Shown here in pieces: positions 1 to 64,000 of a DNA stretch of 64,000 nucleotides. The DNA is from Candidatus Omnitrophota bacterium (GTDB taxonomy: Bacteria; Omnitrophota; Gorgyraeia; Gygaellales; Profunditerraquicolaceae): NCBI GenBank assembly GCA_003598025.1, contig QZKH01000003.1, positions 439,221 through 503,220 on the forward strand. Reading direction: 5' to 3'. The notes beneath the pieces were generated by a model that was not told where the DNA came from, searched no databases, and worked only from the letters and a program-made list of their open reading frames with translations. The translations under genes and the position numbers were made by a program. Numbering within the stretch: the stretch's first letter is position 1; each line of letters starts with the position of its first letter.

Positions 1-521
1 GCAAACTTTTGCAAAGCGCAGTGAATAATTTCTCTGACTATCGGCATCGCACGGTTAACTGTTCCGGAAGCCACATCTGTGATGTCTATAATCCGATTGT
101 TTGAATCGAGACAGACGACCTTAAAGACCTCTGTTTTAAGGTCGAGGAGCTGGGGCATGACGATATCCACAACATCCTTGGCAGAGGCGATTTTCTGCTT
201 CCCGGTGGACACATCGTCCTGTCGATAGCGCCTCCCGATTTCAAGCGCGGCCTGAATATGGGCGATCTTGGCCCCACCCAAACCCTTGAACTCTTTCCAG
301 TCCCGGGCGTCTGTGTGGGCCATGTTCCGGAACGTGCCGAATTTCTTGAGTATCTTGCGGGCGAGGTCAATGGCGCTGGTGCCTTGTGTGCCGGTACGAA
401 GAAGAATAGCCAGAAGCTCCGAATTACTCAAAGCCCCCGCACCCTTTTTGAGGAGTTTCTCTCTCGGCCTGTCATCCTCCGGCCAAGTCCTTATGCCTGA
501 TATTTTTCTTTCCTTCACCAT
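1..521 (-). CDS. radC: RadC-like JAB/MPN domain protein (UPF0758), partial; the 3' end runs off the window start
   Basis: The minus-strand frame is missing from the ORF track because it has no stop in the window. It translates to MVKERKISGIRTWPEDDRPREKLLKKGAGALSNSELLAILLRTGTQGTSAIDLARKILKKFGTFRNM...LGGAKIAHIQAALEIGRRY...VVCLDSNNRIIDITDVASGTVNRAMPIVREIIHCALQ. This is the canonical RadC N-terminus and HhH region. ATG is at 519..521 (rc). Confidence 0.8.
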   Translation of the reverse strand, partial: MVKERKISGIRTWPEDDRPREKLLKKGAGALSNSELLAILLRTGTQGTSAIDLARKILKKFGTFRNMAHTDARDWKEFKGLGGAKIAHIQAALEIGRRYRQDDVSTGKQKIASAKDVVDIVMPQLLDLKTEVFKVVCLDSNNRIIDITDVASGTVNRAMPIVREIIHCALQKF

Positions 522-574
522 TCTTCTCTTCTCTGTTCTTCACTTCTCTAGAATTAAACCGCGATCAAACTGTC

Positions 575-1084
575 CTACGGAAGTACAAAATCGTGGCACT
601 TAATACGAATCTCTTTAAGCTCCTTCAGCACTGCCGCCAAGTCAAACGATTCGCCGCGAAACGTCAAAGTCTGCGTTAAGGGATCATATGCCCTGTGATG
701 ATTTGTAGGGAAACTTCTTCTCATTGCTTTTAATGGATCTATTGCCAGGTCGCTGTAGACCGCCGAAGATTTCCCCTTAAACCATTTTTCTATTCGATCG
801 TCATAGTGTTCGAAATGATTACGTAAGCTACGATCAGAAAGTATATTGTTATCGTCGACTTTAAGTAACTCCCGTAATCTTTCGCCGCGTTCTGTATATT
901 CCGTAGATGGCCAGAGAATTTTCGAGACATTTCCAGCGGCCACAAGAATCGATTGAATAGAACACCAGACTTCAACCTGATCAAAATTGTCCTTGATCGC
1001 CGATAAACGTTTAGCGGCCAATTCTGCAATCTTTGATTGCGTTACAATCTCGCCTATAAAAACCGTTTCAGCAAGTGCCTTCAT
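575..1084 (-). CDS. hypothetical protein with an Rx4H HEPN-like motif (SDRSLRNHFEHYDD); last gene of the AbiE-linked operon
   Basis: 169-aa ORF with a 1-nt gap to the upstream phosphoesterase gene. The RNHFEH sequence fits the R-x4-6-H HEPN signature. No other recognisable family. Confidence 0.5.
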   Translation of the reverse strand: MKALAETVFIGEIVTQSKIAELAAKRLSAIKDNFDQVEVWCSIQSILVAAGNVSKILWPSTEYTERGERLRELLKVDDNNILSDRSLRNHFEHYDDRIEKWFKGKSSAVYSDLAIDPLKAMRRSFPTNHHRAYDPLTQTLTFRGESFDLAAVLKELKEIRIKCHDFVLP

Positions 1085-1085
1085 C

Positions 1086-1622
1086 TTAATTCACTGCGCC
1101 CTTCTTTTCTTCCTTCAAGAATGTCGCAATCACGGAACTGATCTGCTTAAACGCGACTGGATAATAATCCCAAACCTCAACGCAAAGGTTCACGATTATT
1201 GAATTCTCGTTCAGACGTTTAACCTTGTATTTCTCGTGAACATGGCCGCAGAAATTCCACGGCACGTTCGGGTCCGCATCCTCAGCCCGGTGCGTCATGC
1301 AAATATCTTTTGAACCATAATGAATATAGACTTTCGAGATGATCGTATTGAGGCTGTTTTGCCGATCGTGATTGCCTTTTATAAAAATGAGCTTGCCGTT
1401 CAGCCTCTTTTCGAAATGTCTGTATTTCTCCTCACCGCCTTCTTTGCCACCTTTAAATATGAAGTCGCCAAGAAAAAAGACAGTATCTTCTGGCTTCACC
1501 CGCTCATTATGCTTGCGGATGATCGTCTCATTCATCTCCTCGACCGAATCAAACGGCCGATTGCAATACCGGATGATATTGGCGTGCGAAAAATGATAAT
1601 CCGATGTCCACCAGTAGTTCAT
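1086..1622 (-). CDS. compact calcineurin-like metallophosphoesterase (YfcE-like size)
   Basis: N-terminal WWTSDYHFSHANI (the DxH metal-binding motif of metallophosphoesterases). Also GDFIFKG and GNHD motifs. 178 aa. Its ATG overlaps the AbiEii stop (ATGA), so the two are translationally coupled. Confidence 0.75.
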   Translation of the reverse strand: MNYWWTSDYHFSHANIIRYCNRPFDSVEEMNETIIRKHNERVKPEDTVFFLGDFIFKGGKEGGEEKYRHFEKRLNGKLIFIKGNHDRQNSLNTIISKVYIHYGSKDICMTHRAEDADPNVPWNFCGHVHEKYKVKRLNENSIIVNLCVEVWDYYPVAFKQISSVIATFLKEEKKGAVN

Positions 1623-2635
1623 TGTTTGATCCTGTTAATCTCTTCTTCCGCCGTCTTTAATTTCTTCAAAACGCTCTCAAAGGGCGGAGGGTCCTCAAAA
1701 AACATTTCTTGCATCTGCCGATAATCATCATTTAACAAAGCAAGATGCTCATCTAGAGGCATTAATCGAAGACTGCCCGGCTTTGCCAAAGCATAATGCG
1801 CCTTACTGTCTTTAAAAAATAGGGCTTTATGCTCAGCGACCTTTATCAATAAATCGATATTCTGGATAGCTTTGGTGTAAATAGCAGTCCCGATCATCTC
1901 ACCCACATCGTAGTAGTGACGTGACATTCTTGCGCGCAATTTTGAGCCATGGCTTATTGCATGTAATATTGTCGCTTTTTCCCAAAAGGTTCTTTCCGCG
2001 CCCAAAACACGCACCTGCGCGCCTTCAATGGTCACCTTACCGGCCGCGTTAGAAACATACGGTTTGACAGTCATAGCCTCAATAGGCCAATGATCTGATC
2101 GTGCGCCAAGTTCAATTTTTACGACCGGTTGAACATAACCACTCTTGCCATTCTCAATAGCGCTGGGATACGCAAATAAAACGGTTTGATTATCAGGATC
2201 ATCAGGGTCCAGCCTTATCTCCCAATTTCCTATGCCAGATAAAGCAGACCCGATCTTTTGGTCCAGCTCAGGGATAATCACACCGGCAATCTTTTCTTGG
2301 CATGCCTGCTTTAAGCGATCCAGTCGTCTCTGATTTTCTTTAGTGCCCTGCTTTTTATCAGGCTCGATAGATTCTTGGCTTGTTAAAAATGTCCTCTCGA
2401 TTGAAATATCAACATCCTCAGAAAAACGTTTGATAACGTTGTAACACTTTGAGAGCGAGGTGCCTCCTTTAAACGTCAAATGACTGCCTGCTGTGGGCAG
2501 TGAAAAAAGGATCTTAAGAATCCAGCACACCCAGAAATCTTTTTCGATAAGTTGCGGAGTTACGCCAAGATCGTGGGCGACAACATCAAAATAGACTTTT
2601 TTATCCGCATCTTTTAACAATAAAAAATTGTCCAT
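1619..2635 (-). CDS. abiEii: AbiEii/AbiGii-family nucleotidyltransferase toxin (DUF1814)
   Basis: IEKDFWVCWIL...LTFKGGTSLSKCYNVIKRFSEDVDISI. This is the GGTxL...RxSxDxD nucleotidyltransferase motif typical of AbiEii. 338 aa, directly downstream of an AbiEi-like gene. Confidence 0.85.
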   Translation of the reverse strand: MDNFLLLKDADKKVYFDVVAHDLGVTPQLIEKDFWVCWILKILFSLPTAGSHLTFKGGTSLSKCYNVIKRFSEDVDISIERTFLTSQESIEPDKKQGTKENQRRLDRLKQACQEKIAGVIIPELDQKIGSALSGIGNWEIRLDPDDPDNQTVLFAYPSAIENGKSGYVQPVVKIELGARSDHWPIEAMTVKPYVSNAAGKVTIEGAQVRVLGAERTFWEKATILHAISHGSKLRARMSRHYYDVGEMIGTAIYTKAIQNIDLLIKVAEHKALFFKDSKAHYALAKPGSLRLMPLDEHLALLNDDYRQMQEMFFEDPPPFESVLKKLKTAEEEINRIKQ

Positions 2636-2642
2636 AAATCTG

Positions 2643-3242
2643 TCACCCTTGTATTTTCCTGAAAATATCCCCTATCCATGCCGGAGCATAACGGATATCA
2701 TTCATCAGTATATTTTTGTCAGCATCGGACAGTCGTCTTTTAAGTTTTGCCACAACAGTCGAATCAATATTGCCCTGCTTTAAATAACGCAAGGCCTGAA
2801 TGACTAATCCGCTTATTCGCCCGGCTGTTGCCATGTTTCTTGGCGTTGTTCGTTTCAAAACGATCGTCTGCTTACCGATCTGAACTTTCCGATTAGGACC
2901 ATCTGTAAAGAAAACGATCTTGGCCGGAACCTGCTCTGTTAAACCTAACAGATTAGCGGCATATGCGCCGGAAGGCTGAATTTTCAAATTATCTCGTCCC
3001 ACTAATGCTTGAGCAACGCGATCATAATTAGGCGGAAGGTCACCGAAATCCGGATGTTTTACGGGATAATCATATAATCCCCTCGTCAGGCGGCGTATAA
3101 TCCCTGCCTTGGTTAAACGTCCCAACGTTTGGTCTACGGCCATACGGCTCCCGAGGTCAAGAAAGTGCATTGGAGTGAACACCCAACCCCTATGCCTGCC
3201 GTATATCCTGCTAACTATCATATTATCAATGGTTTGTGCCAT
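2643..3242 (-). CDS. abiEi: AbiEi-family type IV toxin-antitoxin antitoxin / transcriptional autorepressor
   Basis: 199 aa with an N-terminal winged-helix-like region. It sits 7 nt upstream of abiEii, which is the standard AbiE arrangement. Confidence 0.75.
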   Translation of the reverse strand: MAQTIDNMIVSRIYGRHRGWVFTPMHFLDLGSRMAVDQTLGRLTKAGIIRRLTRGLYDYPVKHPDFGDLPPNYDRVAQALVGRDNLKIQPSGAYAANLLGLTEQVPAKIVFFTDGPNRKVQIGKQTIVLKRTTPRNMATAGRISGLVIQALRYLKQGNIDSTVVAKLKRRLSDADKNILMNDIRYAPAWIGDIFRKIQG

Positions 3243-3259
3243 TTATACCACCTCTCTGT

Positions 3260-3289
3260 TGTCAGAAAAAATATACACTTTTTCTGACA
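3260..3289 (-). promoter_or_regulatory. perfect inverted repeat TGTCAGAAAAA-N8-TTTTTCTGACA upstream of abiEi; candidate AbiEi operator
   Basis: 11-bp arms with an 8-bp spacer, 18-47 nt upstream of the abiEi start codon. AbiEi proteins are known to autorepress by binding inverted repeats in their own promoter. Confidence 0.5.
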
Positions 3290-3329
3290 GAAAGTCAATC
3301 TATTTTTATGCGCCCGAGCCGCTATCCTA

Positions 3330-3560
3330 AATGTCTACCATCCGGAAATGTCCACTTTTTAGCAGACATTTCGATTTAGTGGACACTTACGTGTCCATCC
3401 ATGTCCATCAAAACGCCCTTTTTTGACCTTCCCGGACGCCTGCAGGACACCCCTAAAATCGCCTGTTTTCCGACGCTGGGCGCTTATTTTAGCCGGGTTG
3501 ACCACTTATGCCCAAACCCAAAAGTGATGGACATGGACATCGATTTTTTTGACCACTATC
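3330..3560. repeat. cluster of TGTCCA/TGGACA half-sites, including the 18-bp palindrome TGGACAC-TTAC-GTGTCCA, and two copies of TTTTTTGACC, inside a GC-rich non-coding island
   Basis: Read directly from the sequence. Six hexamer copies in both orientations (3349, 3380, 3393, 3403, 3529, 3535). TTTTTTGACC occurs at about 3421 and about 3549. No convincing ORF spans the region. Confidence 0.5.
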
Positions 3561-3937
3561 ACTGACTCCCCGCGCCTCGCCCGACCCTCACCCGACACCC
3601 TGTTCCAAGGACCCGTAGCGCCTGCCAGCATAAAAAACCCTATGACCACGCCTCACTGGCATAACCATAGGGACTTGAGTTGCCAAACGCTGTTGATCCT
3701 TACAACGCCCCGACTACCGCCTCCGCCAAGCTCTTCATCGCATTACTATAAATCTGCCACTGGCCAGCCAAAAGTTCGAAGATAAACAGTTTTTTTCATC
3801 AAGGCTTATTCCTTTCTTCGAATCTTTTGGTTGATCCCGAGCGAAGCCGACACCGAGAAAGCCCGAGGAAAAAACCATTGGTGTAAAGAAAACCTTTCTT
3901 CATCTTATACCTTCAGTAAAAAATATAACCGCTCCTA

Positions 3938-5410
3938 TTATTCAGTCTCAGAATTTCTTAGCACCGACAAAGTGCGCTGTAAAATCCTTAGGTCTTCCTC
4001 ATTAGCGAGCACTAAGAAAACATCGCCTCCCTCAATTACCGTAGAACCATTTGGCACGATGAACTTATCTTCGCGCGAAATAAGAACAATAAGGGCTTTA
4101 GGAGGAATATTAATTGCGGCAATCGTTTGACCTACCGTGCCTGAATTATATGGCACAATCAAATCGGTAAGCGATGCATCTATGCCCTCTGCATACTCAA
4201 AGTCAATAGGATATTTTTTCCTTACATCAAGCGGTACATTGACTCCAAGTATCTTTGACATAAGTGGAATAGATGTCCCCTGAATCAATACCGAAGTCAA
4301 TACAACAAAAAATACGATATTAAATATTGCGTGAGCTTGAACTATTCCTGAAAGCAGCGGGAATGTCGCCAAAATAATCGGCACAGCACCTCTTAATCCT
4401 ACCCATGATATCATCGTTTTCTCGGCAAGATTGAATTTAAATGGCATTAGGCATAAAAATACACTTATGGGGCGAGCGAGGAAAATAAGAATGGTTGCTA
4501 TCAACAGGCCAACTCCCATAATGGGAATTATCCGGCTTGGGAAAACAAGCAAGCCAAGAGTCAAAAACATTGCAATCTGCATGAGCCAGGCAACTCCTTC
4601 ATAAAACCGGACTATTGTTCTCTTGTTTGCGAAATCGCCTCTACTCATCATTAAACCCAAAGAATAAACTGCCAGAAAACCATTCCCTTTTACTAAAGTT
4701 GTACCTGCATACGTCAAGAGCACCAAAGCAATAGTCAAAACCGAATACAACCCTTCATATTCAAGCTTAATCTTATTAATAAGCGTGACACTTACTTTAG
4801 ACATCAAATACCCGATTAACAATCCAACACCCATATTTAAGGTAAACGATGGGATTAGGCTGATAATGGAAGAGTCAGCAGTAGTTAAGAGGCCGATACA
4901 ACCGATTGTAAGGAAAACAGCCATTGGGTCATTACTTCCCGATTCAAGCTCCAAAAGAGGCCTTAAATTACCTTTGAGGGATATCCTTCTTGATCTGAGG
5001 ACATTAAAGACAGCGGCAGCATCGGTTGAGGACACAATAGAACCGAGCAATAATCCCTCAAGCAATGAAAATTTAAGAATTACCATAGCCAATACGCCGA
5101 CAACAACAGCAGTAATGAGCACTCCTGCGGTTGACAAAACCAACCCCGGAACAAATAATGGCCTGACCGATTTCCATGATGTATCCAAACCCCCAGAAAA
5201 AATAATGAAAATAAGCGCGATGATACCGATAGATTTTGCAACAACGTAATCATCAAAATAAATTCCGCCGATGCCTTCTGAGCCTGCCAGCATGCCGATT
5301 ATCAAAAAAAGCAATAATGCGGGTAACGCAAACCTGTCTGAAAGCTTGCTTGCCAGTACGCTGACAAGCGTCAAAGCTGCTGCCCATAATATGATTGTTT
5401 CGACTGTCAT
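3938..5410 (-). CDS. K+/H+ (NhaP2/CPA1-type) cation:proton antiporter with a C-terminal TrkA-C domain
   Basis: 490 aa with about 12 TM helices. The C-terminal soluble domain contains VPNGSTVIEGGDVFLVLANEEDL, typical of TrkA-C. Confidence 0.85.
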   Translation of the reverse strand: MTVETIILWAAALTLVSVLASKLSDRFALPALLLFLIIGMLAGSEGIGGIYFDDYVVAKSIGIIALIFIIFSGGLDTSWKSVRPLFVPGLVLSTAGVLITAVVVGVLAMVILKFSLLEGLLLGSIVSSTDAAAVFNVLRSRRISLKGNLRPLLELESGSNDPMAVFLTIGCIGLLTTADSSIISLIPSFTLNMGVGLLIGYLMSKVSVTLINKIKLEYEGLYSVLTIALVLLTYAGTTLVKGNGFLAVYSLGLMMSRGDFANKRTIVRFYEGVAWLMQIAMFLTLGLLVFPSRIIPIMGVGLLIATILIFLARPISVFLCLMPFKFNLAEKTMISWVGLRGAVPIILATFPLLSGIVQAHAIFNIVFFVVLTSVLIQGTSIPLMSKILGVNVPLDVRKKYPIDFEYAEGIDASLTDLIVPYNSGTVGQTIAAINIPPKALIVLISREDKFIVPNGSTVIEGGDVFLVLANEEDLRILQRTLSVLRNSETE

Positions 5411-5468
5411 CAGGACCTATCTCGGTTTCTATGCCACATTATTACAGACTTAAATAAAACAGTTCCCT

Positions 5469-5957
5469 TTATTCCTTTACTAAAACCGCTTTCCATTCCT
5501 TATTAATCCATATTCCGTACACCTTTGCCTGCGCGCACCATTTCTTTACCTTCTTCATTGCTATCCTTAACTGCTTCAGGTGAACATTTTTCACGCTTGG
5601 ATTACCAAGGCAACCATAATGGCTGATTATGAATATCAATTTGGAATCACGGTTATTATATGAAAACAGCAGCTTATCCTTAAGGCTCCCGATCTCATAC
5701 ATGTTCCTGCATGCGCTAAGAACCTTGTCTGGCCCGGGCACGGTGATCATATCAACGTATTCGACAGCATAATTCTTCTTAATAAATTCCGCTACCGGCA
5801 ACTGTACCCTTCCATCAATGCAGTTTATCGCTGTGGCAAACTTGAAGTTTCTGGCTCTGTTTTTCATTATATTGGCTTGCTTTTTTAGGTTGAGCTCTTC
5901 GGCCCGCTTGATAAGAGATATAACCGCCCCTATTATTTTTTCACTTCTCCGCGACAA
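5469..5957 (-). CDS. hypothetical protein; its CxDxR...HxxC spacing resembles the beta-carbonic-anhydrase zinc ligands
   Basis: INCIDGRV at about residue 45 and ISHYGCLGN at about residue 113. No confident family assignment. Confidence 0.45.
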   Translation of the reverse strand: MSRRSEKIIGAVISLIKRAEELNLKKQANIMKNRARNFKFATAINCIDGRVQLPVAEFIKKNYAVEYVDMITVPGPDKVLSACRNMYEIGSLKDKLLFSYNNRDSKLIFIISHYGCLGNPSVKNVHLKQLRIAMKKVKKWCAQAKVYGIWINKEWKAVLVKE

Positions 5958-6702
5958 CGAGCATTTCGAAATCGTCAGTGGTCAGTTTGTCGTTTCTCGA
6001 GTATGCCCCATGCCTTGAGCCAAAAATATCGATTTTCTTGAATCCAAGACTTTTGAGAAGCCAGGTGATCTCGCTTGGCACATAATAGCGCTCGTTACAG
6101 CTGAGTTCCCTTTTTTTGCCGGAATCATCCTCAAAAACAACGGTGTTATAATCACGGAAGGTCATCAGATCAAAGGAGCACTCCTTGCACTGGGACTGGC
6201 CTTCTTTCTGCGCCGACTTATAGAACTCATTTACCGAATGAAACAGCGGGAACAATCCGTTTAATGTGGTAAAAATGAGCTTACCTTTACTTTTAAGCGC
6301 TTTTGTTGCTTCTTTAAGGATTTCGAAGTTCATCTCATCCGTTTCCATAAGAGAGAACCCGCCTTCGCATAGCATAATTACCAGATCAAATTCGCCGTCA
6401 AACGGAAGATTACGGGCATCATGCTTCTGAAAATCAATATCCAAGCCCGCTTCTTGCGCCTTCTCTTTCGCCCTGGCCAGCTGTGATTCGGACAAATCTA
6501 TGCCTCTGACATGGTATCCTCTTCTACTAAGCTCAATCGCATGCCTGCCCGTGCCGCAGCCAACATCCAGTATCTTTAAAGACTTATTATAATCCAATTC
6601 CTTTTCAATAAAGTCGCATTCGCCCACAGTCCCCTGGACAAAACTTTCTTTGTCGTATTTACTAGCGTAATTTTCAAATAATGATTCGTACCATTGTTTC
6701 AT
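5941..6702 (-). CDS. class I SAM-dependent methyltransferase
   Basis: ILDVGCGTGRHAIELSRRGYHVRGIDLS matches the Rossmann SAM-binding motif I. Confidence 0.8.
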   Translation of the reverse strand: MKQWYESLFENYASKYDKESFVQGTVGECDFIEKELDYNKSLKILDVGCGTGRHAIELSRRGYHVRGIDLSESQLARAKEKAQEAGLDIDFQKHDARNLPFDGEFDLVIMLCEGGFSLMETDEMNFEILKEATKALKSKGKLIFTTLNGLFPLFHSVNEFYKSAQKEGQSQCKECSFDLMTFRDYNTVVFEDDSGKKRELSCNERYYVPSEITWLLKSLGFKKIDIFGSRHGAYSRNDKLTTDDFEMLVVAEK

Positions 6703-6779
6703 TCCTGGCTATTCTCCTTTCTGCTACAGGCGTTTAATGCCAATCCCTGAAAATACCAGCAAAATTTTTGCATCCAAGG

Positions 6780-8798
6780 TCAGAATATGGCCGTTTCCGT
6801 TTTTCTTTTTGCTAAAAAAACTACGGCTGCAATATAACAGCATAATGCGATCAAATAAAGAGCCTTAAGCCCGCCGATCATCGAATAGTATTCAAGGAAT
6901 CCTCCTAAAACAGCTCCCAGCAGATTGGAACCCAGCGCGCTACTGGCATCCTTCGCATTCTTAATAATAATAGCGAATATAAAGGATGAAAAGAATATCG
7001 GTAAGGCTATTAATGCGCCTGCAAAAAATACTTTTGCCAAAATGCCAAATTTCAATATTCCCTCAAGCGGAAAGAAATACAGGAAGAGCAGGGATACAGC
7101 TAACGCCATAAAAAACCATTTCGGGTTCTTCGGGTTCTTTTTCATGATAACCAGATTAGCTATTAACGCAATTACCAGAATAGACGAAAACACTACAGCA
7201 TTCACCAGCCATGTAGAACCAAAAAGAAGCGAAAATGTAGTGACACTCTTGGTTTCAAGAAGAAGGAAACCGGAGCCTAAGAAGAAAAATACAGGGTTTA
7301 CTCTGCTCATTTTTAAAGGAGTAAAAATAAATACCGCCCCGACAGAAATAACAACAAGTATCGCCAGGACAGCCAAATATAGATAAGGTATACCGCGCTT
7401 GGTTAAATAAAGATACGGCCAATCATCTTTAGGGAGTTCTATATCGGATGCCGGCGGCAACGGTAATAAAACATTCTTCAGCCCAGGATTTTTCGAAATC
7501 GCTTTCCTGACCCCGGGCCCGGCCAATATCACAAGATTAAATAAACGGTCATCCGATTCAAAATAACGGGTATCTTCGCTGCCGAATACGGACCTGGTTG
7601 TCTCAATCAACCTTGCCGCCATCCATTCATTAGGCACGGAAAACAAAAGGACCACCACCCCGTCCGGCATAAGTAAATTCTGCGCCTGCCGTAAAGCCTC
7701 TTGAGTATAAACGTAATTATCCAAACGTATAGACGAGGTTACCGAAAGAGTGGCGTGTGAATCCAATGTGCCATAAACTATCATATCGTACTTCTCTCTA
7801 TCTTTGGACATAAATGAACGCGCGTCGTCAACAAATACATGCACGTTTTTATTATCGTAAGGGCGCTGTGGATGGCCGAATCTTCCGATAGCCAGTATTG
7901 AAGAATCTATTTCAACGGCATTAATATGCTTAGCTCCTGATCTTTGCGCTGCCCAGACATCATTGCCTGTTCCGGCCCCTATTATGAGGACCTTATCAGG
8001 GCTAAACACCTTATAAGGAAACATATATTTTTCGTATATATCCTGCTTGATTTCGAAATTTACCGCAGTCTGGTGAAGCAGCTGGTTTACATAGATGCTG
8101 ATATTTTTCCCAAGATCAACAGAAATATTAATAGCATAATAAGGAGACCAAATAGTGTGTTTTTCAACCGAAGAAATGAGGAAAACAACCAAAAACATTG
8201 CAAACGCATTAAAAACAAATCTTCTCTTATTATATTTATATATAACTGCCAGAATAATAATTCCTGCTATCATAAACCAGACATAAGCCGGGGCACGAAA
8301 CAACGAAACGAAACCAAATGCTATAACTCCCAACAGGCTGCCCAGAATATTCAAAGTATAAGCATATAAAGGCTTCATCTCCCGCATAAGTTTTCCGATT
8401 TTCTGGCCCATGGGAAGGAAAACAATGATTGTCAAAGTAAATATAATCCCGATCAGCTGAGTGATGGAGAATTTAAACCAGAAGAAATCGTAGATCCTGT
8501 TACCGGTGTAATGAGACCATATCCAGGTTTGAGAGTGTGATGAAAGCTCAACTTGGACATTCCTGAATAGCAAAACCATGCAAACCGCTCCTGCCAGGAT
8601 AAACGCAAAATATGCAAAGAGGTCCCGCTTGTAACCTGCCATGAGCATACCTATGCCTAACCCCAGAAAAGACGCTATCAGGATTATATTTGAAAAAAAT
8701 GCTATTGAAAATATATGGGCAGGCAGCCAGCGGATAAAAGTTAATTCAATAAAAAGCGACAAAAAGCTTACCAGGATCAAAACAGTTTTATTTTTCAT
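6780..8798 (-). CDS. membrane-embedded spermidine/spermine synthase family protein (polyamine aminopropyltransferase fused to a multi-TM domain)
   Basis: About 7 N-terminal TM helices, a central VLIIGAGTGNDVWAAQRSGAKHINAVEIDSSIL...VFVDDARSF spermidine-synthase fold, and C-terminal TM helices. Confidence 0.7.
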   Translation of the reverse strand: MKNKTVLILVSFLSLFIELTFIRWLPAHIFSIAFFSNIILIASFLGLGIGMLMAGYKRDLFAYFAFILAGAVCMVLLFRNVQVELSSHSQTWIWSHYTGNRIYDFFWFKFSITQLIGIIFTLTIIVFLPMGQKIGKLMREMKPLYAYTLNILGSLLGVIAFGFVSLFRAPAYVWFMIAGIIILAVIYKYNKRRFVFNAFAMFLVVFLISSVEKHTIWSPYYAINISVDLGKNISIYVNQLLHQTAVNFEIKQDIYEKYMFPYKVFSPDKVLIIGAGTGNDVWAAQRSGAKHINAVEIDSSILAIGRFGHPQRPYDNKNVHVFVDDARSFMSKDREKYDMIVYGTLDSHATLSVTSSIRLDNYVYTQEALRQAQNLLMPDGVVVLLFSVPNEWMAARLIETTRSVFGSEDTRYFESDDRLFNLVILAGPGVRKAISKNPGLKNVLLPLPPASDIELPKDDWPYLYLTKRGIPYLYLAVLAILVVISVGAVFIFTPLKMSRVNPVFFFLGSGFLLLETKSVTTFSLLFGSTWLVNAVVFSSILVIALIANLVIMKKNPKNPKWFFMALAVSLLFLYFFPLEGILKFGILAKVFFAGALIALPIFFSSFIFAIIIKNAKDASSALGSNLLGAVLGGFLEYYSMIGGLKALYLIALCCYIAAVVFLAKRKTETAIF

Positions 8799-8812
8799 AT
8801 TTAAGGTTGGGT

Positions 8813-9421
8813 TTAATGTTTATGGTGCGATTCTTTTTCCATACTATGTTCGGAAGCTCGCCCTAAGGCTTCATAAATCTTCTCAACATAATGCACATAT
8901 TCAATATATGCTGCGACATACCTTCTTCCTGCCTCTACGCTTTCATTCATATGCTTTTTTGCTTCTATTAGTTTGTCAAAACGCTCTTTTATCCCTGAAT
9001 TTAGCGTGCTTGTTAATTCAACAGCAAGCTCATCAACAGAATTGGCTTCAATCGCCTTATCTGCCCGGCTGACAGCAGGCTCAACCGCACCTATGGGTTT
9101 TAAACCGGAAAATTCAGCCCCTTCTCCTGCCCGGTGGATACGCACCAGTGTTTCAAAAAACTCCATATCAGCCTCTTTCTGATCTGCTTCTCTTTTAGAT
9201 AAAGCTCTTTCAAATGCAATCCGTATTTCAGGTTCATCTTCTTCCTTTACCCATTTAAGCACAGGCGTAACGTCCTTTTTATCGATAGCTAGCCTTGCAT
9301 CAAGGATTACCGGGCCGTCTAAAGTATCACAATGGGCATATAATTTAACCGACGCAACAAATGAAACAGACAGAGCGGCTAACCCAAATATAAATACAAT
9401 AATACCCTTTCTATTTACCAT
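8813..9421 (-). CDS. exported protein, DUF6448-like (AHCDTLDGPV motif, His-rich C-terminus)
   Basis: Signal peptide followed by HCDTLDGP. Ends in SHHKH. Confidence 0.5.
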   Translation of the reverse strand: MVNRKGIIVFIFGLAALSVSFVASVKLYAHCDTLDGPVILDARLAIDKKDVTPVLKWVKEEDEPEIRIAFERALSKREADQKEADMEFFETLVRIHRAGEGAEFSGLKPIGAVEPAVSRADKAIEANSVDELAVELTSTLNSGIKERFDKLIEAKKHMNESVEAGRRYVAAYIEYVHYVEKIYEALGRASEHSMEKESHHKH

Positions 9422-9477
9422 GATAACCCTCTCTTCCTTATGATTTTTGCAGCCAATATCAACTAAGCATGATAACT

Positions 9478-9867
9478 CTAGTAGCTATATTTCTTGATTC
9501 TCTCCAATATCTTCGCCGATGCTGTTTTATCTCCTGTTACGCCGACCCTGACTTCAACTTTTGAAGCTGTTTGCGTAAGGGGCCGGATATCAATCCATAC
9601 CTCACTGCCATCGATATATTCACTTCTTATCTGTGTGACTTCATCGGACTTGGATTCCTTGTCTACTTTCATATCAAGGGATTCTATAGCCCTTTTAGTG
9701 GCATTGACTGTCCTTTCATAAGGAGCGCTTACTTCATCGCTAAGTTTTCCTGATAACCATAAAGCTGTTCCTACGCCGCCTGCAGCGCCTGCGATTAATA
9801 AAGCGCATCCGCATACATTAACTGCCAAAGCCAGAATTACTGCTATTTTCAATGCACTTTTAAACAT
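9478..9867 (-). CDS. lipoprotein, DUF3568-like
   Basis: Signal peptide with a lipobox-like VNVCGCA. Confidence 0.5.
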   Translation of the reverse strand: MFKSALKIAVILALAVNVCGCALLIAGAAGGVGTALWLSGKLSDEVSAPYERTVNATKRAIESLDMKVDKESKSDEVTQIRSEYIDGSEVWIDIRPLTQTASKVEVRVGVTGDKTASAKILERIKKYSY

Positions 9868-9909
9868 ATGTACCTCCTTTCAATAACCAACCCGGATTAA
9901 CCAGGCTGA

Positions 9910-10257
9910 TTATTCAGACCCATACAAATATATTACTTCCCCTTCATCGGTAACTTTATAAACGACAGAATGATCGTTCTGCTCAGGGTGGACAAACTTT
10001 ATCTTCCATGCCCACTCATGCCCTGCTTTATCCTTAAGGCGGTTTGTGTATTCCGCAGAGATAAGGATATAATCTGACTTTTTAAAATACTCTTGCCCCC
10101 TTATCCTGGTCTCTTTAGTATAAAAATATTCGCTCGCAAGAGACACTGCTTCCTCTATAGACAATTTAGGAACGGGTATCGGAGGCCCAGACTTGGCAAA
10201 AAGTCCTGCCGGCATTGTTAATAACAAGAATAATAGAAGTATCCTATTATATTGCAT
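9910..10257 (-). CDS. hypothetical secreted protein
   Basis: N-terminal signal peptide. No recognisable motif. Confidence 0.45.
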   Translation of the reverse strand: MQYNRILLLFLLLTMPAGLFAKSGPPIPVPKLSIEEAVSLASEYFYTKETRIRGQEYFKKSDYILISAEYTNRLKDKAGHEWAWKIKFVHPEQNDHSVVYKVTDEGEVIYLYGSE

Positions 10258-10303
10258 AAAACCGCCTCCGTTTATTGGCTATTTATTTTCTCCTTATATA
10301 ATA

Positions 10304-11035
10304 GGGGACGTTCCCCCTAATACCATTCTATGGTATCCTAAATGCTTGATCTACAATACGTTCGTAAGGGCGCCATTCACGTACCCGCTCCGCATAACGG
10401 CAACGCCTCTCTTCAATCGTAAAGCCTAGGCTTTCATACATAGGATTGAGCAGATTAATTATAGCATCTGGTTTGCCATTTGCATAGAATTGAAAACTAC
10501 TCCAACAATAATCAGCAATATCCTTCACTAGCCCAGCACGTAAAGGATTCCTTTCTATGTATCTTGCACATTCAATAAGGTAACCTTCGCTTTCAATTAT
10601 TCGGCTATTATATCTATTTTGGAATAAATAGCCCACCGATCCGTATTTGCTGCGGAATCCAGCCCCATACTTTTGTAATAAACCCTGCATAAACTTGGGA
10701 ACATGCTCAGCTTTAATTGTTTTTATCAATACATGGAAATGATTCGGCATTAAGCAATAATGCAAAATGCTTATTGGATGTTTTTGTCTGTACTCTCTAA
10801 TTAGTGCTAAAAACCATTGATAATCCTGTTTAGCCCGGAACAGTTTTCTTTTATCATTGCCTCTGACAACAATATGATAATAACTTCCGTCAACTAGCCC
10901 CCTGTTTTTTCTCGGCATAAATTCCTCCTTTCACTTATAAAAGACGGTCCAAGAATCAGATATCTAACTATTTTTTTATTAGTTGAAACAAATAAAGTTA
11001 TAGCATGGCTGGATGGCACCTTGGGGAACGTCCCC
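10304..11035 (-). mobile_element. REP-associated tyrosine transposase (RAYT, IS200/IS605-like) flanked by inverted 13-bp palindromes GGGGACGTTCCCC (10304..10316) and GGGGAACGTCCCC (11023..11035)
   Basis: The palindromes were read directly from the sequence. They are reverse complements of each other and bracket the transposase ORF. Confidence 0.75.
10328..10918 (-). CDS. tnpA: IS200-like / REP-associated tyrosine transposase (Y1 HUH transposase)
   Basis: YYHIVVRGN...LMPNHFHVLIKT (HUH motif), and a catalytic Tyr region RYIERNPLRAGLV. Confidence 0.85.
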   Translation of the reverse strand: MPRKNRGLVDGSYYHIVVRGNDKRKLFRAKQDYQWFLALIREYRQKHPISILHYCLMPNHFHVLIKTIKAEHVPKFMQGLLQKYGAGFRSKYGSVGYLFQNRYNSRIIESEGYLIECARYIERNPLRAGLVKDIADYCWSSFQFYANGKPDAIINLLNPMYESLGFTIEERRCRYAERVREWRPYERIVDQAFRIP

Positions 11036-11113
11036 TTCTTTTAAGCCAGCTAACAAGACCGCTTTCGAGTTGGTTCTTATTTACCTTGATTTTATCAGGA
11101 TATTATAGTATTC

Positions 11114-13054
11114 TTGTTCTCATATATGGATTATTTCCGCTTATCTGCACTAATTAACTGCTTTATATTAGTTTTTATCGGCGCCTATTCATATTTGAAT
11201 AACCGCACAAATAAGCTAAATCAGATTTGGTGCTTATTTAATATGGTTAGCGCTATATGGTTTGCCTCCATTTATATAGTTAATACAATCGCAGATAAGC
11301 AAATTGCCCTTAATATCGTCCGCCTTGCCCACCCCCTAAGCATCCTTTGCGGGTTGATATTTTTTCTCTTTTGCCTTTATTATATAGATGTTGAACAGAA
11401 TAAAAGAAGGTTAGCTATCGCTGCTTACGGCGTAGGCCTCACAGCCATATTCATTGAGAGCTTCTGGCCTTCACTGATAGTAGCTGATGTTGTGCCTAAA
11501 TTTTACCAGCCCTATACCCCAAAAGGCACGAACCTCTACATTATACACTTCTCTCTTATCATTGCTTTTATTACCATGAGTTTTTATGAACTTATCCGCG
11601 CCTACAGGCATGCCTCCAGCTACAAGCGCAATCAATTGAAATATTTCTTCCTGGCAACTTTTGTTGCTGCCTTCTCAATGTCTACAGTGCTGCCAATGGC
11701 CCTGGATTTGCCGGTTTATCCTTTTGGCTTTTTTCTCTTCCCTCTTTACGGAATAATCATCACTTATTCCATCGTCAGATATAGGCTCATGGATATTATC
11801 GTTCTTATGAACCGTACCGTATTTTTTACTGCGGTTATAATGCCGGCAATAATCGTCCATATAATACTTGTCTGGCTGTTACAGCCAAAATTCCCGTATT
11901 TCGTGTCCAATGCTTTTTCCATAACCGCAATCAGTATAGTATTCCTGATTACCCCGCAATATAGAAAGAACCTTCAGTTAGCCTTAAATTCAATATTATA
12001 TAAAGGTAAATATGATTATCAGGATGTGTTAAAAGAATCCGCAAAAGCCCTTGTAACAATGTTGGACTTAAACCAGCTTCTTGATTATCTCGTCAACACT
12101 ATTGTAAAAAACATCCGCGTAAACAAGGTATCTCTTCTGCTGGAAGATGAGGAATCAAAAGAATACAAGGTCGCTGCCTCTTTCGGCATACCGAAAGAAC
12201 AGGCAGAATCAATAAGGCTAAAACCTATAAACGGGATAATCGGATACCTGACTAATAAGCCTGCTACCCTGGTAAGGGAAGAGGCTGAAAGAGAATTGTC
12301 TACTCCGCAGCTTGAAAAAATAAAAAAAGATATGGATGAGATCGGCGCAGAAATAATGATGCCGTTAATATGTAAGAACAAACTGGTAGGTATCTTAAAC
12401 CTTGACAATAAATCATCCGGCGGGTTTTATGACCCCAGCGATATTGATATCCTTGATACATTAGCAAACGAAGCTGCGATCGCAATCGAGAATGCCAGGC
12501 TCTACCGCCAGGCAATAACTGATGGCCTGACTAAGCTATATCATCATCAGCATTTCATGGCGCGGCTGAATGAAGAAACAGAGAGGTCAAAAAGATATGA
12601 AAGGCCGATGTCTCTTTTGATGATAGACCTGGATCACTTCAAAGATATAAATGATAAGTTCGGCCACCAAGCCGGTGATGTAGCATTGCAAAAAGTCGCG
12701 CTTATCCTGAAAAATAACCTGAGAAACGTAGATATTTGCGGAAGGTATGGCGGTGAAGAATTTGCGCTTATCCTCCCTGAAACTGCGGTTAAAGGTGCAA
12801 AAAATGCTGCAGAGCGGCTCAGAAACCATGTTGAAAATGCAAAAGACTTTGCTGAAAAAATCCGACAGACAATAGCCAAATCCTCCCTTAAACACGAAAA
12901 CAGCACGCTCTCCCTGACTATAAGCGTGGGAATAACGTTTTACGACGGCCAGGATAAAACCAAAACCGCTTATGACTTAATAAAAGAAGCGGATTCCGCT
13001 CTTTACCTGGCAAAGAGAATGGGAAGAAACAGGGTCGTTGAATTCTCCAGGTAA
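11114..13054 (+). CDS. membrane-anchored GAF-GGDEF diguanylate cyclase
   Basis: About 7 N-terminal TM helices, a central GAF-like region, and a C-terminal GGDEF domain with the RYGGEEF active site and RxxD I-site context. It is the only plus-strand gene. Confidence 0.85.
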   Translation: MFSYMDYFRLSALINCFILVFIGAYSYLNNRTNKLNQIWCLFNMVSAIWFASIYIVNTIADKQIALNIVRLAHPLSILCGLIFFLFCLYYIDVEQNKRRLAIAAYGVGLTAIFIESFWPSLIVADVVPKFYQPYTPKGTNLYIIHFSLIIAFITMSFYELIRAYRHASSYKRNQLKYFFLATFVAAFSMSTVLPMALDLPVYPFGFFLFPLYGIIITYSIVRYRLMDIIVLMNRTVFFTAVIMPAIIVHIILVWLLQPKFPYFVSNAFSITAISIVFLITPQYRKNLQLALNSILYKGKYDYQDVLKESAKALVTMLDLNQLLDYLVNTIVKNIRVNKVSLLLEDEESKEYKVAASFGIPKEQAESIRLKPINGIIGYLTNKPATLVREEAERELSTPQLEKIKKDMDEIGAEIMMPLICKNKLVGILNLDNKSSGGFYDPSDIDILDTLANEAAIAIENARLYRQAITDGLTKLYHHQHFMARLNEETERSKRYERPMSLLMIDLDHFKDINDKFGHQAGDVALQKVALILKNNLRNVDICGRYGGEEFALILPETAVKGAKNAAERLRNHVENAKDFAEKIRQTIAKSSLKHENSTLSLTISVGITFYDGQDKTKTAYDLIKEADSALYLAKRMGRNRVVEFSR

Positions 13055-13078
13055 AACCATTCAAGCGCCTTCCAGCCT

Positions 13079-13375
13079 TCAATAAAGATATTTTGAGAAA
13101 ATACCGACTAATACCAGAATCGCCGGCAAGAAAAGTAGCGCCCAGCCTGCGATGCGCATAAAAAAGCCCGGGGTAGCTCTGATATATCCCCCTCTTGAAG
13201 GAGCTTCATATTGGCCAAGCTCATCGCCAAACCATATGCCTGCCAAAGCAAATGCAATCAACCCGAAAAGCTTAACAATACCCTCTTTAAAGAAAAACCA
13301 GCCCATGACAATATAAACACCTGCGATTATTAATGAAATTACTCTTGCTTTATTCCAATACAAATATTCTTTCAT
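13079..13375 (-). CDS. small membrane protein, hypothetical
   Basis: 98 aa with three predicted TM helices, downstream of copA. Confidence 0.4.
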   Translation of the reverse strand: MKEYLYWNKARVISLIIAGVYIVMGWFFFKEGIVKLFGLIAFALAGIWFGDELGQYEAPSRGGYIRATPGFFMRIAGWALLFLPAILVLVGIFSKYLY

Positions 13376-13381
13376 GGTTTG

Positions 13382-15649
13382 TTATAACTTTAAATTACGC
13401 AACCTAAGTGAATTGGCAATAACAGAAACTGAGCTAAAACTCATTGCTGCACCTGCTATCATCGGACTTAAAAGCAGGCCAAAAAATGGATACAATGCCC
13501 CCGCAGCAATCGGAATACCCAATGTATTATAAATAAATGCAAAAAATAAATTCTGACGGATACTTTTCATAACCTGCCGGCTTAAATTTATAGCCTTAAG
13601 AATACCCCTTAAATCACCCTTGACCAAAGTGATACCGGCAGTTTGTATCGCGACATCTGTCCCGGCACCCATTGCTACCCCGACCTCTGCTTCGGCAAGA
13701 GCAGGAGCATCGTTTATCCCGTCTCCTGCCACTAATACTTTTGCGCCTTTTTTCCTTAAATCCCTGACTACTGCCTGCTTACCTTCAGGGCTGAGGCCGG
13801 CGTATACTTTTTTTATCTTAAGTTCTTTGGCGATAGCATTTGCTGTGTTCTCATTATCACCAGTAAGCATTGCGATTTCTAACCCCATCTTATGCAATCC
13901 TTCTATAGCAGGCGGCGTTGTCTTTTTGATAGGATCTGATACTGCAACAATACCTGCAAAATCTTTTCCGGCAGCCACACAAATAACCGTGTGCGATTTA
14001 TCTTGAAGCTCTGTTACCTTGCCGATTAAATCCCGGGGAAATACTATACTGTTTTCTTCAATAAAGCTTTTCTTTCCGATTACAACAAATACGCCGTCTA
14101 CCTGGCCCATTACCCCCTTGCCGGTAACATAATGGAAATTTGCTGCATTAGATACTGAGTAACCTTTTTCCTTTGCATAATCTACTACCGCCCGGCCCAG
14201 TGGATGTTCACTACTGCTCTCAAGGGCGGCAGAAATTTCAATAAGCCTTTCTTCTTCATATCCTGAAGCAGTTATAACCGAAGTTACTTTCGGCCTGCCC
14301 TCAGTCAAAGTGCCTGTTTTATCAGTAAGGACAAGGGTTGACTTTTCGGCCTTCTCAATAGCCTCGGCATTCCTTATTAAAATTCCGGACTGAGCACCCT
14401 TACCTACTCCAACCATCACTGACATGGGCGTAGCCAATCCCAAAGCGCACGGGCAGGCAATTATTAAAACAGATATGGCGCTTACAAGAGCATGCGCTAA
14501 TGCCGGTTCCGGGCCAAAAATATACCATAAAACAAACGATATTATTGCGCAGATAAACACCGCCGGGACAAAATAATACGAGATTTTATCTGCAAGATTC
14601 TGTATCGGCGCGCGGCTGCGTTGAGCCTCTGCAACCATATTTATGATTTGGGAGAGGATTGTCTCAGAACCCACCCTTTCAATGCGCATAATAAAAGTCC
14701 CTGCCTGGTTTATAGTTGCCCCGATAACGCTGTCTCCTTCTTTCTTAAGCACCGGCAAAGCTTCTCCGGAAAGCATGGATTCATCAACATAGCTTTGGCC
14801 TTCGATTATAACTCCATCAAGCGGGATCTTTTCACCGGGACGAACGCGTAATAAATCCCCCTTGATTACCTTATCTATATCTATATCCTCCTCCTTACCA
14901 TCCTTGAGCTTATGAGCTACCTTTGCCGCCAAACTCACCAGGGCTTTAATCGCTTGCCCCGTTTTATTGCGCGCTTTTGATTCAAGTAGCTGCCCCAGAA
15001 GAACCAAAGTCGTGATAACTGCTGCTGATTCAAAATATAACCCTACCCTGCCTGCCTCTTTTATCGAATCAGGAAATACCCCTGGCACAAACAATCCAAG
15101 CGCGCTAAACCCATAAGCAGCTCCTACCCCAATTCCAATCAAGGTAAACATGTTTGGGCTTTTATTTAATACCGACTTCCACGCCTTAACAAAGAAAATC
15201 TTGCCTGCCCATAAGACAACCGGGGTGGCAAGAAAAAATTGCATCCAACGCCAAAAATCCGAATGCGTATCTACTAGCCCAAACATATGGCCCATAGAAA
15301 GGAAGAATACTGGTATGGTAAATATTACTGCGGCCCAGAATTTACGCGATAAAGACCTCTCTTGCCTATCTTGCGCGTTTTCTTCAGGAGCAAAACCTTT
15401 TATTTCCAGGTGCATCCCGCATTTAGGGCAATCGCCGGGGCGGTCCTGTTCTATCTCCGGATGCATAGGGCAGATATAAACATTTTTAAAGGCATTACCC
15501 ACGGAAGGCATGTACGCTTGCTGATAATTTCCCTTCAGAAATTTATCTTTACAATGCTCACTGCAGAAATAATACGTATCTTGCCCTCTGACAAGCTTCA
15601 AGGAATCCTTTTCATTAACATCCATTCCGCAAATAGGGTCTTTAGCCAT
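13382..15649 (-). CDS. copA: copper-translocating P1B-type ATPase with an N-terminal TRASH/YHS-like CGMD metal-binding domain
   Basis: N-terminal CGMDV...C..HC and CPMHPE...CPKCGMHL. Also CPC ([13 protein letters not shown]), DKTGTLT, TGDN and [10 protein letters not shown] motifs. Confidence 0.9.
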
Positions 15650-15673
15650 AATTATTGATCAGTTAAATAGGTT

Positions 15674-16633
15674 TTATAGATATACCTGCAAGAAATTGAA
15701 GATATATCCAGTAAAAATAATCGCCAATGCAGTAATCCCAAAAAATATTAATATCAACTGCAGTTTCATCGCCCTTCTTAATATAATCGCCTCCGGCAGG
15801 CTCAATCCAGAGACTGCCATGACAAAAGCTATGGCCGTACCGAGCGGAAATCCTTTCTGAAATAAAACAACAGCTATCGGTACTATCGCAGCACAACTTC
15901 CATACATCGGTACGCCTAACAATGTAGCTATAGGAACAGAAAAAATCCCTCCTCTTGAAACAATTGCATGCACCGTATTTTCAGGGATGTAATTGTGAAT
16001 AAAAGCGCCAATACCTATGCCTGCTAAAACCCACAGCCATAATTTTCTCACTATATCTCCGGCTTCGTATAAGCCGAATAAAATCCGGCTCTTTATGCCC
16101 TTATAAACTGCTTTTTGGCTCAGCGGGTATTGCCCTGGCATCAGAATGTCCTTGACCAGGTATCTCTCCACTTTCATCTTAGATAACACAACTCCCGAAA
16201 TAACGCCGATTGATATGCCGCTGATAATATAGGCGAGTGTTATCTTCCAACCAAATGAACCAAGCATTAATACAGCCAGGTATTCATTTACTAATGGCGA
16301 AGTAATTAAAAAAGAAAAAGCTACACCCAGAGGGATATCGGCTTCAATAAAGCTGATAAAAATGGGTACGGATGAACACGAACAAAACGGCGTAACCGCA
16401 CCAAATAAAGCAGCAAAAAAGTTACCAATGACAGATTTCCTTTCAAGCCATTTCTTAATTTTATGCTCAGAAACAAAAGTTCTTAAGAAACCTATAACTG
16501 AGATCATGAAAAAAAGCAAGGCTAATATCTTTATAGAATCATAAATAAAGAAATTAATCACACCTGCTATTTTAGAGGTGCTGCTAAAACCCAGTATCTT
16601 AAATACAAAAAAATCAACGATTAACTGCAGCAT
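15674..16633 (-). CDS. DUF318 (PF03773) family permease
   Basis: The TPFCSCSSVP motif and two inverted repeats of 4 TM helices, typical of this family. Confidence 0.8.
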   Translation of the reverse strand: MLQLIVDFFVFKILGFSSTSKIAGVINFFIYDSIKILALLFFMISVIGFLRTFVSEHKIKKWLERKSVIGNFFAALFGAVTPFCSCSSVPIFISFIEADIPLGVAFSFLITSPLVNEYLAVLMLGSFGWKITLAYIISGISIGVISGVVLSKMKVERYLVKDILMPGQYPLSQKAVYKGIKSRILFGLYEAGDIVRKLWLWVLAGIGIGAFIHNYIPENTVHAIVSRGGIFSVPIATLLGVPMYGSCAAIVPIAVVLFQKGFPLGTAIAFVMAVSGLSLPEAIILRRAMKLQLILIFFGITALAIIFTGYIFNFLQVYL

Positions 16634-16770
16634 TTATTCTGCCCTTTATCAGTCTTATTAGAGCAACACGATGCCGCCTTTGACTTTTCTTCAATCTTTT
16701 TGTCAAGCTTCTCGAGCATCCGCGAAAAAAAAGATTTGTTCTTTGGTTTTTCACTTTTACTGTTATCCAT
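16621..16770 (-). CDS. unannotated 49-aa Lys/Cys-rich peptide (MDNSKSEKPKNK...AASCCSNKTDKGQNKCCS) overlapping the DUF318 permease start
   Basis: GGAGG sits 5 nt upstream of ATG at 16770. The stop TAA overlaps the permease ATG (ATGCTGCAGTTAA). It is below the ORF-track length cutoff. Confidence 0.4.
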   Translation of the reverse strand: MDNSKSEKPKNKSFFSRMLEKLDKKIEEKSKAASCCSNKTDKGQNKCCS

Positions 16771-16800
16771 TGCCTCCTCCTGTTAGTGGTTTTTTATATT

Positions 16801-17481
16801 TTAATCGCGCAAAATATTTGCGTAAAAGAAAATCCTTATTATGGCCAAAAATAGGGTAAAAATAAATAAAAATTCGAATATTTCATTTATAAAATTAGGA
16901 TAACCAAACAATTTTATATCTTCGAAAACTTCTATAGCTATTATTGTCGCCATGACCATTGCTAATGATATGGCTTCTTTCTTTACCCAGGAAAACTTTA
17001 CTTTAAGATAATAATTTAGATTAAATAAGCTGCTGAAACTGGGAAAATATTTAGGGGTAGACCTGCAATAATTATAATAGTCATCTTTAAATTTATCTTT
17101 TAAGATTTTATCTTCTTTATTTATCTGCGGTATGTATATCATCAGATAAACAGCAAGAAAAATAAACAGCATCCACAAACGGAAAATCATAAGGACCACG
17201 CCTGAGCCAATCAACAATGTGCCCAGATACATAGGGTTTCTGACCATTTTATACGGCCCGCCGGTAACGAGTTTAAAGCCGTTAGACGACATCTCTTCCT
17301 TATACCCCCTTGAAGAAACCCTGAATAAGAAGCCAAATAATATCAACCCTATCCCGAGGGCATCAAACAATTCATCAGTAGGATGGTATTTCCAGCTGGG
17401 TAATATCAATTTATAAAGCACCAAAGTAAGTAAAACTGAGGCAAAAATCAGTATACCCTGTATCCTTATACGCATTTTCAT
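16801..17481 (-). CDS. isoprenylcysteine carboxyl methyltransferase / phospholipid methyltransferase family membrane protein
   Basis: LVTGGPYKMVRNPMYLG matches the ICMT/PEMT signature. Multiple TM helices. Confidence 0.7.
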   Translation of the reverse strand: MKMRIRIQGILIFASVLLTLVLYKLILPSWKYHPTDELFDALGIGLILFGFLFRVSSRGYKEEMSSNGFKLVTGGPYKMVRNPMYLGTLLIGSGVVLMIFRLWMLFIFLAVYLMIYIPQINKEDKILKDKFKDDYYNYCRSTPKYFPSFSSLFNLNYYLKVKFSWVKKEAISLAMVMATIIAIEVFEDIKLFGYPNFINEIFEFLFIFTLFLAIIRIFFYANILRD

Positions 17482-17484
17482 GGT

Positions 17485-19131
17485 TTATTGTCCATTTTTT
17501 CTGCTCTTGTCAGTAACAAAGAACTCCATATATTTACCCAGCATAAGCCTTGTCTGCGCATCCAGAGCCGGTAATGCGCTCAATGCGAGTATTATAATTG
17601 GGATAAATACCCACTCAAGCGAGTGCCTTATCTTTGATAACGCCGCGTTGCTGTCTTTTCTTGCAGGCAAAAGCAGAAGGCTTATCACCATGCAAACCAG
17701 CAATCCAAAAGAAGATAAGCTGAAGATCACCCCTCTTATTCTTGGGGCTATATAATAAACTGTGCTTGTGGAAAATTCCCTTCCGGAAAAAATGGCCGGC
17801 AACCAGCTTATAAACGCAAGCAAAAAAGACCATGTTGCCCAGGAAACAAAAGATTCAAGCAATTTAATCCCGAAATTAATCCTTTTATATACCGGGATGC
17901 TCCGCTTGACTATAAAAGCCCTGATTACTATCGGAAAATTCTCTACGCCCCATGCCCAACGCCGCTTCTGCTTGTATATATTCATGAATGTTTCCCGGAA
18001 ACTGTTACCGGTTGCTACATCCATTGATACGGTAGTATAAACAGGCACAACACGGTAATCCCCGTTAAAATGTATAAATGCCTTCCAGAAAATAGCAGAG
18101 TCATCCGAAACCATATCTACCGGCCAAAAACCCACATCGACCAACGCCTTAAAACTCATGCTATGGCTTGAAAATGTCACCAGCTTATTCGGATTCGTCG
18201 CTTCAACGAGCTGGAAAAAAGATGTCCCGATATCTATTATCCGGGCAAAACTGGCGGAATCCCAGATATTATTATGATATACAGGTATAGGCTGGAAACT
18301 CGCCTTGAGCCTTTCCGGAGTAATCATAAAATGATACGTCAGACAGCTGAAATAATTACCCTGGGGTACGGTATCGGCATCGAAACAGGAAACAATCACA
18401 TTTTCAAACGCTATGCCTCTATCTCTAAAATATCGTGCTGCCTCTTTTGCCGAATAGGCAATATTTGCCCCTTTGACCCTGGCCTCTCCTTCAAGCCCGG
18501 AAGGATGAATAACAATAAAGATATCCATAAAGCTGCCTTTATATTTTTGGACGATACTCTCCATATCAGCCTTCACTTCTATCTTGGCAGATTCCTCAAG
18601 GGCAATTATAAGCACGATCCTTGAGGCAGGATACTGGCCGCTTAAAATACCGGCTATGCCCGGTTCCACTATATTAAGGCCCTCTTTTATAACCGGGATC
18701 AGGACCAAATGATACAAGTTTTCAAATGCTGGCGGGAATTGACCGCTTTTTAAAAGCCCGGCTACCTCTCTCCTGTATGTCAGGTTTGCGATTTTTTCTT
18801 TAAAGCCGGCTATAATAATATTATCCGATGGTATTTTCTTCTCGACAGCCAGTTTATCTATTTCTTTAATGCGCTTGCTCCAGTCAATTTTCTTTTCTGT
18901 CTCTAACCTGAAATAAGACAAAACCAAGAAGATATTCATATATATCAGCCTCATAACCCAATACAATAAAAAGGCGATCATAATTACCGCAGCCAATAAT
19001 GGCTTAGCAAGGCTTAAGGCCACCATTCCGATTATTATCCCCCAGCTTAACGCTCCGGGGACTATCTCAAAAAAACGCTCCAGCTTACTTTGGGTCGCAT
19101 CCAGGTTATGACGGGTATACAAGAATTCCAT
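17485..19131 (-). CDS. family-2 processive beta-glycosyltransferase (membrane-embedded, cellulose/chitin-synthase-like)
   Basis: DAD (CFDADT) and QxxRW (QKRRWAWG) motifs. N- and C-terminal TM helices. Confidence 0.8.
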   Translation of the reverse strand: MEFLYTRHNLDATQSKLERFFEIVPGALSWGIIIGMVALSLAKPLLAAVIMIAFLLYWVMRLIYMNIFLVLSYFRLETEKKIDWSKRIKEIDKLAVEKKIPSDNIIIAGFKEKIANLTYRREVAGLLKSGQFPPAFENLYHLVLIPVIKEGLNIVEPGIAGILSGQYPASRIVLIIALEESAKIEVKADMESIVQKYKGSFMDIFIVIHPSGLEGEARVKGANIAYSAKEAARYFRDRGIAFENVIVSCFDADTVPQGNYFSCLTYHFMITPERLKASFQPIPVYHNNIWDSASFARIIDIGTSFFQLVEATNPNKLVTFSSHSMSFKALVDVGFWPVDMVSDDSAIFWKAFIHFNGDYRVVPVYTTVSMDVATGNSFRETFMNIYKQKRRWAWGVENFPIVIRAFIVKRSIPVYKRINFGIKLLESFVSWATWSFLLAFISWLPAIFSGREFSTSTVYYIAPRIRGVIFSLSSFGLLVCMVISLLLLPARKDSNAALSKIRHSLEWVFIPIIILALSALPALDAQTRLMLGKYMEFFVTDKSRKNGQ

Positions 19132-19133
19132 AT

Positions 19134-20567
19134 TTATCTAATGTTCTTCCCCATGGCTAAGGGCTCAAACCCTGTTTTATCCTTTTGAATTATTCTTATT
19201 CCGGCAAGCTGCCGGTTTTTATGGTCTAAAAAGTAGCAAAAACCGCTCTTGGGAGAATAAAACACGCCCGAGTCTCTTGCGAGGCTATAAATCATATCAA
19301 TGTGGTCTTTGCCATCAGGCTGGAGTTCAGCTAAATAAAGTTTATCCTGGTCGTGTAATAACACATGATTGTTGTCAACCCAAAAGCACTTTTTTAGATT
19401 ACGCATATCTGCCTTCAGGGGCCTGATTACAACTGTCTCATTAAATAGCGAATCGCCTGTTTCTTCCTCAAAATAAACAATTCCAATAGAGTTCTTAGTC
19501 CAGTAAACCAAAGAACCGGCATCGCGGTTTATCTCAAAACCCGATACTCCTTTATCTGATATCCTGTAAGGAGGACGGTTAGTCAAAAGATCTCCTTTAT
19601 CCCCCAGGAAAAGCATTAAATCGTCATTATAGATATAAATCCTGTAGAAACTGGAGCGGTTGAACAGTTCATCTCCTAAATTATTATCTCCAAGAAGCGT
19701 TTGTTTGTTATTTTTATTATACGAATACCTGCTGACTTTATTATTCTTATCTAATACATAAATCCATTTCTCGCCGGCGCCAAAACCCTTTATGTCTTTG
19801 AAATATTCCGGATATAAAGACATTTCTATAATATTCAGGTAATCCATCCGTTTTGCCCCTCCCAGAAACAATTCATGATCCTGCCTGTTTCCGTAAAAGA
19901 CATAGCTTGGTTTTTCCTGTATAAGCTTGGTTATATCAAAGACGGTATTGTATTTGGCCCCAATCTTGGCTAAGAAATATCTCCTGTCAAATATATTGCC
20001 TGCTGCTATGACTACCATATCCCTTGATGCCTGGGTATAAGCGTTGCTTACATTAAGGTCAAATAAAGAAGCTTCATCTACGAATAATGGCCTGGTTTCA
20101 TTATTCAGGCAATCATATATATAATAACCCCCTAATTCAGACGACTTAGCTAAAATAAAATAATTTGTACCGGGTATCGGCATTATATCTTTATAACTCT
20201 CGCCTGATAACTTGATTGCCCGCCAATTCCTGGGTATCATAATTATATTATCGAAAGCCAGGGCCTTGCCGGCCTCCACAGAAACGTGATGGCTCCATAC
20301 TTTGTAGCCCTTAAGCCTTATCCTTATATTGTAGCTTGCGGGCAGGAGTTCTGTAATAGATGTCGGTGTCCTGTAATCATACCGGCTGTTCTCAAGAAAA
20401 ATATCAGCCCCCGCCGGAGTTGTTGAGAGATAAACCAGCCCGGTATGAGACACTTCTTTTTTAAGCGGGTTTATGATATAGCCCAGGGAATAAAACACCA
20501 AAAGCGGGCAGATAATAAGATATGAAACAAGAAATATGGCGAATATTACCCTTCTTATAATAACCAT
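19134..20567 (-). CDS. membrane-anchored PEGA-domain protein with a large extracytoplasmic beta-rich domain
   Basis: N-terminal TM helix, then a PEGA-like block (TTPAGADIFLENSRYDYRTPTSITELLPASYNIRIRLKGYKVW). There is a 3-nt gap to the downstream GT2 gene. Confidence 0.6.
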   Translation of the reverse strand: MVIIRRVIFAIFLVSYLIICPLLVFYSLGYIINPLKKEVSHTGLVYLSTTPAGADIFLENSRYDYRTPTSITELLPASYNIRIRLKGYKVWSHHVSVEAGKALAFDNIIMIPRNWRAIKLSGESYKDIMPIPGTNYFILAKSSELGGYYIYDCLNNETRPLFVDEASLFDLNVSNAYTQASRDMVVIAAGNIFDRRYFLAKIGAKYNTVFDITKLIQEKPSYVFYGNRQDHELFLGGAKRMDYLNIIEMSLYPEYFKDIKGFGAGEKWIYVLDKNNKVSRYSYNKNNKQTLLGDNNLGDELFNRSSFYRIYIYNDDLMLFLGDKGDLLTNRPPYRISDKGVSGFEINRDAGSLVYWTKNSIGIVYFEEETGDSLFNETVVIRPLKADMRNLKKCFWVDNNHVLLHDQDKLYLAELQPDGKDHIDMIYSLARDSGVFYSPKSGFCYFLDHKNRQLAGIRIIQKDKTGFEPLAMGKNIR

Positions 20568-20697
20568 TGGTTTGATTGTTTTTGATACCGCCGAAATCAG
20601 TAATGCCGCATGCTAAAAAAGCAGAATCAAATTAAATATGGTATTTGAAAATTATATCAAATTCCTGCTGCCCATTATCAGGCGATAAGATACTGGC

Positions 20698-21798
20698 TTA
20701 TCTGTTGCACAAGACTTTTGATTTCTGGCTTATACTATTAAGCAAAGAATCGAATGATTTCTCAAATGCAGAAAGGCCATCACGCAGTAAACCCGCGCAT
20801 ATCTCTTGAATATCAATTTGCAACCCATTAAGCGAATTTATGATTTCGGCCGGAGTTTGCGTATTTTCGCTGCTTAAATCATGATTGATCGTACCATGAT
20901 CAACAAAAGCCCAGAAAGTATTCTCGGGGAGAGTGTTTACCGTATCTCTTGCTATCAACTCGGTAACATATTTAATATCGCTGTAAGAAGCATCCTTTGT
21001 GCTCGTCGATGCCCATAGAGGGCGTTGGATATTAGCACCTCTCTTTTTAAGGCTAAGGAACATTTCGCTATTAAAAACCTCAATAAATTTATTATAAATT
21101 AACTGGCAATTGGTTACTGCGGCCCTGCCTCTTAATTTATGCCCGGGGCCAAGCAAACGGTCAACAACAGTGTCCAGCCTGCTTACAAAAACGCTTGCTA
21201 CTGAACGCACATCCTTAGGATCACCGTTGTTTTTAATCAATTTCTCTATTCCATTAATATATGCATTCACGGTGTTTATGTACTGGCCTTGAGAGAAAAT
21301 CAAAGTGATATTTACATTTATCCCGCGCGAAATAAGCTCTTCTGCAGCAATAAAGCCTTCATCGGTAGCAGGGATCTTAAGCATAACATTCGGCAACCCA
21401 AGTTTTTTATGAAGCCTCTGCGCCTCTCTGATGGTCTCTTCCGCATTAAGCGCAAGCCTCGGGTTTACTTCAAGGCTTACATACCCATCTAAACCTGCGG
21501 TCTCCTTATAAACGTCCAGGAACATCTTAGCTGCGCTTCTGACATCATCAACAGTAATCTCATCATAAATATCAAAAACCGATCCCCGGGAGCAAGAGAG
21601 TTCCAATATTTGGCTGTCATAATCAGAGCTTAAGCTTATACTTTTATCAAAAATCGTAGGGTTTGAGGTTATACCTTTTAATCCTAACTCAATCATACGG
21701 ATGAGTTTACCGGATCTAATCAGGTCCCTGCTGATATTATCAAGCCATATGCTCTGCCCTTGCTGCTCAAGCATTTTTATCGTGCTTATGCCCACCAA
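20698..21798 (-). CDS. tal: transaldolase
   Basis: GITSNPTIF and the catalytic Lys context MLKIPAT. 366 aa. Confidence 0.85.
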   Translation of the reverse strand: MVGISTIKMLEQQGQSIWLDNISRDLIRSGKLIRMIELGLKGITSNPTIFDKSISLSSDYDSQILELSCSRGSVFDIYDEITVDDVRSAAKMFLDVYKETAGLDGYVSLEVNPRLALNAEETIREAQRLHKKLGLPNVMLKIPATDEGFIAAEELISRGINVNITLIFSQGQYINTVNAYINGIEKLIKNNGDPKDVRSVASVFVSRLDTVVDRLLGPGHKLRGRAAVTNCQLIYNKFIEVFNSEMFLSLKKRGANIQRPLWASTSTKDASYSDIKYVTELIARDTVNTLPENTFWAFVDHGTINHDLSSENTQTPAEIINSLNGLQIDIQEICAGLLRDGLSAFEKSFDSLLNSISQKSKVLCNR

Positions 21799-21883
21799 AG
21801 CCTCCTTTTATGCTTAGATTGATTATATAATAATAGCATAATTGGCAGATTTTATCCTTATTTTTTTATTACGCTATCCTTCG

Positions 21884-21920
21884 CCAAATAAAAATCCCGT
21901 GCCTGTTCCCAGGCACGGGA
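21884..21920 (-). terminator. rho-independent terminator after the 21946..22626 gene
   Basis: In minus sense: CCCGTGCCTGGGAACAGGCACGGG followed by ATTTTTATTT. Confidence 0.6.
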
Positions 21921-21945
21921 TTGTTTGTTGCGGATTAATTACGGT

Positions 21946-22626
21946 TTATTTCTTTGACTTTACTTTATCAAGGAGATCTTCGACATATTTGCCGACAATA
22001 TCACGGCAGCCTAACCCAAGCGCAATCGCAAGGCCTAATCCAAGCGACCCCAGGATTATACCGATTATCAGCTCGATTATCTTAGCGCCGATTCCTAACT
22101 GCTCGAGTGAAATAGCAGCAGCGAAAATCACAACTATCGCTTCAGAGATCTTGCCCAATAATTTTGCCTGGGAAAGACCAGCGTTAGAAGCAGCGGTTTG
22201 AACTAAGTTGTTTAACAAGGTAGCTACAAACATACCCGCGATCAATATAATTATCGCAATGACAATATTAGGTATGAAGAGAACTATCCTGTTAAGTAAA
22301 TCTGCGGCCATGGTCAACCCTACAGAATTGACTGCGATTATCACGGTAATCAGCATACCTATCCAATAGCAGATTACACCGATAAGCTCTGAAAGAGAAT
22401 ACTTCATTCCTCCCTTTTCCAGAATCTCGCTGAGCTTGAATTTATCAGAGACATCATCAAGCTTAATCGCTTTCAGACCTTTTACAACTAGGTTTTTGAT
22501 GAGTTTTGAGATTGCCCAACCGATTATTAGTAAAACAACTACCATAACAACGTTTGCTAAGAATTGTCCAACTTGTGTTAAGACTGTCTTAGCTGGCTCC
22601 AGTAAAACTGCTTGCCAATTACTCAT
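21946..22626 (-). CDS. membrane protein with conserved-TM-helix repeats (MscS-like N-terminal region)
   Basis: 226 aa of repeated hydrophobic helices. No catalytic motif. Confidence 0.45.
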   Translation of the reverse strand: MSNWQAVLLEPAKTVLTQVGQFLANVVMVVVLLIIGWAISKLIKNLVVKGLKAIKLDDVSDKFKLSEILEKGGMKYSLSELIGVICYWIGMLITVIIAVNSVGLTMAADLLNRIVLFIPNIVIAIIILIAGMFVATLLNNLVQTAASNAGLSQAKLLGKISEAIVVIFAAAISLEQLGIGAKIIELIIGIILGSLGLGLAIALGLGCRDIVGKYVEDLLDKVKSKK

Positions 22627-22696
22627 CTATACACCTCCTTTTGTTATCCTAGTATTCTAAACTTATCACGGACATGCACTTATGTCAAGAAAAATA

Positions 22697-23485
22697 TCAA
22701 AAATCTATCGTCATTCCATCATAAGCAGATACAACGTCAATCCCAAGCTTATGTGATAAACTCTCTGCCAATTTATAAGGATTGGCTTTTAAAATTGTCA
22801 TGCCAAAATGTGTCAATATAGTTTTTTTAGGCTTCAGCTCTTTAATCAACAGCTCGGCATCTCTTAAACTCAGGTGCTGGATGTCTTTACGCGGCTCAAC
22901 AAAGACTACGCATAAGATCAGGATATCGCTTTTATAGAATTCTTTCAGACCGGCAAAATAAGCCGTATCCGACATCAGGCTAATTGTAGCCTTATTTATT
23001 TTAAATTTTAAACCATAGGTCTCAACAGGATGTTTATGGAGCATCGAGGTCTGGAATTCAAAATTACCGGCCTTGTATTTTCTTTCAGGCCCTAAAATCT
23101 CTATCCTTTCAGGAAAATCAATCAGATGCTTTAAGATAACCGAATCCTCTCTTTTAACCGCATCCTCAGGACAGAAGACAACGCCTCTTTTCTTAAATCC
23201 GCCTTCTGTCATAGCTTCTATCATGACGTTAACGTCTCCCGAATGGTCTAAATGACGGTGAGTAAGTATGATACCGTCGAGCTTTACTGGATTAAGCTTT
23301 GGCCTGCTGTTTGAGCACCGGACAATGCTTCCCGGGCCCGGGTCGATAATTAAATTTGTATCCCCTGCAGATACCCATATCCCCCCGGATGCCCTGAGTT
23401 GGTTTATCATGACAAAGCGTGCGCCTGCAGTTCCTAAAAACTTTATATAATTTGTTTTTTGTTTCTTAATCACTCCCGCAGCCAT
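22697..23485 (-). CDS. MBL-fold metallo-hydrolase
   Basis: ILTHRHLDHSGD matches the HxHxDH motif. Confidence 0.8.
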   Translation of the reverse strand: MAAGVIKKQKTNYIKFLGTAGARFVMINQLRASGGIWVSAGDTNLIIDPGPGSIVRCSNSRPKLNPVKLDGIILTHRHLDHSGDVNVMIEAMTEGGFKKRGVVFCPEDAVKREDSVILKHLIDFPERIEILGPERKYKAGNFEFQTSMLHKHPVETYGLKFKINKATISLMSDTAYFAGLKEFYKSDILILCVVFVEPRKDIQHLSLRDAELLIKELKPKKTILTHFGMTILKANPYKLAESLSHKLGIDVVSAYDGMTIDF

Positions 23486-23964
23486 AACCCTTTTAACTCC
23501 TCATTTATTTTCTTAATTTGCATATAATTAAGCTCCTGCTTTGAACCCGGATCGTCTTCGGCCGGCTTCTTTGCCTTTATATTAATAAACTCACCTACCC
23601 CCATCGCTTTTGACCCTAATGAGTTTATGAAATCGCGTATTTGCCTGTCATCAGAAACAACGATCAAATTATTGCCGTATTTTAATTTTTCCGCGATCCG
23701 TTTAATATATTCATCTGCGGTAATTTGCCTGGAAAAAAATAATTTTATATGGCCATAATCTTCTGCAAGATTGTTTTTGTCTTCCATATTTGGGAAACCG
23801 TCAAAGATCAAAAAAGCCAAGTTCCTGGCGCTGCCGGTAAGGCTGTTATTTTTAATCAAATTTATCAAAACGAGCTTATTGTCCCTGCAGGTTTTTGGTG
23901 AGTTTTCCTTAAATGCCGGGTGGTTTAATACGTTGTATCCGTCTATGACGTACAGTAAGGACAT
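23470..23964 (-). CDS. NYN-domain (YacP-like) protein
   Basis: LLYVIDGYNVLN...LIFDGF...VVSDD has the NYN/PIN-like acidic residues. Confidence 0.65.
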   Translation of the reverse strand: MSLLYVIDGYNVLNHPAFKENSPKTCRDNKLVLINLIKNNSLTGSARNLAFLIFDGFPNMEDKNNLAEDYGHIKLFFSRQITADEYIKRIAEKLKYGNNLIVVSDDRQIRDFINSLGSKAMGVGEFINIKAKKPAEDDPGSKQELNYMQIKKINEELKGLWLRE

Positions 23965-24892
23965 ATATGAGGCCTCCGATTATGGAGTAAACAACCATTA
24001 TAAAGAACGAAGTAAGCGACATTGCAAAGGCCAGGTCTTTTCCCAGGCCCACCTTGGCAAAGAAGAAAACTGTAGCAGCATCCCGCAATCCTAGCCCGCC
24101 TAATGAGATCGGCAGCATGGCAATAGCTGATATGATAGGTATAAAAATAAAATAATACAACATATTGATTTTAATCCCGAAAGACAGCCCGATAAAATAG
24201 TAGCTGACCGGTATTGTTATCTGAAGTAATACAGACATAAAAATATTATTTATTATTACGCCCTTGTGATTGCGAAAGACATATATCTCGTTATGCAGGT
24301 TCTTTATCATATCCCTGAGCCCGCCGGATTTCTTTGAATGCAAAAGTTTATTTACTTTTGAATAAATAGAATTATTAAATAACACTACTAATATTAAAAC
24401 CAGCATACCGACTATTACCAGCATGGTGGTAATAATCACAGGCTGGCCATCCATCTGGCGCCATCCGATAATTATAGAGACAATAGCAACTATAACCAGG
24501 CCTATGTAACCGCTTAACCTGTCCAGTAAAACCGTAGCAATCACCTCCCGCGGCCGTTTGGTATGCATAGACAGGTCGATACTGCGGATAAGGTCTCCTC
24601 CTATAGTAGAAGGTAAAAACATGCTGAAAAAGCTGCCTCCTGCAAAAGAAATAATCACCCTTTTAAGAGGAAGGTTTATTTTTATCGCTTTTAAGAGCAT
24701 CTCCCAACGAAACAAACATATTATATAAGTGAGGAAATAAATAAGAAAGGCGATGCTAAGTATATATTTGTCGGTTGACCTGATATTTGCTACGAGGCTT
24801 GAGGTGTCAATCTGCTTAAACAAAAGAAACAGCAGGAAAGCGCTGATCGCGATCCTTAAAAATAAGGAAAATACTTTTTTGAATACAGGCAT
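23909..24892 (-). CDS. lysylphosphatidylglycerol-synthase-TM-like (UPF0104) flippase-like membrane protein
   Basis: 327 aa with about 8 TM helices and a family-typical N-terminus. Its 5' end overlaps the NYN gene by 56 nt, so the true start may be further downstream. Confidence 0.6.
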   Translation of the reverse strand: MPVFKKVFSLFLRIAISAFLLFLLFKQIDTSSLVANIRSTDKYILSIAFLIYFLTYIICLFRWEMLLKAIKINLPLKRVIISFAGGSFFSMFLPSTIGGDLIRSIDLSMHTKRPREVIATVLLDRLSGYIGLVIVAIVSIIIGWRQMDGQPVIITTMLVIVGMLVLILVVLFNNSIYSKVNKLLHSKKSGGLRDMIKNLHNEIYVFRNHKGVIINNIFMSVLLQITIPVSYYFIGLSFGIKINMLYYFIFIPIISAIAMLPISLGGLGLRDAATVFFFAKVGLGKDLAFAMSLTSFFIMVVYSIIGGLIYVLTVRHRRIQRIKPPGI

Positions 24893-25789
24893 TTATCTTG
24901 TCAATTCTTTGCCAGTGATGATTTTATAGACCTGTAGATATTTCTGGCTTGTTTTCTGCACTATATCATCCGGAAGCTCGGGTGCAGGAGGGGTTTTATC
25001 CCAATCCAAAGTTTCAAGATAATCCCTGACAAACTGCTTATCGAAACTCGGCTGCTGCTTGCCCGGAGAATACTCTTCCTTCGGCCAAAAACGCGATGAA
25101 TCAGGGGTCAGGATCTCATCAATAAGTATAAGTTCCGCGCCATCAAGTCCGAATTCAAACTTTGTATCTGCGATAATCACGCCTTTTGATAAAGCGAAAT
25201 CTGCCGCTTTGTTATATATCGCGATACTCAGAGCCTTTAATCTTTCTGCCGTATTTATCCCCAACTTTTCTTCTATATATTGCATCGGCACATTAATATC
25301 ATGGCCGACATCAGCCTTTGTAGAAGGGGTAAACAGCGCCTCAGGAAGCCGCCCTGATTCAACAATACCTGCAGGAAGCTTGATGCCGCAGACTGTCTGG
25401 CTCTTTTTATATTCTTTCCATCCTGATCCGGACAGGTACCCTCTTACTATGCATTCAACCGGAAGCGAAGCAGCTTTCTTAACCAACATTGACCTGCCTT
25501 CAATTTCATCCTTGTATTTCTTTAGCTGCTGCGGATATTTATCGATATCTGCAGTTATAAAATGAGTCTTTACGATATCCTTGATCAACCCAAACCAAAA
25601 GCAGGAAAGCGAATTTAACACCTTTCCTTTATAAGGGATCCCTCCCGGCAAAACCACATCAAAGCAGGAGATCCTGTCTGTAGAAACAACCAGTAATTTA
25701 TCCCCTAGGTCATAGACATCCCTTACTTTTCCCCTGCGGAATAGTTTTAGGTCTTTAAAATCCGTGTTTAGTATTATATTTTTATCCAT
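24893..25789 (-). CDS. purC: phosphoribosylaminoimidazole-succinocarboxamide synthase
   Basis: RGKVRDVYD...LVVSTDRISCFD is the SAICAR synthetase signature. Confidence 0.9.
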   Translation of the reverse strand: MDKNIILNTDFKDLKLFRRGKVRDVYDLGDKLLVVSTDRISCFDVVLPGGIPYKGKVLNSLSCFWFGLIKDIVKTHFITADIDKYPQQLKKYKDEIEGRSMLVKKAASLPVECIVRGYLSGSGWKEYKKSQTVCGIKLPAGIVESGRLPEALFTPSTKADVGHDINVPMQYIEEKLGINTAERLKALSIAIYNKAADFALSKGVIIADTKFEFGLDGAELILIDEILTPDSSRFWPKEEYSPGKQQPSFDKQFVRDYLETLDWDKTPPAPELPDDIVQKTSQKYLQVYKIITGKELTR

Positions 25790-27591
25790 TATTCAAATTC
25801 TTTTGAAGAGAGGCGCCTATCTAAAGCCTTATATTCCAGCCAGAGCTCCTCTGGCAGGTCCTTTTTAAAAGTCTTAAAGAAAGACTTGATACCATCCAAT
25901 TCATTACGCCAATCTTCCTTCTTGACTTCAAGCAGCCTGTTTAAATCTTCAGGGTTCACTTCCAAACCGGTCATATCAATATCTTCGGCATGGGGAATAT
26001 ATCCTACCGGAGTTTTAACAGCTCCCACCTTATTGTTGCAGCGGTCAAGCACCCATTCCAATACTCTGAGATTCTCCTTAAACCCGGGCCAAAGTAATTT
26101 TCCGGACTCATCTGCCCTGAACCAGTTGACATGGAATATTTTGGGGGTATTAGACATACGTTTGCCCATATCAAGCCAATGCCTGAAATAATATGCCATG
26201 TTATACCCGCAGAAAGGAAGCATTGCCATCGGGTCGCGCCTGACTTCGCCTACTTTACCAACCTGTGCAGCGGTTCTTTCGGAAGCCATAATCGCTCCGG
26301 TAAAAACACCGTGCTGCCAGCTAAAAGATTCATACACTAATGGCGCAAGATGCTGCCTGCGGCCGCCGAAAATTATCGCTGATATAGGTACGCCATGATG
26401 CTGTTCAAGCCTGAAAGAAGCTGAGGGACAGTTTACTATCGGAGTAGTGAACCTGCTGTTTGGATGCGCTCCCAAAACAGGCTTTCCGTCATTATCAAGT
26501 TGGCCGCGCTTCCACGGCCTGCCTAACCAATCTATGCCATGCTCAGGGACAGGCCCGTCTGCGCCTTCCCACCAAACCGTACCATCATCCTTTAAAAGCA
26601 CGTTTGTATAAATAGTGTCTTTCTTGATGGTTTCAACCATACTGGGGTTTGTATTAGAATTGGTCCCTGGCGCAACCCCAAAAAATCCTGTCTCCGGATT
26701 AATAGCCCAGAGCTTACCGTCTGAATCTATGCGCATCCAAGCGATATCATCTCCTACGGTCCATATCCTGTAACCTTTACGTTTAAGGCCTTCCGGAGGT
26801 ATAAGCATAGCCAGGTTTGTCTTGCCGCAAGCGCTGGGAAAAGCTGCCGCTATATATTCAATATGCCCATTGGGCTCTTCAATACCCATTATCAACATAT
26901 GCTCAGCCAGCCATCTCTCTTTCCTGGCAATGAAACTTGCTATTCTCAGAGAAAGGCATTTCTTGCCTAAAAGCACATTACCGCCGTAGCCCGAACCAAC
27001 GCTCCAGATTGTATTGTCTTCAGGAAAATGCAGAATAAGTCTTTTATTTATATCCAACTCGGCTTTTGAATGAAGGCATTTCGTAAAAACGTCGTCTTTC
27101 TCAAGCTGCCTTAACACGTCATTACCTACCCTGGTCATTATCATCATGTTCAGGACAACATAACGCGAATCCGTGAGTTCAACCCCGATCTTACTAAATG
27201 TGGAACCCACGGGGCCCATAGAAAAAGGTATAACATACATCGTCCTGCCGCACATAGACCCCTTAAATATCGCCTTTGCCTTATTGTATGCTATACGAGG
27301 AGACATCCAATTGTTATTCGGGCCGGCATCACGTTTCTTTTTGGTGCAAATAAAAGTAAGGTGCTCGGTACGGGCAACATCATCCTTTGCTGTCCGGTGT
27401 AAAAAGCAGCCGGGAAGTTCTTTCTGGTTAAGAGGAATGATCTCTCCTATCGACTCTGCCTCGTCTTCAAGCTGTTTTTTCTGCTCGGCAGAACCGTCTA
27501 TCCAGACAATGTTATCAGGCTGGCACATACGTGCCATTTTTTCAACCCATTCTTTTAGTTTTTTATTGCGCGTAGGATGGTTTTTATTCAT
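25789..27591 (-). CDS. pckG: phosphoenolpyruvate carboxykinase (GTP)
   Basis: 600 aa. Conserved GTP-PEPCK blocks are present (FPSACGKTN, kinase motifs). Confidence 0.9.
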   Translation of the reverse strand: MNKNHPTRNKKLKEWVEKMARMCQPDNIVWIDGSAEQKKQLEDEAESIGEIIPLNQKELPGCFLHRTAKDDVARTEHLTFICTKKKRDAGPNNNWMSPRIAYNKAKAIFKGSMCGRTMYVIPFSMGPVGSTFSKIGVELTDSRYVVLNMMIMTRVGNDVLRQLEKDDVFTKCLHSKAELDINKRLILHFPEDNTIWSVGSGYGGNVLLGKKCLSLRIASFIARKERWLAEHMLIMGIEEPNGHIEYIAAAFPSACGKTNLAMLIPPEGLKRKGYRIWTVGDDIAWMRIDSDGKLWAINPETGFFGVAPGTNSNTNPSMVETIKKDTIYTNVLLKDDGTVWWEGADGPVPEHGIDWLGRPWKRGQLDNDGKPVLGAHPNSRFTTPIVNCPSASFRLEQHHGVPISAIIFGGRRQHLAPLVYESFSWQHGVFTGAIMASERTAAQVGKVGEVRRDPMAMLPFCGYNMAYYFRHWLDMGKRMSNTPKIFHVNWFRADESGKLLWPGFKENLRVLEWVLDRCNNKVGAVKTPVGYIPHAEDIDMTGLEVNPEDLNRLLEVKKEDWRNELDGIKSFFKTFKKDLPEELWLEYKALDRRLSSKEFE

Positions 27592-28520
27592 TTTCTTTCT
27601 TGGTTTAAAAGATACTTATGCGCTGAATCGCTGGCAACAGCTGCCTCTCCGCAGGCGTTGATAACCTGGTAAAGGCTCTTGCTGCAGCAGTCTCCGCAGG
27701 CAAATATCCCCGGCCTTGAGGCCTGTGTGTTTTGTTGGGTAATTATAAATCCGCTTTCGTCTAATTGCAAATAATTTTTAATAAAATCGGTATTGGGCTT
27801 TATGCCTACGAATACAAAGACTCCTGCGCATTTAATTTCACTCAATCGGCCGGTTTTTACGTTTTTTGCCATTACCGATTCGACTTTATTCTCGCCGGTT
27901 ATCTTCTCGACTACCGAATCAAGCACAAATTTTATTTTAGGGTTTGCTTTTGCTTTTTCCTCCAGTATTTTTGAAGCCCTGAAACCCTGGCGTCTGTGAA
28001 TCAAAGTAACACTGCTGGCATATTCGCATAGGAAGAGCGCATCCTCAAAAGCCCGGTCGCCTGCGCCCACTACAACTACGTCTTTATTACGAAAGAAAGG
28101 CCCATCGCATGTTCCGCAATAAGAAACGCCTCTTCCGGTAAGCTGCTTCTCACCTTCTGCGCCCAATTGTTTAGGTTGCGCTCCGGTAGCTATTATGACT
28201 GCCCTGGCCTGGTATACATTATCACTGGTTTTTAATTTATAAACTGTCTCTTGGCTGGCATGCTCAGATGCTATTTCAACAACTTCTTCAGGCACTATTT
28301 TCACTCCCAGCTCCTGCACTTGCGATTTGAATTTTTCGATCAGCTCATGTGTTGATATCCCGCCGGGAAACCCCGGGTAATTCTCAATACTAGGCGAAAG
28401 GATGATCTGTCCTCCCGGGCTCATTTTCTCTAAGATTATTGTGTTCATCCTGAATCTACCGGCATAAAGCGCTGCCGTTAATCCTGCCGGCCCAGCACCG
28501 ATAATAACCAGATCATACAT
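27588..28520 (-). CDS. trxB: thioredoxin-disulfide reductase
   Basis: YDLVIIGAGPAG and the redox CATCDG motif. Start trimmed to MYDL to remove the overlap with lipA. Confidence 0.9.
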   Translation of the reverse strand: MYDLVIIGAGPAGLTAALYAGRFRMNTIILEKMSPGGQIILSPSIENYPGFPGGISTHELIEKFKSQVQELGVKIVPEEVVEIASEHASQETVYKLKTSDNVYQARAVIIATGAQPKQLGAEGEKQLTGRGVSYCGTCDGPFFRNKDVVVVGAGDRAFEDALFLCEYASSVTLIHRRQGFRASKILEEKAKANPKIKFVLDSVVEKITGENKVESVMAKNVKTGRLSEIKCAGVFVFVGIKPNTDFIKNYLQLDESGFIITQQNTQASRPGIFACGDCCSKSLYQVINACGEAAVASDSAHKYLLNQERK

Positions 28521-29379
28521 TACACACCTCACGGTAAACTTTCTCTGCGTTATAAGAACTTCTTACTAACGGCCCTGAAATGACTGACCTGAATTTCAGG
28601 CCTTTGGCCATATTTTCATATTCCCTAAAATCATCCTCTTTTAAAAAATATTGCACGGGATAATGCGCGCAACTCGGAGCAAGATACTGGCCTAACACTA
28701 AAATGTCGCAGGAAGCATTTTTAAGATCGCGCATGCATCCACGAACTTCTTCTTTTGTCTCGCCTAACCCGAGCATAATTGACGATTTTGTCAATAAACC
28801 GTTATTTAATAGCTTGATTTTTTTAAGAACAGATAAACTTAATTCATAATCAGAATCGGGCCGCAAGGCCGGATAAAGCCTGCTGACTGTTTCAATATTA
28901 TGCGCCAGCACGCATGGCTGTGCATCAACTACAATCTTAATGTTATTTATATCGCCGGATAAATCCGGTATAAGCGCTTCAACTGCCGTATCTTGATTAA
29001 ACAAATGTATCTGGCGTATAGTCTGCGCAAAAACAGAAGCACCACCGTCAGCCAGGTCATCCCTGGTGACAGAAGTAATAACCGCATATTTCAAACCGGT
29101 TTGCATGATAAATTCTGCTATGCGCATTGGCTCAGAGTCATCTTTATGATAAATCCGGCCTGCTTCTGATTTCATTACGTTACAGAACCTGCATGCACGC
29201 GAGCACCGGTTGCCCAGGATCATAAAAGTGACCCGGGATGCTTTAAAGCACTTATTAATATTTGGGCACTTTGCCTGCTGGCAGACAGTATTCAGGGATG
29301 ATTCATTGATAAGCTTTATGGTATCAAAGACTGTGCTATCCGGAAGCTCCTGCCTGAACCCAACCGGCAATCTATTCAT
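28513..29379 (-). CDS. lipA: lipoyl synthase
   Basis: N-terminal CxxxxCxxxxxC cluster (CQQAKCPNINKC) and radical-SAM CSRACRFC. Confidence 0.9.
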   Translation of the reverse strand: MNRLPVGFRQELPDSTVFDTIKLINESSLNTVCQQAKCPNINKCFKASRVTFMILGNRCSRACRFCNVMKSEAGRIYHKDDSEPMRIAEFIMQTGLKYAVITSVTRDDLADGGASVFAQTIRQIHLFNQDTAVEALIPDLSGDINNIKIVVDAQPCVLAHNIETVSRLYPALRPDSDYELSLSVLKKIKLLNNGLLTKSSIMLGLGETKEEVRGCMRDLKNASCDILVLGQYLAPSCAHYPVQYFLKEDDFREYENMAKGLKFRSVISGPLVRSSYNAEKVYREVCNV

Positions 29380-29579
29380 GATTTTTTATTTATCTTCAGG
29401 AAATTACTAATCGAACGATCATAAGTCTTCTCTATATCCGAAGGGAAAAAGCATGCAGGGATCTGGCCGCTCGTCCTGTGGTAAAGTACACATTCGCAGC
29501 ATAAGCCTTTTCTTAAGCAAGAGGCATAGCTACAATTGCAATTTGCAAGATTTTGTTTCTGGTTGGGACATTCTTTCAT
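29376..29579 (-). CDS. small Cys-rich protein (8 Cys in 67 aa), translationally coupled to lipA
   Basis: ECPNQ...[17 protein letters not shown]...C. The stop overlaps the lipA ATG. The 5' part overlaps the def 3' end by 50 nt in another frame. Confidence 0.4.
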   Translation of the reverse strand: MKECPNQKQNLANCNCSYASCLRKGLCCECVLYHRTSGQIPACFFPSDIEKTYDRSISNFLKINKKS

Positions 29580-30075
29580 CTTTAAATTTCCTTTTTAAGG
29601 CTTTAACTCTGTGCCCCATCTTTATCTTATCTATCATAGATGCATAATCAACAATCAGTTTACCGAAAAGATGGTCAATCTCATGCTGAAAGACGCATGC
29701 AAGCAAACCCTCGGCCCTGATTTCGACCGGCTTGCCATTCTCGTCAAGCCCGTTAACGACGATATTGTTTGCCCTCTTTACCTTCAGGCATATGCCCGGC
29801 ACGCTCAAACAGCCTTCCTCGATTGCCTGGGAACCGCTCCTCTTGGTGATTTTAGGGTTTATCACTTTATATAAACCACTACCTATATCGACTATTATCA
29901 TGGCGTTAGAGATGCCCACCTGTGGCGCAGCCAAACCTATACCCGAAGAAGAATACATGAGCCTTGCCATTAAGCTCAATATCTGGCGGTGCTCTTCAGT
30001 GACCTGAGTGACTGCCTTTGCCTTGTTTCGTAAAACAGGGTCAGGATAAGTTCTAATTTTTAATTCTATTGCCAT
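29530..30075 (-). CDS. def: peptide deformylase
   Basis: [16 protein letters not shown] and HEIDHL motifs. Confidence 0.9.
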
Positions 30076-30403
30076 TAATCACCTTTACTACCTTTGCTTT
30101 TAATTCTTTTGCCTTGCTGTCTTCAATAATTGTATAAGCAAGTATGATCACTTCATCACCGACACAGGCACCCCTGGCAGCAGGGCCGTTTAGGCATATA
30201 GTGCCGGAACCTGCTTTACCCTTGATAGCATAAGTTTCAAGCCGCATCCCTGAATTAAGGCTTAGGACCTCTACTTTCTCTCCTTCGATTATATCTGCGG
30301 CCTTCATAAGGTCAGCGTCAATAGTAATACTGCCTTCATAATAAAGGTTTGCCTCGGTGACTTTTACCCTGTGAATTTTAGATTTTAACATCGTGCGTAA
30401 CAT
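30053..30403 (-). CDS. panD: aspartate 1-decarboxylase
   Basis: [29 protein letters not shown]. The Gly-Ser self-cleavage site is in context. Confidence 0.9.
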
Positions 30404-30423
30404 TTTATACTCCTTGATTTATA

Positions 30424-31479
30424 CTATTTACTGATAAGGCCGTAAGCCTTACGCGCAATCAGCAGCTCTTCGTTTGTAGGTATCACCAGTACCTTGGGTT
30501 TCTTATTCATAAAACTAAATAATCCGCTAGTTACTAATTGGCGTATTCTTTTCTGGTTTTCGCCTATTCCCGCGGTAAAAACTAAAGCATCCAACCCGCC
30601 CATAGCCGCAATATATGCGCCTATATATTTCTTTATCCTGTAGACGAAGATATCTATCGCAAGCCTTGCCCGCTTATTTCCCTGCTTAGACTTCTTTTCC
30701 AGTAAACGCATATCATTACTGATACCCGAGATGCCTTTAAGCCCGCTCCGTTTATTAAGGAGGCTGTCTGCTTCATCAGCAGATATTTTCTTTAATTTCA
30801 TTATGTATGTCACCAGGGCCGGGTCAATATCCCCGCAGCGCGTGCCCATAAGCAATCCTTCCAGCGGAGTAAAACCCATACTCGTATCAATGGACCTGCC
30901 GTTTTTTATTGCAGTTATACTGCAACCGTTGCCAAGGTGGCATGTTATTATTTTTGATTTATTTATTGGTTTCTTCATGAGCCTGGCTGCCTCATGAGCG
31001 ACATATTCATGGCTTGTGCCGTGAAAACCGTATTTCCTGATACCGTATTTGCTGTAATATTCAAGCGGTAATCCGTATGTATAAGCATAATCCGGCAATG
31101 TCTGGTGAAAAGCCGTATCAAATACCGCTACCTGCTTTATGCCGGGCAGTAATTTCTTGCAGGACATTATCCCCAAAAGATTTGCCGGGTTATGTAGTGG
31201 GGCGATCGAGGCGCATTTCTTAATCTCTTTTGTTACTTTATCGCTGATCAAAACAGGCTTGTTAAAAACCTGGGCTCCGTGTACTACGCGATGGCCGACA
31301 ACATCCACACCGTCTATCTTGGCCAATATGAGCTTTAAGCCTTCATAATGATCCTTGATTTTTGAACCCTTCTCCCCTATATGCTCAATACCGCCTTTAA
31401 AAAGTACGGCTTCGCTGGGCATGTGGAAAAGCTTGTATTTAATTGAGGAGCTTCCGGAATTAATAACCAGTATCTTCAT
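30424..31479 (-). CDS. ackA: acetate/butyrate kinase family protein (acetate-kinase-like N-terminus)
   Basis: MKILVINSGSSSIKYKLF. Start trimmed to MKIL. 351 aa is short for AckA, so substrate specificity is uncertain. Confidence 0.8.
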   Translation of the reverse strand: MKILVINSGSSSIKYKLFHMPSEAVLFKGGIEHIGEKGSKIKDHYEGLKLILAKIDGVDVVGHRVVHGAQVFNKPVLISDKVTKEIKKCASIAPLHNPANLLGIMSCKKLLPGIKQVAVFDTAFHQTLPDYAYTYGLPLEYYSKYGIRKYGFHGTSHEYVAHEAARLMKKPINKSKIITCHLGNGCSITAIKNGRSIDTSMGFTPLEGLLMGTRCGDIDPALVTYIMKLKKISADEADSLLNKRSGLKGISGISNDMRLLEKKSKQGNKRARLAIDIFVYRIKKYIGAYIAAMGGLDALVFTAGIGENQKRIRQLVTSGLFSFMNKKPKVLVIPTNEELLIARKAYGLISK

Positions 31480-31481
31480 AA

Positions 31482-32411
31482 TTACTGTGCCCTTATAGCA
31501 GTTACGGCTACGCAATCAACAACATCTTCAACGGAACAGCCGCGTGATAAATCGCTGGCAGGTTTATTCAAGCCTAAAAGCAACGGGCCCAACGCCCGGG
31601 CCTTAGCCAGCCTTTGCACCAGTTTATAACTTATATTACCGGCTTCCAGGTTCGGAAAAATTAATACATTTGCCCTGCCGCCAAGCGGGCTTTGCGGATA
31701 TTTTATCTTTGCGACCTCAGGCACTATTGCCGCATCAACCTGTAATTCTCCGTCAACCAGTAAATTTGGAGCCATCTGCTTAAGATTGCTAAGCGCTTCG
31801 CTTATCTTATCAATCGATTTTGTCCTTGCCGAGCCTTTTGTCGAATAGCTGAGCAAAGCGATCCGTGGGGTAAGCCCGAGCACTTTCTGCGCCAGTTCCG
31901 AAGCTGCCAGGCAAATACAGGCTAATTGCCGAGAATTCGGTTCAGGTACTATTCCGCAATCTGCAAAAATAAAATTCCCGTTATCGCCATATACGCAATC
32001 CGGAACCGCCATAATAAAACAGCTGGAAACTATAGTAATGCGCTCGTTTACTCCCAGACATCTTATAGCCGCTCTTGCCACATCGGGTGTGGTGTGGCTT
32101 GCCCCGGCGACAAGCCCGTCAACCCTTCCTTCCGCGGTCATCATCGCGGCATAATAAAGAGTATCGTCAAAAAGCTTCTTTACGTCATCAAGCTTAAGGT
32201 CCTTAGACTTATAATCATTATAAAACTGCTGGATGTACTTTTCCCTGGTAGATGAATCCATTTTATCTTTTGAAAGGAGTAAGACATTGGCTATTTTTTC
32301 TTTCTCAATTATCTTTACCGCTTCAACGACCCTTTTATCATTGTATTCCGGCAAGACTATCGTCTTTAATTTCTGGCCGGCTTTGCTGCGAATCTTAGAA
32401 ATAGTATCCAT
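31482..32411 (-). CDS. pta: phosphate acetyl/butyryltransferase (short-form Pta/Ptb catalytic domain)
   Basis: 309 aa. The SRGCSVEDV C-terminal motif is typical of phosphotransacylases. Confidence 0.85.
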   Translation of the reverse strand: MDTISKIRSKAGQKLKTIVLPEYNDKRVVEAVKIIEKEKIANVLLLSKDKMDSSTREKYIQQFYNDYKSKDLKLDDVKKLFDDTLYYAAMMTAEGRVDGLVAGASHTTPDVARAAIRCLGVNERITIVSSCFIMAVPDCVYGDNGNFIFADCGIVPEPNSRQLACICLAASELAQKVLGLTPRIALLSYSTKGSARTKSIDKISEALSNLKQMAPNLLVDGELQVDAAIVPEVAKIKYPQSPLGGRANVLIFPNLEAGNISYKLVQRLAKARALGPLLLGLNKPASDLSRGCSVEDVVDCVAVTAIRAQ

Positions 32412-32412
32412 T

Positions 32413-33504
32413 TTAAATCCCCCTGAGAATTCTATTTAAATCAACATTATCTTTAATAAGCCTGACTACCGCATCGATCTTCTCTTTATCGCGCGGCCTT
32501 ATTTTTACCGTTAAATCATGTATCTTTGTTGCAACATCGTAAGTATCGGATTTGGCTAATAAAACAGTTATTTGCGCTTTATGGAGCAGGTTTAAAATCG
32601 GCTGCTCTGGCAATATCCCTCCCGATAATACCAAACCGCAGACTTTTAGCCTCTTCGTCTCTTGCCCGCGGAAACAACTGAGTGCTGTCATTATCAGGTC
32701 TTCCCTGTCACCGGGAGTGATCAATAGGCTGTCATCAACCAGGTATTTGATTGCGTCATGCGGCTCCATTGCCCCGACGATGACCGAAGAAACAGCAACT
32801 TCGGCATACTCCTTGCCGCAGAGTAATTCAAAATCAGTTTCTTCAAGGATCTGCTCAATTGAAGGCCTGGATAACATGGGGTTATAAGGTATCACCCCTA
32901 AAAGGTCTATTCCGCTGCGCTGTAAACCCTTCTTTACCAGACGGCTTATCTTATCTATTTTGCTCGGAATGACTTTATTGATTATAACACCCAGAACCTT
33001 GACTCCTTCTTTTTCAAAGAGCGCCTTATTTAAAAGTATCTCGTCAATAGGCCTGCCGATACCGCCGGAAGAAACAATTATTACCTTGCATCCCAGCAAT
33101 CTGGCAACCCGTGCATTTGAATGGTCAAAAACAGAACCTACCCCGGCATGCCCGGTGCCTTCAACGATTACCAGGTTCTGCTTTCTGGAAACGCGGCCGA
33201 ATGCATCTTTGATCTGTTTTGAGATTAAATTCCTGTTTGGGTTGGCTATATACTTCTCGGTGAAACCCTTCTCAACAGCGATAGGGCTCATATCCTTAAG
33301 CCCGCTTTTTATCCCGCAGACTACCTCTACCAGTAAAGAGTCTTCGTCGATCTTCAAGCCTTCTTCTTCAAGGTACCTTTGCCCGATGGGCTTGATAAAG
33401 CTTACCCTTTTAAGCTTATCTCTAAAATTAGAGATTAAGCCTAATGAAACGGTCGTCTTGCCGTCATTCTGCTTAGTCGCGGCAATAAATACCTTCTTCA
33501 TCAA
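32413..33504 (-). CDS. stand-alone Pta N-terminal-domain-like protein (BioD/CobQ-like P-loop plus DRTGG domain)
   Basis: ATKQNDGKTTVSLGL P-loop-like motif and a DRTGG-like C-terminal half. This resembles the N-terminal about 350 aa of long-form Pta. Confidence 0.65.
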   Translation of the reverse strand: MMKKVFIAATKQNDGKTTVSLGLISNFRDKLKRVSFIKPIGQRYLEEEGLKIDEDSLLVEVVCGIKSGLKDMSPIAVEKGFTEKYIANPNRNLISKQIKDAFGRVSRKQNLVIVEGTGHAGVGSVFDHSNARVARLLGCKVIIVSSGGIGRPIDEILLNKALFEKEGVKVLGVIINKVIPSKIDKISRLVKKGLQRSGIDLLGVIPYNPMLSRPSIEQILEETDFELLCGKEYAEVAVSSVIVGAMEPHDAIKYLVDDSLLITPGDREDLIMTALSCFRGQETKRLKVCGLVLSGGILPEQPILNLLHKAQITVLLAKSDTYDVATKIHDLTVKIRPRDKEKIDAVVRLIKDNVDLNRILRGI

Positions 33505-33821
33505 AGATTCTCTTCGATCCTCTTTTTTAACTCTGTCTTATTTAAAGCGCCGACTACCTGGTCTATGATCTTTCCGCCTTTGAGAAAAACCAAGGTGGGT
33601 ATAGACATTATTCCGTAATGCGTGGCTATACCGGAAGCCTCATCAACGTTAACTTTACCGATTTTCATCTTACCTTTATACTCTTTGGCCAGTTCATCAA
33701 CTATCGGGCCGACTAATTTACAAGGCCCGCACCACTCCGCCCAGAAATCAACAAGGACGGGCAAATCCGACTCTAAAACCTCTTTTTTAAATGTAGCTTC
33801 TGTAAAATGTAAAGTCGCCAT
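33501..33821 (-). CDS. trxA: thioredoxin
   Basis: WAEWCGPCK active site. 106 aa. Confidence 0.9.
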   Translation of the reverse strand: MATLHFTEATFKKEVLESDLPVLVDFWAEWCGPCKLVGPIVDELAKEYKGKMKIGKVNVDEASGIATHYGIMSIPTLVFLKGGKIIDQVVGALNKTELKKRIEENL

Positions 33822-33908
33822 AATTTATGTTTGTTTTATTAGGTTAATAATTTGGAGAGCGTGATTAATTTATCATAAATGCAGCCTGAATGCAAGTTTT
33901 TTATAGAT

Positions 33909-33984
33909 AGGTCCGTTTCTCCCACTGACCATAGAAGTGCCCCCATGGGGGGGCACTTCTATGAGGAGCTAGAGAAACGGACCT
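33909..33984. repeat. mosaic GC-rich palindromic element, copy A: AGGTCCGTTTCTC - CACTGACCATAG - AAGTGCCCCCATGGGGGGGCACTT - ...GAGAAACGGACCT
   Basis: Read directly. 12-bp outer arms and a 15-bp inner stem. It shares three modules with copy B at 39484..39560. Confidence 0.7.
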
Positions 33985-35575
33985 AGGGCTGGATGCTTCT
34001 GGAAAATAAACCCCCTGTTAAGGCATCTAAAGAAGCTGTTAATTCCTGTAACTTTAACTCCTTATCAAACCTCTTCTTCCTATCAGTGATCTGCAACTCG
34101 TCGATCTCTTTTTTAGTCCTTATCCTTTCAAAATACAGCTTTGTCACCTGGTCAAGAATGTCTTCCCTGAGCTCTACCATTAATCTCGACCTGGCATCGA
34201 TTGAGGTTTGAACGTCATTCCATATTATATCGCTCAAATCCCAGCTTAGGCCGATGTCCCAGTTTATGCTATCCCTTCCCCTCCTGAGTATATCATCATC
34301 TGTCTTCGTAGTTGAACCTGATTCCCAATGCCAAAGATCAGTCGCATCTCTATCTATGCCTATATCAAGCTTCGGTAAAAGTGCTTTTTTGGCGGCTTTC
34401 TTCCTCCATTCTGATATCTTTTCGCTGGAAACCTCCGCATAAACAATCGCCGCCTTATGCGCCTCTTGAATCGTTGGCTCGCTCTTTAGGTACTCCTGAA
34501 ACTGCGCATTATAAACGCCGGTTTCTGTTTTCTCTTTTAAATCGGCTCTAAATAACCCGTTGTCACAAGCAGCGTATATCAATCCGCTGTTGCTGACAGC
34601 TAAATCCTTAATACTCTTGGCTATAAGCCTAAGTGAAATCTCCTGCCACCTTTCTCCAATTAATTCGAATATTCCGGAATCAGAAGAAACATAAATACCA
34701 AAATCCTGGTTTATAAATATTTTACTTATATTCCTGCTCAGCAATCCAAAATCGCTTACTTTTTGCCAGTCACTCCCTTCGTTTACGCTGATATATACCC
34801 CGTTTGAGGTAGCCATGTATATTCTATCAAGACGCCCCGAGCCAAAAGCAATATTACGTATCTCAGGAGAAAAATAATTTTCGCTTTCCTTTGCCTGCTC
34901 TTCATCCTCCGAATCTTCTTTATGCTCTGAAGATATCACAAAAGAAAATACCTTAACCCAAAGATTATCCGCTAACTTCTTTCTAAATAAACTTCCTTTA
35001 GTAGCAACAAAGATGTATTGCGAATTAGCGGTGACGGAGACAATTTCCAGCTCACCTAATTCTCCCATCTCGCTGCTCCAGCTATTGCCTTTATTATCAC
35101 TTATAAGCAGCCCTGACCTAGTGCCAAGATATAATACGCCGCCTAAAGATCCTATACCGGTACAATCCCCTTTAAGATAATCACGGTTTTTATAGATCCT
35201 CGACCATTTATTACCATTACTTTGACTAAAAAACAAGCCGCTATCCGTAGCTGCAAAAAAAAATTTAGTATTATTTATCACTGAGCTGATTGAGTTTATT
35301 TTTTTACCCCTGCCTCTGAGAATAAGAGCCTTTTCCCAGGTTGAGCCCCCATCTTGCGACCTTAAGATATAGCCCTTGCGGCCTGCCAGGATAAGATCCG
35401 GATGTACCGGCTCAGTAAACACGCAAGTATACCCGGTTTCTCCCTGAGAAATATCTTTCCAGGCTGGCTCTGCTGCTCCCACACTGCCGCAAGCAGTTAT
35501 GAGAAGCAAAGCAACTAAAACAAAAGTTTTTTGCATCATCTTGCACCTCCTGATTAGATGACGCAAAAGGTACAT
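33983..35575 (-). CDS. exported BNR/Ycf48-like beta-propeller repeat protein with a C-terminal coiled-coil region
   Basis: Signal peptide with a lipobox-like LITACGS. Repeated SxDxGxTW-like motifs (SQDGGSTW, SDNKGNSW, VNEGSDWQ). Confidence 0.6.
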   Translation of the reverse strand: MYLLRHLIRRCKMMQKTFVLVALLLITACGSVGAAEPAWKDISQGETGYTCVFTEPVHPDLILAGRKGYILRSQDGGSTWEKALILRGRGKKINSISSVINNTKFFFAATDSGLFFSQSNGNKWSRIYKNRDYLKGDCTGIGSLGGVLYLGTRSGLLISDNKGNSWSSEMGELGELEIVSVTANSQYIFVATKGSLFRKKLADNLWVKVFSFVISSEHKEDSEDEEQAKESENYFSPEIRNIAFGSGRLDRIYMATSNGVYISVNEGSDWQKVSDFGLLSRNISKIFINQDFGIYVSSDSGIFELIGERWQEISLRLIAKSIKDLAVSNSGLIYAACDNGLFRADLKEKTETGVYNAQFQEYLKSEPTIQEAHKAAIVYAEVSSEKISEWRKKAAKKALLPKLDIGIDRDATDLWHWESGSTTKTDDDILRRGRDSINWDIGLSWDLSDIIWNDVQTSIDARSRLMVELREDILDQVTKLYFERIRTKKEIDELQITDRKKRFDKELKLQELTASLDALTGGLFSRSIQP

Positions 35576-35615
35576 GAATTCTAACGAAATTTTTTGTTGA
35601 AAATTGGCGGGGGCG

Positions 35616-35855
35616 CTACTTTATGCCACCCTCAGAATGGTCATTCCTGAACTCTTCTAAGAGTTGAATGGCTTGCTCAAACTGGCTGGATTCCACCTTT
35701 ATTCTGGCTGGGACTGCTAAAGGACGTATCTGCAGGAAATTTTCTCCCTCAATTATAAAATCAATGCCTTCTGATTCTAACAGCGATTTTATAAACGCTA
35801 CATGAAAAGGATTCATAGTGACATAGACCTCTTTATATAACTTATCCGCTTCCAT
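35616..35855 (-). CDS. DUF2007-like small putative signal-transducing protein
   Basis: 79 aa. Pattern recognition only. Confidence 0.45.
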   Translation of the reverse strand: MEADKLYKEVYVTMNPFHVAFIKSLLESEGIDFIIEGENFLQIRPLAVPARIKVESSQFEQAIQLLEEFRNDHSEGGIK

Positions 35856-35860
35856 AATAT

Positions 35861-38068
35861 TTATCCTCCTGGATATAAACTAAGAAGTTCGGTTTTTATC
35901 TCTTCGTAATAAGGTAAATCTACTTTCTTGTATATTTCCTGGGCCAGCCTTAAATGCTCCCTGGCTTTGTTTTTACGCCCCTGCTGTTTATAAAGCAGGC
36001 CCAAATCGTGGTAAGCTTCCGCAAGCTCAAGCTGAGCATCAATATCTTTGCAACTGGAAATGGCTAATTTAAAATACTTCTCCGCTTCTGATAAATTGTC
36101 CATATCGACATACAATTCCCCGATCATAGTATAGGCGCATGCTATATTAGGTTTATGGCCCTGCTCTGTATCTATCTCTAAACCCTTCTGATAATAATCC
36201 ATTGCTTTCAGGTATTCTTTCTGGAATTTGTAAACTTCCCCTATATTAAAATAATAATCGCTTAATTCATGTTTTAATTTCAATTCTTTGAATAAAACAA
36301 AACTTTTATCGTAGAATTCCTTTGCAGTTGCGTAATCATCTTTATTGGTGAATAATAGCCCGAGGTTAAAATAATCACAGGCAAGGTTATATTTATGCCT
36401 GTATATATTTATCCTCTGGCGGTTTATCTCCGAACTTTTTGTTAATAATTCAAGTGCCTTATCATTATCATCCTTATCCATATACCAAACAGCCAACTTC
36501 CCCAGGACATCGGCTTCGTTAAGCTTATCGCTATTCTTCCTGCTAAGGCTCAGGGCCTTATTATAGAATTCTAAAGCCTTGGGATAATCGCCGTGCATAT
36601 GGTAGATCCATCCTATGCCGGAATATGCGCAAGCAAGCCTGTTATTATCATTTTTCTTTTCGCTTTGCATGGCATATTGAAAATAATATTTTAGGGCAAG
36701 GTCTTTCTTCCCCATTCTGCGATAAGCATCTCCCAATAGCGGATATGCAGGCAGAAAACCCGGATCGCTGCTTACAATTTTACCGCATATATCAATTACC
36801 TTTTCGTTCTTACCAGACAGGTACAATTTGGAGGAATTGCTGTATTTAGCGTAAGTTGAAGGGTTAATACTTGGCAATATCCTGATTGCGCCGACGAAAA
36901 TTAAACAGCAAGCGCCGGTAACAGCCAATGCAGAAACTGCCTTTTTGCGCTTAAAGTTAGCTATCTGCGGAGTACTGGACCTAACTGCATTTTGCGCCCC
37001 AAAAAAATTGTAGCTTGGGTCGCCATATAACACATAACTAGCCCAAGAAATATTATCCAGGCCATATTCTTTTATTAATTTCATCCTTGCTAAACGTAAA
37101 CTTTTACCTAAACTGTTTCCTGATGTTAACCCGCCGTAAAATTCACGGGCAAATCTTAAGCTTTCATTGTCTTCAATCTTTCTTATCGCTCCGATATAAT
37201 GCCTCACCCCTGAAAACAAAAAGGCCGAGCCTAATGTGTATGCCCGTTCTTGGCATTCAATATCAGAAAGGTCATTCTGCATTTGCGCTGAATGACATGC
37301 ATTTGAAAAAACTAATGATGGCAAAGGTGAACTTTCACTTAAGGCGATAATATCATCAGCAGTAAATATATTATCGCTTAATACCCAGCCTGTATCACTT
37401 ACATCGCTGGATTTTGATTCGCAATGCCCCGCGAAATGCACTATATCGTAATCACGCAGGTTTCTCTTAACATACATTGAATCAATATTAGTTGATTTAA
37501 AATCAACGCCGATCCTGCTTCTATTTTTGTCAAATTGGTTCTTAATGAAGATTCCCTCTCTATATGCCGAATCAAGATCATTCGTGGGATTAGCCAGCAC
37601 AAGCATTTTGGGTTTTTGCGAAACACTTCTGTAGCGATTAAGTCCAAGCTCATTCTTGCTCCTTACTATCCTGCCCAGGTCAAATTTTAAGCTCAGGAAA
37701 TCCTGCCCATCATACAACAATTCCCAGGGAATATTTGTTAGTTCCTCATCCATCATTATAACCAGGTTACTAGAGGCAAGGCTTTTAAGTTTTTGTTTCA
37801 CTGGCTTGCTAAAAAGGTGGTCCCATAATAGCTGCCCGCTCTTTTTCAGGGAATTTGCCAGGGATAAAGGGTTGGATTTATCCTTATACCTTCTGCTTAA
37901 AATATCAGTGATATCGCGGCAAATACCAGTTATTTGCCTCTCGTCAAAATTTAGCTGTGTATAATGCCTTACTGTCTGAGCAAAATCATCCGCCTTAAAC
38001 AAACTCATCTTCAGGCGTAAGCTGTCTTTAAAAAGCTCCAATATCCATGCCCTTGAGCTATCTTCCAT
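35861..38068 (-). CDS. CHAT-domain (caspase-like) protease with a central TM helix and C-terminal TPR repeats
   Basis: The IVHFAGHC (His) and LVFSNACHS (Cys) catalytic dyad lie in the N-terminal half. The hydrophobic segment AVSALAVTGACCLIFVGAIRIL is at about residue 380. At least 7 TPR-like repeats fill the C-terminal half. Confidence 0.8.
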   Translation of the reverse strand: MEDSSRAWILELFKDSLRLKMSLFKADDFAQTVRHYTQLNFDERQITGICRDITDILSRRYKDKSNPLSLANSLKKSGQLLWDHLFSKPVKQKLKSLASSNLVIMMDEELTNIPWELLYDGQDFLSLKFDLGRIVRSKNELGLNRYRSVSQKPKMLVLANPTNDLDSAYREGIFIKNQFDKNRSRIGVDFKSTNIDSMYVKRNLRDYDIVHFAGHCESKSSDVSDTGWVLSDNIFTADDIIALSESSPLPSLVFSNACHSAQMQNDLSDIECQERAYTLGSAFLFSGVRHYIGAIRKIEDNESLRFAREFYGGLTSGNSLGKSLRLARMKLIKEYGLDNISWASYVLYGDPSYNFFGAQNAVRSSTPQIANFKRKKAVSALAVTGACCLIFVGAIRILPSINPSTYAKYSNSSKLYLSGKNEKVIDICGKIVSSDPGFLPAYPLLGDAYRRMGKKDLALKYYFQYAMQSEKKNDNNRLACAYSGIGWIYHMHGDYPKALEFYNKALSLSRKNSDKLNEADVLGKLAVWYMDKDDNDKALELLTKSSEINRQRINIYRHKYNLACDYFNLGLLFTNKDDYATAKEFYDKSFVLFKELKLKHELSDYYFNIGEVYKFQKEYLKAMDYYQKGLEIDTEQGHKPNIACAYTMIGELYVDMDNLSEAEKYFKLAISSCKDIDAQLELAEAYHDLGLLYKQQGRKNKAREHLRLAQEIYKKVDLPYYEEIKTELLSLYPGG

Positions 38069-38782
38069 TTATACAAATTGTTTGATATCCAAAACTATCG
38101 TTGCCATTGCCTTTTCATCAGAAGTGATCTCCAGCCTATATTTTCCTAACATAACCTCCTCAAAAACAACTACCCCGGAGCTACCGATATAAGACTCAAG
38201 CGTAAGGTCATCTTTTAAAAGGGTGACTCTTAGCTCCTTAACAAGTTTTTGGGAATCCTTGTCCTTCATGGTTACCTGGACCTGAAACTTATTGTTCCTT
38301 TTATTATCGATTTTAAGCTCAACCCTGAGCCTGTCAAAATCTTTTAGTATTATTATTTCGTCCCTGAAGTTATTTATCTTACGGCTCCTTAATACAGACG
38401 CGGAGACCAGTTCCTGTCCCAGAAGGATATCCCCAGAGCTATGTAATAACTCTATGATCTGGCCGCGAAAGGCCAAGGCTATATCCATCATTAAATCCTT
38501 CAGCCCTGCGCTGGCCATGCTTTTTACTCCTTCCAGGAGTGCTGCCGGGGCATCCTTAGCCTCTGGATTTCTGAGCTTGTTCAACGTTACCAGCAATTCC
38601 AGGCAATCACTGCAATTTAAAACATGCGCCTTTAACTTCTCTTTATCATCATGGCTAAGCTTATTATCCAGAAAACAGGCCAAAGATTCTTCATCAGGAT
38701 GAGCGCTATCCTGGACTAGCTTAATTTTCTTCTTCCAATTCCTGAATATATGCTTAATAAAAAGCTCATTTTTTGCCTGCAT
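38069..38782 (-). CDS. anti-sigma factor (zf-HC2 type)
   Basis: AHVLNCSDCLELL H-x3-C-x2-C motif near the N-terminus. It sits directly downstream of the ECF sigma gene. Confidence 0.6.
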   Translation of the reverse strand: MQAKNELFIKHIFRNWKKKIKLVQDSAHPDEESLACFLDNKLSHDDKEKLKAHVLNCSDCLELLVTLNKLRNPEAKDAPAALLEGVKSMASAGLKDLMMDIALAFRGQIIELLHSSGDILLGQELVSASVLRSRKINNFRDEIIILKDFDRLRVELKIDNKRNNKFQVQVTMKDKDSQKLVKELRVTLLKDDLTLESYIGSSGVVVFEEVMLGKYRLEITSDEKAMATIVLDIKQFV

Positions 38783-38817
38783 GCGTAGTCCTTCCCATTC
38801 TATTAGACGAGATTAAT

Positions 38818-39423
38818 TCAACTTTCTAACGCAAATCCTTTAGTTTTAAAGCATTCTTTGAGCCTCTGCACGATCCTTGACTTTCTCATATCCACTGCCC
38901 CGCGGGATATGCTAAGCAACTGCCTCACCTCATCTAAGGCCAACCCCTTATTGATATTCAGCTCGATGAATAGTTTGTCATCCAAGTCAAGCAGCTCAAT
39001 ACAATCTTCTAAAGTAGATAGTTTTTCCTGTAATAAGGCTTCGTCATCTGCCAGTGGCTTATTATCGCTGATTATTTCTTTTATACTAAGCCCTGGATCA
39101 ACCTCCTCATCAATAGATATGTAGTCCTTCTGCCTTCTCAGATAATCGATTGTAAAGTTCGCCACGACAGGTTTAAGCCAGCTGGATAATGAGCATCCGT
39201 TTTTGGCTTTAAAGCTCTTTAATTTCTTAAAATTGTCTTTTCTTAAGAAGATGAATATTTCCTGAAAAATATCTCCGGAAATATCTCTATTTGGATGGTA
39301 GTTTTTGATACTTAGAACACCGTGGATGTAACTATAGATAAAGCGGGAATATTTCTCTATGAACTGAACCCAGGCAAGTTTTTCATCATTTATACATCTC
39401 TGGACAAACTCCAGATCGTTCAT
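38818..39423 (-). CDS. ECF-type RNA polymerase sigma factor (sigma-70 family)
   Basis: Region 2 (FQEIFIFL..K) and region 4 (LDEVRQLLSISRGAVDMRKSRIVQRLKE). Start set at ATG 39423 (MNDLEF). The track's N-terminal extension depends on a TTG start. A TATAAT box lies about 8 nt upstream. Confidence 0.75.
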   Translation of the reverse strand: MNDLEFVQRCINDEKLAWVQFIEKYSRFIYSYIHGVLSIKNYHPNRDISGDIFQEIFIFLRKDNFKKLKSFKAKNGCSLSSWLKPVVANFTIDYLRRQKDYISIDEEVDPGLSIKEIISDNKPLADDEALLQEKLSTLEDCIELLDLDDKLFIELNINKGLALDEVRQLLSISRGAVDMRKSRIVQRLKECFKTKGFALES

Positions 39424-39478
39424 GTAGTTAATTATACTACAACCTAGCCAAAAACACAATAACCCTATTCCCTCATAC

Positions 39479-39560
39479 AAAAAAGAGCTGCCCCCGCTTT
39501 TGGGGGCAGCTCTATGGTCAGTGACAGAAACGGTCCGTGGTCAGCAGGAGAAACGGACCT
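39479..39560 (-). terminator. mosaic palindromic element, copy B, which also acts as the intrinsic terminator of hppA
   Basis: In minus sense, directly after the hppA stop: ...GAGCTGCCCCCAAAAGCGGGGGCAGCTC followed by TTTTTT. It shares CACTGACCATAG (inverted), GAGAAACGGACCT and a G5/C5 hairpin with copy A. Confidence 0.7.
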
Positions 39561-39563
39561 GGA

Positions 39564-41666
39564 TTATTTGAATAAGGTGTTTGTCATTACAAATGACGCA
39601 AAAACGATTGATACCATTGACATAAGCTTAATCAGAATGTTTAAGCTTGGGCCGGAGGTGTCTTTGAAAGGATCGCCCACCGTATCGCCTACTACCCCTG
39701 CTTTATGGGCAAATGAACCTTTTCCACCGTGATGCCCTTCTTCTATGTATTTCTTGGCATTATCCCATGCTCCGCCTGAATTTGCCATCATGACTGCAAG
39801 CACAAACCCGGAAATTAACGCACCAGTCAACAACCCTGCTTCAGCTTCTATGCCGATAAGTAAACCTACGACTATTGGCGCGGCTATTGCCAATAAAGAA
39901 GGTGCTATCATTTCCTTCTGCGCTGCTGAAGTGGCAATGGTTACACAGCGTGCGTAATCAGGCTTTGCCGTACCTTCCATGATACCTTTGATCTCCTTAA
40001 ACTGCCTTCTTACTTCAACTACAATCTTACCTGCTGCACGACCTACTGCGCGCATGGTCATAGCGCAGAACAAAAATGGCAGCATTCCGCCGATAAACAA
40101 ACCCACCAAAACTGCAGGGTTCATTAAGCTCAAATTGAGTTCTTTGCCAAAAAGCATTATCTGCTCACGGTATGCGGCAATCAAAGCAAGCGCGGTCAGC
40201 GCTGCCGAACCTATAGCAAAACCTTTTCCAGTAGCTGCAGTAGTATTGCCAAGTTGATCAAGCGCATCGGTCCTCTTCCTTACTTCCGGAGGAAGGTGCG
40301 ACATCTCGGCATTACCGCCGGCATTATCTGCAACAGGGCCGTATGCATCGGTCGCCAAAGTAATGCCTAAAGTTGAAAGCATGCCTACAGCGGATATACC
40401 TACGCCGTAAAGCCCGGCATTGAAATTTGTTGCGCCTCCAGATAAAAAGAAACTTGCAAGTATAGCTGCGCCAACAACGATCACCGGTATTGCGGTTGAC
40501 ATCATACCTACAGCTAAACCTCCTATAATAACGGTCGCAGGCCCGGTTAAGGCTGCATCTGCAATTGAGCGCGTAGGCTTAAAACTATTCGATGTATAAT
40601 ACTCGGTAGCTAATCCAATCAACACTCCGGCAACCAGCCCCGATATTACTGCCCAGTAAACACCCATAAACTCTGCGCCAAGTGTACTTTTCACAAGGAA
40701 ATAGGATATTATCGCAACTAAAAATGCGCTGGCAAATACGCCTTTCCTTAAAGCAGCAAGTAAAACGTTTTGTTTTGCTTCTTCGCTGCTTCTTACAAAA
40801 AAAGTACCTATAATAGAACAAATGACTCCGACAGCAGCCATAACCATAGGCACAGTAACTCCGGCAATACCCAAACCAGCCGCAACACCCAAAGAAGAGG
40901 TTGCAACAATCGAGCCTACATATGACTCATACAAATCTGCTCCCATTCCTGCCACATCGCCTACGTTATCACCGACATTATCTGCGATTACCGCAGGATT
41001 ACGCGGGTCATCCTCAGGTATGCCTGCTTCGACTTTACCTACCAGGTCTGCTCCGACATCGGCTGCCTTAGTAAATATACCTCCTCCTACCCTGGCAAAC
41101 AAAGCCTGAGAACTTGCGCCCATACCGAAACAAAGCATTGTTGAAGTTATAGCAGTTATCTTATCCATGTTTGCCGGAAGCGCATGCCCTGAATAATACC
41201 AATCAAGGAAATAATACCAGATACTTAAATCTAATAAACCTAGACCGACTACTACCATTCCCATGACCGTCCCGCTTGAAAAAGCAACACGTAAACCGGA
41301 ATTCAAGCTTTTCATGGCTGCGGCTGTAGTACGGTTGGAAGCCTGAGTCGCTATCTTCATCCCGAAAAACCCGGATAACCCTGAGAATAAACCTCCGGTT
41401 AAAAACGCAAAAGGGACAAAGATTACCAATTGATTCTTAGAAGCCAAAAAGAGCAATATGAAGAATACGACGATAAAATATGCGGCAACTCCGATATATT
41501 GCCTTTTTAAGTAAGCATCTGCTCCGACCCTTACTGCGCGGGCAATCTCTTTCATCGTATCATTACCCTGGTCCTTACGAAGAATAGAAAAAGCCAGATA
41601 TGCGGCAAACATAAGAGCCACAATAGAGCCTACAGGCGCCAATATTAACAAATTAAATCCTGCCAT
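39564..41666 (-). CDS. hppA: membrane-bound K+-stimulated H+/Na+-translocating pyrophosphatase
   Basis: 700 aa. [19 protein letters not shown] and DNVGDNVGD pyrophosphatase motifs. Confidence 0.9.
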
Positions 41667-41754
41667 CTAACTCCTCCTTAATGTGATTTATATTGTTTGG
41701 GGGTTGTTTTGGTACTTAAGTGCGTTATAGTAACACAAAATCCGGTAAAGTCAA

Positions 41755-42018
41755 CTATTTTAGCTTATCTTTGTCATGAACCACTTCTGCCTCAATATCA
41801 ATAATGTCCTTACTCTTACTCCCGGCAGCGCCATAGCCTGATGAAGAAACAAATTTCTTAGCAAGCAATACTGAATTAAGAATAAACAACGTTACTAATA
41901 TTAACTCTGCCGCCAGCCAATAAAAGAAACCAAGGAATATCCACCCGAAAAGAAAATTAAAAAATATAAGAAACGGTAGAAAACATCCTGTACGGCTGAA
42001 AAATACGATACTTTTCAT
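41755..42018 (-). CDS. small membrane protein, hypothetical
   Basis: 87 aa with two TM helices. Confidence 0.35.
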   Translation of the reverse strand: MKSIVFFSRTGCFLPFLIFFNFLFGWIFLGFFYWLAAELILVTLFILNSVLLAKKFVSSSGYGAAGSKSKDIIDIEAEVVHDKDKLK

Positions 42019-42028
42019 TTCTTATAGT

Positions 42029-42553
42029 TTACTTCCTCTGGTAAATACCGACAAGCACTGCCTGCGCAAGTATATGCCCTTTCATTTCTCTTTCCAAACT
42101 TTTTTTATCAAGGTTATCAACGCCTATAACCTTATCTAAAGCAAAAAGCTTAAAAAAATACCTGTGCGCACCGCTTGGAGGGCACGGGCCATTATATCGA
42201 AGCTCACCGGAATCATTCGGCCCCTGCCTGCCCGGAGAACTATTTTCCTCTATGCTTTCTCTTGGCGGCACATCATACAAAACCCAATGCACCCATTCTC
42301 CGGATGGCGCGTCGGGGTCATCAACTATCAAAGCTAAACTTTTTGTTCCGCCAGGCAAAGCATCGATCATCAATGCCGGGTTAACGTCCTCTCCTTGACA
42401 GGTGAATTTTACAGGTATCTTACCGTTATTTACAAAATCAGGGCTGGTTATTTTCATATCAGAAGCTCCTTCCTGCGCTTCAGTGCCATTAAACAAAAAG
42501 ATAATAGCCAACAATAAGCAAATAAGCAGCTTTCCCATATATATATTTCTCAT
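42029..42553 (-). CDS. YbhB/YbcL-family PEBP (Raf-kinase-inhibitor-like) protein, secreted
   Basis: GAHRYFFKLFALD PEBP signature. Start trimmed to MRNIY to clear the upstream gene. Confidence 0.8.
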   Translation of the reverse strand: MRNIYMGKLLICLLLAIIFLFNGTEAQEGASDMKITSPDFVNNGKIPVKFTCQGEDVNPALMIDALPGGTKSLALIVDDPDAPSGEWVHWVLYDVPPRESIEENSSPGRQGPNDSGELRYNGPCPPSGAHRYFFKLFALDKVIGVDNLDKKSLEREMKGHILAQAVLVGIYQRK

Positions 42554-42557
42554 ATAG

Positions 42558-44408
42558 CTAAGGCTTCTCTCTCCTGCGCTCTGAAAGCAAAACAACATTC
42601 TTGAGGTCTTCCTTGTTGGGGGCTTCCAGCCACTTCTTATCGAAATCTATATTCTGTGTAATCTGCGCGATAGCCGCCAGAGATTTCAAATGAAGATTCC
42701 GCTCATCAGCAGAACCAACTAATACAAATACTATATGTACCAGGTTATCCATCGGGAAAATCACTCCCGCTCTGGAACGTGCCAGTACTATCTTAAAAAT
42801 ATTCTTTCCTTCGATTATTACGTGCGGTATAGCTAAGCCTTTTCTTAAAACAGTGCTTGTCTCATTTTCTCTCTGAATAAATTTCTCATAAAGCTCTCTT
42901 TCAGGCACCCCCAACTCACCGCTAAGCTTCTTTGAAACCTCTGCAAAAAAATCATTCATTTCAATTGGCTTATCAAAATCTAAGACATCCGACTGATCAA
43001 CCAACTTATGAAATTTATCTTCAACTATTTCATCCCTCTGGACTACGATATCCTTAAGTTCAATAAGCAGGTTATCCGAAGACAAGACCTTATCTTTTGC
43101 CACCATCCTCTCCAGCATATAAATCAAGGCTGAATCCTTACTGACTTTTTTATAAACATATAACCTATACCAGGCATAACCGCCGAGCAGAAAAACTACT
43201 GTAAATAAGATTATAGGCCTGCCCATTTCCACAAGAAGGAACAACCCCGAAAGTATCCCGGCAATCTGAAGATAAGGATAAAATGGGGTTATGAATTTTG
43301 GCCTATAGCTCAATATTTTGCTCTCTCTGAACAATATCAAAGTAAGGTTAGCGAAGACATAAAGCAAGATCAGTATGCTTGAGGCTACCTTTACTAGAAA
43401 ATCGAGTTTAAGAAATAATATTACCCCGACCATAAATATCCCGGTAAATACTACCGATATGTAAGGCGTCTTAAACCTGCTCATCCTCTGAAAAACATTC
43501 GGTAGCAGCCTGTCCCTGCTCATGCTCAATGGGTATCTGGAAGCAGTCATTATCCCGGAATTGGCAGTAGAAATAAAAGCCAGAAAAGCCCCGATGCTTA
43601 TTATAATTTTAAGTACGTTCCCGCCGAAAACACCTGCTGCCTCAGAGATCGGGATCAATGTCCCTCTTAAAACATCGGCATCCATCACGCCTACAGTAAC
43701 AAAAATAACCGAAGAATAAATTAATGAGGTGACTGCCAAAGAAAGCAACATCCCTAATGGAAGATTACGGCTCGGGTTTCGAGTCTCTTCAGCCAAAGCT
43801 GCGACCTTAGTTAAGCCTCCGTAAGAAATAAAAACAAAACTTGCGGTTTTGATAACCGCACCTAAACCTTTATCCATAAATGGCGTAAAATTTAGAAGGC
43901 TTACCCGCGTTAAACCCCATACGGAAAAAGTTACAAGAGAAATCAGTAATCCGGTAACTAGTATTACCTGGGTCCGTCCGGCTTCTTTAATCCCGATAAG
44001 ATTTACAAAAACAAAAAATGCGCAACAAACCAAAGCTATGTTGGTAACAGAAAGACTTGTCAGCAGAACCAGATAAGCTCCCATACCGATTAAGGCAAAG
44101 GCTCCTTTAAGGCTTAAAGAAAACCAAGTGCTAAAACCTGCTATCGTGCCTAAGAGCGGGCCAAATCCTCTCATGATATAAAAATAATCCCCTCCCGCCT
44201 TTGGCATGGCGGTAGTAAGTTCCGCCATGCTGAAAAGCGCAGGCAAACAAAAAATACCAGCAATAATATAGGACAGGATAACTGCTGGACCGGCTTTATC
44301 AAATGCCAAACCGGGTAATATAAACAATCCCGAGCTTATCATTGCTCCGGTAGCAACACAAAAAACATCAAGAAGCCCTAAATCTTTTTTTAAATAGCTT
44401 TTCTTCAT
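42558..44408 (-). CDS. APC-family amino-acid permease fused to a C-terminal PTS-EIIA(Ntr)-like regulatory domain
   Basis: 12 TM helices with an APC-type N-terminus (LGLLDVFCVATGAMISSGLF). The C-terminal roughly 150 aa have an EIIA-2-like fold signature with IPH. Start set at MKKSYL. Confidence 0.7.
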   Translation of the reverse strand: MKKSYLKKDLGLLDVFCVATGAMISSGLFILPGLAFDKAGPAVILSYIIAGIFCLPALFSMAELTTAMPKAGGDYFYIMRGFGPLLGTIAGFSTWFSLSLKGAFALIGMGAYLVLLTSLSVTNIALVCCAFFVFVNLIGIKEAGRTQVILVTGLLISLVTFSVWGLTRVSLLNFTPFMDKGLGAVIKTASFVFISYGGLTKVAALAEETRNPSRNLPLGMLLSLAVTSLIYSSVIFVTVGVMDADVLRGTLIPISEAAGVFGGNVLKIIISIGAFLAFISTANSGIMTASRYPLSMSRDRLLPNVFQRMSRFKTPYISVVFTGIFMVGVILFLKLDFLVKVASSILILLYVFANLTLILFRESKILSYRPKFITPFYPYLQIAGILSGLFLLVEMGRPIILFTVVFLLGGYAWYRLYVYKKVSKDSALIYMLERMVAKDKVLSSDNLLIELKDIVVQRDEIVEDKFHKLVDQSDVLDFDKPIEMNDFFAEVSKKLSGELGVPERELYEKFIQRENETSTVLRKGLAIPHVIIEGKNIFKIVLARSRAGVIFPMDNLVHIVFVLVGSADERNLHLKSLAAIAQITQNIDFDKKWLEAPNKEDLKNVVLLSERRREKP

Positions 44409-44409
44409 C

Positions 44410-44889
44410 CTAATAAATCCTGCTCCCGGGCAATATAACCCATTCTTTAAAAAGCTCAAGGCACTCTTCATACAAGAAACTACTTACGATATCTATCTTG
44501 CTTGAACCCAACCGCTTCATCGATAGGCTGCTGATTTTTAATTCGTTAAATCCCACTTTAATTGCGTCTTTAATACCGGTCCCAAAAACTATTTTGTTTA
44601 TCCTGGCCCAGTGTATTGCGCTAAAACACATCGGACAAGGCTCGGTAGTAGAATAAATTACGCAACCTTTTAAATCATAGCTGCCTATTTTAGACGAAGC
44701 CTCTCTAATTGCGTTTATCTCGGCATGGCAAGTGGCATCATTCTTTAAAACAGTATTATTAGCTGCTGCCAGGACCATTTTGCCTTTCACTATACAGGCT
44801 CCGAAAGGCCCGCCGTTTAAACTCTTCAAATTCTTTTTTGCTTCGGCGATTGCGATTCTCATGTATCTCTTATCCGGATTATATCTCAT
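44410..44889 (-). CDS. CDA-fold nucleoside/tRNA adenosine deaminase
   Basis: CHAEINAI and PCPMC zinc-binding motifs. Confidence 0.8.
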   Translation of the reverse strand: MRYNPDKRYMRIAIAEAKKNLKSLNGGPFGACIVKGKMVLAAANNTVLKNDATCHAEINAIREASSKIGSYDLKGCVIYSTTEPCPMCFSAIHWARINKIVFGTGIKDAIKVGFNELKISSLSMKRLGSSKIDIVSSFLYEECLELFKEWVILPGSRIY

Positions 44890-45644
44890 TCTTTAATAAA
44901 CCTCTTGGGGTCTTTAGCGCATGCCAGCAATAACGGCAATTCAAGATTATGCGCAAGCAACAATTTTTCATCCCTCAATATCTCCAATACCTGACCCACC
45001 TTAATGATCTGCCCCTTATCTATTAAAGCTACCCGGCTGCAGACCTCAAGGACCAGGTCTAGGTCATGAGTTGCGATTATCTTAGTGAGAGCAAAATTCT
45101 TAAGCATATTCATAAGGTCCCTTCTGTGCTTGGGGTCCAGGTTACTGGATGGCTCATCTAAAACAAGTATTTTTGGGGACATGGAAAGAACTGTTGCGAT
45201 TGAAATCCTTTTCTTCTCTCCATAGCTTAAGTGGTGCGAGACCCTTTGGAGAGCATCCTTCATATCTACTTTGCTCAAGGCTGAATCAACTGTATCCCTT
45301 ACATCTTCCTTTTTCATACCCATATTTAAAGGCCCGAAGGCCACATCCTCATACACCGTCGGCATAAACAGCTGGCTATCCGGATCCTGGAAAACAAAAC
45401 CAACGGTTTTCCTTATTTCTCTGAGATTAAGGTCATCCATAGCCAAGCCATTGATTCTCATATGCCCCTTTCCTCTGATTATCCCGTTAAAATGCAGGAG
45501 AAGCGTAGATTTACCGGCGCCATTCGGCCCGATGATACCCAATGTTTCTCCTTCAAAAATATCCAGATTTATGCCCCTTAGCGCCTGGTGCCCATCGGGA
45601 TATTTAAAACTTAAATCTTTGATTTCAATTGCTTTAGAAGGCAT
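44886..45644 (-). CDS. cbiO: ECF transporter ATPase (cobalt/nickel ABC ATP-binding protein)
   Basis: GPNGAGKST Walker A, LSYGEKKR signature, and DEP Walker B. Confidence 0.85.
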   Translation of the reverse strand: MPSKAIEIKDLSFKYPDGHQALRGINLDIFEGETLGIIGPNGAGKSTLLLHFNGIIRGKGHMRINGLAMDDLNLREIRKTVGFVFQDPDSQLFMPTVYEDVAFGPLNMGMKKEDVRDTVDSALSKVDMKDALQRVSHHLSYGEKKRISIATVLSMSPKILVLDEPSSNLDPKHRRDLMNMLKNFALTKIIATHDLDLVLEVCSRVALIDKGQIIKVGQVLEILRDEKLLLAHNLELPLLLACAKDPKRFIKE

Positions 45645-45647
45645 CTG

Positions 45648-46418
45648 TCACCTGATAAATTTTATAATTATGAATGTTATAATTAATATAGCCATGAAAA
45701 ATATATCCCTGCCCCTGAATTTCAGCTCCGTAAAAATATTAACTTGGCCCTCAAAACCTCTTGAAAGCATCGCCAGATAAACAGCCTCTGCCCGTTCATA
45801 AGACTTAATAAACAAAACGCCGATTATATTAGAAAAAATTTTAATATCCGACAACCTGAAACCCGTTACCGAGCGAGCCTCCTTGGACCTTACTATCTTT
45901 AGCAGCTCATCATAGATCACAAATATATAACGGTACATGAACGAAAGTATCAATATTATCACCCTGGGAAATTTCATCTTTTCAAGGCCTTTTAACAACT
46001 CGGTGAACCTCGTCGTAGCGATCAGCAAAATCAGGCATAATGTAGATAAATACGCCTTTATGCTTATATTCCAGAAAATCAACAAACCCTGACGGGTGAG
46101 CTCCGCATTAAAATAACCCAGCGAATAACTGCCGATTACCTCTCCCTCTTTTATAAAAGGAATAAATATTGCCGCGACTAAAACAAAGGGAATGACTACA
46201 AGCGACCTTTTTATTACTTTTAATAAAGGGATCCTGCAGAGCAGTATCTGAATAAATATTACGGCAGCATAAAGAAAGAAATTTTTATAAGCATTTGCCG
46301 GGCTGAGTATAATAAAAAGCAATAGAGTAAATAATGTGATTATCTTTGTGCGCGGGTCGAGGCGATGTAAAAAGCTGTCCCGGGAACCTGCGAATTCATC
46401 TATGTAGGAATGTTCCAT
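45648..46418 (-). CDS. cbiQ: ECF transporter T component
   Basis: 256-aa polytopic protein with a family-typical N-terminus (LDPRTKI), placed between cbiO and cbiM. Confidence 0.75.
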   Translation of the reverse strand: MEHSYIDEFAGSRDSFLHRLDPRTKIITLFTLLLFIILSPANAYKNFFLYAAVIFIQILLCRIPLLKVIKRSLVVIPFVLVAAIFIPFIKEGEVIGSYSLGYFNAELTRQGLLIFWNISIKAYLSTLCLILLIATTRFTELLKGLEKMKFPRVIILILSFMYRYIFVIYDELLKIVRSKEARSVTGFRLSDIKIFSNIIGVLFIKSYERAEAVYLAMLSRGFEGQVNIFTELKFRGRDIFFMAILIITFIIIKFIR

Positions 46419-46707
46419 TCTTACCCCTGCGTTTCAATAATAACCCTAATCCGTAACCAAGGCCGAATACAACCAAAGTGCCAAGGATACCGGCAAGAGA
46501 AGCAGAAAATTTTTCATTTTCAATATGCGGCAATGTATAATCAGGCATTGGAGAAGAAACTACCTGCCTGGCTTCGCCTTTTTCAATGAATCCCCGGTCA
46601 ATAGCCACCCTTTCAAGCCCATCAGGGCTGGAAGATGCAAAAAGAGCTATAGCGCCTGCTGTGATAACTGCAATTAAAAGAGAGATCAATATATCCTTTT
46701 TCCCCAT
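46396..46707 (-). CDS. PDGLE-domain accessory protein of the cobalt/nickel ECF transporter (CbiN-like role)
   Basis: SSSPDGLERVA motif, two TM helices, 103 aa. Confidence 0.6.
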   Translation of the reverse strand: MGKKDILISLLIAVITAGAIALFASSSPDGLERVAIDRGFIEKGEARQVVSSPMPDYTLPHIENEKFSASLAGILGTLVVFGLGYGLGLLLKRRGKNGTFLHR

Positions 46708-46719
46708 CTTATTATTTTA

Positions 46720-47349
46720 TTATTTGCCGTAAATTAAATCCGGCCTTACTTTAATAACAAAACCGACCACAAAACATGTTATCATCGCTTCGCCAATACC
46801 GATAAGCATATGTATGCTGAGCATCGCCGGTAAAACAACATTTAAAGGAGAAATTTCTGACAGGACAAGCTCAAAAGAGCAAAAAAGAGAAGCCAGGACG
46901 ACTGAAAACCAGGAAGCTATCGCAGTTGCCGGCATGATCGGCCCATGTTTACCGGATATTTTTCGTACTCCTAAATATACCAAATATCCGCCCATGGTGC
47001 CGACAATAGACATATTAAATATATTGGCTCCCAGAGCAGTCAGGCCCCCATCCTGGAATATTATGCATTGCACCAATAAAACAACGCTTATGACCACGGC
47101 AGCTACATAAGGCCCGACTAAAATAGCCGCAAGTATACCTCCCAGCAAATGCCCCGAGGTCCCGCCTACAACAGGAAAATTAACCATCTGCGCGGCAAAA
47201 ACAAAAGCACTGATGACCCCCATAAGAGGGACCATCCTGTCTTTTAAAACCTGGGATGTTTTTCTCAGGCAATAGCTAATCCCGCCGGCAGAAACCAGCC
47301 ACGCCGCCCCCCAAACATTAAAAGTTAAGAATCCATCCGGAATGTGCAT
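46720..47349 (-). CDS. cbiM: cobalt/nickel ECF transporter substrate-specific component
   Basis: MHIPDGFL N-terminus, diagnostic of CbiM/NikM. Confidence 0.85.
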   Translation of the reverse strand: MHIPDGFLTFNVWGAAWLVSAGGISYCLRKTSQVLKDRMVPLMGVISAFVFAAQMVNFPVVGGTSGHLLGGILAAILVGPYVAAVVISVVLLVQCIIFQDGGLTALGANIFNMSIVGTMGGYLVYLGVRKISGKHGPIMPATAIASWFSVVLASLFCSFELVLSEISPLNVVLPAMLSIHMLIGIGEAMITCFVVGFVIKVRPDLIYGK

Positions 47350-47371
47350 AATTATTACAGCTAGAGGACAA

Positions 47372-49372
47372 TCATTTTATTTTCCAAATCTTCTCTTTAT
47401 ACTGGTCAAGCATGCGGTAAGTATTAAAATACCCGCCGGTAGCCACACAATTAATCATAATATCTATCCATTCGGAATCTATATTCACACTCGTCCCTTT
47501 ATTGGTCTCATAATATAAACGTGCCATATCTTCCAGGGCCTTATGTAACTCCTTGGAATCCTGTTCAAGATGGAGCTCGCTCTCATTACCGATCTCACCT
47601 TCCTTATTACAGTATCCAAATATTCTACCTATATTGCTGTCTTTAGCTTCGACTATCCAGCCGTCAAGGGTGCTGATCTGGAGCACGGCGTTTAGAATCG
47701 CTTTCATACCGCTTGTCCCGGAGGCCTCAAACGGGGGCAAAGGATTATTTAACCATACATCAACGCTTGAAGTAAGCATATGCGCAAGGGCTATCTCATA
47801 ATTTTCAAGCATGATAATTTTTAAACTGCCGAATGAACCCGTAAGCCGGTCAATCTTATCAAGCATCGTATTAATATGGGTGAATCCAAGGTCGTCATTC
47901 GGATGAGCCTTGCCTGCGAAAATTATCTGTATGGGCCCCACTCTCTCTGATATCTCTATGAGCCTGTTAACATCTTCCAGTATCAGGCTGGGACGCTTAT
48001 ACCCTGCCATTCTTCTTGACCAGCATAATGTAAATATGTCCTTATCCAGCTTCCATTTGCTTAGCTTGTTCGATAATTCTATCTTATTATTCTGATGCGC
48101 GTTCCAAATACTGGCGCGAAACTCATTATCATCCCTTAACCGGTTAACCTTACTTAAGCTCATAGGGTCAGCTTCTATATCCCCAAGGACGGGCCTATAT
48201 TTCTCATAAAGTTCTTTGAAACGGCTAGAAATCCATGTATGTGAATGCACACCGTTAGTAACATAGTCAATCCTATCTTTATATTTAGGAAATTGGATAT
48301 GCATTACCTTCTGGTGGTTTAAAGATACGGCATTTATGGCTGAAGAAGCGTTCATTGATAACAAGGTAAGATTAATGACATTTTTTGATTCTAAGCCGAA
48401 TTCTTCTGTCAGTTCAAGGTCTTTCGGATTCAATACATTGCTTAAGTCATTGTGGCTGAACCTGTCATGCCCGGCCTCGACCGGCGTATGGCATGTATAA
48501 ACAAAATTCTTCCTTATATCCTGAACCTGTTCTTTCGGCAGGCCTCTGGCCTTTTCAATAAAAGAAAAAATCGCATGGCCTTCGTTAAGATGATAGATAT
48601 CTATATTATATTTTAATTCACGCAACGCAGAAACACCGCCCATGCCCAATATGACTCTCTGCATTATTTTAATCCATACATTATCGCTGCGGTAAAGCTG
48701 GTCAGTAAGGTGTCTGTCTTTTTCGCTATTCTCGCTTAGATTTGAATCCAATAATATCAGGGGTATCGCGTAATCATGCTTATAACTGTAAACATAATAT
48801 TTCCAAAGCCGCAAATATATATCTTCGTCTTTTAGGGAAATCTTTACCCTGTCTTTTAAAGGAATAAGCCCGGGATAAGTAGCATGGTCCCAATGCATCT
48901 CCTCCGGTACCTGGCCGTATTTAAACCAGAATCTCTGTTTAAAATACCCGGAGTTCCAGAGCATGCCGATGCCGGCAACAGGCAGCTTATAATCAGCCAT
49001 CGTTTTTATAGTATCGCCAGCAAGCACCCCTAAACCTCCGCTATATATAGGCATATCTATGATATCGCCGACCTTAAGAGTAAAAAAATAATCTCCCAGG
49101 CGGAAATTAGAGAAAACTTCATTCTCCTGGCTTTTATTTTTAATGTCTATCGGCCTGTTAATCGAAAACCGGTTGTAAAAACTGGATGCAAGGCCGTATT
49201 CCATTGAAAAATAAGCTATGCAGCGTGAATCCTGTGAACGCAGCCTCTTTTCGCATTCGATTATGCTCTCAAGCGGCATGCCGAAATAAACGTCATCGGT
49301 TATATCTTTACTGTAAACATCTTCGAAGTTATCTACATTAACCAAAGATAAAAACTCTGATAAAGGCCCCAT
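47372..49372 (-). CDS. alpha-glucan phosphorylase family protein (GT35-like)
   Basis: YFSMEYGL and YSGGLGVLAGD motifs, typical of the alpha-glucan phosphorylase family. Confidence 0.75.
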   Translation of the reverse strand: MGPLSEFLSLVNVDNFEDVYSKDITDDVYFGMPLESIIECEKRLRSQDSRCIAYFSMEYGLASSFYNRFSINRPIDIKNKSQENEVFSNFRLGDYFFTLKVGDIIDMPIYSGGLGVLAGDTIKTMADYKLPVAGIGMLWNSGYFKQRFWFKYGQVPEEMHWDHATYPGLIPLKDRVKISLKDEDIYLRLWKYYVYSYKHDYAIPLILLDSNLSENSEKDRHLTDQLYRSDNVWIKIMQRVILGMGGVSALRELKYNIDIYHLNEGHAIFSFIEKARGLPKEQVQDIRKNFVYTCHTPVEAGHDRFSHNDLSNVLNPKDLELTEEFGLESKNVINLTLLSMNASSAINAVSLNHQKVMHIQFPKYKDRIDYVTNGVHSHTWISSRFKELYEKYRPVLGDIEADPMSLSKVNRLRDDNEFRASIWNAHQNNKIELSNKLSKWKLDKDIFTLCWSRRMAGYKRPSLILEDVNRLIEISERVGPIQIIFAGKAHPNDDLGFTHINTMLDKIDRLTGSFGSLKIIMLENYEIALAHMLTSSVDVWLNNPLPPFEASGTSGMKAILNAVLQISTLDGWIVEAKDSNIGRIFGYCNKEGEIGNESELHLEQDSKELHKALEDMARLYYETNKGTSVNIDSEWIDIMINCVATGGYFNTYRMLDQYKEKIWKIK

Positions 49373-49445
49373 GTCTTCCTTTCTTTAAATAAAATTATGA
49401 ATGCCTCCGGCCTTGCGGGCATTCAGTTAAAATAATAGAATCTGA

Positions 49446-50138
49446 CTAAGCAGGGTGATGCTCATTACTTAGAATTGGGCTGGCATCCTGTTGAGAATAA
49501 CAGATAAGGATATCTCCGGAATTAATAACTGTTTCTCCGGTCAGTCCTCCGATGAATTTCTCTCTTCTGCCAATTTTGCGGTAAATACCTAAAACGAGCA
49601 CCCCAAGCTGTTCAAGGTGCAATTCGTTGAGTTTTTTATCAACGGCCCAGCTATTTTTTCTCACAATGACCCTAGATATGCAATAACCTTCACTAAGTCC
49701 TAAGAGCTGTTCATAATCAAAGATACGCATTGTTGTCCATTTCTTAAGAGCCTTACTTATAACCTTTCTCATTAAGACATATATGTGCCTTGACCGCGCA
49801 AATAAAAATATAAGTAATAGCCCCAATAAAAGAATAATGCCTTTTATGGCAAAATCCGTGCCATTTTTGTCCATAAAAGTAAGGACTAGCGTAGCCATTG
49901 ACGTTGTGATACCCGCACTGCCAAAAAGTATAAGCAAGCGTATTATCCTGCGCCGCACTGGATGGGCGACTATAGCCTCTGACTCTGAAGTAGTAAAACC
50001 GGCACCTGAAAAAGCAGATTGCGCCTGAAAGGATGCTATTTCAGGGGATAGCCAAGTGAGCTCAAGTGCAATCGCTCCAATTCTAACGCCGATCAAAGAC
50101 AGTGTTATAATTATAAGAAGGCCAATCAGAGCAAACAT
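49446..50138 (-). CDS. membrane protein with a C-terminal TrkA-C/RCK_C-like domain
   Basis: Four TM helices, then a soluble domain ending ...GETVINSGDILICYSQ. Confidence 0.5.
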   Translation of the reverse strand: MFALIGLLIIITLSLIGVRIGAIALELTWLSPEIASFQAQSAFSGAGFTTSESEAIVAHPVRRRIIRLLILFGSAGITTSMATLVLTFMDKNGTDFAIKGIILLLGLLLIFLFARSRHIYVLMRKVISKALKKWTTMRIFDYEQLLGLSEGYCISRVIVRKNSWAVDKKLNELHLEQLGVLVLGIYRKIGRREKFIGGLTGETVINSGDILICYSQQDASPILSNEHHPA

Positions 50139-50197
50139 TCTAACCTCCCGTATATCAATATACTTTTATTTTTGGTCTTTTTTAATCGCATATAATA

Positions 50198-51871
<1,674 letters not shown>

Positions 51872-51950
51872 TTAATCTGGCTGCGTAATCTTAAAAGTTA
51901 ATTCTATTAGGTTACATTTTACATTCACTGTATTCTTAAAGCAAGAAAAT

Positions 51951-52805
51951 TTAGAAAACAATTGTTTTATTCCCAAGCCTGATTATCCGGTAATCTATAT
52001 AGCTGCTTATCGCTGATGATAAAGCCCTTTTCTCCAGGTTCTTGCCTTTTCTGATAAGGCTGGTTAAATCATCATTATGTGAAATGTATTCTACGGATTG
52101 GCTTATTATCGGTCCGTCATCAAGGTCCTCATTAACAAAATGGGCCGTTGCGCCGATAACCTTGACCCCCCTATCAAGGGCCTGGCGGTAAGGATTAGCT
52201 CCCTTAAATGAAGGAAGAAAACCGTGGTGGATATTTATTATATCCTTTGCATAACTGGATAAGAAATTCTTTGATAATACCAGCATGTACCTGGCCAAAA
52301 CCAGGAAATCCGAGTTATTAGCAAGGGCAAGGATCTTATCCTCCTGCCTATTGCTTTTGTTTGCCGCAACATAATAAAAAGGTATATGGTACTGCTCTGC
52401 TAAGCTCCTGTGGTTTTCATAGTTACTGATGACAAACGGTATATTTACAGGCAACTCACCTGATTTAACAAGATACAATAAATCAACGAGGCAATGGTCG
52501 GGTTTAGATACTAATATACCCATATTCAGTATCCGGCTCTTATCGTGCATCTGCCATTTGGCGCCGAAACTATCCGCAATCCGGCTGAATTCATTTTTAA
52601 ATTCCAGGATATCTTTATTTGCTGAGTCGATCTCAAACTCTACGCGCATTGAAAAATGACCTTTGGCAGGATCGGTAGTATGCTGATTAGCGGTTATTAT
52701 ATTGCCGTCATTCCTGAAGATAAAATCTGAAACTTTAGCCACTATTCCCTTCTGGTCACCGCACTGTAATAATAAAACCATTCTTTTTGTTCCGCTCATC
52801 CCCAC
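51951..52805 (-). CDS. purU: formyltetrahydrofolate deformylase
   Basis: N-terminal ACT domain plus formyltransferase core (HHGFLPSFKG, SLH motif). Confidence 0.85.
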   Translation of the reverse strand: MGMSGTKRMVLLLQCGDQKGIVAKVSDFIFRNDGNIITANQHTTDPAKGHFSMRVEFEIDSANKDILEFKNEFSRIADSFGAKWQMHDKSRILNMGILVSKPDHCLVDLLYLVKSGELPVNIPFVISNYENHRSLAEQYHIPFYYVAANKSNRQEDKILALANNSDFLVLARYMLVLSKNFLSSYAKDIINIHHGFLPSFKGANPYRQALDRGVKVIGATAHFVNEDLDDGPIISQSVEYISHNDDLTSLIRKGKNLEKRALSSAISSYIDYRIIRLGNKTIVF

Positions 52806-52895
52806 CGCCTTTTATTAAAGACTATAAGATATGTGGTTAAATAATATTAGATAAAATAAACGTTATGCCGCTTTAAAAACCTGATAAGGCAGGGT

Positions 52896-53858
52896 TTATT
52901 TTTTTATTAACTCTTCTTTTATCTTATATATGATCCCTGAAGCTATTTCCGGCCTTGGCAGCATAAACTTCCTGGCGGAAACCGTAATACGAGTTTTGCG
53001 TTCCGATATCTTTTCAAGCTTTACTCCGATACTTGCCCCTCTTACATCTCCGCCGATACAGCCGTTTCGTTCATTCATCCTGGTCAACCTTCCCGCAGAA
53101 TTCAAAACATGTTCCGTTGCCTTGCAAAGCTCATCATAACTGACATCAAGTTCTGCCTGGGCACTGTCTTTACCTACAAACGTTGCCGCAACCGCAACCG
53201 GCAATACTGCTACCCCCGCTACCATAGCGACCCCATAGATAGCCGCGCCCTTAATCCCGGCTGATTTCATCGGTTCGGATAATATAAGGATTGCCAGCTG
53301 CTTTGCGCTGGTTATATTCTTATAGTCCTTATTTATATTAATCTCATATACATTTACAGTCGGCTCATCCCCCACAGAGTAATCTTTCATAACCAGCCTT
53401 CCTATATTAAGCTTAAGGTGGTCTATGCGCAAAGGCAAATCTGCGGGTTTTGATTTTGCTTTTGGTTCTTTTGGCGCATGATTTTGCGAAACCTTTAAAG
53501 CATCGGCATTAAGCTTCCCTTCCCTGTTCTTTATCAGGCCGACTTCTTTAACCACGATTTCAGCATTAGGAAGGTGTATCTCTTTTTTCAATAAAGCAGC
53601 CAGGTCATATTCTACTCTGATCTTCGTTAATTCTATTATTATCCCCTTAGGGAAACCTTTAGGATTATAAACAGTCAGGCCGCTGATCATCATTGACTGT
53701 TTAAATATACCCATAGAAAAACCTTCTACTCTCACCGGGGCACCAAGGATGCTTGATGCGGCAACTGTTATGGTAGTCCTGATAATCTGGTCCCTAAGCA
53801 CCATCAGAGTCAAGGTAATTAAAAGTATAATACCTACTATGATAATGATCTTTTTCAT
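52896..53858 (-). CDS. membrane-anchored hypothetical protein
   Basis: N-terminal TM helix. No motif. Confidence 0.45.
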   Translation of the reverse strand: MKKIIIIVGIILLITLTLMVLRDQIIRTTITVAASSILGAPVRVEGFSMGIFKQSMMISGLTVYNPKGFPKGIIIELTKIRVEYDLAALLKKEIHLPNAEIVVKEVGLIKNREGKLNADALKVSQNHAPKEPKAKSKPADLPLRIDHLKLNIGRLVMKDYSVGDEPTVNVYEININKDYKNITSAKQLAILILSEPMKSAGIKGAAIYGVAMVAGVAVLPVAVAATFVGKDSAQAELDVSYDELCKATEHVLNSAGRLTRMNERNGCIGGDVRGASIGVKLEKISERKTRITVSARKFMLPRPEIASGIIYKIKEELIKK

Positions 53859-53869
53859 TTATCCCCCTA

Positions 53870-54556
53870 TCATTTATTCCTCGTGTTTATCTCTCCATCC
53901 AGGACTTTAGGCAATGGCTGCGTATCAATTCGGATACCCCCGTCATGTTCGATTTTAACCGTATAAAGTATACCCGGGACAAACTTACTGGCAGGAGCCT
54001 CTATCTGCGCGTTCTTAATCCCCAACAACTTCGCCTTATCATTATCTAAAGCATAATCCCAGAATTCTTTCCAGATCTTCTTTTGGAAATTGCTTGCCCT
54101 GCCCTTTATTTCATAGCCTGACGGGATATTGTCAACTTTATTAATTTCGTATACCTGGGCTTCTTTGCCATTAATAACAAATGTTTTCATAAATATATAT
54201 GCGCTTTTACCTTTGAGCCGGTTTCCTTTCATGACGAATTTATCATCAAAGCGGATCACTAACGCCTGGAAATGGATTATATTGCCGGGGAAGGTAAAAT
54301 ATCTGGGTTTTAGCGCAGAATTATCGGTATCGTACTCAAGAAATTTGATAGTTGTAAGTTCCTTATTGGTGGCAGGGTCTTTCTCAACCCGGGTGACGAT
54401 AACCTGTGCAATCCGGGACTCGGCAGTCAGCCTTGAGATTATCTGGGATAGGATCATCCTTTCTGCGTGTATTTTTATTAAATACACAATTATAAGTGCT
54501 GCAATAAATATAATAAAGAGTGTGGTAAATTTTATTCTGCCTGGCATAATTATCAA
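53870..54556 (-). CDS. membrane-anchored hypothetical protein
   Basis: N-terminal TM helix. No motif. Confidence 0.45.
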   Translation of the reverse strand: MIIMPGRIKFTTLFIIFIAALIIVYLIKIHAERMILSQIISRLTAESRIAQVIVTRVEKDPATNKELTTIKFLEYDTDNSALKPRYFTFPGNIIHFQALVIRFDDKFVMKGNRLKGKSAYIFMKTFVINGKEAQVYEINKVDNIPSGYEIKGRASNFQKKIWKEFWDYALDNDKAKLLGIKNAQIEAPASKFVPGILYTVKIEHDGGIRIDTQPLPKVLDGEINTRNK

Positions 54557-54804
54557 TATCTATAAATCTTTAACATCGCCCAAAATACCGACAGGCTTGC
54601 GAGGAAGAAAATAACGCTTAGCAAGCCTTTATTTATATCCCAGCTGAAAAAACGGGATAAGTCATAAAATGCATAGACTGCAAAAGTGAAACTGATACAT
54701 AAACCGTATCTCTTATTCTTGTTTAAATATACGGCCAGACCGATAAAAACAATTGCTATTTCCAGAATAACTGAGACTATATTTAAAATAAGCATCCGAT
54801 TCAC
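54553..54804 (-). CDS. small membrane protein
   Basis: 83 aa with three TM helices. Confidence 0.35.
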   Translation of the reverse strand: MNRMLILNIVSVILEIAIVFIGLAVYLNKNKRYGLCISFTFAVYAFYDLSRFFSWDINKGLLSVIFFLASLSVFWAMLKIYRY

Positions 54805-55149
54805 TTATTTATACGACTGGAAACCCGGCATCCTTTCGCTTTTTAATTTCTGGAAACGCTCATCGCTTACACTCATCAATCCTTTAAGATACCTCCAGGG
54901 GATAAGTATATTCGTTTTTACCTTTTCTTTTACCTGTTTGTTGGGAGGGATAAGCTCTCCTTTATCATCCCACCAAACACCCAGCTCATACGCGGGATTC
55001 TCAATCCAGACACCTATATCATCGACACCGGTGACAACAGCCCACACTTCATCCTTATAGATCTGGAAGAGTGACAAATCCTGCCTGATTTCATCGGAGA
55101 ACTTAATAAGAATCAATTTACCGGCTAATTCTTCTAACTGCATATCCAC
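54805..55149 (-). CDS. hypothetical protein
   Basis: 114 aa. No motif. Confidence 0.4.
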   Translation of the reverse strand: MDMQLEELAGKLILIKFSDEIRQDLSLFQIYKDEVWAVVTGVDDIGVWIENPAYELGVWWDDKGELIPPNKQVKEKVKTNILIPWRYLKGLMSVSDERFQKLKSERMPGFQSYK

Positions 55150-55289
55150 CTCCTATCCTGACTTATACTCATTATAACTCATATAGCTAGCCTTTCCAAA
55201 TACTTTACACTCGGGGTAAAGACTGATACTGAAATTTAAAAACAATTGAGATGAAAAAACTTTGGTAGGGGTTCAGGTAATCAGGTATT

Positions 55290-56069
55290 TCACTGATATA
55301 CTTTGCCATCTAAGAATAGCTTAACCGGATGAGCCTCTCCTTTAGAATCAATAGCCACTTCTACTACTATATTACTACTCCCGGAACCTGGAGACAAAAC
55401 GTTTGTATTCAACGCTTCAATTTTTTCTAGAGCCTTTTCATATTTCTCTTTAATCTTATCTTCTTCCGGCTTAAGAATGATCCCTTCCTTGACCCAGATA
55501 TCTATCTCTTTCTCAAGGTTGTTATACCACCAGCGGGATATTCCTGCCTTATAGATTCTTCTGGTCTCCTCATCAAGATTATTGATGAGCTCTTGCCTGC
55601 GCTTCTCAATCTCCCGCCAGTTATTGGGCCTCTCAACTTCCCGGGCAAGTTCCTGGCTTAAGAAAAATGATTCAATACCGTAGCTGGCCCAAATAGTATC
55701 CAGCCGGCTACTCATAAAATAGTGACTATTGACCCTGCCTTTTATATATAACCCGCCTGTCTTTGGCTTTTTAATATAAACAGCCTCCGGCTGCCAATAC
55801 TCGCCTTCCTTATTCAATAAAACGTATATCTCCTGGCCGCTTTTTATCTTATCTACGGTTGCGTCCTTAAGCAGCTTAACTGGCAGGTCGTTTATTTTAT
55901 ATCTTAAAGCAACGTAATTGCCGCGGAATACGCTCATGGGATCAACCGGTATCGTCTCAAGCAATATCCTGTGAGCATCTTTAAGCTTCGCCTGCTGATA
56001 AAAAATCATTGCTGCCAGGAAACATAATTGCAGGATCAATATAACCAAAATAAAATATTTTCTCTTCAT
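55290..56069 (-). CDS. GDYXXLXY-domain protein
   Basis: DPMSVFRGNYVALRY matches the family's DP...FRGDYV.L.Y signature, with an N-terminal TM anchor. Confidence 0.6.
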   Translation of the reverse strand: MKRKYFILVILILQLCFLAAMIFYQQAKLKDAHRILLETIPVDPMSVFRGNYVALRYKINDLPVKLLKDATVDKIKSGQEIYVLLNKEGEYWQPEAVYIKKPKTGGLYIKGRVNSHYFMSSRLDTIWASYGIESFFLSQELAREVERPNNWREIEKRRQELINNLDEETRRIYKAGISRWWYNNLEKEIDIWVKEGIILKPEEDKIKEKYEKALEKIEALNTNVLSPGSGSSNIVVEVAIDSKGEAHPVKLFLDGKVYQ

Positions 56070-56073
56070 TCTG

Positions 56074-57393
56074 TTAACCCCGGTGCATTTTTGCTTCTAT
56101 TTTCCTTCTTGCATTATCCGCAAGTATAGACCCGACTATTAAGATAACCCCTCCCAGCATAAATAATAATGACCTGGGCATCATTTTCCATAACGTATCG
56201 AAATACCTGCTAAGCACATCAATGAAGAATATAATTATTATCAGGCGGAATACCCCTTCGCTGTGCCTTAAGAAACTAAGATACATCAGAACGAATATAT
56301 TAAGCAATAAGGCAAGATTATAAAACCAGGAAGTTGTTTTTGGAAATGTCAGGCCCAAACACATACCCAGGGCTGAAACACACAACAGCATGAGGACGTA
56401 GCCTGATTCTTTTGCATCATTAGGGTCTTCAGCCTTGGACATCTTGTGTAGTAAGGCCAGGGGAAGTAAAACAAAAAACACAAGCAGGATATTGAATACC
56501 GGCTTGCACCCTAAACCGATATAATTATCATAATGGTGTGAAAAAGTAAGAGAATAGGCGCTTATACAAATAATCAAGACTCCGATAAATTTATACAAAA
56601 AAGCAAAGATATTAAAGTTCTTAAGCTTTTCATGCTGCATACCCAGGGCATAAAGCAAAAAACCAAAAAAACTTAAAACACTTACCAGCATGATCTGAGC
56701 GCTAAGCCCGGCGTAAGCCAGGTTTTCACATTTGATCATCCAAAAATGTATTATCCAGTAAAAAACAATGGCTATAGAAATAAACAAAGAGAATCTCTGC
56801 TTGATATAATATGACAACCACACTAAAACAGCCAGCAAAAGAAAGACTCCGTAGGCCTCCCGTTCATAATAATAAGCCTGGTAGGAAAAAAGCCATATAA
56901 GGCTAAGAAGCGAAGAAAGGCTTAACACTGTCCATGAACGGCAGATAAAAACAATTGGCAATATACCGATTATCCAGAATAATATTCCGGCTGAAAAATT
57001 ATAGTGTATTTGATAGATCTGGGCTATAAGCCATATACCTGCCCCGAACGCAAATGAACCTATTATTAAGAAGCCTTCGCTTAAGCCAAGATACCTGTCT
57101 TTTATATACCTGAAATAGTAGCTTGCCAGATGAAATAGCGTAATCGCCGAAAAGATAATCAGCACCTTTGATAATTTAGGTATTTTTTGCCAGTTTGAGG
57201 CTATAAAAAGGATTATACCTAAACCAATGAGGATTGAACCTAACGATATTACTGTATTGATTAAACGGTTATATTCAGGACGGCTGGAATAAAAACTGCG
57301 GATGCGGCTCTCCTGGGAAGAGTCAATTATCCCCTGACTCACCCAGTTCTTGGTCTCCTCATAAAGCTTTTTTACCCATGCTTTTGAAACCAT
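56074..57393 (-). CDS. polytopic membrane protein, DUF2157/DUF4401-like (the usual partner of GDYXXLXY proteins)
   Basis: 439 aa with at least 12 TM helices. Assignment is by context and architecture only. Confidence 0.45.
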   Translation of the reverse strand: MVSKAWVKKLYEETKNWVSQGIIDSSQESRIRSFYSSRPEYNRLINTVISLGSILIGLGIILFIASNWQKIPKLSKVLIIFSAITLFHLASYYFRYIKDRYLGLSEGFLIIGSFAFGAGIWLIAQIYQIHYNFSAGILFWIIGILPIVFICRSWTVLSLSSLLSLIWLFSYQAYYYEREAYGVFLLLAVLVWLSYYIKQRFSLFISIAIVFYWIIHFWMIKCENLAYAGLSAQIMLVSVLSFFGFLLYALGMQHEKLKNFNIFAFLYKFIGVLIICISAYSLTFSHHYDNYIGLGCKPVFNILLVFFVLLPLALLHKMSKAEDPNDAKESGYVLMLLCVSALGMCLGLTFPKTTSWFYNLALLLNIFVLMYLSFLRHSEGVFRLIIIIFFIDVLSRYFDTLWKMMPRSLLFMLGGVILIVGSILADNARRKIEAKMHRG

Positions 57394-57489
57394 GGATTAA
57401 TTTTATCATTGTAATTATTAAAGTCAATAATTTTAATTCCCTGAAGGATAAAAATGCGGATTTTACGGATCTTTATGCAGCGTAAGGTA

Positions 57490-58773
57490 TTATTCGACCA
57501 ACCACGACATATCGCGGTTTGCCTTCTTCCAATCCTTTATTACCACGTAACCGATGAGGTTAAATACAGCATTGCGCAAGCGTAGTTTTAAAAGGAGGGC
57601 TATCGATCTTGAGAGGGAATAAAATTTAGTGTAACCTTTAATAAGTTCATGCTGCAGCTCTTTGGCGGATATCAACTTTGGCTTAAATACCACATGCTGG
57701 CCGTCATAAAGGCTCCAGTCTTTTGTAAATATGCGCCCCTCTTTTTCCAGCTCATCAAAAACTTTTGTACCGGGAAAAGGGGTCAGTGCGCACATCTGCA
57801 TAGTGTCTATCCTATGTTTTCTTGCGAATCTTATCGTATCCCAGACAGTCTTTGTATCATCATTATCTCCGCCTAAGACAAACATACCGTGAACCTTGAT
57901 TTTTTTCTTATGGAATGCGGCAAGCGAATCGGAGATATCTGCCACTGTCTGCTTTTTATCGTATGCTTTAAGGCTAAGTTCATTGACTGATTCTATGCCT
58001 ACGCAGACTACTTTACACCCTGCCCGGGCCATCAGCCCCAAGAGCTTATCGTTTTTTGTCACATCGCAGCGTACCTGGCATGCCCAATTCCTTAATCTTT
58101 CACCTAACATGAATCTAAGCAGGGCAAGTGTCCTTTTTGGATGCGCAGCAAAATTATCATCGCAGAAAAATAATGTATTGTTTCTGCGTAATTTAAGCTC
58201 TCTAATTACGCTCTCTGCGCTGCGGAAACGGTATTTACGCCCGAATAGCTTGGTTACCGCACAAAAACTGCAATCAAACGGGCACCCTCTAGAAGTAGAA
58301 ACCAAGGTAACTGCAGAAGCCCTTCTGTATCCTTTAATCAATGAAAAATCCGGAAAAGGAAGGCTATCAAGGTCTTCAACTGCACTGCCATAAACTAATC
58401 TGTCTTTATTCCTGCCCTCAATTACATCAACTATTATATTTTCGCCTTCGCCTATTACTACCTGGCGGGCATACTGGCTGGCTTCCTCAGGCAGAAGGCT
58501 GGCATGTATTCCTCCAATTACCACCTTCTCCCTAGGGAATCTCTTAGCGATTTCATATCCCCGCTTAGCAGTAGAAGTAAGGATTGATATACCTATAACA
58601 TCTGCCTCAAGCTTACTGTAATCCGGCATGCATATATCTTCCTTATATATAGTAACTTCGTGCCCCCTGTCTCTGAGGATCGTCCCAAGATAGACGGGCC
58701 CCAGAAGAGGCATAGCAAGTTTACTATAAACATTTGCCTCGGATGAACGCGGTTCAATAAATACTATCTTCAT
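57490..58773 (-). CDS. B12-binding-domain radical SAM protein
   Basis: N-terminal B12-binding fold and SRGCPFDCSFC (CxxxCxxC). Confidence 0.85.
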   Translation of the reverse strand: MKIVFIEPRSSEANVYSKLAMPLLGPVYLGTILRDRGHEVTIYKEDICMPDYSKLEADVIGISILTSTAKRGYEIAKRFPREKVVIGGIHASLLPEEASQYARQVVIGEGENIIVDVIEGRNKDRLVYGSAVEDLDSLPFPDFSLIKGYRRASAVTLVSTSRGCPFDCSFCAVTKLFGRKYRFRSAESVIRELKLRRNNTLFFCDDNFAAHPKRTLALLRFMLGERLRNWACQVRCDVTKNDKLLGLMARAGCKVVCVGIESVNELSLKAYDKKQTVADISDSLAAFHKKKIKVHGMFVLGGDNDDTKTVWDTIRFARKHRIDTMQMCALTPFPGTKVFDELEKEGRIFTKDWSLYDGQHVVFKPKLISAKELQHELIKGYTKFYSLSRSIALLLKLRLRNAVFNLIGYVVIKDWKKANRDMSWLVE

Positions 58774-58789
58774 AAAATTATTTTAATGC

Positions 58790-58993
58790 TTATTTTACGA
58801 TATTAATAGTTACTGCTCTCGGGCCTTTATCGGATTTCTCTACTTCAAATGTGACTTCCTGGTCCTCAGTTAAGGTATCGAATTTAGCGTCTACGAGCCC
58901 GCTCTGATGAAAGAACAATTCTCTGCCGTCATTATCACTTATGAACCCGAAACCCCTGTCACGGACCAGCTTCTTTATTTTACCTGTATGCAT
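58790..58993 (-). CDS. cold-shock-domain protein (divergent)
   Basis: GFGFISD RNP1-like motif and FFHQS RNP2-like motif. 67 aa. Confidence 0.75.
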   Translation of the reverse strand: MHTGKIKKLVRDRGFGFISDNDGRELFFHQSGLVDAKFDTLTEDQEVTFEVEKSDKGPRAVTINIVK

Positions 58994-59008
58994 TTGAAAC
59001 TCCTCTCT

Positions 59009-59049
59009 GTAAAAAATAAGGCCTGGGATCTATTATAATCCCAGGCCTT
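59009..59049 (-). terminator. rho-independent terminator after the csp gene at 59066..59266
   Basis: In minus sense: AAGGCCTGGGATTATAATAGATCCCAGGCCTT followed by ATTTTTTAC. Confidence 0.6.
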
Positions 59050-59065
59050 TGCTTATAGTCAAAGA

Positions 59066-59266
59066 TTATAATTTTACTACTCTGACAGCTTGCTCTCCCT
59101 TTGGTCCCTTTTCGATATCAAACTCTACTTCCTGACCTTCTGCAAGAGTCTTATAGCCATCGCCCTGAATTGCGGTATGATGTACGAATACATCACTTCC
59201 TGATTCAGGAGTAATAAAGCCATAACCTTTTTGGTTCGAAAACCACTTTACTTTACCTCTAGCCAT
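59066..59266 (-). CDS. cspA: cold-shock protein
   Basis: [18 protein letters not shown]...VFVHH canonical CspA motifs. Confidence 0.9.
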
Positions 59267-59438
59267 TACTTACTACCCTCCTTTCTTACTTATTTTTTGT
59301 GTAGTAAATAACGGCTCGTAACAAAAAAAGCCGTTTCGGCAAGTCTATCTGCCTTACGGCTTCAATTTCACTTCCCTCTCTACTACAGGTGTAAATATAC
59401 ACTACATTCAGACAAATGTCAAGGATTAATTAGTTCAC

Positions 59439-59581
59439 GGTTCATAGTTCATGGTTCATAGATAATCTATATATTATATCCTTATTTAGGCAGGGCTCAT
59501 AGTTCCTGGTTGATAGTTCATAGAAAAGTTGATCGCAAGGACACCATACGTAATACCTATACAATCCATGAACTATGAGCC
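59439..59581. repeat. array of (G)TTCATAG / GGCTCATAGTTCATGG repeats upstream of cspA: five direct copies and one inverted
   Basis: GTTCATAGTTCATGGTTCATAG at 59439..59461. GGCTCATAGTTCCTGGTTGATAGTTCATAG at 59494..59523. CCATGAACTATGAGCC at 59566..59581. Confidence 0.5.
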
Positions 59582-59606
59582 AGAATAGTGACTAACCATT
59601 AGCTTA

Positions 59607-59939
59607 TTATTTATGCCTATATTTGATAACCCTTGCTTTTTCAAGAGTAATAAGGCCCTCGACTACGCAATCATCCAGAAAAGGCAGGAGTTTATTAAGA
59701 TTTGCATCTGTATCTACAATCTCGATTACAACCGGGAGGTCTTCTGAAAGACGGAGGACTTTTGCCGAATGCAACCTGCTATCGGCGCCAAAACCAATAA
59801 TACCGCGAATAACAGTTGCGCCTGCCAAATTCAATTCTCTTGCTTTACAAACTATGTATTCATAAAGAGGTTTCCCCTCATAAACGTCGGACTCGCCTAC
59901 AAATACCCTCAAAAGCATGCCTTCTTCCGGGAGCTTCAT
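59607..59939 (-). CDS. DUF190 (PII-like) protein, a frequent CrcB partner
   Basis: YEYIV...LAGATVIRGIIGFGADS pattern. 110 aa. Confidence 0.7.
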   Translation of the reverse strand: MKLPEEGMLLRVFVGESDVYEGKPLYEYIVCKARELNLAGATVIRGIIGFGADSRLHSAKVLRLSEDLPVVIEIVDTDANLNKLLPFLDDCVVEGLITLEKARVIKYRHK

Positions 59940-59949
59940 ATTCTCCTCC

Positions 59950-60336
59950 TTAATCTATTAAAGTCAGCAATAATCTCGCAGACAAAAATCCGGTAACTAC
60001 CAAAATAATACCTAGGGCATTAGTAAAAAAAATATTAATAATCATTAGCCGGTATTGGCTGTCTCTTAGAAGATTCAAGTTCTCCAAACTGAATGTAGAG
60101 AAAGTGGTAAATCCGCCTAGAATACCGATAAATATAAATAGCCTTATATTTGGAGAAACCGCTATGCGCTCAAAAACGCCCCATAAGAATCCTATTACTA
60201 ATGAACCTGAAAGATTGACTACCAGCGTCCCGTAAGGGAAAACAGCACCAGAAAACTTATAATCAATGCCTGAAATAACATAACGCAATAGGGTCCCTAT
60301 CGCTCCGCCTGTTGCAATAACAAAAAACCTCAACAT
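59950..60336 (-). CDS. crcB: fluoride ion channel Fluc/CrcB
   Basis: GGAIGTLLRY...NLSGSLVIGFL...GGFTTFSTFS. 128 aa with four TM helices. Confidence 0.9.
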   Translation of the reverse strand: MLRFFVIATGGAIGTLLRYVISGIDYKFSGAVFPYGTLVVNLSGSLVIGFLWGVFERIAVSPNIRLFIFIGILGGFTTFSTFSLENLNLLRDSQYRLMIINIFFTNALGIILVVTGFLSARLLLTLID

Positions 60337-60363
60337 AAGCCAATGTCCTCCTGTTTGGATTTT

Positions 60364-60411
60364 GTAGGAGTTATCAGCCTGTTGAGGCGTTTATTGGCAA
60401 ACCCCATTGCC
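60364..60411 (-). promoter_or_regulatory. fluoride riboswitch (crcB RNA motif) in the crcB leader
   Basis: In minus sense: GGCAAUGGGGUUUGCCAAUAAACGCCUCAACAGGCUGAUAACUCCUAC. It aligns position-for-position with my recollection (recalled from memory; not verified against a database) of the crystallised Thermotoga petrophila aptamer GGCGAUGAGGCCCGCCCAAACUGCCCUGAAAAGGGCUGAUGGCCUCUAC. The GGGGUU/AACUCC pseudoknot is complementary. A TATAAT -10 box lies at about 60433..60438 (rc). Confidence 0.85.
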
Positions 60412-60477
60412 AGTATTAATCTTCAGTTTATTATACCCCTTAACCTCTAAAAAATCATCTTTTATTTATTGCTGCTA

Positions 60478-63400
60478 TCATACAACTGTTTCTTTTACCC
60501 TCGCCTGTTTCAATGATTCGTGATACTCCTGTAAGGATTGCGGCTTAGAGGACATTTTCCTAACCGATTCAATACCGTCTACTGTTGCCCTGGCTGCAGA
60601 CATTGTAGTTACATAAGGTATCTTATACTGGATAGCAAGCATACGTATATAGCTGTCATCGTAAACACTCATTCGACCTGCAGGGGTATTGACGATAAGG
60701 TTAATCTCTTTATTTTTTACCGCATCTGCTATATTCGGCCGGCCTTCATGAAGCTTCTTGATTAATACAGATTCCAGGCCCTTACTCATGAGGAAATTGT
60801 GGGTATTTTCTGTTGCCAGTAACCTGAATCCCATATTAGATAATTTACCGGCGATAAGCAGAAGCTCATCCTTATCTTTATCATTAACCGTCACCAAAAC
60901 ATTGCCTTCTGTAGGAAGCCTTGTCCCTGCTGATTCCTGGGCTTTAAAGAAAGCCATGCCAAAATCCTTGTCAATACCCATAACTTCTCCTGTCGCGCGC
61001 ATCTCCGGCCCCAACACGGGATCGACCTCAGGAAACATATTGAAAGGAAACACTGCTTCCTTAACTGTAACATAGGGCAAAGCTTTTTGCGCAAGCTCAG
61101 GGAAATCACTTATTTTCTTGCCCATCATCAGAAGCGTAGCAATACGTGCAAGCGGAATACCTGTGGTCTTGGCTACAAAAGGGACAGTCCTTGACGCCCG
61201 GGGATTAGCCTCCAGGATATAAACTTCATCTTCACAGATAGCAAATTGGATATTTATAAAACCTACGACCTTAAGCTCGCGGGCAATTTTGCTGGTCCAT
61301 TCTTCGATTGTTTTTAAATGCCTGGCTTTTAAAGTACGGGAAGGTATAGTGCAGGCGGAATCTCCTGAATGTATACCAGCGTGTTCAATATGCTCCATTA
61401 CCGCCGCTACAAATGTCTGCTCCCCGTCACAAAGGGCATCTACCTCGCACTCTGTAGCATTAGCAAGAAAACGGTCGATAAGCATTGGGTACTCCGGGCT
61501 TACCTGGATAGCTTCCTTGGCATATTTAGCCAGCATCTTTTCGTCATAGATTATCTCCATCCCCCTGCCGCCCAAAACAAAAGATGGCCTCACCATCACC
61601 GGATAGCCAATTTTACCTGCAATGGCTATAGCTTCATCCAAAGAAAAGGCTGTTGCTCCTTCTGTCTGGCGGATCTTTAACTCAATCATCTTCTGCCTGA
61701 ATAATTCCCTGTCTTCAGCGAAAGAGATGCTTTTTGTGCTGGTACCTAATATTTTCACTCCGCATTGCTCAAGTTCGCCGGCGATATTAAGGGGCGTCTG
61801 TCCGCCAAATTGCACAATAGCCCCGAGCGGCTTTTCTTTTTCCCATATAGTCAGGACATCCTCAACTGTCAAAGGTTCAAAATACAGTTTATTGGAAGTA
61901 TCGTAATCGGTTGATACTGTTTCGGGATTACAATTAATCATAATCGATTCATAGCCTTCATCGCGCAGGGCAAAAGCTGCATGAACGCATGTATAATCAA
62001 ATTCGATACCCTGGCCTATGCGGTTAGGCCCGCCGCCCAGAATAAGCACCTTCTTCTTATCAGAAACAGGCACAAGGTCCTTACCGGAAGAATAAGTAGA
62101 ATAATAATAAGCGGCATCTTTTACGCCGCTAACAGGCACAGCCTCGAAACGGGCGTTCCCTACAACTTTTTTCCTGCGTTTACGGACGTCGGCTTCTTTG
62201 ATATTGAAAATCTTCGCAAGATATTTATCGCTAAACCCCCACTCTTTAGCTTTTTTTAACTCTTTATCGCTTAAACCTTTCCAGCCCGCGTCAAGCATAT
62301 CCTGCTCAAAATCTACCATTTCTTTCATCTCTTGTATAAACCATTTTCCTATATGAGTTATTTTGTTCAGCTCAACCACGCCTATGCCTTTACGCAAGGC
62401 TTCATACATCAGAAAAACCCTCTCACTGGAAGGAAAAGCCAGCTTGAGCTTCAAGTCTTCCAAAGACAAAGTGTTGAAATCTTTAGCAAATCCCAAACCA
62501 TACCTGTTTGTCTCAAGGGAACGTATTGATTTACCGAACCCCTCCTTGAATGATTTAGCGATACTCATCACTTCGCCAACTGCCTTCATCTGGGTACCAA
62601 GTATATCTTTTGCCTGGCGGAATTTCTCAAAAGCCCAACGCGCAAATTTTATAACAACATAATCCCCCCAAGGTTCGTAATTATCCAATGTCCCTTTTCT
62701 CCAGTACGGCATTTCATTAAGGTTAAGCCCCGAAGCCAGTTTAGCTGAAATGCGGGCAATAGGAAACCCTGTTGCCTTGGAAGCAAGCGCAGATGAACGC
62801 GAAGTACGCGGATTAATCTCTATTACCACCAGTCGGTCGTCCTTCGGATTATGGGCAAATTGAATGTTCGTGCCGCCGACTACCCCAATTGCGTCAACTA
62901 TTTTATATGAAAGTTCCTGCATTTTCTTCTGTAAAGACTGCGGGACAGTGAGCATCGGCGCTACGCAAAAGCTGTCTCCGGTATGAACCCCCATTGCGTC
63001 AATATTTTCGATGAAACAAACCGTAATCTTTTTGTTTTGCTCATCACGGACCACTTCCAATTCCAGCTCTTCCCAGCCGATAACCGCTTCCTCTATTAAA
63101 ACCTGATGGATGAGGCTTGCGTTTATCCCGCGGTTAACCAATACTACCAGGTCCTCGTTATTATAAGCGATTCCGCCGCCGGTCCCTCCAAGCGTATAGG
63201 CCGGGCGCACAACAACCGGATACCCAAGCTCCTGAGAAATCTTTAATGCCTCTTCTTCGGAATGGCATATCTTTGAGCGCGGTACGGGTATATCAAGTTT
63301 TTTCATTGTATCTTTGAATACCTCACGATCTTCACCGCGTTCAATCGCGTCCGCCTTAACTCCGATGATTTTAACTTTAAATTTATCAAGCACACCTGAT

Positions 63401-63711
63401 TTATGCAAAGCGGATGCCAGGTTTAAACCCGTCTGTCCACCCAAATTCGGCAATAATGCATCCGGCCGCTCTCTTTCAATAATATTACTGACACTTTCTA
63501 CGGTAAGAGGTTCAATATAAGTCCTGTCAGCCATACCCGGGTCAGTCATGATGGTGGCGGGGTTTGAATTAACTAATACAATCTCGTAGCCTTCCTCGCG
63601 CAGAGCCTTGCAAGCCTGTGTACCGGAATAATCAAATTCACACGCCTGTCCTATTATAATAGGTCCCGAGCCTATTATTAAAACCTTCTTTATGTCTTTT
63701 CTTCTTGGCAT
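60478..63711 (-). CDS. carB: carbamoyl-phosphate synthase large subunit
   Basis: 1077 aa, duplicated ATP-grasp halves, KVLIIGSGPIIIGQACEFDYSG N-terminus, and a C-terminal MGS-like domain. Confidence 0.95.
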   Translation of the reverse strand: MPRRKDIKKVLIIGSGPIIIGQACEFDYSGTQACKALREEGYEIVLVNSNPATIMTDPGMADRTYIEPLTVESVSNIIERERPDALLPNLGGQTGLNLASALHKSGVLDKFKVKIIGVKADAIERGEDREVFKDTMKKLDIPVPRSKICHSEEEALKISQELGYPVVVRPAYTLGGTGGGIAYNNEDLVVLVNRGINASLIHQVLIEEAVIGWEELELEVVRDEQNKKITVCFIENIDAMGVHTGDSFCVAPMLTVPQSLQKKMQELSYKIVDAIGVVGGTNIQFAHNPKDDRLVVIEINPRTSRSSALASKATGFPIARISAKLASGLNLNEMPYWRKGTLDNYEPWGDYVVIKFARWAFEKFRQAKDILGTQMKAVGEVMSIAKSFKEGFGKSIRSLETNRYGLGFAKDFNTLSLEDLKLKLAFPSSERVFLMYEALRKGIGVVELNKITHIGKWFIQEMKEMVDFEQDMLDAGWKGLSDKELKKAKEWGFSDKYLAKIFNIKEADVRKRRKKVVGNARFEAVPVSGVKDAAYYYSTYSSGKDLVPVSDKKKVLILGGGPNRIGQGIEFDYTCVHAAFALRDEGYESIMINCNPETVSTDYDTSNKLYFEPLTVEDVLTIWEKEKPLGAIVQFGGQTPLNIAGELEQCGVKILGTSTKSISFAEDRELFRQKMIELKIRQTEGATAFSLDEAIAIAGKIGYPVMVRPSFVLGGRGMEIIYDEKMLAKYAKEAIQVSPEYPMLIDRFLANATECEVDALCDGEQTFVAAVMEHIEHAGIHSGDSACTIPSRTLKARHLKTIEEWTSKIARELKVVGFINIQFAICEDEVYILEANPRASRTVPFVAKTTGIPLARIATLLMMGKKISDFPELAQKALPYVTVKEAVFPFNMFPEVDPVLGPEMRATGEVMGIDKDFGMAFFKAQESAGTRLPTEGNVLVTVNDKDKDELLLIAGKLSNMGFRLLATENTHNFLMSKGLESVLIKKLHEGRPNIADAVKNKEINLIVNTPAGRMSVYDDSYIRMLAIQYKIPYVTTMSAARATVDGIESVRKMSSKPQSLQEYHESLKQARVKETVV

Positions 63712-63757
63712 ATCTTAATCCTCCTAAAAAGATGATTAAAAATTAGGCAGAGCACAT

Positions 63758-63797
63758 TAAAAAAAAGGCAATTCTTAATTTAATAAGAATTGCCTTG
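63758..63797 (-). terminator. rho-independent terminator of a minus-strand gene beyond the window end
   Basis: In minus sense: AAGGCAATTCTTATTAAATTAAGAATTGCCTT followed by TTTTTTTT. Confidence 0.6.
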
Positions 63798-64000
63798 AAA
63801 TCCTGAATGTGCCGGTAAAAACATAAGCTGTGCCCTTTAAACTTGTCCTGATTCTTTTTACTATTGTATTAGGCAAAATTACGGGAGTCAAGACTAATTT
63901 ATGCTGCCCGAAAAACTGGCTATTGGCTCTTGCCTCTTATTTTTATTCCCCGCGCACGCAGCTCATCAGTCTTTCGCTTAGAACACTCCATACACAGGAA

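Follow-up and report, generated by a model that had tools for sequence, protein, structure and literature searches.

AbiE of Lactococcus lactis and Streptococcus agalactiae and the mycobacterial MenAT systems are described as two-gene systems, in which a wHTH-type AbiEi gene lies directly 5' of the gene for a DUF1814 nucleotidyltransferase toxin and the promoter carries a palindromic operator. AbiEii is neutralised through antitoxin-induced auto-phosphorylation at T65, and its activity is recovered in vitro by a Ser/Thr phosphatase; the authors leave the part of phosphatases in toxin reactivation unresolved (bioRxiv 10.64898/2026.01.19.700257).

Here we analysed a stretch of 64,000 nucleotides from a Candidatus Omnitrophota bacterium, referred to as the window. 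On its minus strand abiEi, abiEii, the gene of a 178-aa metallophosphoesterase (MPP) and a gene for a 169-aa protein form a tight row, with radC next (Table 1). The first two genes are a genuine AbiE pair, as the initial annotation had proposed: AbiEi matches Pfam DUF6088 (5.1e-42), weakly the AbiEi_4 wHTH and over its full length PADLOC AbiEi (PDLC02226, 1.4e-70), and AbiEii matches Pfam PF08843 (1.3e-39) and PADLOC AbiEii (2.2e-103). The pair shares the gene order, the GG[ST] and [ST]xDxD catalytic/phospho-acceptor motifs and a putative operator with AbiE and MenAT, and R70-F-S72-E-D74-V-D76 of the toxin aligns with RFSTDLD of MenT4 (6y56). Serine occupies the phospho-acceptor-equivalent position in 118 of 120 AbiEii homologues and is also kept in a second AbiEii subfamily. 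Judged by homology, AbiEi would repress the operon promoter and induce auto-phosphorylation of AbiEii, here at S72, neutralising the toxin; free AbiEii would add nucleotides to tRNA 3' ends and thereby stop translation. Unlike in AbiE and MenAT, however, the antitoxin belongs to the DUF6088 branch (17.5 bits against NCBIfam TAA_AbiEi, cut-off 150), and the operon has a translationally coupled MPP as recurrent third gene and a HEPN-like fourth, which is optional and whose family may comprise HEPN-type RNases. No mention of AbiEii together with a phosphoesterase was found in the literature searched.

Table 1. Features of the AbiE operon and its borders in the window.
Feature	Position	Strand	Description
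radC, 5' part (UPF0758_N + JAB)	1..521	-	start codon 521-519; runs off window edge
169-aa protein	575-1084	-	large unannotated family; HEPN-like (R88-N-H-F-E-H93)
MPP, 178 aa	1086-1622	-	calcineurin-like metallophosphoesterase, phage-type family; PHROG 547
abiEii, 338 aa	1619-2635	-	DUF1814 nucleotidyltransferase toxin; KGGTS...R70-F-S72-E-D74-V-D76
abiEi, 199 aa	2643-3242	-	DUF6088-type AbiEi antitoxin/repressor
perfect palindrome TGTCAGAAAAA-N8-TTTTTCTGACA	3260..3289	.	brackets -10, 17 nt 5' of abiEi ATG; presumed AbiEi operator
promoter-like site	3270..3298	-	-35 TTGACT, 17-nt spacer, -10 TATATT; 10/12 in consensus scan
terminator-like hairpin	3638..3672	-	15-bp stem + T-run; ends upstream antiporter gene; upstream boundary of the operon

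The tight packing described initially is borne out by the sequence: 7 nt separate the TGA of abiEi (2645-2643) from the ATG of abiEii (2635-2633), the ATGA at 1622-1619 is common to the abiEii stop and the MPP start (4-nt overlap), and a single G lies between the TAA of the MPP gene (1088-1086) and the ATG of the 169-aa gene (1084-1082). These junctions are repeated in dozens of related loci (AbiEii/MPP -4, -1 or +2 nt; MPP/169-aa 1 nt). The stop codon of the 169-aa gene and the start of radC are 53 nt apart. A single promoter-like site and a conserved palindrome precede the four genes, between which no terminator-like site comparable to the upstream hairpin was detected. Almost all of ~45 related loci have TTGAC(A/T) and TATA(T/C)T at equal spacing 5' of their DUF6088 gene; the palindrome likewise keeps its position among these relatives, Fic-type cassettes included, and its arms covary (CAG/CTG, CAC/GTG, CGC/GCG). 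Since autoregulation by AbiEi is published, this palindrome is presumed, by analogy, to be bound by AbiEi.

Linkage of the MPP to AbiE was assessed in loci chosen by similarity to the MPP or the 169-aa protein; the frequencies are conditional on that choice, and many of the metagenomic contigs may derive from populations related to one another. In 43 of the 58 loci with a close MPP homologue and at least 900 nt of upstream DNA, the MPP gene directly follows a cassette whose first gene is an AbiEi-like DUF6088 gene. In these cassettes, the toxin slot is filled by AbiEii in 29 loci, representing two unrelated subfamilies: the window's own type (24 loci; 52-99% identity, gaps of -4, -1 or +2) and a second one that has only the catalytic motif in common with it (5 loci). 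Fic takes the slot in another 14 loci, in 11 of which BLAST detected an AbiEi-like gene further upstream. One locus has RhuM in the toxin slot. Even where AbiEii shares no more than 52-58% identity with that of the window, the start/stop overlap with the MPP gene persists. In addition, the AbiEi-AbiEii-MPP trio occurs apart from radC and type I restriction-modification (R-M) genes, namely next to DUF6933/PRiA4 (L167) or a helicase-nuclease (L278-283). Thus, the phosphoesterase has a conserved link to AbiE-type cassettes and is not a housekeeping neighbour. The proposed four-gene cassette holds only in part: its exact order recurs in three loci (L081, L113, L115), but it is not fixed: of 64 loci, only 8 have the 169-aa gene behind the MPP gene. 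In other loci, the MPP gene is followed by an unannotated gene for a 155-164-aa protein, by PRiA4/DUF6933, by a kinase or RNA ligase gene, or immediately by radC. The stable unit consists of the DUF6088 AbiEi-like gene, the toxin gene and the MPP gene, with separable junctions. AbiEii homologues at 62-69% identity are found without an MPP, which is therefore accessory.

What the MPP may do was approached through its sequence relatives and neighbours. It matches Metallophos (1.7e-6), the PHROG 547 'phosphoesterase' family (1.3e-40) and PDB 1xm7 (aq_1665; 1.2e-7), and its best curated match is NCBIfam PdeM (1.3e-11, below cut-off). Its closest kin are thus a phage phosphoesterase family and PdeM/aq_1665, and not YfcE, which the initial annotation had named. 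The metal-ligand motifs are invariant throughout (D8-x-H10, G52-D53, G83-N-H-D86, H111, G126-H-x-H129). With T4 Pnkp plus Rnl1/Rnl2 and with bacterial Pnkp-Hen1 the MPP shares the calcineurin-type phosphoesterase core, and a 77%-identical MPP is encoded in an overlapping trio of P-loop kinase, MPP and RNA ligase (PF09414) genes, which adjoins a DUF6088-AbiEii pair. This recalls the logic of RNA repair, combining kinase, 3'-phosphoesterase and ligase (PMC7824862). The order AbiEii-MPP-kinase is present in L144. Phage homologues have PNK-like kinases, cREC domains and RtcB as neighbours; Pfam assigned AAA_33 most often among 126 phage neighbours (4), followed by KTI12, Zeta_toxin and cREC (2 each) and PRK and RtcB (1 each). 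In contrast to these repair systems, the window's MPP is a stand-alone protein rather than a domain of a fusion protein. Its gene follows a toxin gene and belongs to the host side, and the window has neither kinase nor ligase; no sequence match to a characterised Pnkp phosphatase domain was detected. RNA-repair neighbourhoods form a minority, made up of one population (the ligase trio), one MPP-kinase locus and ~10% of phage loci. Fic toxins modify proteins, and RNA-end healing provides no obvious explanation for the pairing of MPP with Fic.

Because of these close kin in kinase-MPP-RNA ligase trios and the phage kin near PNK-like kinases and RtcB, we tentatively favour the MPP as an RNA 3'-end phosphoesterase of the Pnkp-type healing kind, which would convert 3'-phosphates or 2',3'-cyclic phosphates to 3'-OH. 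Such an enzyme might supply RNase-cut RNA ends to the tailing enzyme AbiEii and withhold them from RtcB-type repair ligases, so that RNA damage would be locked in. The MPP sequence does not depend on the identity of the upstream toxin, nearly identical MPPs being found behind unrelated toxins, which suits a substrate common to all of them better than one particular protein partner.

This last observation speaks against the exciting alternative, in which the MPP would serve as a dedicated protein phosphatase or as a broad phospho-/nucleotidyl-esterase, stripping the AbiEi-induced phosphate from Ser72 of AbiEii and, by analogy, possibly auto-AMP from Fic. Encoded in the same operon, it would set up a futile cycle resembling that of a kinase and phosphatase, from which the toxin could fire fast upon loss of AbiEi or an NTP shift during infection. 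The in vitro reversal of T65 phosphorylation and the question of reactivation raised in the preprint cited above, the conserved serine, the overlap of MPP start and AbiEii stop in most loci, the intact metal ligands and the constancy of the DUF6088 antitoxin upstream, whichever toxin is present, are all in line with it. However, the PPP protein-phosphatase signatures GDxHG, GDxVDRG and GNHE are absent from the MPP, which has SDYHFSH, LGDF and GNHD instead; the families closest to it are PdeM, aq_1665 and phage phosphoesterases, its close kin lie near RNA ligase and PNK-like kinase genes and not near kinase/phosphatase signalling genes, and a constitutively co-expressed reactivator would oppose the antitoxin. 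We consider a reactivating phosphatase somewhat unlikely.

Absence of any functional coupling is likewise improbable. According to this explanation, the MPP and 169-aa genes are independent small cargo, either of phage origin or defence genes that work alone, stacked at a hotspot of recombination that lies between the AbiE cassette and radC/type I R-M, and are co-transcribed only owing to the compactness of defence islands. Indeed, each junction is broken in some relative, the MPP sequence varies independently of its upstream partner, more distant homologues of the MPP belong to phage replication modules as ordinary genes, and the 169-aa family is mostly solitary. Identities to nearest relatives are also discordant (L113: AbiEi 98%, MPP 95%, 169-aa 84%, RadC 78%). 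Against this stand the like upstream neighbour in 43 of 58 MPP loci, with a far more variable downstream side, the overlap with AbiEii retained across lineages of 52-58% identity, and the trio travelling as one into unrelated contexts. It is quite improbable that, essentially as first suggested, the MPP erases the toxin product and so provides a second antidote or helps recovery, a 3'-phosphodiesterase clipping AbiEii-added nucleotides from tRNA-CCA or AMP from Fic targets: 3'-5' exonucleases and phosphodiesterases are indeed known among metallophosphoesterases (Mre11/SbcD, PdeM), PdeM gave the best match among curated families, and release of 5'-NMP with restoration of the hydroxyl would be one chemistry for both of these related NMP-transferring toxin kinds, but the kinase/ligase neighbourhoods would be left unexplained and other members of the window's AbiEii subfamily manage without an MPP.

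The 169-aa protein belongs to a superfamily of 2,541 clusters that has no Pfam model and in which R88, H93 and D95 are invariant; R88 and H93 of the RNHFEH motif (residues 88-93) are also invariant in 109 diverse homologues. The structure is confidently predicted as a four-helix bundle, whose fourth helix carries the Rx4H motif at its N-terminal end. The HEPN-like character claimed initially is thus backed by a conserved motif on a HEPN-compatible model, but not by profile similarity, as none was detected to Pfam HEPN families or Abi_2. Based on this short motif and a common fold, there is an even chance that the protein is a metal-independent HEPN-type RNase, which could serve as a second effector, optional and independent. 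Resembling HEPN-MNT type VII toxin-antitoxin systems, a small helical Rx4H protein here adjoins a Polβ-superfamily nucleotidyltransferase, as it does in L003, L008 and L009, in which the 169-aa gene stands directly behind AbiEii without an MPP. As a difference from HEPN-MNT and from single-gene HEPN Abi proteins, an extra β-sheet and a C-terminal helix follow the bundle in the model. The residue after H93 is tyrosine only in the close subfamily and phenylalanine in most members; therefore, the AMPylated-tyrosine logic of HEPN-MNT is not conserved. As with the single-gene HEPN Abi proteins (Abi_2/AbiD/AbiF, AbiV), the gene is mostly solitary amid defence-rich neighbourhoods: ~70 loci from other phyla have unrelated neighbours, and the highly variable surroundings in 79 genome loci include AbiH, AbiV, TIR, GmrSD, GajA/B, AriA, DRT, HsdM and integrases. 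The family is also carried by 22 viral contigs. In L285 the corresponding place, between AbiEii and radC, belongs to an Abi_2 gene.

The fragment of radC in the window is closely similar to a RadC that Pfam verifies (UPF0758_N + JAB). In relatives, a type I R-M operon starts with radC, which is translationally coupled to it and not simply a marker of mobile elements, on which the initial annotation had noted it to be common: the homologue in L005 (7486-8259; Pfam RadC 1.4e-38, UPF0758_N 6e-29) overlaps hsdM by 4 nt, and RadC-HsdR(-HsdS) is present in L166 and L285. The region probably represents the promoter-proximal section of a defence operon built as a mosaic, with swappable modules before the R-M operon; the nearest relatives of the genome carry the label Omnitrophota. 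A comparable arrangement, with a like theme of RNA damage opposed by phage RNA repair, is E. coli prr, which has the anticodon nuclease PrrC embedded in the type Ic system EcoprrI. Here too, a type I R-M operon contains or adjoins a putative HEPN-type RNase gene: hsdM or hsdR begins 44-68 nt downstream of the 169-aa gene in L003, L008 and L009, and radC-hsdM follows it in the window's close relatives. In contrast to PrrC, the 169-aa protein has no ABC ATPase domain and no sequence relation to PrrC, and its linkage to type I R-M is limited to the Omnitrophota-like clade.

At the start of the window, the abiEi-abiEii pair is followed by genes for a 178-aa calcineurin-like metallophosphoesterase (MPP), for a 169-aa protein and for RadC. 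Gene spacings in the initial annotation were exactly confirmed on the sequence: abiEi and abiEii are separated by 7 nt, abiEii and MPP overlap by ATGA at 1622-1619, and MPP and the 169-aa ORF join as TAA-G-ATG. The distance from this ORF to radC is 53 nt.

Features of the operon and its upstream region (window coordinates)
Feature	Position	Strand	Description
abiEi	2643-3242	minus	199 aa; Pfam DUF6088 5e-42, PADLOC AbiEi 1.4e-70
abiEii	1619-2635	minus	338 aa; PF08843 1.3e-39, PADLOC AbiEii 2.2e-103
MPP	1086-1622	minus	178 aa; Pfam Metallophos 29 bits (cut-off 21.5)
169-aa ORF	575-1084	minus	without profile match
radC	from 521, beyond window edge	minus	
promoter-like site	3298-3270	minus	-35 TTGACT, 17-nt spacer, -10 TATATT; upstream of abiEi
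perfect 11-bp palindrome	3260-3289		TGTCAGAAAAA-N8-TTTTTCTGACA; brackets the -10 element
terminator-like hairpin, strong	3672-3638		end of upstream antiporter gene

Of about 45 related loci, nearly all have this arrangement of promoter and palindrome ahead of their DUF6088 gene, and the palindrome arms covary among them (CAG/CTG, CAC/GTG, CGC/GCG). Because both arms change together, the palindrome bears the hallmark of an operator bound by a protein; it is a putative AbiEi operator, which fits the known autoregulation by AbiEi. A scan of the window sequence detected no comparable terminator-like site between the four genes. With a promoter-like site upstream and no such terminator inside, the four genes are most simply predicted to form a single transcript, which probably includes radC. 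A second conserved inverted repeat, (A)ATGT(C/T)CACT...AGTG(G/A)ACAT, is located upstream of the promoter (window 3343-3391) and recurs in the homologous loci L008, L009, L099-101, L137, L141 and L159, some 85-96 nt ahead of the DUF6088 start. It forms a tight palindrome in several relatives, while its arms are 21 nt apart in the window. TGTCCA-like words are repeated over window positions 3329-3545, and a perfect 13-nt inverted repeat is found at 3398-3410 / 3525-3537.

The AbiE pair belongs to the known family: the antitoxin gene precedes the toxin gene at a distance of 7 nt, behind a promoter-like site with inverted repeats. The PADLOC match of AbiEi (PDLC02226, 1.4e-70) spans residues 3-197, and Pfam detected a weak AbiEi_4 wHTH match at residues 39-57. 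AbiEi scored below the cut-off of the NCBIfam TAA_AbiEi equivalog (17.5 vs 150 bits) and therefore represents a divergent branch. AbiEii matches PF08843 over its full length, and its segments K56-G-G-T-S and R70-F-S72-E-D74-V-D76 align with MenT4 (6y56). The catalytic motifs GG[ST] and [ST]xDxD are conserved in 118/120 homologues, and so is the putative phospho-acceptor, i.e. the [ST] two residues before DxD (S72 in the window), which is also present in a second AbiEii subfamily. Gene anatomy, operator conservation and linkage counts are direct observations; the mechanism is drawn from homology: AbiEi would repress the operon promoter and bind AbiEii, inducing its auto-phosphorylation, here at S72, while AbiEii without phosphate would add nucleotides to tRNA 3' ends and thereby block translation (bioRxiv 10.64898/2026.01.19.700257; PMC11375011). 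Described AbiE and MenAT systems, as well as the PADLOC definition, comprise two genes, whereas the operon in the window has a coupled MPP added.

To survey the neighbourhood of MPP, a metagenome scan was carried out, which yielded 80 loci whose MPPs share 83-97% identity with that of the window; in 58 of them, the sequence extends at least 900 nt upstream. The gene directly upstream encodes a window-type AbiEii in 24/58 loci (52-99% identity; gaps of -4, -1 or +2), a member of the second AbiEii subfamily in five, and a Fic-domain protein in 14. The second subfamily, preceded by a DUF6577 gene, has only the catalytic motif in common with the AbiEii of the window. In 11 of the 14 Fic loci, BLAST detected an AbiEi-like gene further upstream. 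Taken together (24 + 5 + 14), 43/58 MPPs thus follow a cassette whose first gene is an AbiEi-like DUF6088 gene, a count from loci fetched by similarity to MPP or the 169-aa protein, with many short contigs and probably with resampling of related populations. This survey bears out the proposed association of AbiE with a coupled phosphoesterase. No mention of AbiEii together with a phosphoesterase was found in the literature searched, and the recurrent DUF6088-toxin-MPP frame is a new variation on the known AbiE family.

The Fic proteins preceding MPP (L082:4571-5970 and 13 similar ones, e.g. in L085, L089, L092, L098, L127 and L160) comprise 246-360 aa and carry the motif HxFxDGNGR. In the 11 loci concerned, the AbiEi-like DUF6088 gene ahead of Fic has the same operator-promoter; at these loci, an AbiE-type antitoxin is paired with a predicted Fic toxin. 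The place of the toxin is filled by a RhuM protein in L005.

Downstream neighbours of MPP are far more variable than upstream ones: among 64 loci, the 169-aa gene follows in 8, radC in 6, hsdM in 2 and other genes in 46, the latter including PRiA4/DUF6933 (several loci) and, in 10 loci, a 155-164-aa protein without annotation. The four-gene cassette originally proposed is consequently not a fixed unit; its exact order was found again in L081, L113 and L115, and with Fic or RhuM replacing AbiEii in L082, L127 and L005. The 155-164-aa protein (L142:6566-7060 and nine similar ones) takes the position directly after MPP more often than any other substitute for the 169-aa gene; it has no Pfam match and was not detected by the profile of the 169-aa family. 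More distant homologues extend this picture. MPPs of 77-78% identity occur in the orders AbiEi-AbiEii-MPP-RadC-HsdR-HsdS (L166) and AbiEi-AbiEii-MPP-DUF6933/PRiA4 (L167), and an 82%-identical AbiEii overlaps an MPP followed by a helicase-nuclease, with neither radC nor the 169-aa gene. A 69% AbiEii homologue lacks MPP, and a 62% homologue is part of the order DUF6088-AbiEii-Abi_2-RadC-HsdR, in which another Abi gene occupies the same slot. As AbiEii homologues without MPP exist, MPP is a recurrent rather than an obligatory accessory of this AbiE lineage.

Co-evolution of MPP with its upstream toxin was rejected, as MPPs do not segregate by partner: the mean sequence distance is 0.134 within and 0.136 between upstream-partner types, and AbiEii, Fic and second-subfamily partners occur side by side in clusters at ≤8% distance. 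Within single loci, identities to the window disagree from gene to gene; in L113 they amount to 98% for AbiEi, 97% for AbiEii, 95% for MPP, 84% for the 169-aa protein and 78% for RadC. The unclustered MPPs and the discordant identities indicate that the region is a set of exchangeable modules, whose most constant frame is operator-promoter-DUF6088 followed, after a variable part, by MPP.

MPP has all five metal-binding blocks of calcineurin-like enzymes (DxH, GD, GNH[DE], H, GHxH), and the corresponding residues D8, H10, G52-D53, G83-N84-H85-D86, H111, G126-H127 and H129 do not vary among 43 homologues. Its best matches were PHROG 547 'phosphoesterase' (1.3e-40) and, below cut-off, NCBIfam PdeM (1.3e-11), with Aquifex aq_1665 (1xm7, 1.2e-7) as the PDB match. 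The earlier suggestion of a YfcE-type enzyme did not hold, since TIGR00040 reached 14.6 bits (E 0.026) vs a cut-off of 56.25.

Which substrate might MPP act on? A 77%-identical MPP is part of an overlapping trio of P-loop kinase, MPP and RNA ligase (PF09414 plus OB domain; L171-175), which is directly adjoined by a DUF6088-AbiEii pair, and L144 has the order AbiEii-MPP-kinase. A viral scan retrieved 535 stretches related to MPP, and at 51-58% identity the homologues belong to the ordinary gene content of phages, amid DNA polymerase B, RNR, PrimPol, RuvC, RecA and RtcB. Among 126 neighbours of the phage homologues, PNK-like AAA_33 was the commonest Pfam family (4), alongside KTI12 (2), Zeta_toxin (2), PRK (1), cyclic-phosphate-processing cREC (2) and RtcB (1). 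RNA repair after attack by metal-independent RNases involves a kinase, a 3'-phosphoesterase and a ligase (PMC7824862). The trio, the order in L144 and the phage neighbours point to RNA-end chemistry; this is guilt by association at a minority of loci, and the only direct evidence available on the MPP substrate. The window itself contains no kinase or ligase gene; the genomic association expected of a Pnkp-type end-healing phosphoesterase is seen at homologous loci. We tentatively favor MPP as a putative RNA 3'-end phosphoesterase, a reading we hold as possible but short of probable. MPP would turn 3'-phosphate or 2',3'-cyclic-phosphate RNA ends into 3'-OH, which on the host side would make RNase-cut ends substrates for tailing by AbiEii and render them unusable by RtcB-type ligases. 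The 169-aa protein, where present, would supply the cutting, so that RNA would be cut, dephosphorylated and tailed. If MPP heals RNA ends, a tRNA-tailing toxin would be linked to RNA-end chemistry, which would add a new facet to the contest between host and phage over damaging and repairing RNA.

The association with Fic, poorly explained by RNA healing, keeps alive two models in which MPP acts on the toxin or its product. In the first, MPP is a phosphatase reactivating phospho-AbiEii. AbiE/MenAT toxins have recently been reclassified by an off state consisting in antitoxin-induced auto-phosphorylation, and the authors declared the reactivation route of the phospho-toxin and the phosphatases involved unknown (bioRxiv 10.64898/2026.01.19.700257). 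Searches of Pfam, NCBIfam and PDB gave no protein-phosphatase family match for MPP, and the PPP Ser/Thr protein-phosphatase signatures GDxHG, GDxVDRG and GNHE are missing from it, SDYHFSH, LGDFIFK and GNHD standing in the protein. We consider this role rather unlikely. A natural AbiE variant recurrently equipped with its own translationally coupled phosphoesterase makes the reactivation question directly testable with three small genes. An extended form of the reactivation model, which we regard as unlikely, has AbiEi-AbiEii-MPP as a three-component type VII TA switch with MPP as the missing reactivator, taking the phosphate off AbiEii or reversing an analogous self-modification of Fic for rapid release of stockpiled toxin on infection, and the 169-aa family as a new abortive-infection system of the single-gene HEPN type with a very wide distribution. 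Equally unlikely in our view is that MPP has no functional coupling at all. The second model kept alive by Fic, a phosphodiesterase erasing the product of the toxin, appears improbable.

The 169-aa protein had been proposed to be HEPN-like. The Rx4H motif, R88-N-H-F-E-H93, stood up to scrutiny: across 109 sequences (27-90% identity), R88, H93 and D95 never vary, conservation reaches at least 90% at E12, Q16, S54, W58, N89 and E92, and R[NHDQS]xx[EDQ]H, which conforms to Rx4-6H, is present in 100/101 diverse representatives. A match to a described HEPN family was not obtained: the protein has no Pfam, PADLOC, NCBIfam or PHROGs match, 0/109 family members match any Pfam family, there is no PDB sequence match, and hhalign against an Abi_2 protein gave a probability of 0.1. 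An AF2 model from 20 close homologues reached a pLDDT of 47.5, and the 109-sequence alignment was used instead (pLDDT 91, pTM 0.87). The resulting model comprises helices 3-29, 36-57, 61-73 and 85-103, followed by a small sheet and a C-terminal helix, with RNxxEH at the start of helix 4. From motif and model, an HEPN-type RNase is plausible, a call we see as evenly balanced; the family, devoid of annotation, is probably of known fold.

The close family has 793 members, the named ones mostly labelled Omnitrophota, and the superfamily 2,541 clusters at 50% identity (E ≤ 1e-3; 1,399 at E ≤ 1e-10). A genome scan starting from the 169-aa gene gave 80 loci from many phyla. AbiEii is directly upstream in only L003, L008 and L009, where the genes overlap and MPP is absent, and a metallophosphoesterase in only L004, L005 and L006; the neighbours at all other loci bear no relation to each other. 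A same-strand ORF within 30 nt upstream exists in only about 14/79 loci compared. All-vs-all clustering of neighbours revealed no conserved partner in the 79 loci, and the idea that the 169-aa protein is the toxin in a fixed pair of genes was abandoned. Neighbours often belong to defence or mobility (AbiH, AbiV, HEPN_MAE_28990, GmrSD, Pycsar-type TIR, OLD/GajA-GajB, AriA, DRT, type I methylases, integrases, resolvases), and relatives occur on 22 IMG/VR viral contigs. With about 2,500 clusters in many phyla and on viral contigs, an invariant R/H/D triad and defence-rich surroundings, the family is a promising candidate for a new defence system of the single-gene type.

Two distant loci, from a Kangiellaceae MAG and Flavobacterium, carry a Gabija-like GajA (OLD/AAA_15)-GajB (UvrD) pair directly upstream of a 169-aa homologue (L040:4124-6875; L080:4269-6835). 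In L006, the metallophosphoesterase (6246-6935) that immediately precedes the 169-aa gene is a second, unrelated one (229 aa, ApaH/PrpE-like), which recurs in the same islands (L092, L114, L116, L119, L121, L136, L151-154); in L116, a P-loop kinase comes immediately after it.

The reading as a prophage or tRNA-linked island was rejected, since tRNA genes are absent from the window, the four genes (GC 0.43-0.46) lie near the window mean of 0.42, and the single IMG/VR contig with MPP (96%), 169-aa gene (89%) and radC has them at its extreme end (L176 / L198, IMGVR_UViG_3300049640_001177). The sole Rfam match in the window is a fluoride riboswitch (crcB motif, RF01734) at 60358-60420 on the minus strand (57.9 bits vs gathering score 34).

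In the clade nearest to the window, radC comes after the 169-aa gene and is translationally coupled to hsdM-hsdM or hsdR-hsdS. As radC overlaps hsdM by 4 nt or stands 2 nt before hsdR in relatives, a housekeeping radC was rejected. Full-length RadC (UPF0758_N plus JAB) leads type I R-M operons in L005:7486-11212, L166:5200-9537 and L285:5847-8020 (cf. window 1-521). The GC content of radC is 0.52, well above that of its neighbours (0.43-0.46).

Follow-up and report, generated by a model that had tools for sequence, protein, structure and literature searches.

The 695-bp gap between abiEi and nhaP2 in a 64-kb stretch of Omnitrophota DNA (the whole stretch analysed, hereafter the window) contains a conserved non-coding element, and we consider that this segment, 3391-3614 on the minus strand, is probably a lambda-type cos site on a satellite-like island inserted in miaB. 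The window copy of this element, which we call E, is part of an inserted island and evolves under selection. Its homology, its position, the architecture of its sub-sites and its co-variation with the small terminase subunit indicate that E is most likely the cos site of a phage lineage with gpA/Nu1-type terminases.

Results

The genes in this part of the window all lie on the minus strand, and the gap (3243-3937) separates abiEi (2643-3242, start at 3242; product DUF6088/AbiEi) from nhaP2 (3938-5410, stop at 3938). In minus-strand order, the gap is made up of the nhaP2-miaB spacer, a miaB stub, an island arm, a terminator, E, a set of extra sites and the abiEi promoter/operator (Table 1). The initial annotation had described a GC-rich region without a credible open reading frame (ORF), and both observations hold. 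No credible ORF lies between 3242 and 3938; the Pro/Ser ORF at 3549-3785 (78 aa) has no Pfam match, and one-nucleotide indels disrupt the small ORFs in homologues. GC content is 0.49-0.545 across 3301-3800 against 0.38-0.46 on either side, rising to 0.54 against about 0.40-0.45 around. The repeats it had listed were also recovered, namely the dyad TGGACAC-TTAC-GTGTCCA at 3380-3397, further TGTCCAT copies at 3392 and 3402, the distal inverted pair, in which GATGGACATGGACATCG at 3526-3542 pairs with 3398-3410 as a 13-nt perfect inverted repeat, the twice-repeated TTTTTTGACC at 3419 and 3545, and the stem-loop CCCTATG...CATAGGG at 3638-3672. TGTCCAY is enriched here, 6 of its 16 matches in the window falling inside 190 bp (about 8 are expected in the whole window). 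That description did not contain the four AAATGTC(C/T)AC-type sites at 3329-3386, the nature of the hairpin, which is a terminator on the minus strand only, or the 5' remnant of miaB at 3767-3799. From its sequence, the terminator is predicted to shield E from nhaP2/miaB read-through. Terminator, miaB stub and abiEi promoter/operator are neighbours of E and no part of it. A possible 34-codon upstream ORF (3799-3903, minus strand), the stop of which overlaps the miaB start codon (ATGA), may be a miaB leader peptide or uORF.

Table 1. Features of the abiEi-nhaP2 gap, by position in the window
Feature	Position	Strand	Remarks
Perfect 11-nt palindrome TGTCAGAAAAA-N8-TTTTTCTGACA	3260-3289	-	Overlaps abiEi promoter
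abiEi promoter TTGACT-17-TATATT	3298-3270	-	Not part of the putative cos element
Four extra R-like sites	3329-3386	-	AAATGTCTAC 3329-3338, AAATGTCCAC 3346-3355, inverted AGACATTT 3364-3371, inverted GTGGACAC 3379-3386
Distal cosB-like pair, plus strand GTGTCCATCCATGTCCATC	3391-3409	-	Inverted relative to proximal pair; putative lambda R2/R1 analogue
Spacer	3410-3525	-	116 nt, sequence variable, length constant; A-tracts, TTTTTTGACC at 3419
Proximal cosB-like tandem hexamers, minus strand ATGTCCATGTCCATC	3526-3540	-	Start ~75 nt after cosQ; sequence varies with TerS lineage; putative lambda/N15 R3 analogue
I2-like segment between cosN and cosB	3544-3571	-	Poly-dA tract (plus-strand TTTTTTT 3544-3550) and conserved CAGTGAT
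cosN-like GC block, minus strand GGGTCGGGCGAGGCGC	3572-3587	-	Nearly invariant even between phage groups with TerS 33% identical
Putative cosQ heptamer GGGTCCT	3608-3614	-	Preceded by TACG, then T
Intrinsic terminator, 15-pair stem and T-run	3638-3672	-	Folding z = -3.7; stem conserved, loop differs among loci
Island terminal arm, minus strand GCCAGTGGCAGATTTATAGTAATGCG...GGATCAACAGCGTTTGGCAAC	3673-3764	-	~90 nt; in five other contigs follows 3' end of large serine recombinase gene
Displaced miaB 5' end, insertion junction	3765-3799	-	ATG at 3799, MKKTVYLRTFG, then out-of-family WPVADL*
Native nhaP2-miaB intergenic DNA	3800-3937	-	

Related Omnitrophota carry an intact miaB after nhaP2, on the same strand and either adjacent or within a few kb. 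In the window only the first 11 codons are present (3799-3767, 33 nt); since the reading frame ceases to match the family beyond codon 11 and the 64 kb contain no further miaB sequence, we conclude that DNA was inserted into the 5' end of miaB, with the right-hand junction at 3765. An island boundary had been suspected here, and it can now be placed at ~3765, inside the truncated miaB 5' end. The competing suggestion of pseudogene debris applies to the 33-nt miaB remnant only and fails for E. In five other contigs (L084, L086, L094, L109 and L115) an intact large serine recombinase (Resolvase, Recombinase and Zn_ribbon domains) ends in ...LLRTFGWPxxxL* and is followed by the same arm as in the window, a join that, judged by its sequence, appears to be the attP-type configuration expected of an element recombining within the LRTFG codons of miaB. 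Because the same arm follows the miaB stub in the window and the recombinase 3' end in these five contigs, the window appears to show the right junction of such an element. The left end of the island lies off-window, and its visible part, 3.7 kb, contains no integrase or replication genes. The 5-kb island of L127 has at its far end a serine-recombinase 3'-end remnant that runs on into miaB, and the small islands of L108 and L127 retain an integrase remnant at most. Among the flanking gene clusters examined, which sample the islands in part, there was no replication module of their own, no helper-responsive repressor and no packaging-redirection gene, and for this reason we do not class it among the PICIs.

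The cargo visible in the window comprises AbiE, a metallophosphoesterase and RadC, with a type I restriction-modification (RM) system next in two contigs of the same gene order. Downstream of chromosomal E copies the cassettes are interchangeable (AbiEi+AbiEii, AbiEi+Fic, AbiEi_2+NTP_transf_8, LexA-like, XRE), and a GC-rich radC follows further downstream in 14 chromosomal loci, often with restriction-modification genes next to it. The comparison with relatives proposed in the initial annotation supports an insertion: miaB is intact after nhaP2 in these genomes, and nhaP2 loci without E are also without radC. The radC fragment of the window (1-521, minus strand) has 55-60% GC, against ~42% for the genome, and its protein is 76-90% identical among the E-bearing loci that carry radC; this gene travels with the island and is not core. 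L036 (1405-2193) and nine other loci (cluster C3) encode a 262-aa secreted protein of the class-D beta-lactamase/transpeptidase family (STFK motif; Pfam Transpeptidase) as cargo that separates the island arm from the terminator; the window lacks this gene, its arm running straight into the terminator. Four loci of close relatives (L001, L002, L007 and L012) have 2.3-4.1 kb of other DNA, without E, between nhaP2 and an intact miaB, and the space between these two genes may be a general hotspot for insertions.

E itself, 224 nt on the minus strand (3614-3391), recurs in ~40 Omnitrophota contigs with differing genes on both flanks, and a 21-mer taken from it matches 47 metagenome contigs and 2 IMG/VR contigs. 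The flanking genes are widely different, yet always co-oriented with E. Region 3328-3776 matches the Omnitrophota MAG L036 at ~90% identity, against only 64% DNA identity for nhaP2 in the same comparison; one flank of the L036 locus carries a different antitoxin/nucleotidyltransferase pair and the other flank an additional class-D beta-lactamase-like gene. In loci with both E and radC, mean pairwise identity is 0.889 for E, 0.894 for radC codon positions 1+2 and 0.631 for position 3; the identity of chromosomal E thus equals that of radC positions 1+2 and is far above that of position 3, which indicates purifying selection on the chromosomal copies. A blastn search of E against cultured phage and plasmid collections gave no match, and an exact-protein lookup of the window AbiEi returned no record. 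Core length is 222-224 nt in 31 distinct copies, the exception being three copies with 52-nt palindromic insertions. These insertions (CCCCGTTAGAAAT...ATTTCTAACGGGG) occur in two different places, at ~2297-2350 in L036 and elsewhere in E in L108 and L122, and by their sequence look like a small mobile hairpin element of MITE/REP type.

Six of the contigs matched by the 21-mer are phage-like, two of them from IMG/VR. Their gene order on the minus strand is a sigma-like gene, a replication initiator, E, a ParB_N + N6/N4 DNA methylase, TerS (phrog_57) and TerL (phrog_15). The E profile matched 35 of the 45 TerS-homologue loci that a TerS search retrieved from IMG/VR; the ten misses are contigs ending before the position of E, so that all 35 informative loci are positive. 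In each of these 35, E has the same orientation as terS and ends ~1.3 kb before it, with the methylase gene as its immediate downstream neighbour. On the upstream side the neighbouring gene differs among phages (Rep, truncated Rep, membrane protein, others), whereas the downstream methylase-TerS-TerL trio is constant. The phage TerL has the Pfam domains GpA_ATPase and GpA_nuclease and is 27% identical to lambda gpA (E-value = 3e-43), and the winged helix-turn-helix of the phage TerS aligns with lambda Nu1 (S.R.I...QGMPV; E-value = 1e-4). In the phages, Nu1/gpA-family terminase genes are therefore adjacent to E and co-oriented with it; the window's own copy sits on an island instead. Four loci (L150, L151, L154 and L157) carry DnaA-box-like TGTGGATAA/TGTGAATAA repeats ~40-60 nt upstream of cosQ, just past a truncated Rep gene, and these repeats may be a phage origin.

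E opens with TACGGGTCCTT; the phage copies begin with the full 13-mer TTTACGGGTCCTT, identical to lambda 48467-48479, where the window has CTACGGGTCCTT. GGGTCCT (lambda 48473-48479) is reported as lambda cosQ by Wieczorek & Feiss (2001); we verified its coordinates and the lambda sequence. The heptamer lies upstream of the cosN-like block at 3614-3608 in the window and is kept in 57 of the 60 copies listed, the exceptions being L099, which has GGGTCCC, and two divergent phage copies, L166 and L170, which lack it. Within the GC block, GGGCGAGGCGC starts GGGCGA 25 nt after cosQ; in lambda the distance is 23 nt and the sequence that follows is GGGCGG (GGGCGGCGACCT). The right end of lambda reads ...cacTTTACGGGTCCTTtccggtgatccgacaggttacg and the left end GGGCGGCGACCTcgcgggttttcgc, and compared with the lambda cohesive end the block agrees at 5 of 6 positions in the left half and at 7 of 12 overall, without lambda's flanking CG...CG and with no clear two-fold symmetry. 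Among the contigs examined, no contig end falls in this block. The resemblance of GGCGAGGCG to the P2 cohesive end is probably due to chance, because the P2 terminase belongs to a different family.

The proximal hexamers lie ~45-55 bp from the GC block, and their sequence follows TerS: proteins at least 87% identical to the query go with ATGTCC, those at 67-74% with ATGTCA and those at 33-39% with GTGTCA. The TerS recognition helix shifts together with the hexamer (SPRMIRRYVQ, SPRMVRRYIK and SERTVYRWRN), while cosQ and the GC block are unchanged. This constant offset from the cosN-like block and the TerS-tracking sequence are those of lineage-specific TerS repeats, and TerS binding is predicted. 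The earlier impression that the repeats look like protein-binding sites seems well founded, the repeats being best read as a nucleoprotein assembly site. Group-1 phages and all chromosomal copies have a second, inverted pair past the fixed-length spacer, which we propose, by analogy with lambda I1, to be a bend region; phage groups 2 and 3 (TerS 33-74% identical) have the proximal repeat only, before the first gene. The extra R-like sites, the direct copies of which are 17 nt apart, occur only in chromosomal/island copies and never in phage copies.

Discussion

The order of the sub-sites, with cosQ followed by 25 nt, a GC-rich cosN-like block, I2-like poly-dA, the proximal TerS hexamer pair, a 116-nt spacer and the inverted distal pair, would correspond to a complex cosB comparable to lambda R3-I1-R2. 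For related phages, E would be the place where terminase binds and nicks the DNA and packaging begins, directly upstream of the genes for the ParB-methylase, the Nu1-like TerS and the gpA-family TerL. In the window, a large serine recombinase would have integrated the island into the opening codons of miaB, and a helper-phage terminase that recognises the island cos could package the excised island, as concatemers, and so spread it, by analogy with cos-bearing PICIs and P4. The simplest guess for the four extra AAATGTCCAC sites is that they would add TerS binding. A promoter or operator role could coexist with a cos role.

If E is a cos site, it provides a concrete and testable packaging signal for uncultivated Omnitrophota phages, and phages with a large terminase only 27% identical to that of lambda have kept the lambda cosQ signal unaltered. 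Small islands carrying AbiE, restriction-modification and RadC genes are identified with the same signal as phages, and this shared signal suggests that phages help to spread defence genes in a phylum without a genetic system. For annotation, it would account for a conserved non-coding block that can readily be misread as an operator or as an RNA gene.

The order of the putative sub-sites (cosQ, cosN, I2, cosB) and their orientation relative to terS/terL are those of lambda cos, as are the cosQ heptamer (in phage copies also its flank), a G-rich block starting GGGCG at a nearly equal distance from cosQ and a total length of ~200 bp. E also shares with lambda a poly-dA/dT segment resembling I2 (PMC4856287). 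Repeats are found at ~45-55 bp from the GC block and have an inverted counterpart across a spacer, as R2 stands opposite R3 across I1; R3 occupies bp 50-65 in lambda and bp 48-60 in N15, and terminase cuts 47+/-2 bp from R (PMC9026076). That the cosB-like repeats change with TerS while cosQ and the cosN-like block stay constant recalls the pair lambda and 21, in which cosQ/cosN are constant and cosB is lineage-specific (PMC4669245). There are also differences from lambda: the TerL of E-bearing phages is only 27% identical to gpA, E has tandem hexamers in place of 16-bp R boxes and a spacer of 116 nt instead of ~35 nt, a ParB-methylase gene lies between cos and terS, and the host belongs to the Omnitrophota. 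As in N15, with its single critical R3 in a simple cosB, phage groups 2 and 3 keep the proximal repeat alone; unlike N15, the window copy is of the complex type, simple and complex being assigned here from sequence alone.

Cos sites on chromosomal islands have a precedent in the PICIs of E. coli (PMC6739421, PMC9026076). Like Gram-negative PICIs (for example EcCICFT073) and satellite P4, the E islands are chromosomal, carry cosQ/cosN-like sequences matching those of the presumed helper phages, have no terminase genes of their own, adjoin accessory/defence cargo and appear to be integrated site-specifically. PICIs have a diverged cosB with an Rpp adaptor, whereas the island cosB is of the same type as that of the presumed helper, with four extra sites. 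Also unlike PICIs, we saw no rpp, alpA, primase-rep or capsid-redirecting genes in the E islands, the integrase gene codes for a large serine recombinase and overlaps attP with its 3' end, and some islands are only 3-6 kb long and keep no more than an integrase remnant.

It may be that the chromosomal cos copy acts as a defence device, instead of or besides serving as a mobility signal: its eight TerS-type sites would titrate or misdirect the terminase of an infecting phage, or the extra sites beside cargo promoters would let TerS switch the Abi/TA cassettes. We regard this as unlikely, although, if true, it would explain the strong purifying selection on E in 3-6-kb islands without an integrase. 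A transcriptional control region, in which a promoter (perhaps for the phage sigma-like factor) and operators switch on the packaging operon or the island cargo, seems rather improbable to us. E is always co-oriented with downstream genes and insulated by an upstream terminator, the phages encode a sigma-like protein (phrog_1740), and L036-type loci have a TTGACT-17-TAAAAT promoter just before the four extra sites; yet there is no conserved sigma-70 promoter (one weak match at 3514-3486 loses its -10 in many copies), abiEi has its own promoter, and ~60 contiguous invariant bases across very divergent phages go far beyond what a promoter needs. Such a role would also leave the identity with lambda cosQ and the fixed distance between GC block and repeats unexplained.

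The initial annotation had also raised iterons, and an iteron origin bound by the phage Rep and copied into islands would account for the tandem and inverted short repeats and the A-tracts of E, and for the replication-initiator gene that ends 7 nt before E in group-1 phages. We consider this very unlikely, however, as the upstream gene is Rep in only some lineages and elsewhere encodes a membrane or unrelated small protein, while the packaging genes downstream are constant; moreover, the repeats track the TerS recognition helix, and the DnaA-box-like sites of some phages fall outside E. As DnaA boxes the motifs of E themselves were rejected, fitting the consensus at only 5-7 of 9 positions.

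The chances that the GC-rich segment encodes a structured ncRNA or cis-regulatory leader, as had been suggested from its high GC in a low-GC genome, seem to us very slim. E is strongly conserved, and a 13-15-bp long-range inverted repeat closes a 114-nt domain; this sole long helix is an invariant inverted repeat and so is uninformative either way. Neither Rfam, at gathering and permissive thresholds (E-value <= 10), nor ARAGORN found anything in the gap, minimum free energy z-scores are 0.07 on the minus strand and -1.3 on the plus strand, and RNAalifold on 31 copies (225 columns) gave -22.6 kcal/mol, to which covariation contributed only -0.88. The variable spacers share no structure. Thus, we found neither excess folding energy nor an RNA structure supported by covariation.

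AbiEi-family antitoxins autoregulate via inverted repeats, and the TGTCCA array had been thought to be such an operator; the 13-nt inverted repeats, which flank ~114 nt with one weak promoter match, could likewise suggest an inverton with an invertible promoter, but we give either reading hardly any credence, since the same array is kept in phages and before unrelated first genes (DUF6088, AbiEi_2, XRE, LexA-like partners, ParB-methylase), is neither specific to nor overlapping the abiE promoter, and has its spacer in one orientation in all ~65 copies. The separate palindrome over the abiEi promoter (3260-3289) is, from its sequence, the likely AbiEi autoregulatory operator. Integron attC/attI sites were rejected on the grounds of a single copy per locus, no intI and no R''/R' boxes, and a Tn7-like or MITE end was rejected given that conservation runs beyond the inverted repeats and the interior varies.

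Two further observations concern the window. The sole Rfam match in its 64 kb is a fluoride riboswitch (crcB motif) at 60358-60420 on the minus strand, which scores 57.9 bits against a gathering score of 34. In every copy of E, as at 3572-3600 (minus strand) in the window, the cosQ-cosN interval contains GGG-N4-GGG-N3-GGG-N2-GGG, four conserved G-runs that match the canonical G-quadruplex pattern.

Follow-up and report, generated by a model that had tools for sequence, protein, structure and literature searches.

The two GC-rich palindromic elements at the ends of the five-gene block between trxA and hppA, element A (33908..33985, no strand assigned) and element B (39484-39560), probably belong (at a probability of about 0.78) to a lineage-specific REP/REPIN-like palindrome family of Omnitrophota that is associated with a domesticated RAYT-like HUH Y1 transposase, and are not cassette ends. 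Together they are an ordinary, if tidy, case of an already known type of bacterial repeat, REPIN/RAYT or TIRtron-like. A preliminary description of the 64,000 nucleotides analyzed here (the window) had placed both palindromes correctly at the block ends and offered two readings of them. The first, a MITE- or REP-like family, is borne out by homologous palindromes dispersed in related MAGs, by the recovery of A with a model built from these relatives, and by arms of the same kind that flank a RAYT-like gene in four of them; the second, that the elements delimit a cassette which entered between trxA and hppA, is not.

Element A is a near-perfect palindrome of 78 nt, with 37-nt arms that are 84% complementary and a 4-nt spacer, and can be described as a 76-78-nt REPIN-like doublet of two inverted 36-nt units. 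As single-stranded DNA, it folds with an energy of -32.5 kcal/mol (z = -9.8). Its outer stem pairs AGGTCCGTTTCTC (33909..33921, + strand) with GAGAAACGGACCT (33972..33984, +). Within this stem lies an asymmetric internal loop that sets the orientation of the element, formed by CCACTGACCAT (33922..33932, +), which is a portion of the CACTGACCATAG module, and ATGAGGAGCTA on the opposite side (33961-33971). The innermost part is a hairpin (33933..33960, +) in which AGAAGTGCCCCC and GGGGGCACTTCT enclose the loop ATGG. The element as a whole thus forms the hairpin of a REP doublet by which REPINs are recognized. It separates the trxA promoter from the BNR stop codon (33983-33985), with its right end overlapping the latter by 2 nt. 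On the gene strand, no T-tract follows the hairpin 3'; the sequence there is A-rich instead. For A, it was not possible to define a target-site duplication or an empty site.

Two exact modules, of 13 and 12 nt, are common to A and B and absent from the rest of the 64 kb. The window contains exactly three occurrences of the 13-mer GAGAAACGGACCT, at 33909-33921 (-), 33972-33984 (+), and 39548-39560, i.e., at both ends of A and the outer end of B, and a degenerate fourth copy, ACAGAAACGGTCC, is found at 39524-39536. Shuffled sequences are expected to yield 0.82 matches to this 13-mer with two mismatches tolerated, and the exact matches are far above chance. The 12-nt module CACTGACCATAG occurs exactly twice, at 33923-33934 (+) and 39512-39523 (-). 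Moreover, the left arm of A is 86% complementary to the inner unit of B over 36 nt. The order of the modules appears rearranged or inverted between the elements, as had been noticed previously, since the doublet A is built from one 36-nt unit and B from one 59-nt arm with a stub of the other arm attached. From the asymmetric spacer CACTGACCATAG it is further evident that, relative to the upstream gene, A is flipped compared to B. Taken singly, an arm of A has a folding energy of -2.0 kcal/mol and one of B of -0.1 kcal/mol (z about 0); neither is palindromic alone. Neither k-mer sharing nor two covariance models detected a third copy in the 64 kb, in agreement with the preliminary description, leaving A and B as the two family loci of the window. 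Both are unmatched in Rfam 15 at the gathering threshold across the whole window, as well as at E<=1 over 33700-39800. In sequence collections without the source genome, the exact A/B variant had no matches in genome contigs and four chance matches, in coding DNA, in metagenome contigs.

Element B begins 3 nt past the stop codon of hppA, which encodes a membrane pyrophosphatase (39564..41666, -), and comprises a complete left arm, a loop, and a right-arm stub. The left arm (39502..39560, -) is 59 nt long and contains, in order on the gene strand, AGGTCCGTTTCTC, CTGCTGACCA, CGGACCGTTTCTG, TCACTGACCATA, and GAGCTGCCCCC, i.e., two direct (tandem) modules and one inverted module. The loop of 6 nt (39496..39501, -), which reads AAAAGC on the gene strand, sits where relatives have a segment of approximately 560 nt with a RAYT-like gene, and the 11-nt stub, GGGGGCAGCTC on the gene strand (39485..39495, -), pairs with 39502-39512. 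Directly 3' of the hairpin on the gene strand is a T6 tract (39479..39484, -). The resulting structure has 12 bp, of which nine are G-C pairs, the 6-nt loop, and the tail TTTTTGTATG, which together make up a canonical intrinsic terminator, and it is the best terminator-like site in a scan of 30000-45000. The hairpin with its T6 tract therefore reads as the predicted intrinsic terminator of hppA; the earlier suggestion that B doubles as this terminator, while A lacks a T-tract, is upheld at the level of prediction. As a REPIN hairpin, B is only partial, with its full arm and 11-nt stub. It scores E=0.037 with a structured model of the family and about 0.2 with a sequence-only model of the arm, and it is in position, length, and module order that B looks like the RAYT-flanking arms of relatives: the length and module order of its left arm are the same as in those of L002, L027, L029, and L030.

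Homologous palindromes of 73-85 nt are dispersed in related MAGs in either orientation; one MAG has them on at least four contigs and another on two. A genome scan identified nine more Omnitrophota doublets on eight contigs of four MAGs, with four of them in one MAG, and model searches added copies at L019:110-203, L027:6767-6842, and L030:192-250. The L027 copy is a solo doublet within a RAYT-bearing genome, and both it and the L030 copy show that solo copies co-occur with a Y1 gene in one genome. A model built from the relatives' doublets alone, with no window sequence, recovered A over its full length (1-76; 50.5 bits, E=1.9e-10), and A aligns without gaps to the relatives' 76-nt consensus. 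At nine of its 25 stem pairs, A differs from this consensus on both sides such that the palindrome is preserved; none of 500 shuffles equaled the observed values. Copies of the family are mostly intergenic, though two are inside a gene, in frame in a giant ORF. A, B, and most of the relatives' copies start within a few nt of a stop codon between same-strand genes, 1-6 nt past the stop for those other than A, which matches the usual position of REPs, 3' of coding regions and with unidirectional or convergent genes on either side.

The transposase is associated with this family at the hppA site of relatives. In L002, L027/L028, L029, and L030, a 160-aa RAYT-like Y1 gene lies antisense between hppA and the ECF-sigma gene, inside inverted 59-nt arms that each contain two direct AGGGACnnTTCTT-type modules and one inverted module; in L002, the gene is nested in 64-nt inverted arms that are 73% complementary. 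The arms of RAYT-bearing relatives fold by themselves (-6.1 to -11.9 kcal/mol, z -2.6 to -6.9). At the same hppA 3' site, L001, L012, and L013 have a co-linear palindrome and L014 a flipped one, and some relatives without the Y1 gene have a 76-nt doublet there. Most relatives carry an element or RAYT gene at the hppA end only, with none at the BNR end. The nested L002 protein passes the Pfam Y1_Tnp model (PF01797) and scores 79.5 bits on the NCBIfam model 'REP-associated tyrosine transposase' (NF047646), 0.5 below the cut-off of 80, compared to 28.5 bits on the IS200 model (cut-off 55); putative HIH and YIEYNP motifs are visible in the Y1 proteins. The four Y1-bearing genomes span 75-89% hppA identity, and their hppA-site Y1 proteins are 72-82% identical to each other, compared to 52-73% for the neighboring sigma proteins and 43-59% for CHAT. 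Since the Y1 gene is better conserved than its neighbors and occurs on either side of the deepest split in hppA, the comparison of sequences indicates vertical inheritance under purifying selection. Across these four genomes, the RAYT-like gene occupies the same extragenic space and is vertically inherited, as in REPIN systems.

We did not find a Y1 transposase with A/B-type flanks in the 64-kb window. The sole Y1 gene there (10328..10918, -; 196 aa) encodes a RAYT-like protein that is 40% identical to the hppA-site RAYT of L002, and it has other flanks, namely an inverted repeat of AGGGGACGTTCCCC at 10303-10316 and 11023-11036. This protein scores 78.5 bits on the RAYT model (cut-off 80) and 16.8 bits on the IS200 model (cut-off 55). 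The gene appears related to the A/B repeat system and is a candidate, not an established, enzyme for A or B.

The five-gene block itself (33983..39423, -) is conserved. It encodes an ECF sigma factor (38818-39423, -; start revised), an anti-sigma factor (38069-38782, -), a CHAT-TPR protein (35861-38068, -), a DUF2007 protein specific to this lineage (35616-35855, -), and a BNR-like protein (33983-35575, -). Pfam confirmed the identities initially proposed for these genes (Sigma70_r2, zf-HC2 anti-sigma, CHAT-TPR, DUF2007, and BNR/YCF48-like), as well as the flanking H+-PPase and thioredoxin. Two putative promoters were read from the sequence. A -10 box TATAAT within TAGTATAAT (39431..39436, -) lies 7 nt upstream of the sigma ATG and recurs in L001, L002, L010, L012, L013, and L014, and the block therefore appears to have its own promoter downstream of B. 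The other, for trxA (33867..33895, -; TTGCAT, 17 nt, TGnTAAATT), starts 13 nt past A and is conserved in L001, L002, L012, and L013.

If A and B were att-like or TIR-like boundary repeats of a five-gene cassette inserted between trxA and hppA, one would understand why they occupy the gaps at both block ends with exact modules in common, and the GC content of the block is slightly below that of hppA. Synteny makes this reading highly improbable. We compared nine relatives with 74-87% hppA identity, among which trxA or BNR is visible in six distinct contexts. The order hppA, sigma, anti-sigma, CHAT, BNR, trxA, DRTGG, pta, ackA is found in L001, L002, L012, and L013, and the same order extends up to the contig end in L010, L014, L027, L029, and L030. 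The block thus lies between hppA and trxA wherever both ends are visible and follows hppA in nine relatives, down to 74% hppA identity; its proteins align over their full length with the relatives' orthologues (31-57% identity). No case of trxA adjoining hppA, the arrangement that the preliminary description had proposed to look for, was seen among the relatives compared. L009 is an exception, with a different context downstream of hppA and no trxA. A block syntenic in all relatives together with repeat copies at unrelated positions is also the pattern which that description had regarded as speaking against its proposal; L009 aside, this is essentially what was found. Furthermore, Pfam detected no integrase or recombinase domain inside the block, most relatives have an element or RAYT gene at the hppA end alone, and the repeats, which also occur at unrelated loci, are palindromic rather than direct and att-like. 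A genomic island or cassette bounded by repeats was consequently rejected as a class for this syntenic block.

The elements could also be functional RNA or DNA hairpins of the host (terminators, mRNA 3' stabilizers, or protein-binding sites) that are kept by selection and unconnected with transposition, with the likeness of A to B arising from a common binding factor or gene conversion. That genomes whose hppA genes are 86-87% identical retain an element 3' of this gene is consistent with this, as are the canonical hairpin and T-tract of B, the co-variation of stem pairs, and the location of copies 1-6 nt past stop codons. We nevertheless consider it unlikely, given that the family occurs at many unrelated loci in both orientations, even in frame inside the giant ORF, that its arms flank a Y1 transposase gene in four genomes, that A is without a T-tract, and that the hppA-site element of L014 is flipped compared to that of L001. 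The two readings are compatible insofar as there are known cases of REPs being recruited as terminators or stabilizers (PMC3733652). A further alternative, that an ordinary IS200/IS605 insertion sequence capable of moving itself, rather than a domesticated system of the REPIN/RAYT type, gave rise to A and B as miniatures of the MITE or PATE type, is likewise quite doubtful. The nested protein does contain a Y1_Tnp domain and falls just under the RAYT cut-off, many of its homologues sit on very short contigs, like multi-copy IS elements, and another Y1 gene, carried by L001 and L013, has direct-repeat hairpin ends that resemble the LE and RE of IS200/IS605. However, the hppA-site gene is found at one locus in four divergent genomes and is better conserved than its neighbors, its RAYT score is far above its IS200 score, its arms are inverted rather than direct, and a TnpB partner is absent.

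In relatives, the Y1 transposase gene has its fixed home locus between hppA and the ECF-sigma gene, inside inverted arms. Under the favored REP/REPIN-like reading, B would represent that locus after a deletion that removed this gene together with most of the right arm and left the full 59-nt left arm and the 11-nt stub. The remainder would form the 12-bp GC hairpin with T6 and would terminate hppA upstream of the sigma operon's own promoter. A would be a dispersed doublet carrying B's genome-specific sequence variant, placed by copying in the variable gap that separates the BNR stop codon from the trxA promoter. By analogy with the RAYT of E. coli, this copying would most likely have been performed by the Y1 enzyme on the single-stranded hairpin form. 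The E. coli enzyme has been shown to act on such a form in vitro. A is now predicted to be a very stable 3' hairpin on the block transcript. The repeats would have settled at two operon boundaries, and for that reason the five genes appear bracketed without this being a trace of block insertion.

Among known systems, IS200/IS605 elements and their PATEs resemble the family in the Y1/HUH-fold transposase, the hairpin ends, and the likely action on single-stranded DNA. They differ in having direct LE/RE hairpins as opposed to inverted arms, and the locus described here is fixed, vertically inherited, and without TnpB; with an IS200 score far under the cut-off and inverted arms at the hppA site, assignment to an IS200/IS605 insertion sequence or a miniature derivative was rejected. 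Like an intrinsic terminator, B has a GC-rich stem (12 bp) with a T-run behind it, immediately 3' of hppA, but the B hairpin is made of repeat modules and preceded by 48 nt of repeat sequence, and A has no T-tract. Classical REPs of the GTAG or CGTC super-families, in which every unit of 20-40 nt forms an imperfect palindrome by itself, were likewise rejected, as the window arms are not individually palindromic and no unpaired tag is present: the window termini read AGGTCCGTTTCTC and contain neither tag, and the relatives' termini, AGGGACGTCTTT, contain CGTC inside a paired stem.

The family is closer to the TIRtrons, or TIRYT systems (Di Nocera et al., 2013; PMC3733652), described from Proteobacteria, Acidobacteria, and others. 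As in these, a RAYT-like gene lies in long inverted repeats that are not GTAG REPs (64 nt in L002), the repeats form a family (the gene-bearing form being found in relatives only), and gene-free TIR dimers are moderately numerous. GGGGWSAS, a published consensus found in some TIRs only, is matched by the inner motif of the relatives, GGGGACAC, whereas the window variant, GGGGGCAC in A and GGGGGCAG in B, does not match it; this comparison is with the consensus, not with TIR sequences. In REPIN-RAYT systems (Bertels and Rainey, 2011; PMC3116915; PMC5581495; 10.1101/2021.07.10.451892), for which the literature found in a limited search does not mention Omnitrophota, the differences are the missing GTAG tag, the modular 59-nt arms with two direct modules and one inverted, single arms that in the window variant are non-palindromic alone, Y1 proteins 0.5-1.5 bits under the NCBIfam RAYT cut-off, and small copy numbers (at least four per fragmentary MAG, compared to hundreds). 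The resemblances are extensive. In A, two inverted units fold into a long hairpin (approximately 76 nt), the family is dispersed and chiefly intergenic, and the sequence variant is particular to each genome, much like a 'master sequence'. Relatives have a single Y1/HUH gene within inverted units, in the same extragenic space and vertically inherited, and the elements decay where the Y1 gene is lost, just as REPINs decay after their RAYT is lost (10.1101/2021.07.10.451892).

Both GC-rich palindromic elements lie within a run of minus-strand genes, in the order hppA (41666-39564), element B, an ECF sigma factor, an anti-sigma factor (zf-HC2), a CHAT-TPR protein, a DUF2007 protein, a BNR/YCF48-like protein, element A, trxA, a DRTGG protein, pta, and ackA; this hppA matches RJP29125.1, from a Candidatus Omnitrophota MAG, at 100% identity. 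The two 37-nt arms of the palindromic element A (33908-33985) are 84% complementary and lie 4 nt apart; the element consists of an outer stem of 13 bp, an internal loop of 11 x 11 nt, an inner stem of 12 bp, and a tetraloop. The calculated folding energy is -32.5 kcal/mol for single-stranded DNA (z = -9.8) and -59.5 kcal/mol for RNA. The right end of A overlaps the BNR stop codon, and a conserved trxA promoter (TTGCAT, 17 nt, TGnTAAATT) begins 13 nt past the element. Element B, read on the gene strand, comprises a left arm of 59 nt (39560 down to 39502) with the modules AGGTCCGTTTCTC, CTGCTGACCA, CGGACCGTTTCTG, TCACTGACCATA, and GAGCTGCCCCC, followed by a 6-nt loop, GGGGGCAGCTC, and a T6 tract; its hairpin and T-run form the top terminator-like site in a scan of 30000-45000. 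The preliminary description of two palindromic elements with modules in common was confirmed by exact counts, given that the 13-mer GAGAAACGGACCT occurs exactly three times and CACTGACCATAG exactly twice in the window, all confined to the A and B loci. No third family copy was found in the 64 kb by k-mer sharing or by two covariance-model searches: k-mer matches near 51022 and 14988 were chance matches in coding sequence, and weak covariance-model matches at 63765-63796 and 21893-21922 were plain hairpins without family modules. Neither element matches an Rfam family. The sole Rfam match of the window at gathering threshold was a fluoride riboswitch (RF01734, 60358-60420, minus strand, 57.9 bits, E = 1.9e-13).

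The position of the elements at either end of the five genes had suggested that they might mark the ends of a cassette inserted between trxA and hppA, a tempting reading of an ECF-sigma/CHAT/BNR block. We compared this region with loci fetched from the nearest relatives, whose hppA is 74-88% identical to that of the window. The full order of hppA, sigma, anti-sigma, CHAT, a variable small gene, BNR, a variable gap, trxA, DRTGG, pta, and ackA was found in four loci (L001, L002, L012, and L013), and L010 and L014 have the same order up to BNR or slightly past it. In L027/L028, L029, and L030, hppA, sigma, anti-sigma, and CHAT are present in order. The sole differing context downstream of hppA was that of L009, where trxA is not present. 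Block proteins of the relatives align to the full length of their window counterparts, with identities of 46-57% for sigma, 31-47% for anti-sigma, 45-57% for CHAT, and 39-44% for BNR. This conserved order and full-length alignment indicate that the block is old and syntenic, which refutes the cassette reading by the criterion given with the preliminary description. Such elements can mislead predictions of island boundaries. The DUF2007 gene (35616-35855) has no counterpart in any fetched relative; different small ORFs occupy the slot between CHAT and BNR in each genome, making this a second variable position in an otherwise conserved block.

The gap between BNR and trxA, where A resides, also varies among relatives. 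Exactly in the place of A, L001 (11768-12545) and L013 (17447-18215) contain a distinct, longer Y1 transposase gene of 234-237 aa, with 95% identity between the two genomes. Direct repeats of 25 nt (CCTTATCGCACCGCGTAGGTGCGTA), each comprising a small hairpin with GTAG after it, lie on both sides of the gene, as in an IS200/IS605 element. The gap holds HTH and F5/8-type-C genes in L012, DUF6788 and NTP_transf_8 genes in L014, and a PilZ gene in L002, where about 480 nt of GC-rich non-coding DNA (19080-19560) separate PilZ from trxA. This non-coding stretch contains several hairpins and gave no convincing Rfam match.

At the other end of the block, L001 and L012 contain a 76-nt palindrome with the architecture of A directly 3' of the hppA stop codon (AGGGACGTCTTT, 6 nt, AATCGGAAGGGTGTCCCC, loop, GGGGACACCCTTTGCTTT, 6 nt, AAAGACGTCCCT). 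In the L013 version the left module is present twice in tandem, L010 has a simple terminator only, and L014 has the L001-type element in flipped orientation. The asymmetric internal loop (AATCGGAAG side vs. CTTTGCTTT side) shows that the copies at this orthologous site in L014 (12107-12182) and L001 (5337-5412) lie in opposite orientations, implying either in-place inversion or independent insertion at one site. In L002, the palindrome is split by an opposite-strand gene encoding a 160-aa Y1_Tnp protein, with 64-nt inverted arms 560 nt apart. A search for homologues of this protein recovered the Y1 gene, again between hppA and the sigma gene and with the same arms, in L027/L028, L029, and L030; the site is a conserved home locus of the transposase. 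Alignment defined the transposase-flanking arm as a 59-nt unit of two direct AGGGACnnTTCTT modules with nnnnnAATCGA between them, nnnnnAATCGGA, and an inverted GAAGTGTCCC. Pairwise identities among the four genomes with the Y1 gene were 72-82% for the transposase, 75-89% for hppA, 52-73% for sigma, and 43-59% for CHAT. On a tree built from hppA identities, with L012 left out, the bearers comprise the outgroup L030, an L027/L029 clade, and L002 within the crown group; most parsimoniously, the gene would be ancestral and have been lost repeatedly, including in the lineage of the window. Many transposase homologues sit on contigs of about 1 kb, so these elements evidently break assemblies, which matters for annotation.

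Several lines of evidence place A and B in this family. Element A aligns without gaps to the 76-nt members and differs from them on both sides at 9 of 25 stem pairs with pairing retained. Paired cells make up 96.7% of the family alignment; none of 500 shuffles reached the observed values, and sliding the partner columns lowered pairing to 38-64%, showing that the palindrome is maintained. With a covariance model built from the relatives only (R2), A was the top match of the window over its full length (50.5 bits, E = 1.9e-10). Matches to B were weaker (E = 0.0015 with the other family model, R1, and 0.037 with R2). When the 59-nt arms were modelled by sequence only, B and both A arms came at ranks 2-5, with E about 0.2 and a chance match first; such a model cannot by itself prove B homologous to the transposase-flanking arms. 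The assignment of B instead follows from its exact modules in common with A, its position, and its co-linearity with those arms: the left arm is exactly 59 nt with the same module order, the 6-nt loop stands where relatives have the Y1 gene, and the right arm retains the first module only. Compared with all relatives, A and B have derived states in common, i.e., GGGAC to GGTCC or GGACC, AATCGG to TGACCA, and GTGTCCCC to GTGCCCCC or CTGCCCCC; the pair thus represents the genome-specific variant expected of such families.

The window also encodes a RAYT-like Y1 transposase of its own, RJP29097.1 (196 aa; minus strand, 10328-10918), whose annotation reads simply 'transposase'. It shares 40% identity with the hppA-site gene of relatives, and a perfect inverted repeat of 14 nt, AGGGGACGTTCCCC / GGGGAACGTCCCCT, lies on either side of it (span 10303-11036). 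Neither family model matches these AGGGGACGTTCCCC flanks, which are not of the A/B family, and so we do not claim it as the cognate enzyme of A and B. Against the NCBIfam model 'REP-associated tyrosine transposase' (cut-off 80), the L002 gene scored 79.5 bits and the window gene 78.5 bits; against the IS200 model (cut-off 55), the scores were 28.5 and 16.8 bits.

The family is dispersed in related Omnitrophota MAGs, which together with the detection of A by the relatives-only model supports and refines the earlier proposal of a MITE/REP-like repeat. A genome scan with the termini of the relatives (GGGACGTCTTT N{37,67} AAAGACGTCCC) returned 11 loci. These included nine further doublets, i.e., pairs of inverted units, from four Omnitrophota MAGs and eight contigs in all (CAZKSS01, four contigs; JAUYDQ01, two; JAUYCX01, one with two copies; JAQUME01, one), and the L001 site again. 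The remaining two loci were Gammaproteobacteria look-alikes with the termini alone in common. Their palindromes of about 88 nt (L018 5657-5744; L025 2998-3084) carry the 11-nt termini around an interior that is unlike the Omnitrophota family, is alike between the two, and contains GTAG; chance, convergence on a common recognition site, or distant relatedness may account for the termini. A covariance model added copies at L019 110-203, L027 6767-6842 (a solo doublet; the transposase gene is present in this genome as well), L030 192-250 (a solo single arm), and L010 8955-9037 (a variant with GGGAACGTTTCTA modules). The source contig belongs to neither collection scanned with AGGTCCGTTTCTCNNNNTGACCA: the genome contigs gave no match, and the metagenome contigs gave four, all in coding DNA without a palindrome and dismissed as chance.

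By their asymmetric internal loop, the Omnitrophota doublets occur in both orientations. Most family copies start 1-6 nt past a stop codon, and for several the next start codon follows 8-19 nt beyond the element. Copies in L010, L016, L017, L023, and L024 are wedged tightly in this way between same-strand genes, so that the ribosome-binding site of the next gene abuts the element. In L021, an ORF of >2657 aa that spans the whole 8-kb locus contains two 85-nt copies in the same reading frame (4904-4988 and 6731-6815); the DNA around the two is unrelated, so each copy appears to have inserted independently, and in frame, into the gene.

We propose that the Y1/HUH enzyme recognizes the arms when they form hairpins in single-stranded DNA, and that it copies doublets to new sites; action of the E. 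coli RAYT on REPs is established in vitro, as cited in PMC3733652 and PMC5581495. The lineage of the window would have lost the transposase gene at the hppA site, leaving B as its remainder, and A would be a dispersed copy that now gives the transcript of the block its 3' hairpin. Single arms fold alone in the gene-bearing genomes (-6 to -12 kcal/mol) but not in the window or L001, which fits relaxed constraint on enzyme recognition after gene loss, with persistence of the doublet palindrome; the literature describes the same decay of REPINs once the RAYT is lost (10.1101/2021.07.10.451892). The inner hairpin and T6 tract of B may terminate hppA, upstream of the sigma operon's own promoter. 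The -10 box of this operon, TAGTATAAT, ends 7 nt before the ATG at 39423 and is conserved 7-9 nt before the ATG in relatives, and this short distance suggests a leaderless or nearly leaderless sigma mRNA. The mechanically called sigma start, a TTG at 39480, is probably incorrect: the sigma proteins of relatives open with MxDLEFV, which favors the ATG at 39423 and a protein of 201 aa.

The most far-reaching interpretation is tentative, with a probability of roughly 0.45. It holds that Omnitrophota possess an old, vertically inherited REPIN/RAYT-type system, with its transposase home fixed between hppA and the ECF-sigma operon and with modular arms (two direct modules plus one inverted) unlike GTAG REPs. 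Doublets within a few nucleotides of stop codons would have taken on roles as terminators or insulators, a few would have inserted in frame into giant genes, and the window would represent the post-loss state. If true, the model of a domesticated transposase plus repeat population extends to an uncultivated, deep-branching phylum, and the recognition architecture is new. The two odd GC-rich palindromes are accounted for as ordinary repeat biology. Three states of the home locus (gene present, solo doublet, and decayed stub reused as a terminator) provide a small natural illustration of how a repeat population erodes after transposase loss and is co-opted.

Our comparisons document a conserved home locus in Omnitrophota for a system resembling REPIN/RAYT (or a TIRtron); none of the papers listed by one literature search mentions this phylum. 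The closest known parallels are REPIN-RAYT and the 'TIRtron/TIRYT' arrangement described by Di Nocera et al. (PMC3733652). The Omnitrophota family differs from these in lacking the GTAG tag, in its modular 59-nt arms and modest copy numbers, in arms that are not self-palindromic in the window, and in a Y1 protein marginally under the NCBIfam cut-off. The CGTC-tag REP class was considered and rejected for the window's variant, and the published TIR motif GGGGWSAS fits GGGGACAC of the relatives but not GGGGGCAC of the window. Features in common with these systems are a single Y1 gene, inherited vertically and set between inverted arms, dimers without the gene at other sites, and placement 3' of coding regions.

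Follow-up and report, generated by a model that had tools for sequence, protein, structure and literature searches.

A conserved sigma/anti-sigma/CHAT triad

Three adjoining genes in the 64-kb stretch of Candidatus Omnitrophota DNA that we analyzed (hereafter, the window) encode an ECF-type sigma factor, a soluble anti-sigma factor, and a predicted CHAT protease of the caspase-like (clan CD) kind, and it is somewhat probable (about 0.55) that they form a transmembrane signalling unit in which the CHAT protease frees the sigma factor by cleaving the anti-sigma factor. In the proposed mechanism, the sigma factor would be held by the anti-sigma factor at rest. A signal, presumably periplasmic in nature, would be perceived by the periplasmic domain of the CHAT protein (TPR here) and relayed by its single helix, switching on the His215/Cys258 dyad. 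The dyad would then cut the anti-sigma factor, whose beta-sandwich probably docks it to CHAT, and the released sigma factor would transcribe from GTTAGA-N15-CGTC promoters. Targets of these promoters would be the gene of a BNR lipoprotein, as the envelope output, and the anti-sigma and CHAT genes themselves, as negative feedback.

Four genes read on the minus strand in the order sigma, anti-sigma, CHAT, and DUF2007 (Table 1), at the coordinates of the preliminary description. That these four genes are co-directional was confirmed, and gaps of 5 to 35 nt were nearly right: 35 nt separate sigma from anti-sigma and 5 nt separate CHAT from DUF2007, but the anti-sigma/CHAT gap is 0 nt, with abutting stop and start codons. 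The intrinsic hairpin upstream is the terminator of the upstream H+-pyrophosphatase gene and marks the upstream limit of the unit.

Table 1. Features of the sigma/anti-sigma/CHAT locus (window coordinates)
Feature	Position	Strand	Basis or remarks
Terminator hairpin, intrinsic	39484..39513	-	12-bp stem, 9 GC pairs, then T-run
Housekeeping-type -10 box TATAAT	39431..39436	-	7 nt from sigma ATG; window sequence GTAGTATAATTAACTAC-ATG
ECF-type sigma factor	38818..39423	-	TIGR02937, Sigma70_r2
ECF-type box GTTAGA-N15-CGTC, copy 1	38806..38830	-	Overlaps sigma stop codon, ~25 nt upstream of anti-sigma ATG
Soluble ZAS-type anti-sigma factor, 237 aa	38069..38782	-	zf-HC2
CHAT-TM-TPR protein, 735 aa	35861..38068	-	Pfam CHAT and TPR_12
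Predicted cytoplasmic CHAT domain, residues 1-355, dyad H215/C258	37004..38068	-	Pfam CHAT
Single transmembrane helix, residues 377-399	36872..36940	-	Hydropathy and AF2
Predicted periplasmic TPR sensor domain, residues 403-729	35882..36862	-	Pfam TPR, AF2, Foldseek
DUF2007 gene	35616..35855	-	Pfam DUF2007
ECF-type box GTTAGA-N15-CGTC, copy 2	35560..35585	-	Upstream of BNR gene
BNR/Ycf48-like beta-propeller lipoprotein with C-terminal extension	33983..35539	-	PSII_BNR, signal peptide

The pairing of CHAT with a sigma and an anti-sigma gene, noted in the preliminary description, is conserved in all of the Omnitrophota orthologue group and extends to distant relatives of other phyla. Order and strand of the three genes are kept in all 74 Omnitrophota loci with enough upstream DNA, and the anti-sigma gene is present in 77 of 77. 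HMMs built from the Omnitrophota sigma and anti-sigma factors were searched at the loci of CHAT relatives with 35 to 40% identity; in 42 of 52 such metagenomic loci, homologues of both lie directly upstream of the distant CHAT-TM-X gene (X being a variable C-terminal domain), and eight of the 52 hold CHAT-TM-X without sigma or anti-sigma. Stop and start codons frequently overlap in these distant loci. Gene calls place the triad in Desulfonema magnum (where each of the three proteins is homologous to its window counterpart), Syntrophorhabdaceae, Nitrospirota, and Nitrospinota, and the triad is kept in at least five bacterial phyla. The arrangement is far beyond chance: all related loci examined that include flanking DNA show it. 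Flanking genes (PPase, BNR, trx [thioredoxin], and pta) are often syntenic in Omnitrophota too, as they would be if the adjacency were inherited synteny without a functional link. We give that explanation hardly any credence: the downstream flank is repeatedly interrupted by insertions and the triad never is, the triads outside Omnitrophota stand in different flanks, and their genes overlap.

The DUF2007 protein (Pfam DUF2007, 40.7 bits; cutoff, 25.7) had been put forward as a further component. A homologue was sought in all ORFs of 80 related loci and found in none; since it is absent from 80/80, we regard the gene as a window-specific passenger outside the conserved unit.

The CHAT protein

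The CHAT protein matches PF12770 (123.1 bits; cutoff, 24) at residues 76 to 350, covering profile positions 2 to 289 of 289, as well as TPR_12 (131 bits). The His/Cys dyad read from the motifs HFAGHC (residues 211 to 216) and NACHS (residues 256 to 260) withstood both alignments, with H215 and C258 invariant among 22 orthologues and the equivalent His216 and Cys259 invariant in 28 distant relatives. Both motifs align to SGHG and DSCHSG of the solved caspase-like protein GSU0716 (3bij). AF2 modelled the CHAT domain poorly near the catalytic Cys (pLDDT of <50 for residues 255 to 299).

One hydrophobic helix follows at residues ~377 to 399 (KD19 of 2.3; AF2 helix, 376 to 400). Beyond it, AF2 places 17 helices over residues 403 to 729, or ~8 TPR hairpins, with a pLDDT of >90; by Foldseek this domain resembles the TPR superhelices of LGN/CTPR, and its sequence is very conserved among orthologues. 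No signal peptide was found in the CHAT protein. Lys plus Arg residues flanking the helix come to 5.7 N-terminally versus 1.5 C-terminally, the N-side value being the higher in 116/116 orthologues, and some CHAT relatives are fused to an N-terminal Guanylate_cyc domain. The K+R bias and the cyclase fusions support the suggested membrane-spanning CHAT-TM-sensor topology, in which the CHAT domain is predicted to be cytoplasmic and the TPR domain periplasmic. Among relatives, the CHAT domain is constant and the C-terminal domain varies (TPR, DUF4384, CsgG-like, or TolB-like). The CHAT-TM-X order, which the preliminary description set against the common TPR-CHAT order as its reverse, is not rare: a CHAT domain search gave 638 cluster representatives at an E value of ≤1e-30, of which we inspected the best 150, and almost all of these combine an N-terminal CHAT domain, a single TM helix, and a variable C terminus.

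The same linkage and topology would also fit a CHAT-TM-sensor that acts without cutting the anti-sigma factor, whether by membrane tethering and conformational release or by proteolysis of the sigma factor, of itself, or of some third substrate; the CHAT domain of DdvA has been proposed to serve autoproteolysis in trans, not partner cleavage (PMC11506125). Such a mode of action is unlikely, in our view. The invariance of the dyad argues for catalysis, no conserved cytoplasmic partners other than the sigma and anti-sigma factors are encoded in the vicinity, and Csx29/Csx30/CASP-sigma of Craspase is a precedent for a CHAT protease cutting a sigma inhibitor (PMC10028731). We favor cleavage of the anti-sigma factor by CHAT, which would involve physical contact between the two proteins.

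The sigma and anti-sigma factors

The sigma factor (201 aa) matches TIGR02937 sigma70-ECF at residues 17 to 191 (68.7 bits; cutoff, 42.9) and Pfam Sigma70_r2 (27.7 bits; cutoff, 24). Its nearest PDB relative is SigW (E value of 1.7e-6), and its Desulfonema magnum homologue matches Sigma70_r4_2 (47 bits). These profile matches and the zf-HC2 anti-sigma gene adjoining 35 nt downstream are those of an ECF (group IV) sigma-70 factor. In NCBIfam, the sigma factor has no equivalog-level match and only a weak one to NF041236 CAS_III-E_sigma (28 bits). Defense systems repeatedly contain CHAT proteases and ECF-like sigmas (PMC10028731, PMC11506125), which together with this match might suggest an anti-phage defense or abortive-infection module akin to Craspase or to DdvA/DdvS-controlled islands. 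We consider this very improbable, as the 28 bits are far under the cutoff of 100, PADLOC returned zero defense matches on the window apart from generic TPR, and a search of the 64-kb window for tandem repeats or a CRISPR array found none. The unit is also syntenic with housekeeping genes (PPase, thioredoxin, and pta) phylum-wide, and its conserved putative target is a lipoprotein gene. A type III-E Craspase accessory module was rejected on the NF041236 score and the lack of PADLOC matches and repeats.

The anti-sigma factor matches Pfam zf-HC2 (24.3 bits; cutoff, 22.2), with H53-x3-C57-x2-C60 present, and is composed of a helical anti-sigma domain (residues ~1 to 95; Zn ligands H28/H53/C57/C60) and an extra C-terminal beta-sandwich (residues 97 to 237) that is conserved among its homologues. 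The class I/ZAS motif H/C-x23-26-H-x3-C-x2-C is found in the helical domain in complete form, as (C/H)28-x24-H53-x3-C57-x2-C60, and the first ligand alternates between H and C. From its sequence, the protein is a predicted zinc-binding inhibitor of the adjoining sigma factor. No hydrophobic helix was detected in the window anti-sigma factor (maximum KD19 of 1.03), and the maximum stays below 1.6 in 60 of 62 homologues.

Comparison with known systems

The statement in the preliminary description that no sigma/anti-sigma/CHAT system had been characterized was wrong, because precedents exist in DdvA/DdvS (PMC11506125), the Craspase proteins Csx29/Csx30/CASP-sigma (PMC10028731), and CalpL/T/S, and a CHAT context is on record for ECF54 (PMC8999054). 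For the split, membrane-anchored arrangement with a cytoplasmic CHAT domain, we found no description in the searchable literature, and a triad with a separate soluble anti-sigma factor and a membrane CHAT-TM-sensor is apparently undescribed. In ECF54, a conserved association of an ECF sigma with CHAT genes has been noted, in a genomic context that also includes subtilase and carboxypeptidase genes, and proteolytic control has been proposed (PMC8999054, PMC7826278). The descriptions set ECF54 apart from the unit here, in that it is actinobacterial and is described without an anti-sigma factor or a membrane CHAT-TM-sensor (PMC8999054, PMC7826278).

The unit resembles DdvA/DdvS of Myxococcus xanthus in that a zinc-binding (CHCC) anti-sigma domain holds an ECF sigma, the same signalling unit includes a TPR and a CHAT His-Cys module, and sigma release is proposed to follow signal-induced caspase-like proteolysis (PMC11506125). 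In a PDB search, the best sequence match of the anti-sigma profile was the DdvA anti-sigma domain (E value of 0.028), and the similarity to 8rot_B/8rlz_A is marginal. However, DdvA is one polypeptide in the order anti-sigma domain-TM-TPR-CHAT, whereas here the genes are separate and the order is CHAT-TM-TPR; the DdvA CHAT domain is periplasmic with an incomplete active site, whereas here it is predicted to be cytoplasmic, beside its presumed substrate; and DdvS release still requires RseP, whereas the anti-sigma factor here is soluble and separate (PMC11506125). DdvA-like proteins have been reported almost exclusively from Myxococcota, and DdvS controls a CBASS/CRISPR island (PMC11506125). Separate anti-sigma and CHAT genes, the domain order, and the predicted cytoplasmic CHAT domain led us to reject a DdvA-type TPR-CHAT anti-sigma factor.

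CalpL/CalpT/CalpS is likewise tripartite, with a dedicated protease, a soluble anti-sigma factor, and an ECF-like sigma, but CalpL is a type III CRISPR SAVED-Lon protease, not CHAT, and the input is cytoplasmic cyclic oligoadenylate in a defense context, in contrast to the periplasmic domain predicted here (PMC11417357, bioRxiv 10.1101/2024.05.08.593097). In Craspase (Cas7-11-Csx29 TPR-CHAT, Csx30, Csx31, and CASP-sigma), CHAT cleaves a soluble cytoplasmic inhibitor of an ECF-like sigma, as we propose here; the cut site is in a loop of the C-terminal domain of Csx30, whose N-terminal domain binds sigma, and the His-Cys spacing is 43 residues both in Csx29 (H615/C658) and here (H215/C258) (PMC10028731). 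Craspase is switched on not by a transmembrane sensor but by crRNA-guided binding of target RNA to Cas7-11, Csx30 falls outside the zf-HC2/ZAS proteins, and Csx29 has the order TPR-CHAT without a membrane helix (PMC10028731). The type III-E accessory module is associated with Cas7-11/gRAMP and a CRISPR array, whereas the window contains neither cas genes nor a CRISPR array.

Anti-sigma factors of the RseA/DegS/RseP and RsiW/PrsW/RasP cascades are membrane-spanning proteins that depend on site-1 and site-2 proteases and then on cytoplasmic ClpXP. The likeness to such regulated intramembrane proteolysis is that an envelope signal would lead to proteolytic destruction of the anti-sigma factor and release of an ECF sigma (both cascades are summarized in PMC11506125 and PMC10028731). 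Here, in contrast, sensor and protease would reside in a single membrane protein, and the anti-sigma factor, having no TM helix, is no substrate for intramembrane proteolysis; an RseA/RsiW-type factor was rejected for this reason. In BlaR1/MecR1, an extracytoplasmic sensor is joined to a cytoplasmic protease whose activation leads to inactivation of a cytoplasmic transcription regulator from a neighboring gene, and the proposed unit would work like these proteins, although they are multipass zinc metalloproteases that target a repressor (BlaI/MecI) and have no homology to the unit.

Promoters and a probable target gene

Promoters of two classes stand at distinct positions in the unit. The sigma gene itself has a housekeeping-type promoter of the TATAAT type, and no Shine-Dalgarno sequence precedes its ATG in the window. 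A TAYAMT box precedes the sigma gene in 69 of 72 related loci, 67 of these with 6 to 10 nt to the ATG; 58 show a TGn extension, and only 2 of 72 have an SD-like sequence. Since the -10 box lies 6 to 10 nt from the ATG, the sigma mRNA is probably leaderless, and the gene would be expressed constitutively.

ECF target promoters have an AAC-like -35 and a CGT-like -10 element and usually lie upstream of the sigma factor's own operon. The box GTTAGA-N15-CGTC, with three matches in the window versus 0.2 expected, carries the CGTC -10 signature and is placed after the sigma gene, not before it. It precedes the anti-sigma gene at the same position in 64 Omnitrophota loci, with a spacer of exactly 15 in 63 of 64, and other phyla have an analogous TG[TC]AAGA..[CT]GTCTAT box. 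By position and co-conservation, the box is putatively assigned to the unit's sigma factor.

As the CHAT gene is downstream of this sigma-type promoter, CHAT could be an output and not an input; as the ZAS motif is complete, the anti-sigma factor could sense redox by itself. The two sigma-pathway proteins might thus be a self-contained RsrA-type redox/thiol switch, consistent with a soluble anti-sigma factor, and the membrane CHAT protein an envelope or membrane protease whose expression would be sigma dependent. This alternative seems rather unlikely to us. It leaves the conserved beta-sandwich of the anti-sigma factor without a role, the first Zn ligand may be H or C, and translation of the CHAT gene is coupled to that of the anti-sigma gene across phyla. 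A protease that stays constant in the cytoplasm while the periplasmic domains vary is, moreover, the signature of a receptor, not of an effector.

With CHAT as the input, as we prefer, the output would include the BNR protein (PSII_BNR, 42.3 bits; signal peptide with an LLITAC lipobox). Its earlier mention as a possible further component was borne out, in that the shared promoter box ties it to the unit, probably as a target gene. A BNR orthologue lies downstream of the triad in 42 loci at variable distance, and the box precedes BNR orthologues in 39 loci regardless of distance from the triad; with GTTAGA-N15-CGTC upstream, BNR is a likely regulon member. The BNR ORF was called at 33983 to 35575, but the alternative start at ATG 35539 (MMQKTF..LLITAC) is more likely because the promoter-like box and an AGGAGG fall inside the called 5' end.

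Gene cluster organization and conservation in Omnitrophota

Five co-directional minus-strand genes lie between the terminator of an H+-pyrophosphatase (PPase) gene, the sole addition from a generic promoter/terminator scan of the window, and a thioredoxin gene. They encode an ECF-type sigma factor, a zf-HC2 anti-sigma factor (100% identical to C4533_04805 [Candidatus Omnitrophota bacterium]), a CHAT protein, a DUF2007 protein, and a BNR/Ycf48-like lipoprotein, with successive gaps of 35, 0, 5, and 40 nt. The CHAT protein carries the motifs HFAGHC (residues 211 to 216) and NACHS (residues 256 to 260), and its CHAT and TPR parts are separated by one hydrophobic helix (residues 377 to 399; KD 2.3). 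Since these motifs, the lone helix, and a helix-free zf-HC2 protein are all present, the gene order and CHAT-TM-TPR architecture put forward in the preliminary description are correct, in agreement with gene calls and profile scores.

Features of the window and of related loci. L001 to L080 are related Omnitrophota-type loci; higher L numbers are loci of distant CHAT-TM-X relatives.
Feature	Position	Strand	Remarks
PPase gene terminator	39484-39513	-	Strong; promoter/terminator scan
TGnTATAAT-type box to sigma ATG	39421-39436	-	Also in L001-L080 upstream of sigma genes (67 of 72 loci)
ECF-type sigma	38818-39423	-	TIGR02937, 68.7 bits; Sigma70_r2, 27.7 bits
Box core	38806-38830	-	Before anti-sigma
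zf-HC2 protein, 237 aa	38069-38782	-	No hydrophobic helix
CHAT protein, 735 aa	35861-38068	-	CHAT, 123 bits (residues 76-350); strong TPR matches, 440-730
DUF2007 protein, 79 aa	35616-35855	-	
Box core	35560-35585	-	Before BNR
BNR/Ycf48-like lipoprotein	33983-35575 as called	-	
Thioredoxin, DRTGG-domain protein, phosphate acetyltransferase	31482-33821	-	After BNR
Box core, 16-nt spacer	10943-10968	-	Upstream of IS200/RAYT-like transposase gene
IS200/RAYT-like Y1 transposase	10328-10918	-	Pfam Y1_Tnp, 56 bits
Fluoride riboswitch	60358-60420	-	RF01734, 57.9 bits (gathering score, 34)
REP-like palindromes	L001:3956, L018:6163, L023:8757, L024:13891, L027:7110, L032:8224		
Second TPR-CHAT protein region	L163:7932-11627, L164:4177-7917, L165:4172-7912		Syntrophorhabdaceae-type
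Triad flank regions	L166:4099-7439; L167:5188-9087; L161:2129-4597		Nitrospirota/Nitrospinota/Desulfonema

The CHAT protein has >800 homologues; the best 120 of these share 53 to 58% identity (~730 aa), and all those with a named source are Omnitrophota. A scan with one genome per species gave 159 relatives, from which 80 loci were kept and compared with the window proteins by tblastn. The sigma, anti-sigma, and CHAT genes (the triad) had identical order and strand in every one of the 74 loci that extended far enough upstream, and the anti-sigma factor was found in 77 of 77; six incomplete triad loci are contig ends. On the 3' side, the arrangement is broken again and again, and a BNR gene follows the triad in 42 loci, its distance ranging from 60 nt to 5.5 kb and unrelated genes lying between. 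The DUF2007 protein had been suggested as a possible further component, a role that we reject: a phmmer search through every ORF in the 80 loci (E < 10) gave only one match, which was spurious. Because the downstream side is broken and DUF2007 is missing from these loci, the conserved core, as judged by gene content, is the triad, and the DUF2007 gene is a passenger.

After the BNR gene come a thioredoxin gene, a DRTGG-domain protein gene, and a separate phosphate acetyltransferase gene (split pta). This order recurs in many Omnitrophota loci, indicating conserved housekeeping synteny around the triad; that the adjacency of the three triad genes is itself mere synteny is hardly credible. The housekeeping setting also argues against the triad being a defense module, a very improbable reading that we rejected, as the window has no PADLOC matches and no CRISPR array or repeats. 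Triad orthologues also occur in MAGs labeled Planctomycetales, Margulisiibacteriota, or Patescibacteria (L019-L021, L023, L031, L039, L043, L053, L059-L061, and L064), labels that probably reflect mis-binning or outdated taxonomy and not true spread.

CHAT-TM-X relatives and the triad in other phyla

An exhaustive HMMER search with residues 1 to 375 of the CHAT protein yielded 8876 cluster representatives at E ≤ 1e-3, of which 638 reached E ≤ 1e-30. In nearly all of the top 150, CHAT opens the protein or lies close to its N terminus, one hydrophobic helix follows 15 to 60 residues later, and the C-terminal region is variable (CHAT-TM-X); TPR, DUF4384, CsgG-like, and TolB-like domains are among those found there. 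About a quarter of these 150 have an extra N-terminal domain of 220 to 260 aa. We considered this extension as a fused anti-sigma factor (a Rosetta-stone fusion) and rejected the idea: it is a class III adenylate/guanylate cyclase domain (FTDIVGST motif; Pfam Guanylate_cyc), and an anti-sigma query had no match among the 150 representatives.

An alignment of 28 distant CHAT domains (A3) was used to retrieve 80 metagenomic loci, whose ORFs were searched with HMMs of the Omnitrophota sigma and anti-sigma orthologues. Upstream sequence of 1.5 kb or more was available for 52 loci; in 42 of them both genes immediately precede the CHAT gene in the same orientation, while 2 have the anti-sigma gene alone and 8 have neither; the anti-sigma stop mostly overlaps the CHAT start (-3, -7 nt), a translational coupling consistent with the 0-nt gap in the window. 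Independent gene calls and Pfam identified the triad in cultured Desulfonema magnum (CP061800.1), Syntrophorhabdaceae, two Nitrospirota, and a Nitrospinota MAG. The D. magnum proteins share 37% (CHAT), 25% (anti-sigma, across both domains; E = 2e-11), and 23% (sigma; E = 8e-11) identity with those of the window. Triad lineages are therefore Omnitrophota, Desulfobacterota, Nitrospirota, Nitrospinota, and Syntrophorhabdaceae-type, and the linkage anticipated in the preliminary description is far broader than foreseen.

The 8 loci with neither gene are mostly cyclase fusions, which suggests that cyclic-nucleotide output may replace sigma output in this branch. Cyclase-CHAT-TM-X fusions, in which CHAT begins no earlier than residue 225, were seen in L087, L125, L133, L139, L148, L149, and L153.

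Neighbors of the triad in Nitrospirota, Nitrospinota, and Desulfonema include CsgG/LpoB/FlgO-like and Glucodextran_B-like proteins and a FadL-type (Toluene_X) outer-membrane protein, and the Nitrospinota locus additionally has a BNR/Sortilin-Vps10 protein. These proteins recall the BNR neighbor of the Omnitrophota triad and hint at a role in the envelope. In Syntrophorhabdaceae-type loci, sigma, zf-HC2, and CHAT-DUF4384 genes are followed directly by a second TPR-CHAT protein (1231 to 1246 aa) and a large TPR protein, an arrangement in which a cascade of proteases or a sensor paralogue may be at work.

The CHAT protein and the anti-sigma factor

The predicted His/Cys dyad is conserved: H211, H215, and C258 were invariant in 22 aligned orthologues, as were the dyad equivalents His216 and Cys259 among 28 distant CHAT sequences. 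The His-Cys distance, 43 residues, equals that between H615 and C658 of Csx29 (PMC10028731). A CHAT family profile places the dyad motifs on SGHG and DSCHSG of the solved GSU0716, a motif-level correspondence only (E = 0.06). PDB sequence searches gave nothing meaningful with the CHAT domain alone and weak matches with the family profile, and a fold search with the full CHAT-TM-TPR model, in which the CHAT part has low confidence, returned TPR proteins only. In the AF2 model, the TPR domain forms ~8 hairpins (pLDDT > 90). It is distinctly unlikely that the CHAT protein, with its invariant dyad, is a non-cleaving tether or acts on a different substrate.

Three observations support the membrane-spanning topology suggested earlier. 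The CHAT protein has no signal peptide; the 15 residues flanking the helix contain a mean of 5.7 K+R before it versus 1.5 after it, with the N-terminal side higher in 116 of 116 orthologues; and the cyclase fusions, despite the failure of the fused-anti-sigma idea, would need cytoplasmic ATP or GTP. The predicted location of CHAT is thus the cytoplasm, and that of the TPR domain the periplasm.

The AF2 model of the anti-sigma factor has a helical N-terminal part of moderate confidence, a low-confidence segment (residues 74 to 94), and a confident all-beta domain (residues 97 to 237). A membrane helix is absent from 60 of 62 homologues, consistent with a soluble protein. In the comparison across phyla, the zinc motif reads (C/H)28-x24-H53-x3-C57-x2-C60. 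A zinc-binding anti-sigma factor could be an autonomous RsrA-like redox switch with the CHAT protein as its output, which we consider unlikely. Beyond the zinc motif, conservation is best at VP78-79, V-x-R132-(S/G), and beta-sandwich positions. The conserved LRSR stretch was considered as a cleavage site in a disordered linker, an idea rejected since AF2 puts it in a short helix/loop within the beta-sandwich; reduced to V-x-R-(S/G) across phyla, it is a low-confidence candidate cleavage site.

Promoters and the putative regulon

A TATAAT-like box occurs upstream of the sigma gene in 69 of 72 loci (with a TGn extension in 58) and ends 6 to 10 nt from the ATG in 67 of 72; the window has GTAGTATAAT-TAACTAC-ATG. 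A Shine-Dalgarno-like sequence precedes only 2 of 72 sigma genes, compared with 42 of 49 anti-sigma genes. This short distance and the near absence of Shine-Dalgarno sequences suggest that the housekeeping sigma factor transcribes the sigma gene and that the resulting mRNA is leaderless.

The "-10 CGTC" signature typical of ECF promoters is present in a second motif, TGTTAGATT-N12-aCGTCTATT (core GTTAGA-N15-CGTC). This motif lies ahead of the anti-sigma ATG, overlapping the sigma gene end, in 64 loci and upstream of the BNR gene, wherever this sits, in 39; the spacer is exactly 15 nt at 100 of 103 sites. The core occurs three times in the window (0.2 expected). A window-wide search for the full consensus TGTTAGATT-N12-ACGTCTATT with ≤3 mismatches gave no match because the window boxes retain the GTTAGA/CGTC cores only; the three occurrences were found with the core pattern. 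A related box, TG[TC]AAGA-N~13-[CT]GTCTAT, likewise lies between sigma and anti-sigma genes in other phyla (26 sites plus three in the distant loci L160, L167, and L168, versus ~5 expected across all sequence from shuffles).

From its position and co-conservation, the GTTAGA-N15-CGTC box most plausibly belongs to the triad's sigma factor, and its recurrence before the BNR gene links the lipoprotein to the module, as had been suspected. We infer that the sigma factor is constitutive and that the anti-sigma factor, CHAT protein, and BNR lipoprotein are sigma dependent, which would yield negative feedback plus an envelope output. Since the called BNR ORF takes in the promoter box and an AGGAGG (35539-35575, -), the called start at 35575 is probably wrong and the ATG at 35539, which AGGAGG precedes and which gives MMQKTFVLVALLLITAC, a lipoprotein signal peptide, is probably the true one.

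Proposed mechanism and relation to known systems

In the model that we favor (probability of roughly 0.55), the periplasmic domain would perceive an envelope or external cue, the single helix would relay the signal and activate the cytoplasmic His-Cys dyad, and the dyad would cleave the soluble anti-sigma factor, whose beta-sandwich is probably a docking domain; the freed sigma factor would then transcribe the BNR gene and replenish the anti-sigma factor and the protease.

The preliminary description knew of no characterized sigma/anti-sigma/CHAT system and so overstated the novelty. In Myxococcus xanthus, DdvA is a membrane anti-sigma factor whose periplasmic part is TPR-CHAT, with proposed self-cleavage ahead of RseP (PMC11506125), and the type III-E protease Csx29 (TPR-CHAT) cuts Csx30, an inhibitor that binds an ECF-like sigma factor (PMC10028731). 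CalpL/T/S is a Lon-type analogue (PMC11417357), and ECF54 has CHAT genes nearby and no anti-sigma factor (PMC8999054); CHAT is not mentioned in the main text of the ECF classification paper (PMC7826278). The triad lacks the defining features of DdvA, Craspase, CalpL/T/S, and ECF54 and has its own: separate genes, CHAT-TM-sensor order, a cytoplasmic CHAT (predicted), no cas genes, and a soluble ZAS anti-sigma factor. Searches of full-text literature yielded no description of it, although an ECF group catalogue may mention it.

In the membrane proteins BlaR1 and MecR1, the sensor faces outward and the protease, which targets a regulator, faces inward. The CHAT protein would resemble them as a single membrane protein with its sensor outside and its protease acting inside on a regulator, and its proposed cleavage of a sigma inhibitor in the cytoplasm would parallel that by Craspase. 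The triad would be a case of protease-gated ECF sigma control, a known principle; it is unexpectedly widespread and forms a distinctive, testable circuit.

More tentatively, at a little under even odds, the triad may be an unrecognized, widespread form of ECF control in which a single-pass CHAT receptor directly cuts a beta-sandwich-docked ZAS anti-sigma factor. If so, one transmembrane step would replace the multiprotease cascade of regulated intramembrane proteolysis; the wiring would be distinctive, with a constitutive leaderless sigma mRNA and only the anti-sigma factor, protease, and envelope targets sigma dependent; and cyclase-fused variants would contribute cyclic-nucleotide output. 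Few activation routes are known for ECF sigma factors, and a caspase-like protease serving as a transmembrane receptor would add one. A large uncharacterized class of membrane-anchored bacterial CHAT proteins (the 638 representatives) would gain a concrete substrate and role, and uncultured Omnitrophota a defined regulatory circuit made up of a sensor, a sigma factor, a promoter box, and a target lipoprotein. Synthetic genes would allow direct tests of the predictions in vitro or in Escherichia coli, D. magnum is a cultured carrier, and the promoter box with the compact protease/anti-sigma/sigma set could serve as an orthogonal, protease-gated expression switch.

Other features of the loci

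The third box core in the window, with a 16-nt spacer, lies just upstream of an IS200/RAYT-like Y1 transposase gene. REP-like palindromes (AAGTGAGGGCACAACTTACGG...), of which the window has no copies, are inserted directly 3' of the CGTCTATT box in several related loci. The sole Rfam match in the window is a fluoride riboswitch.
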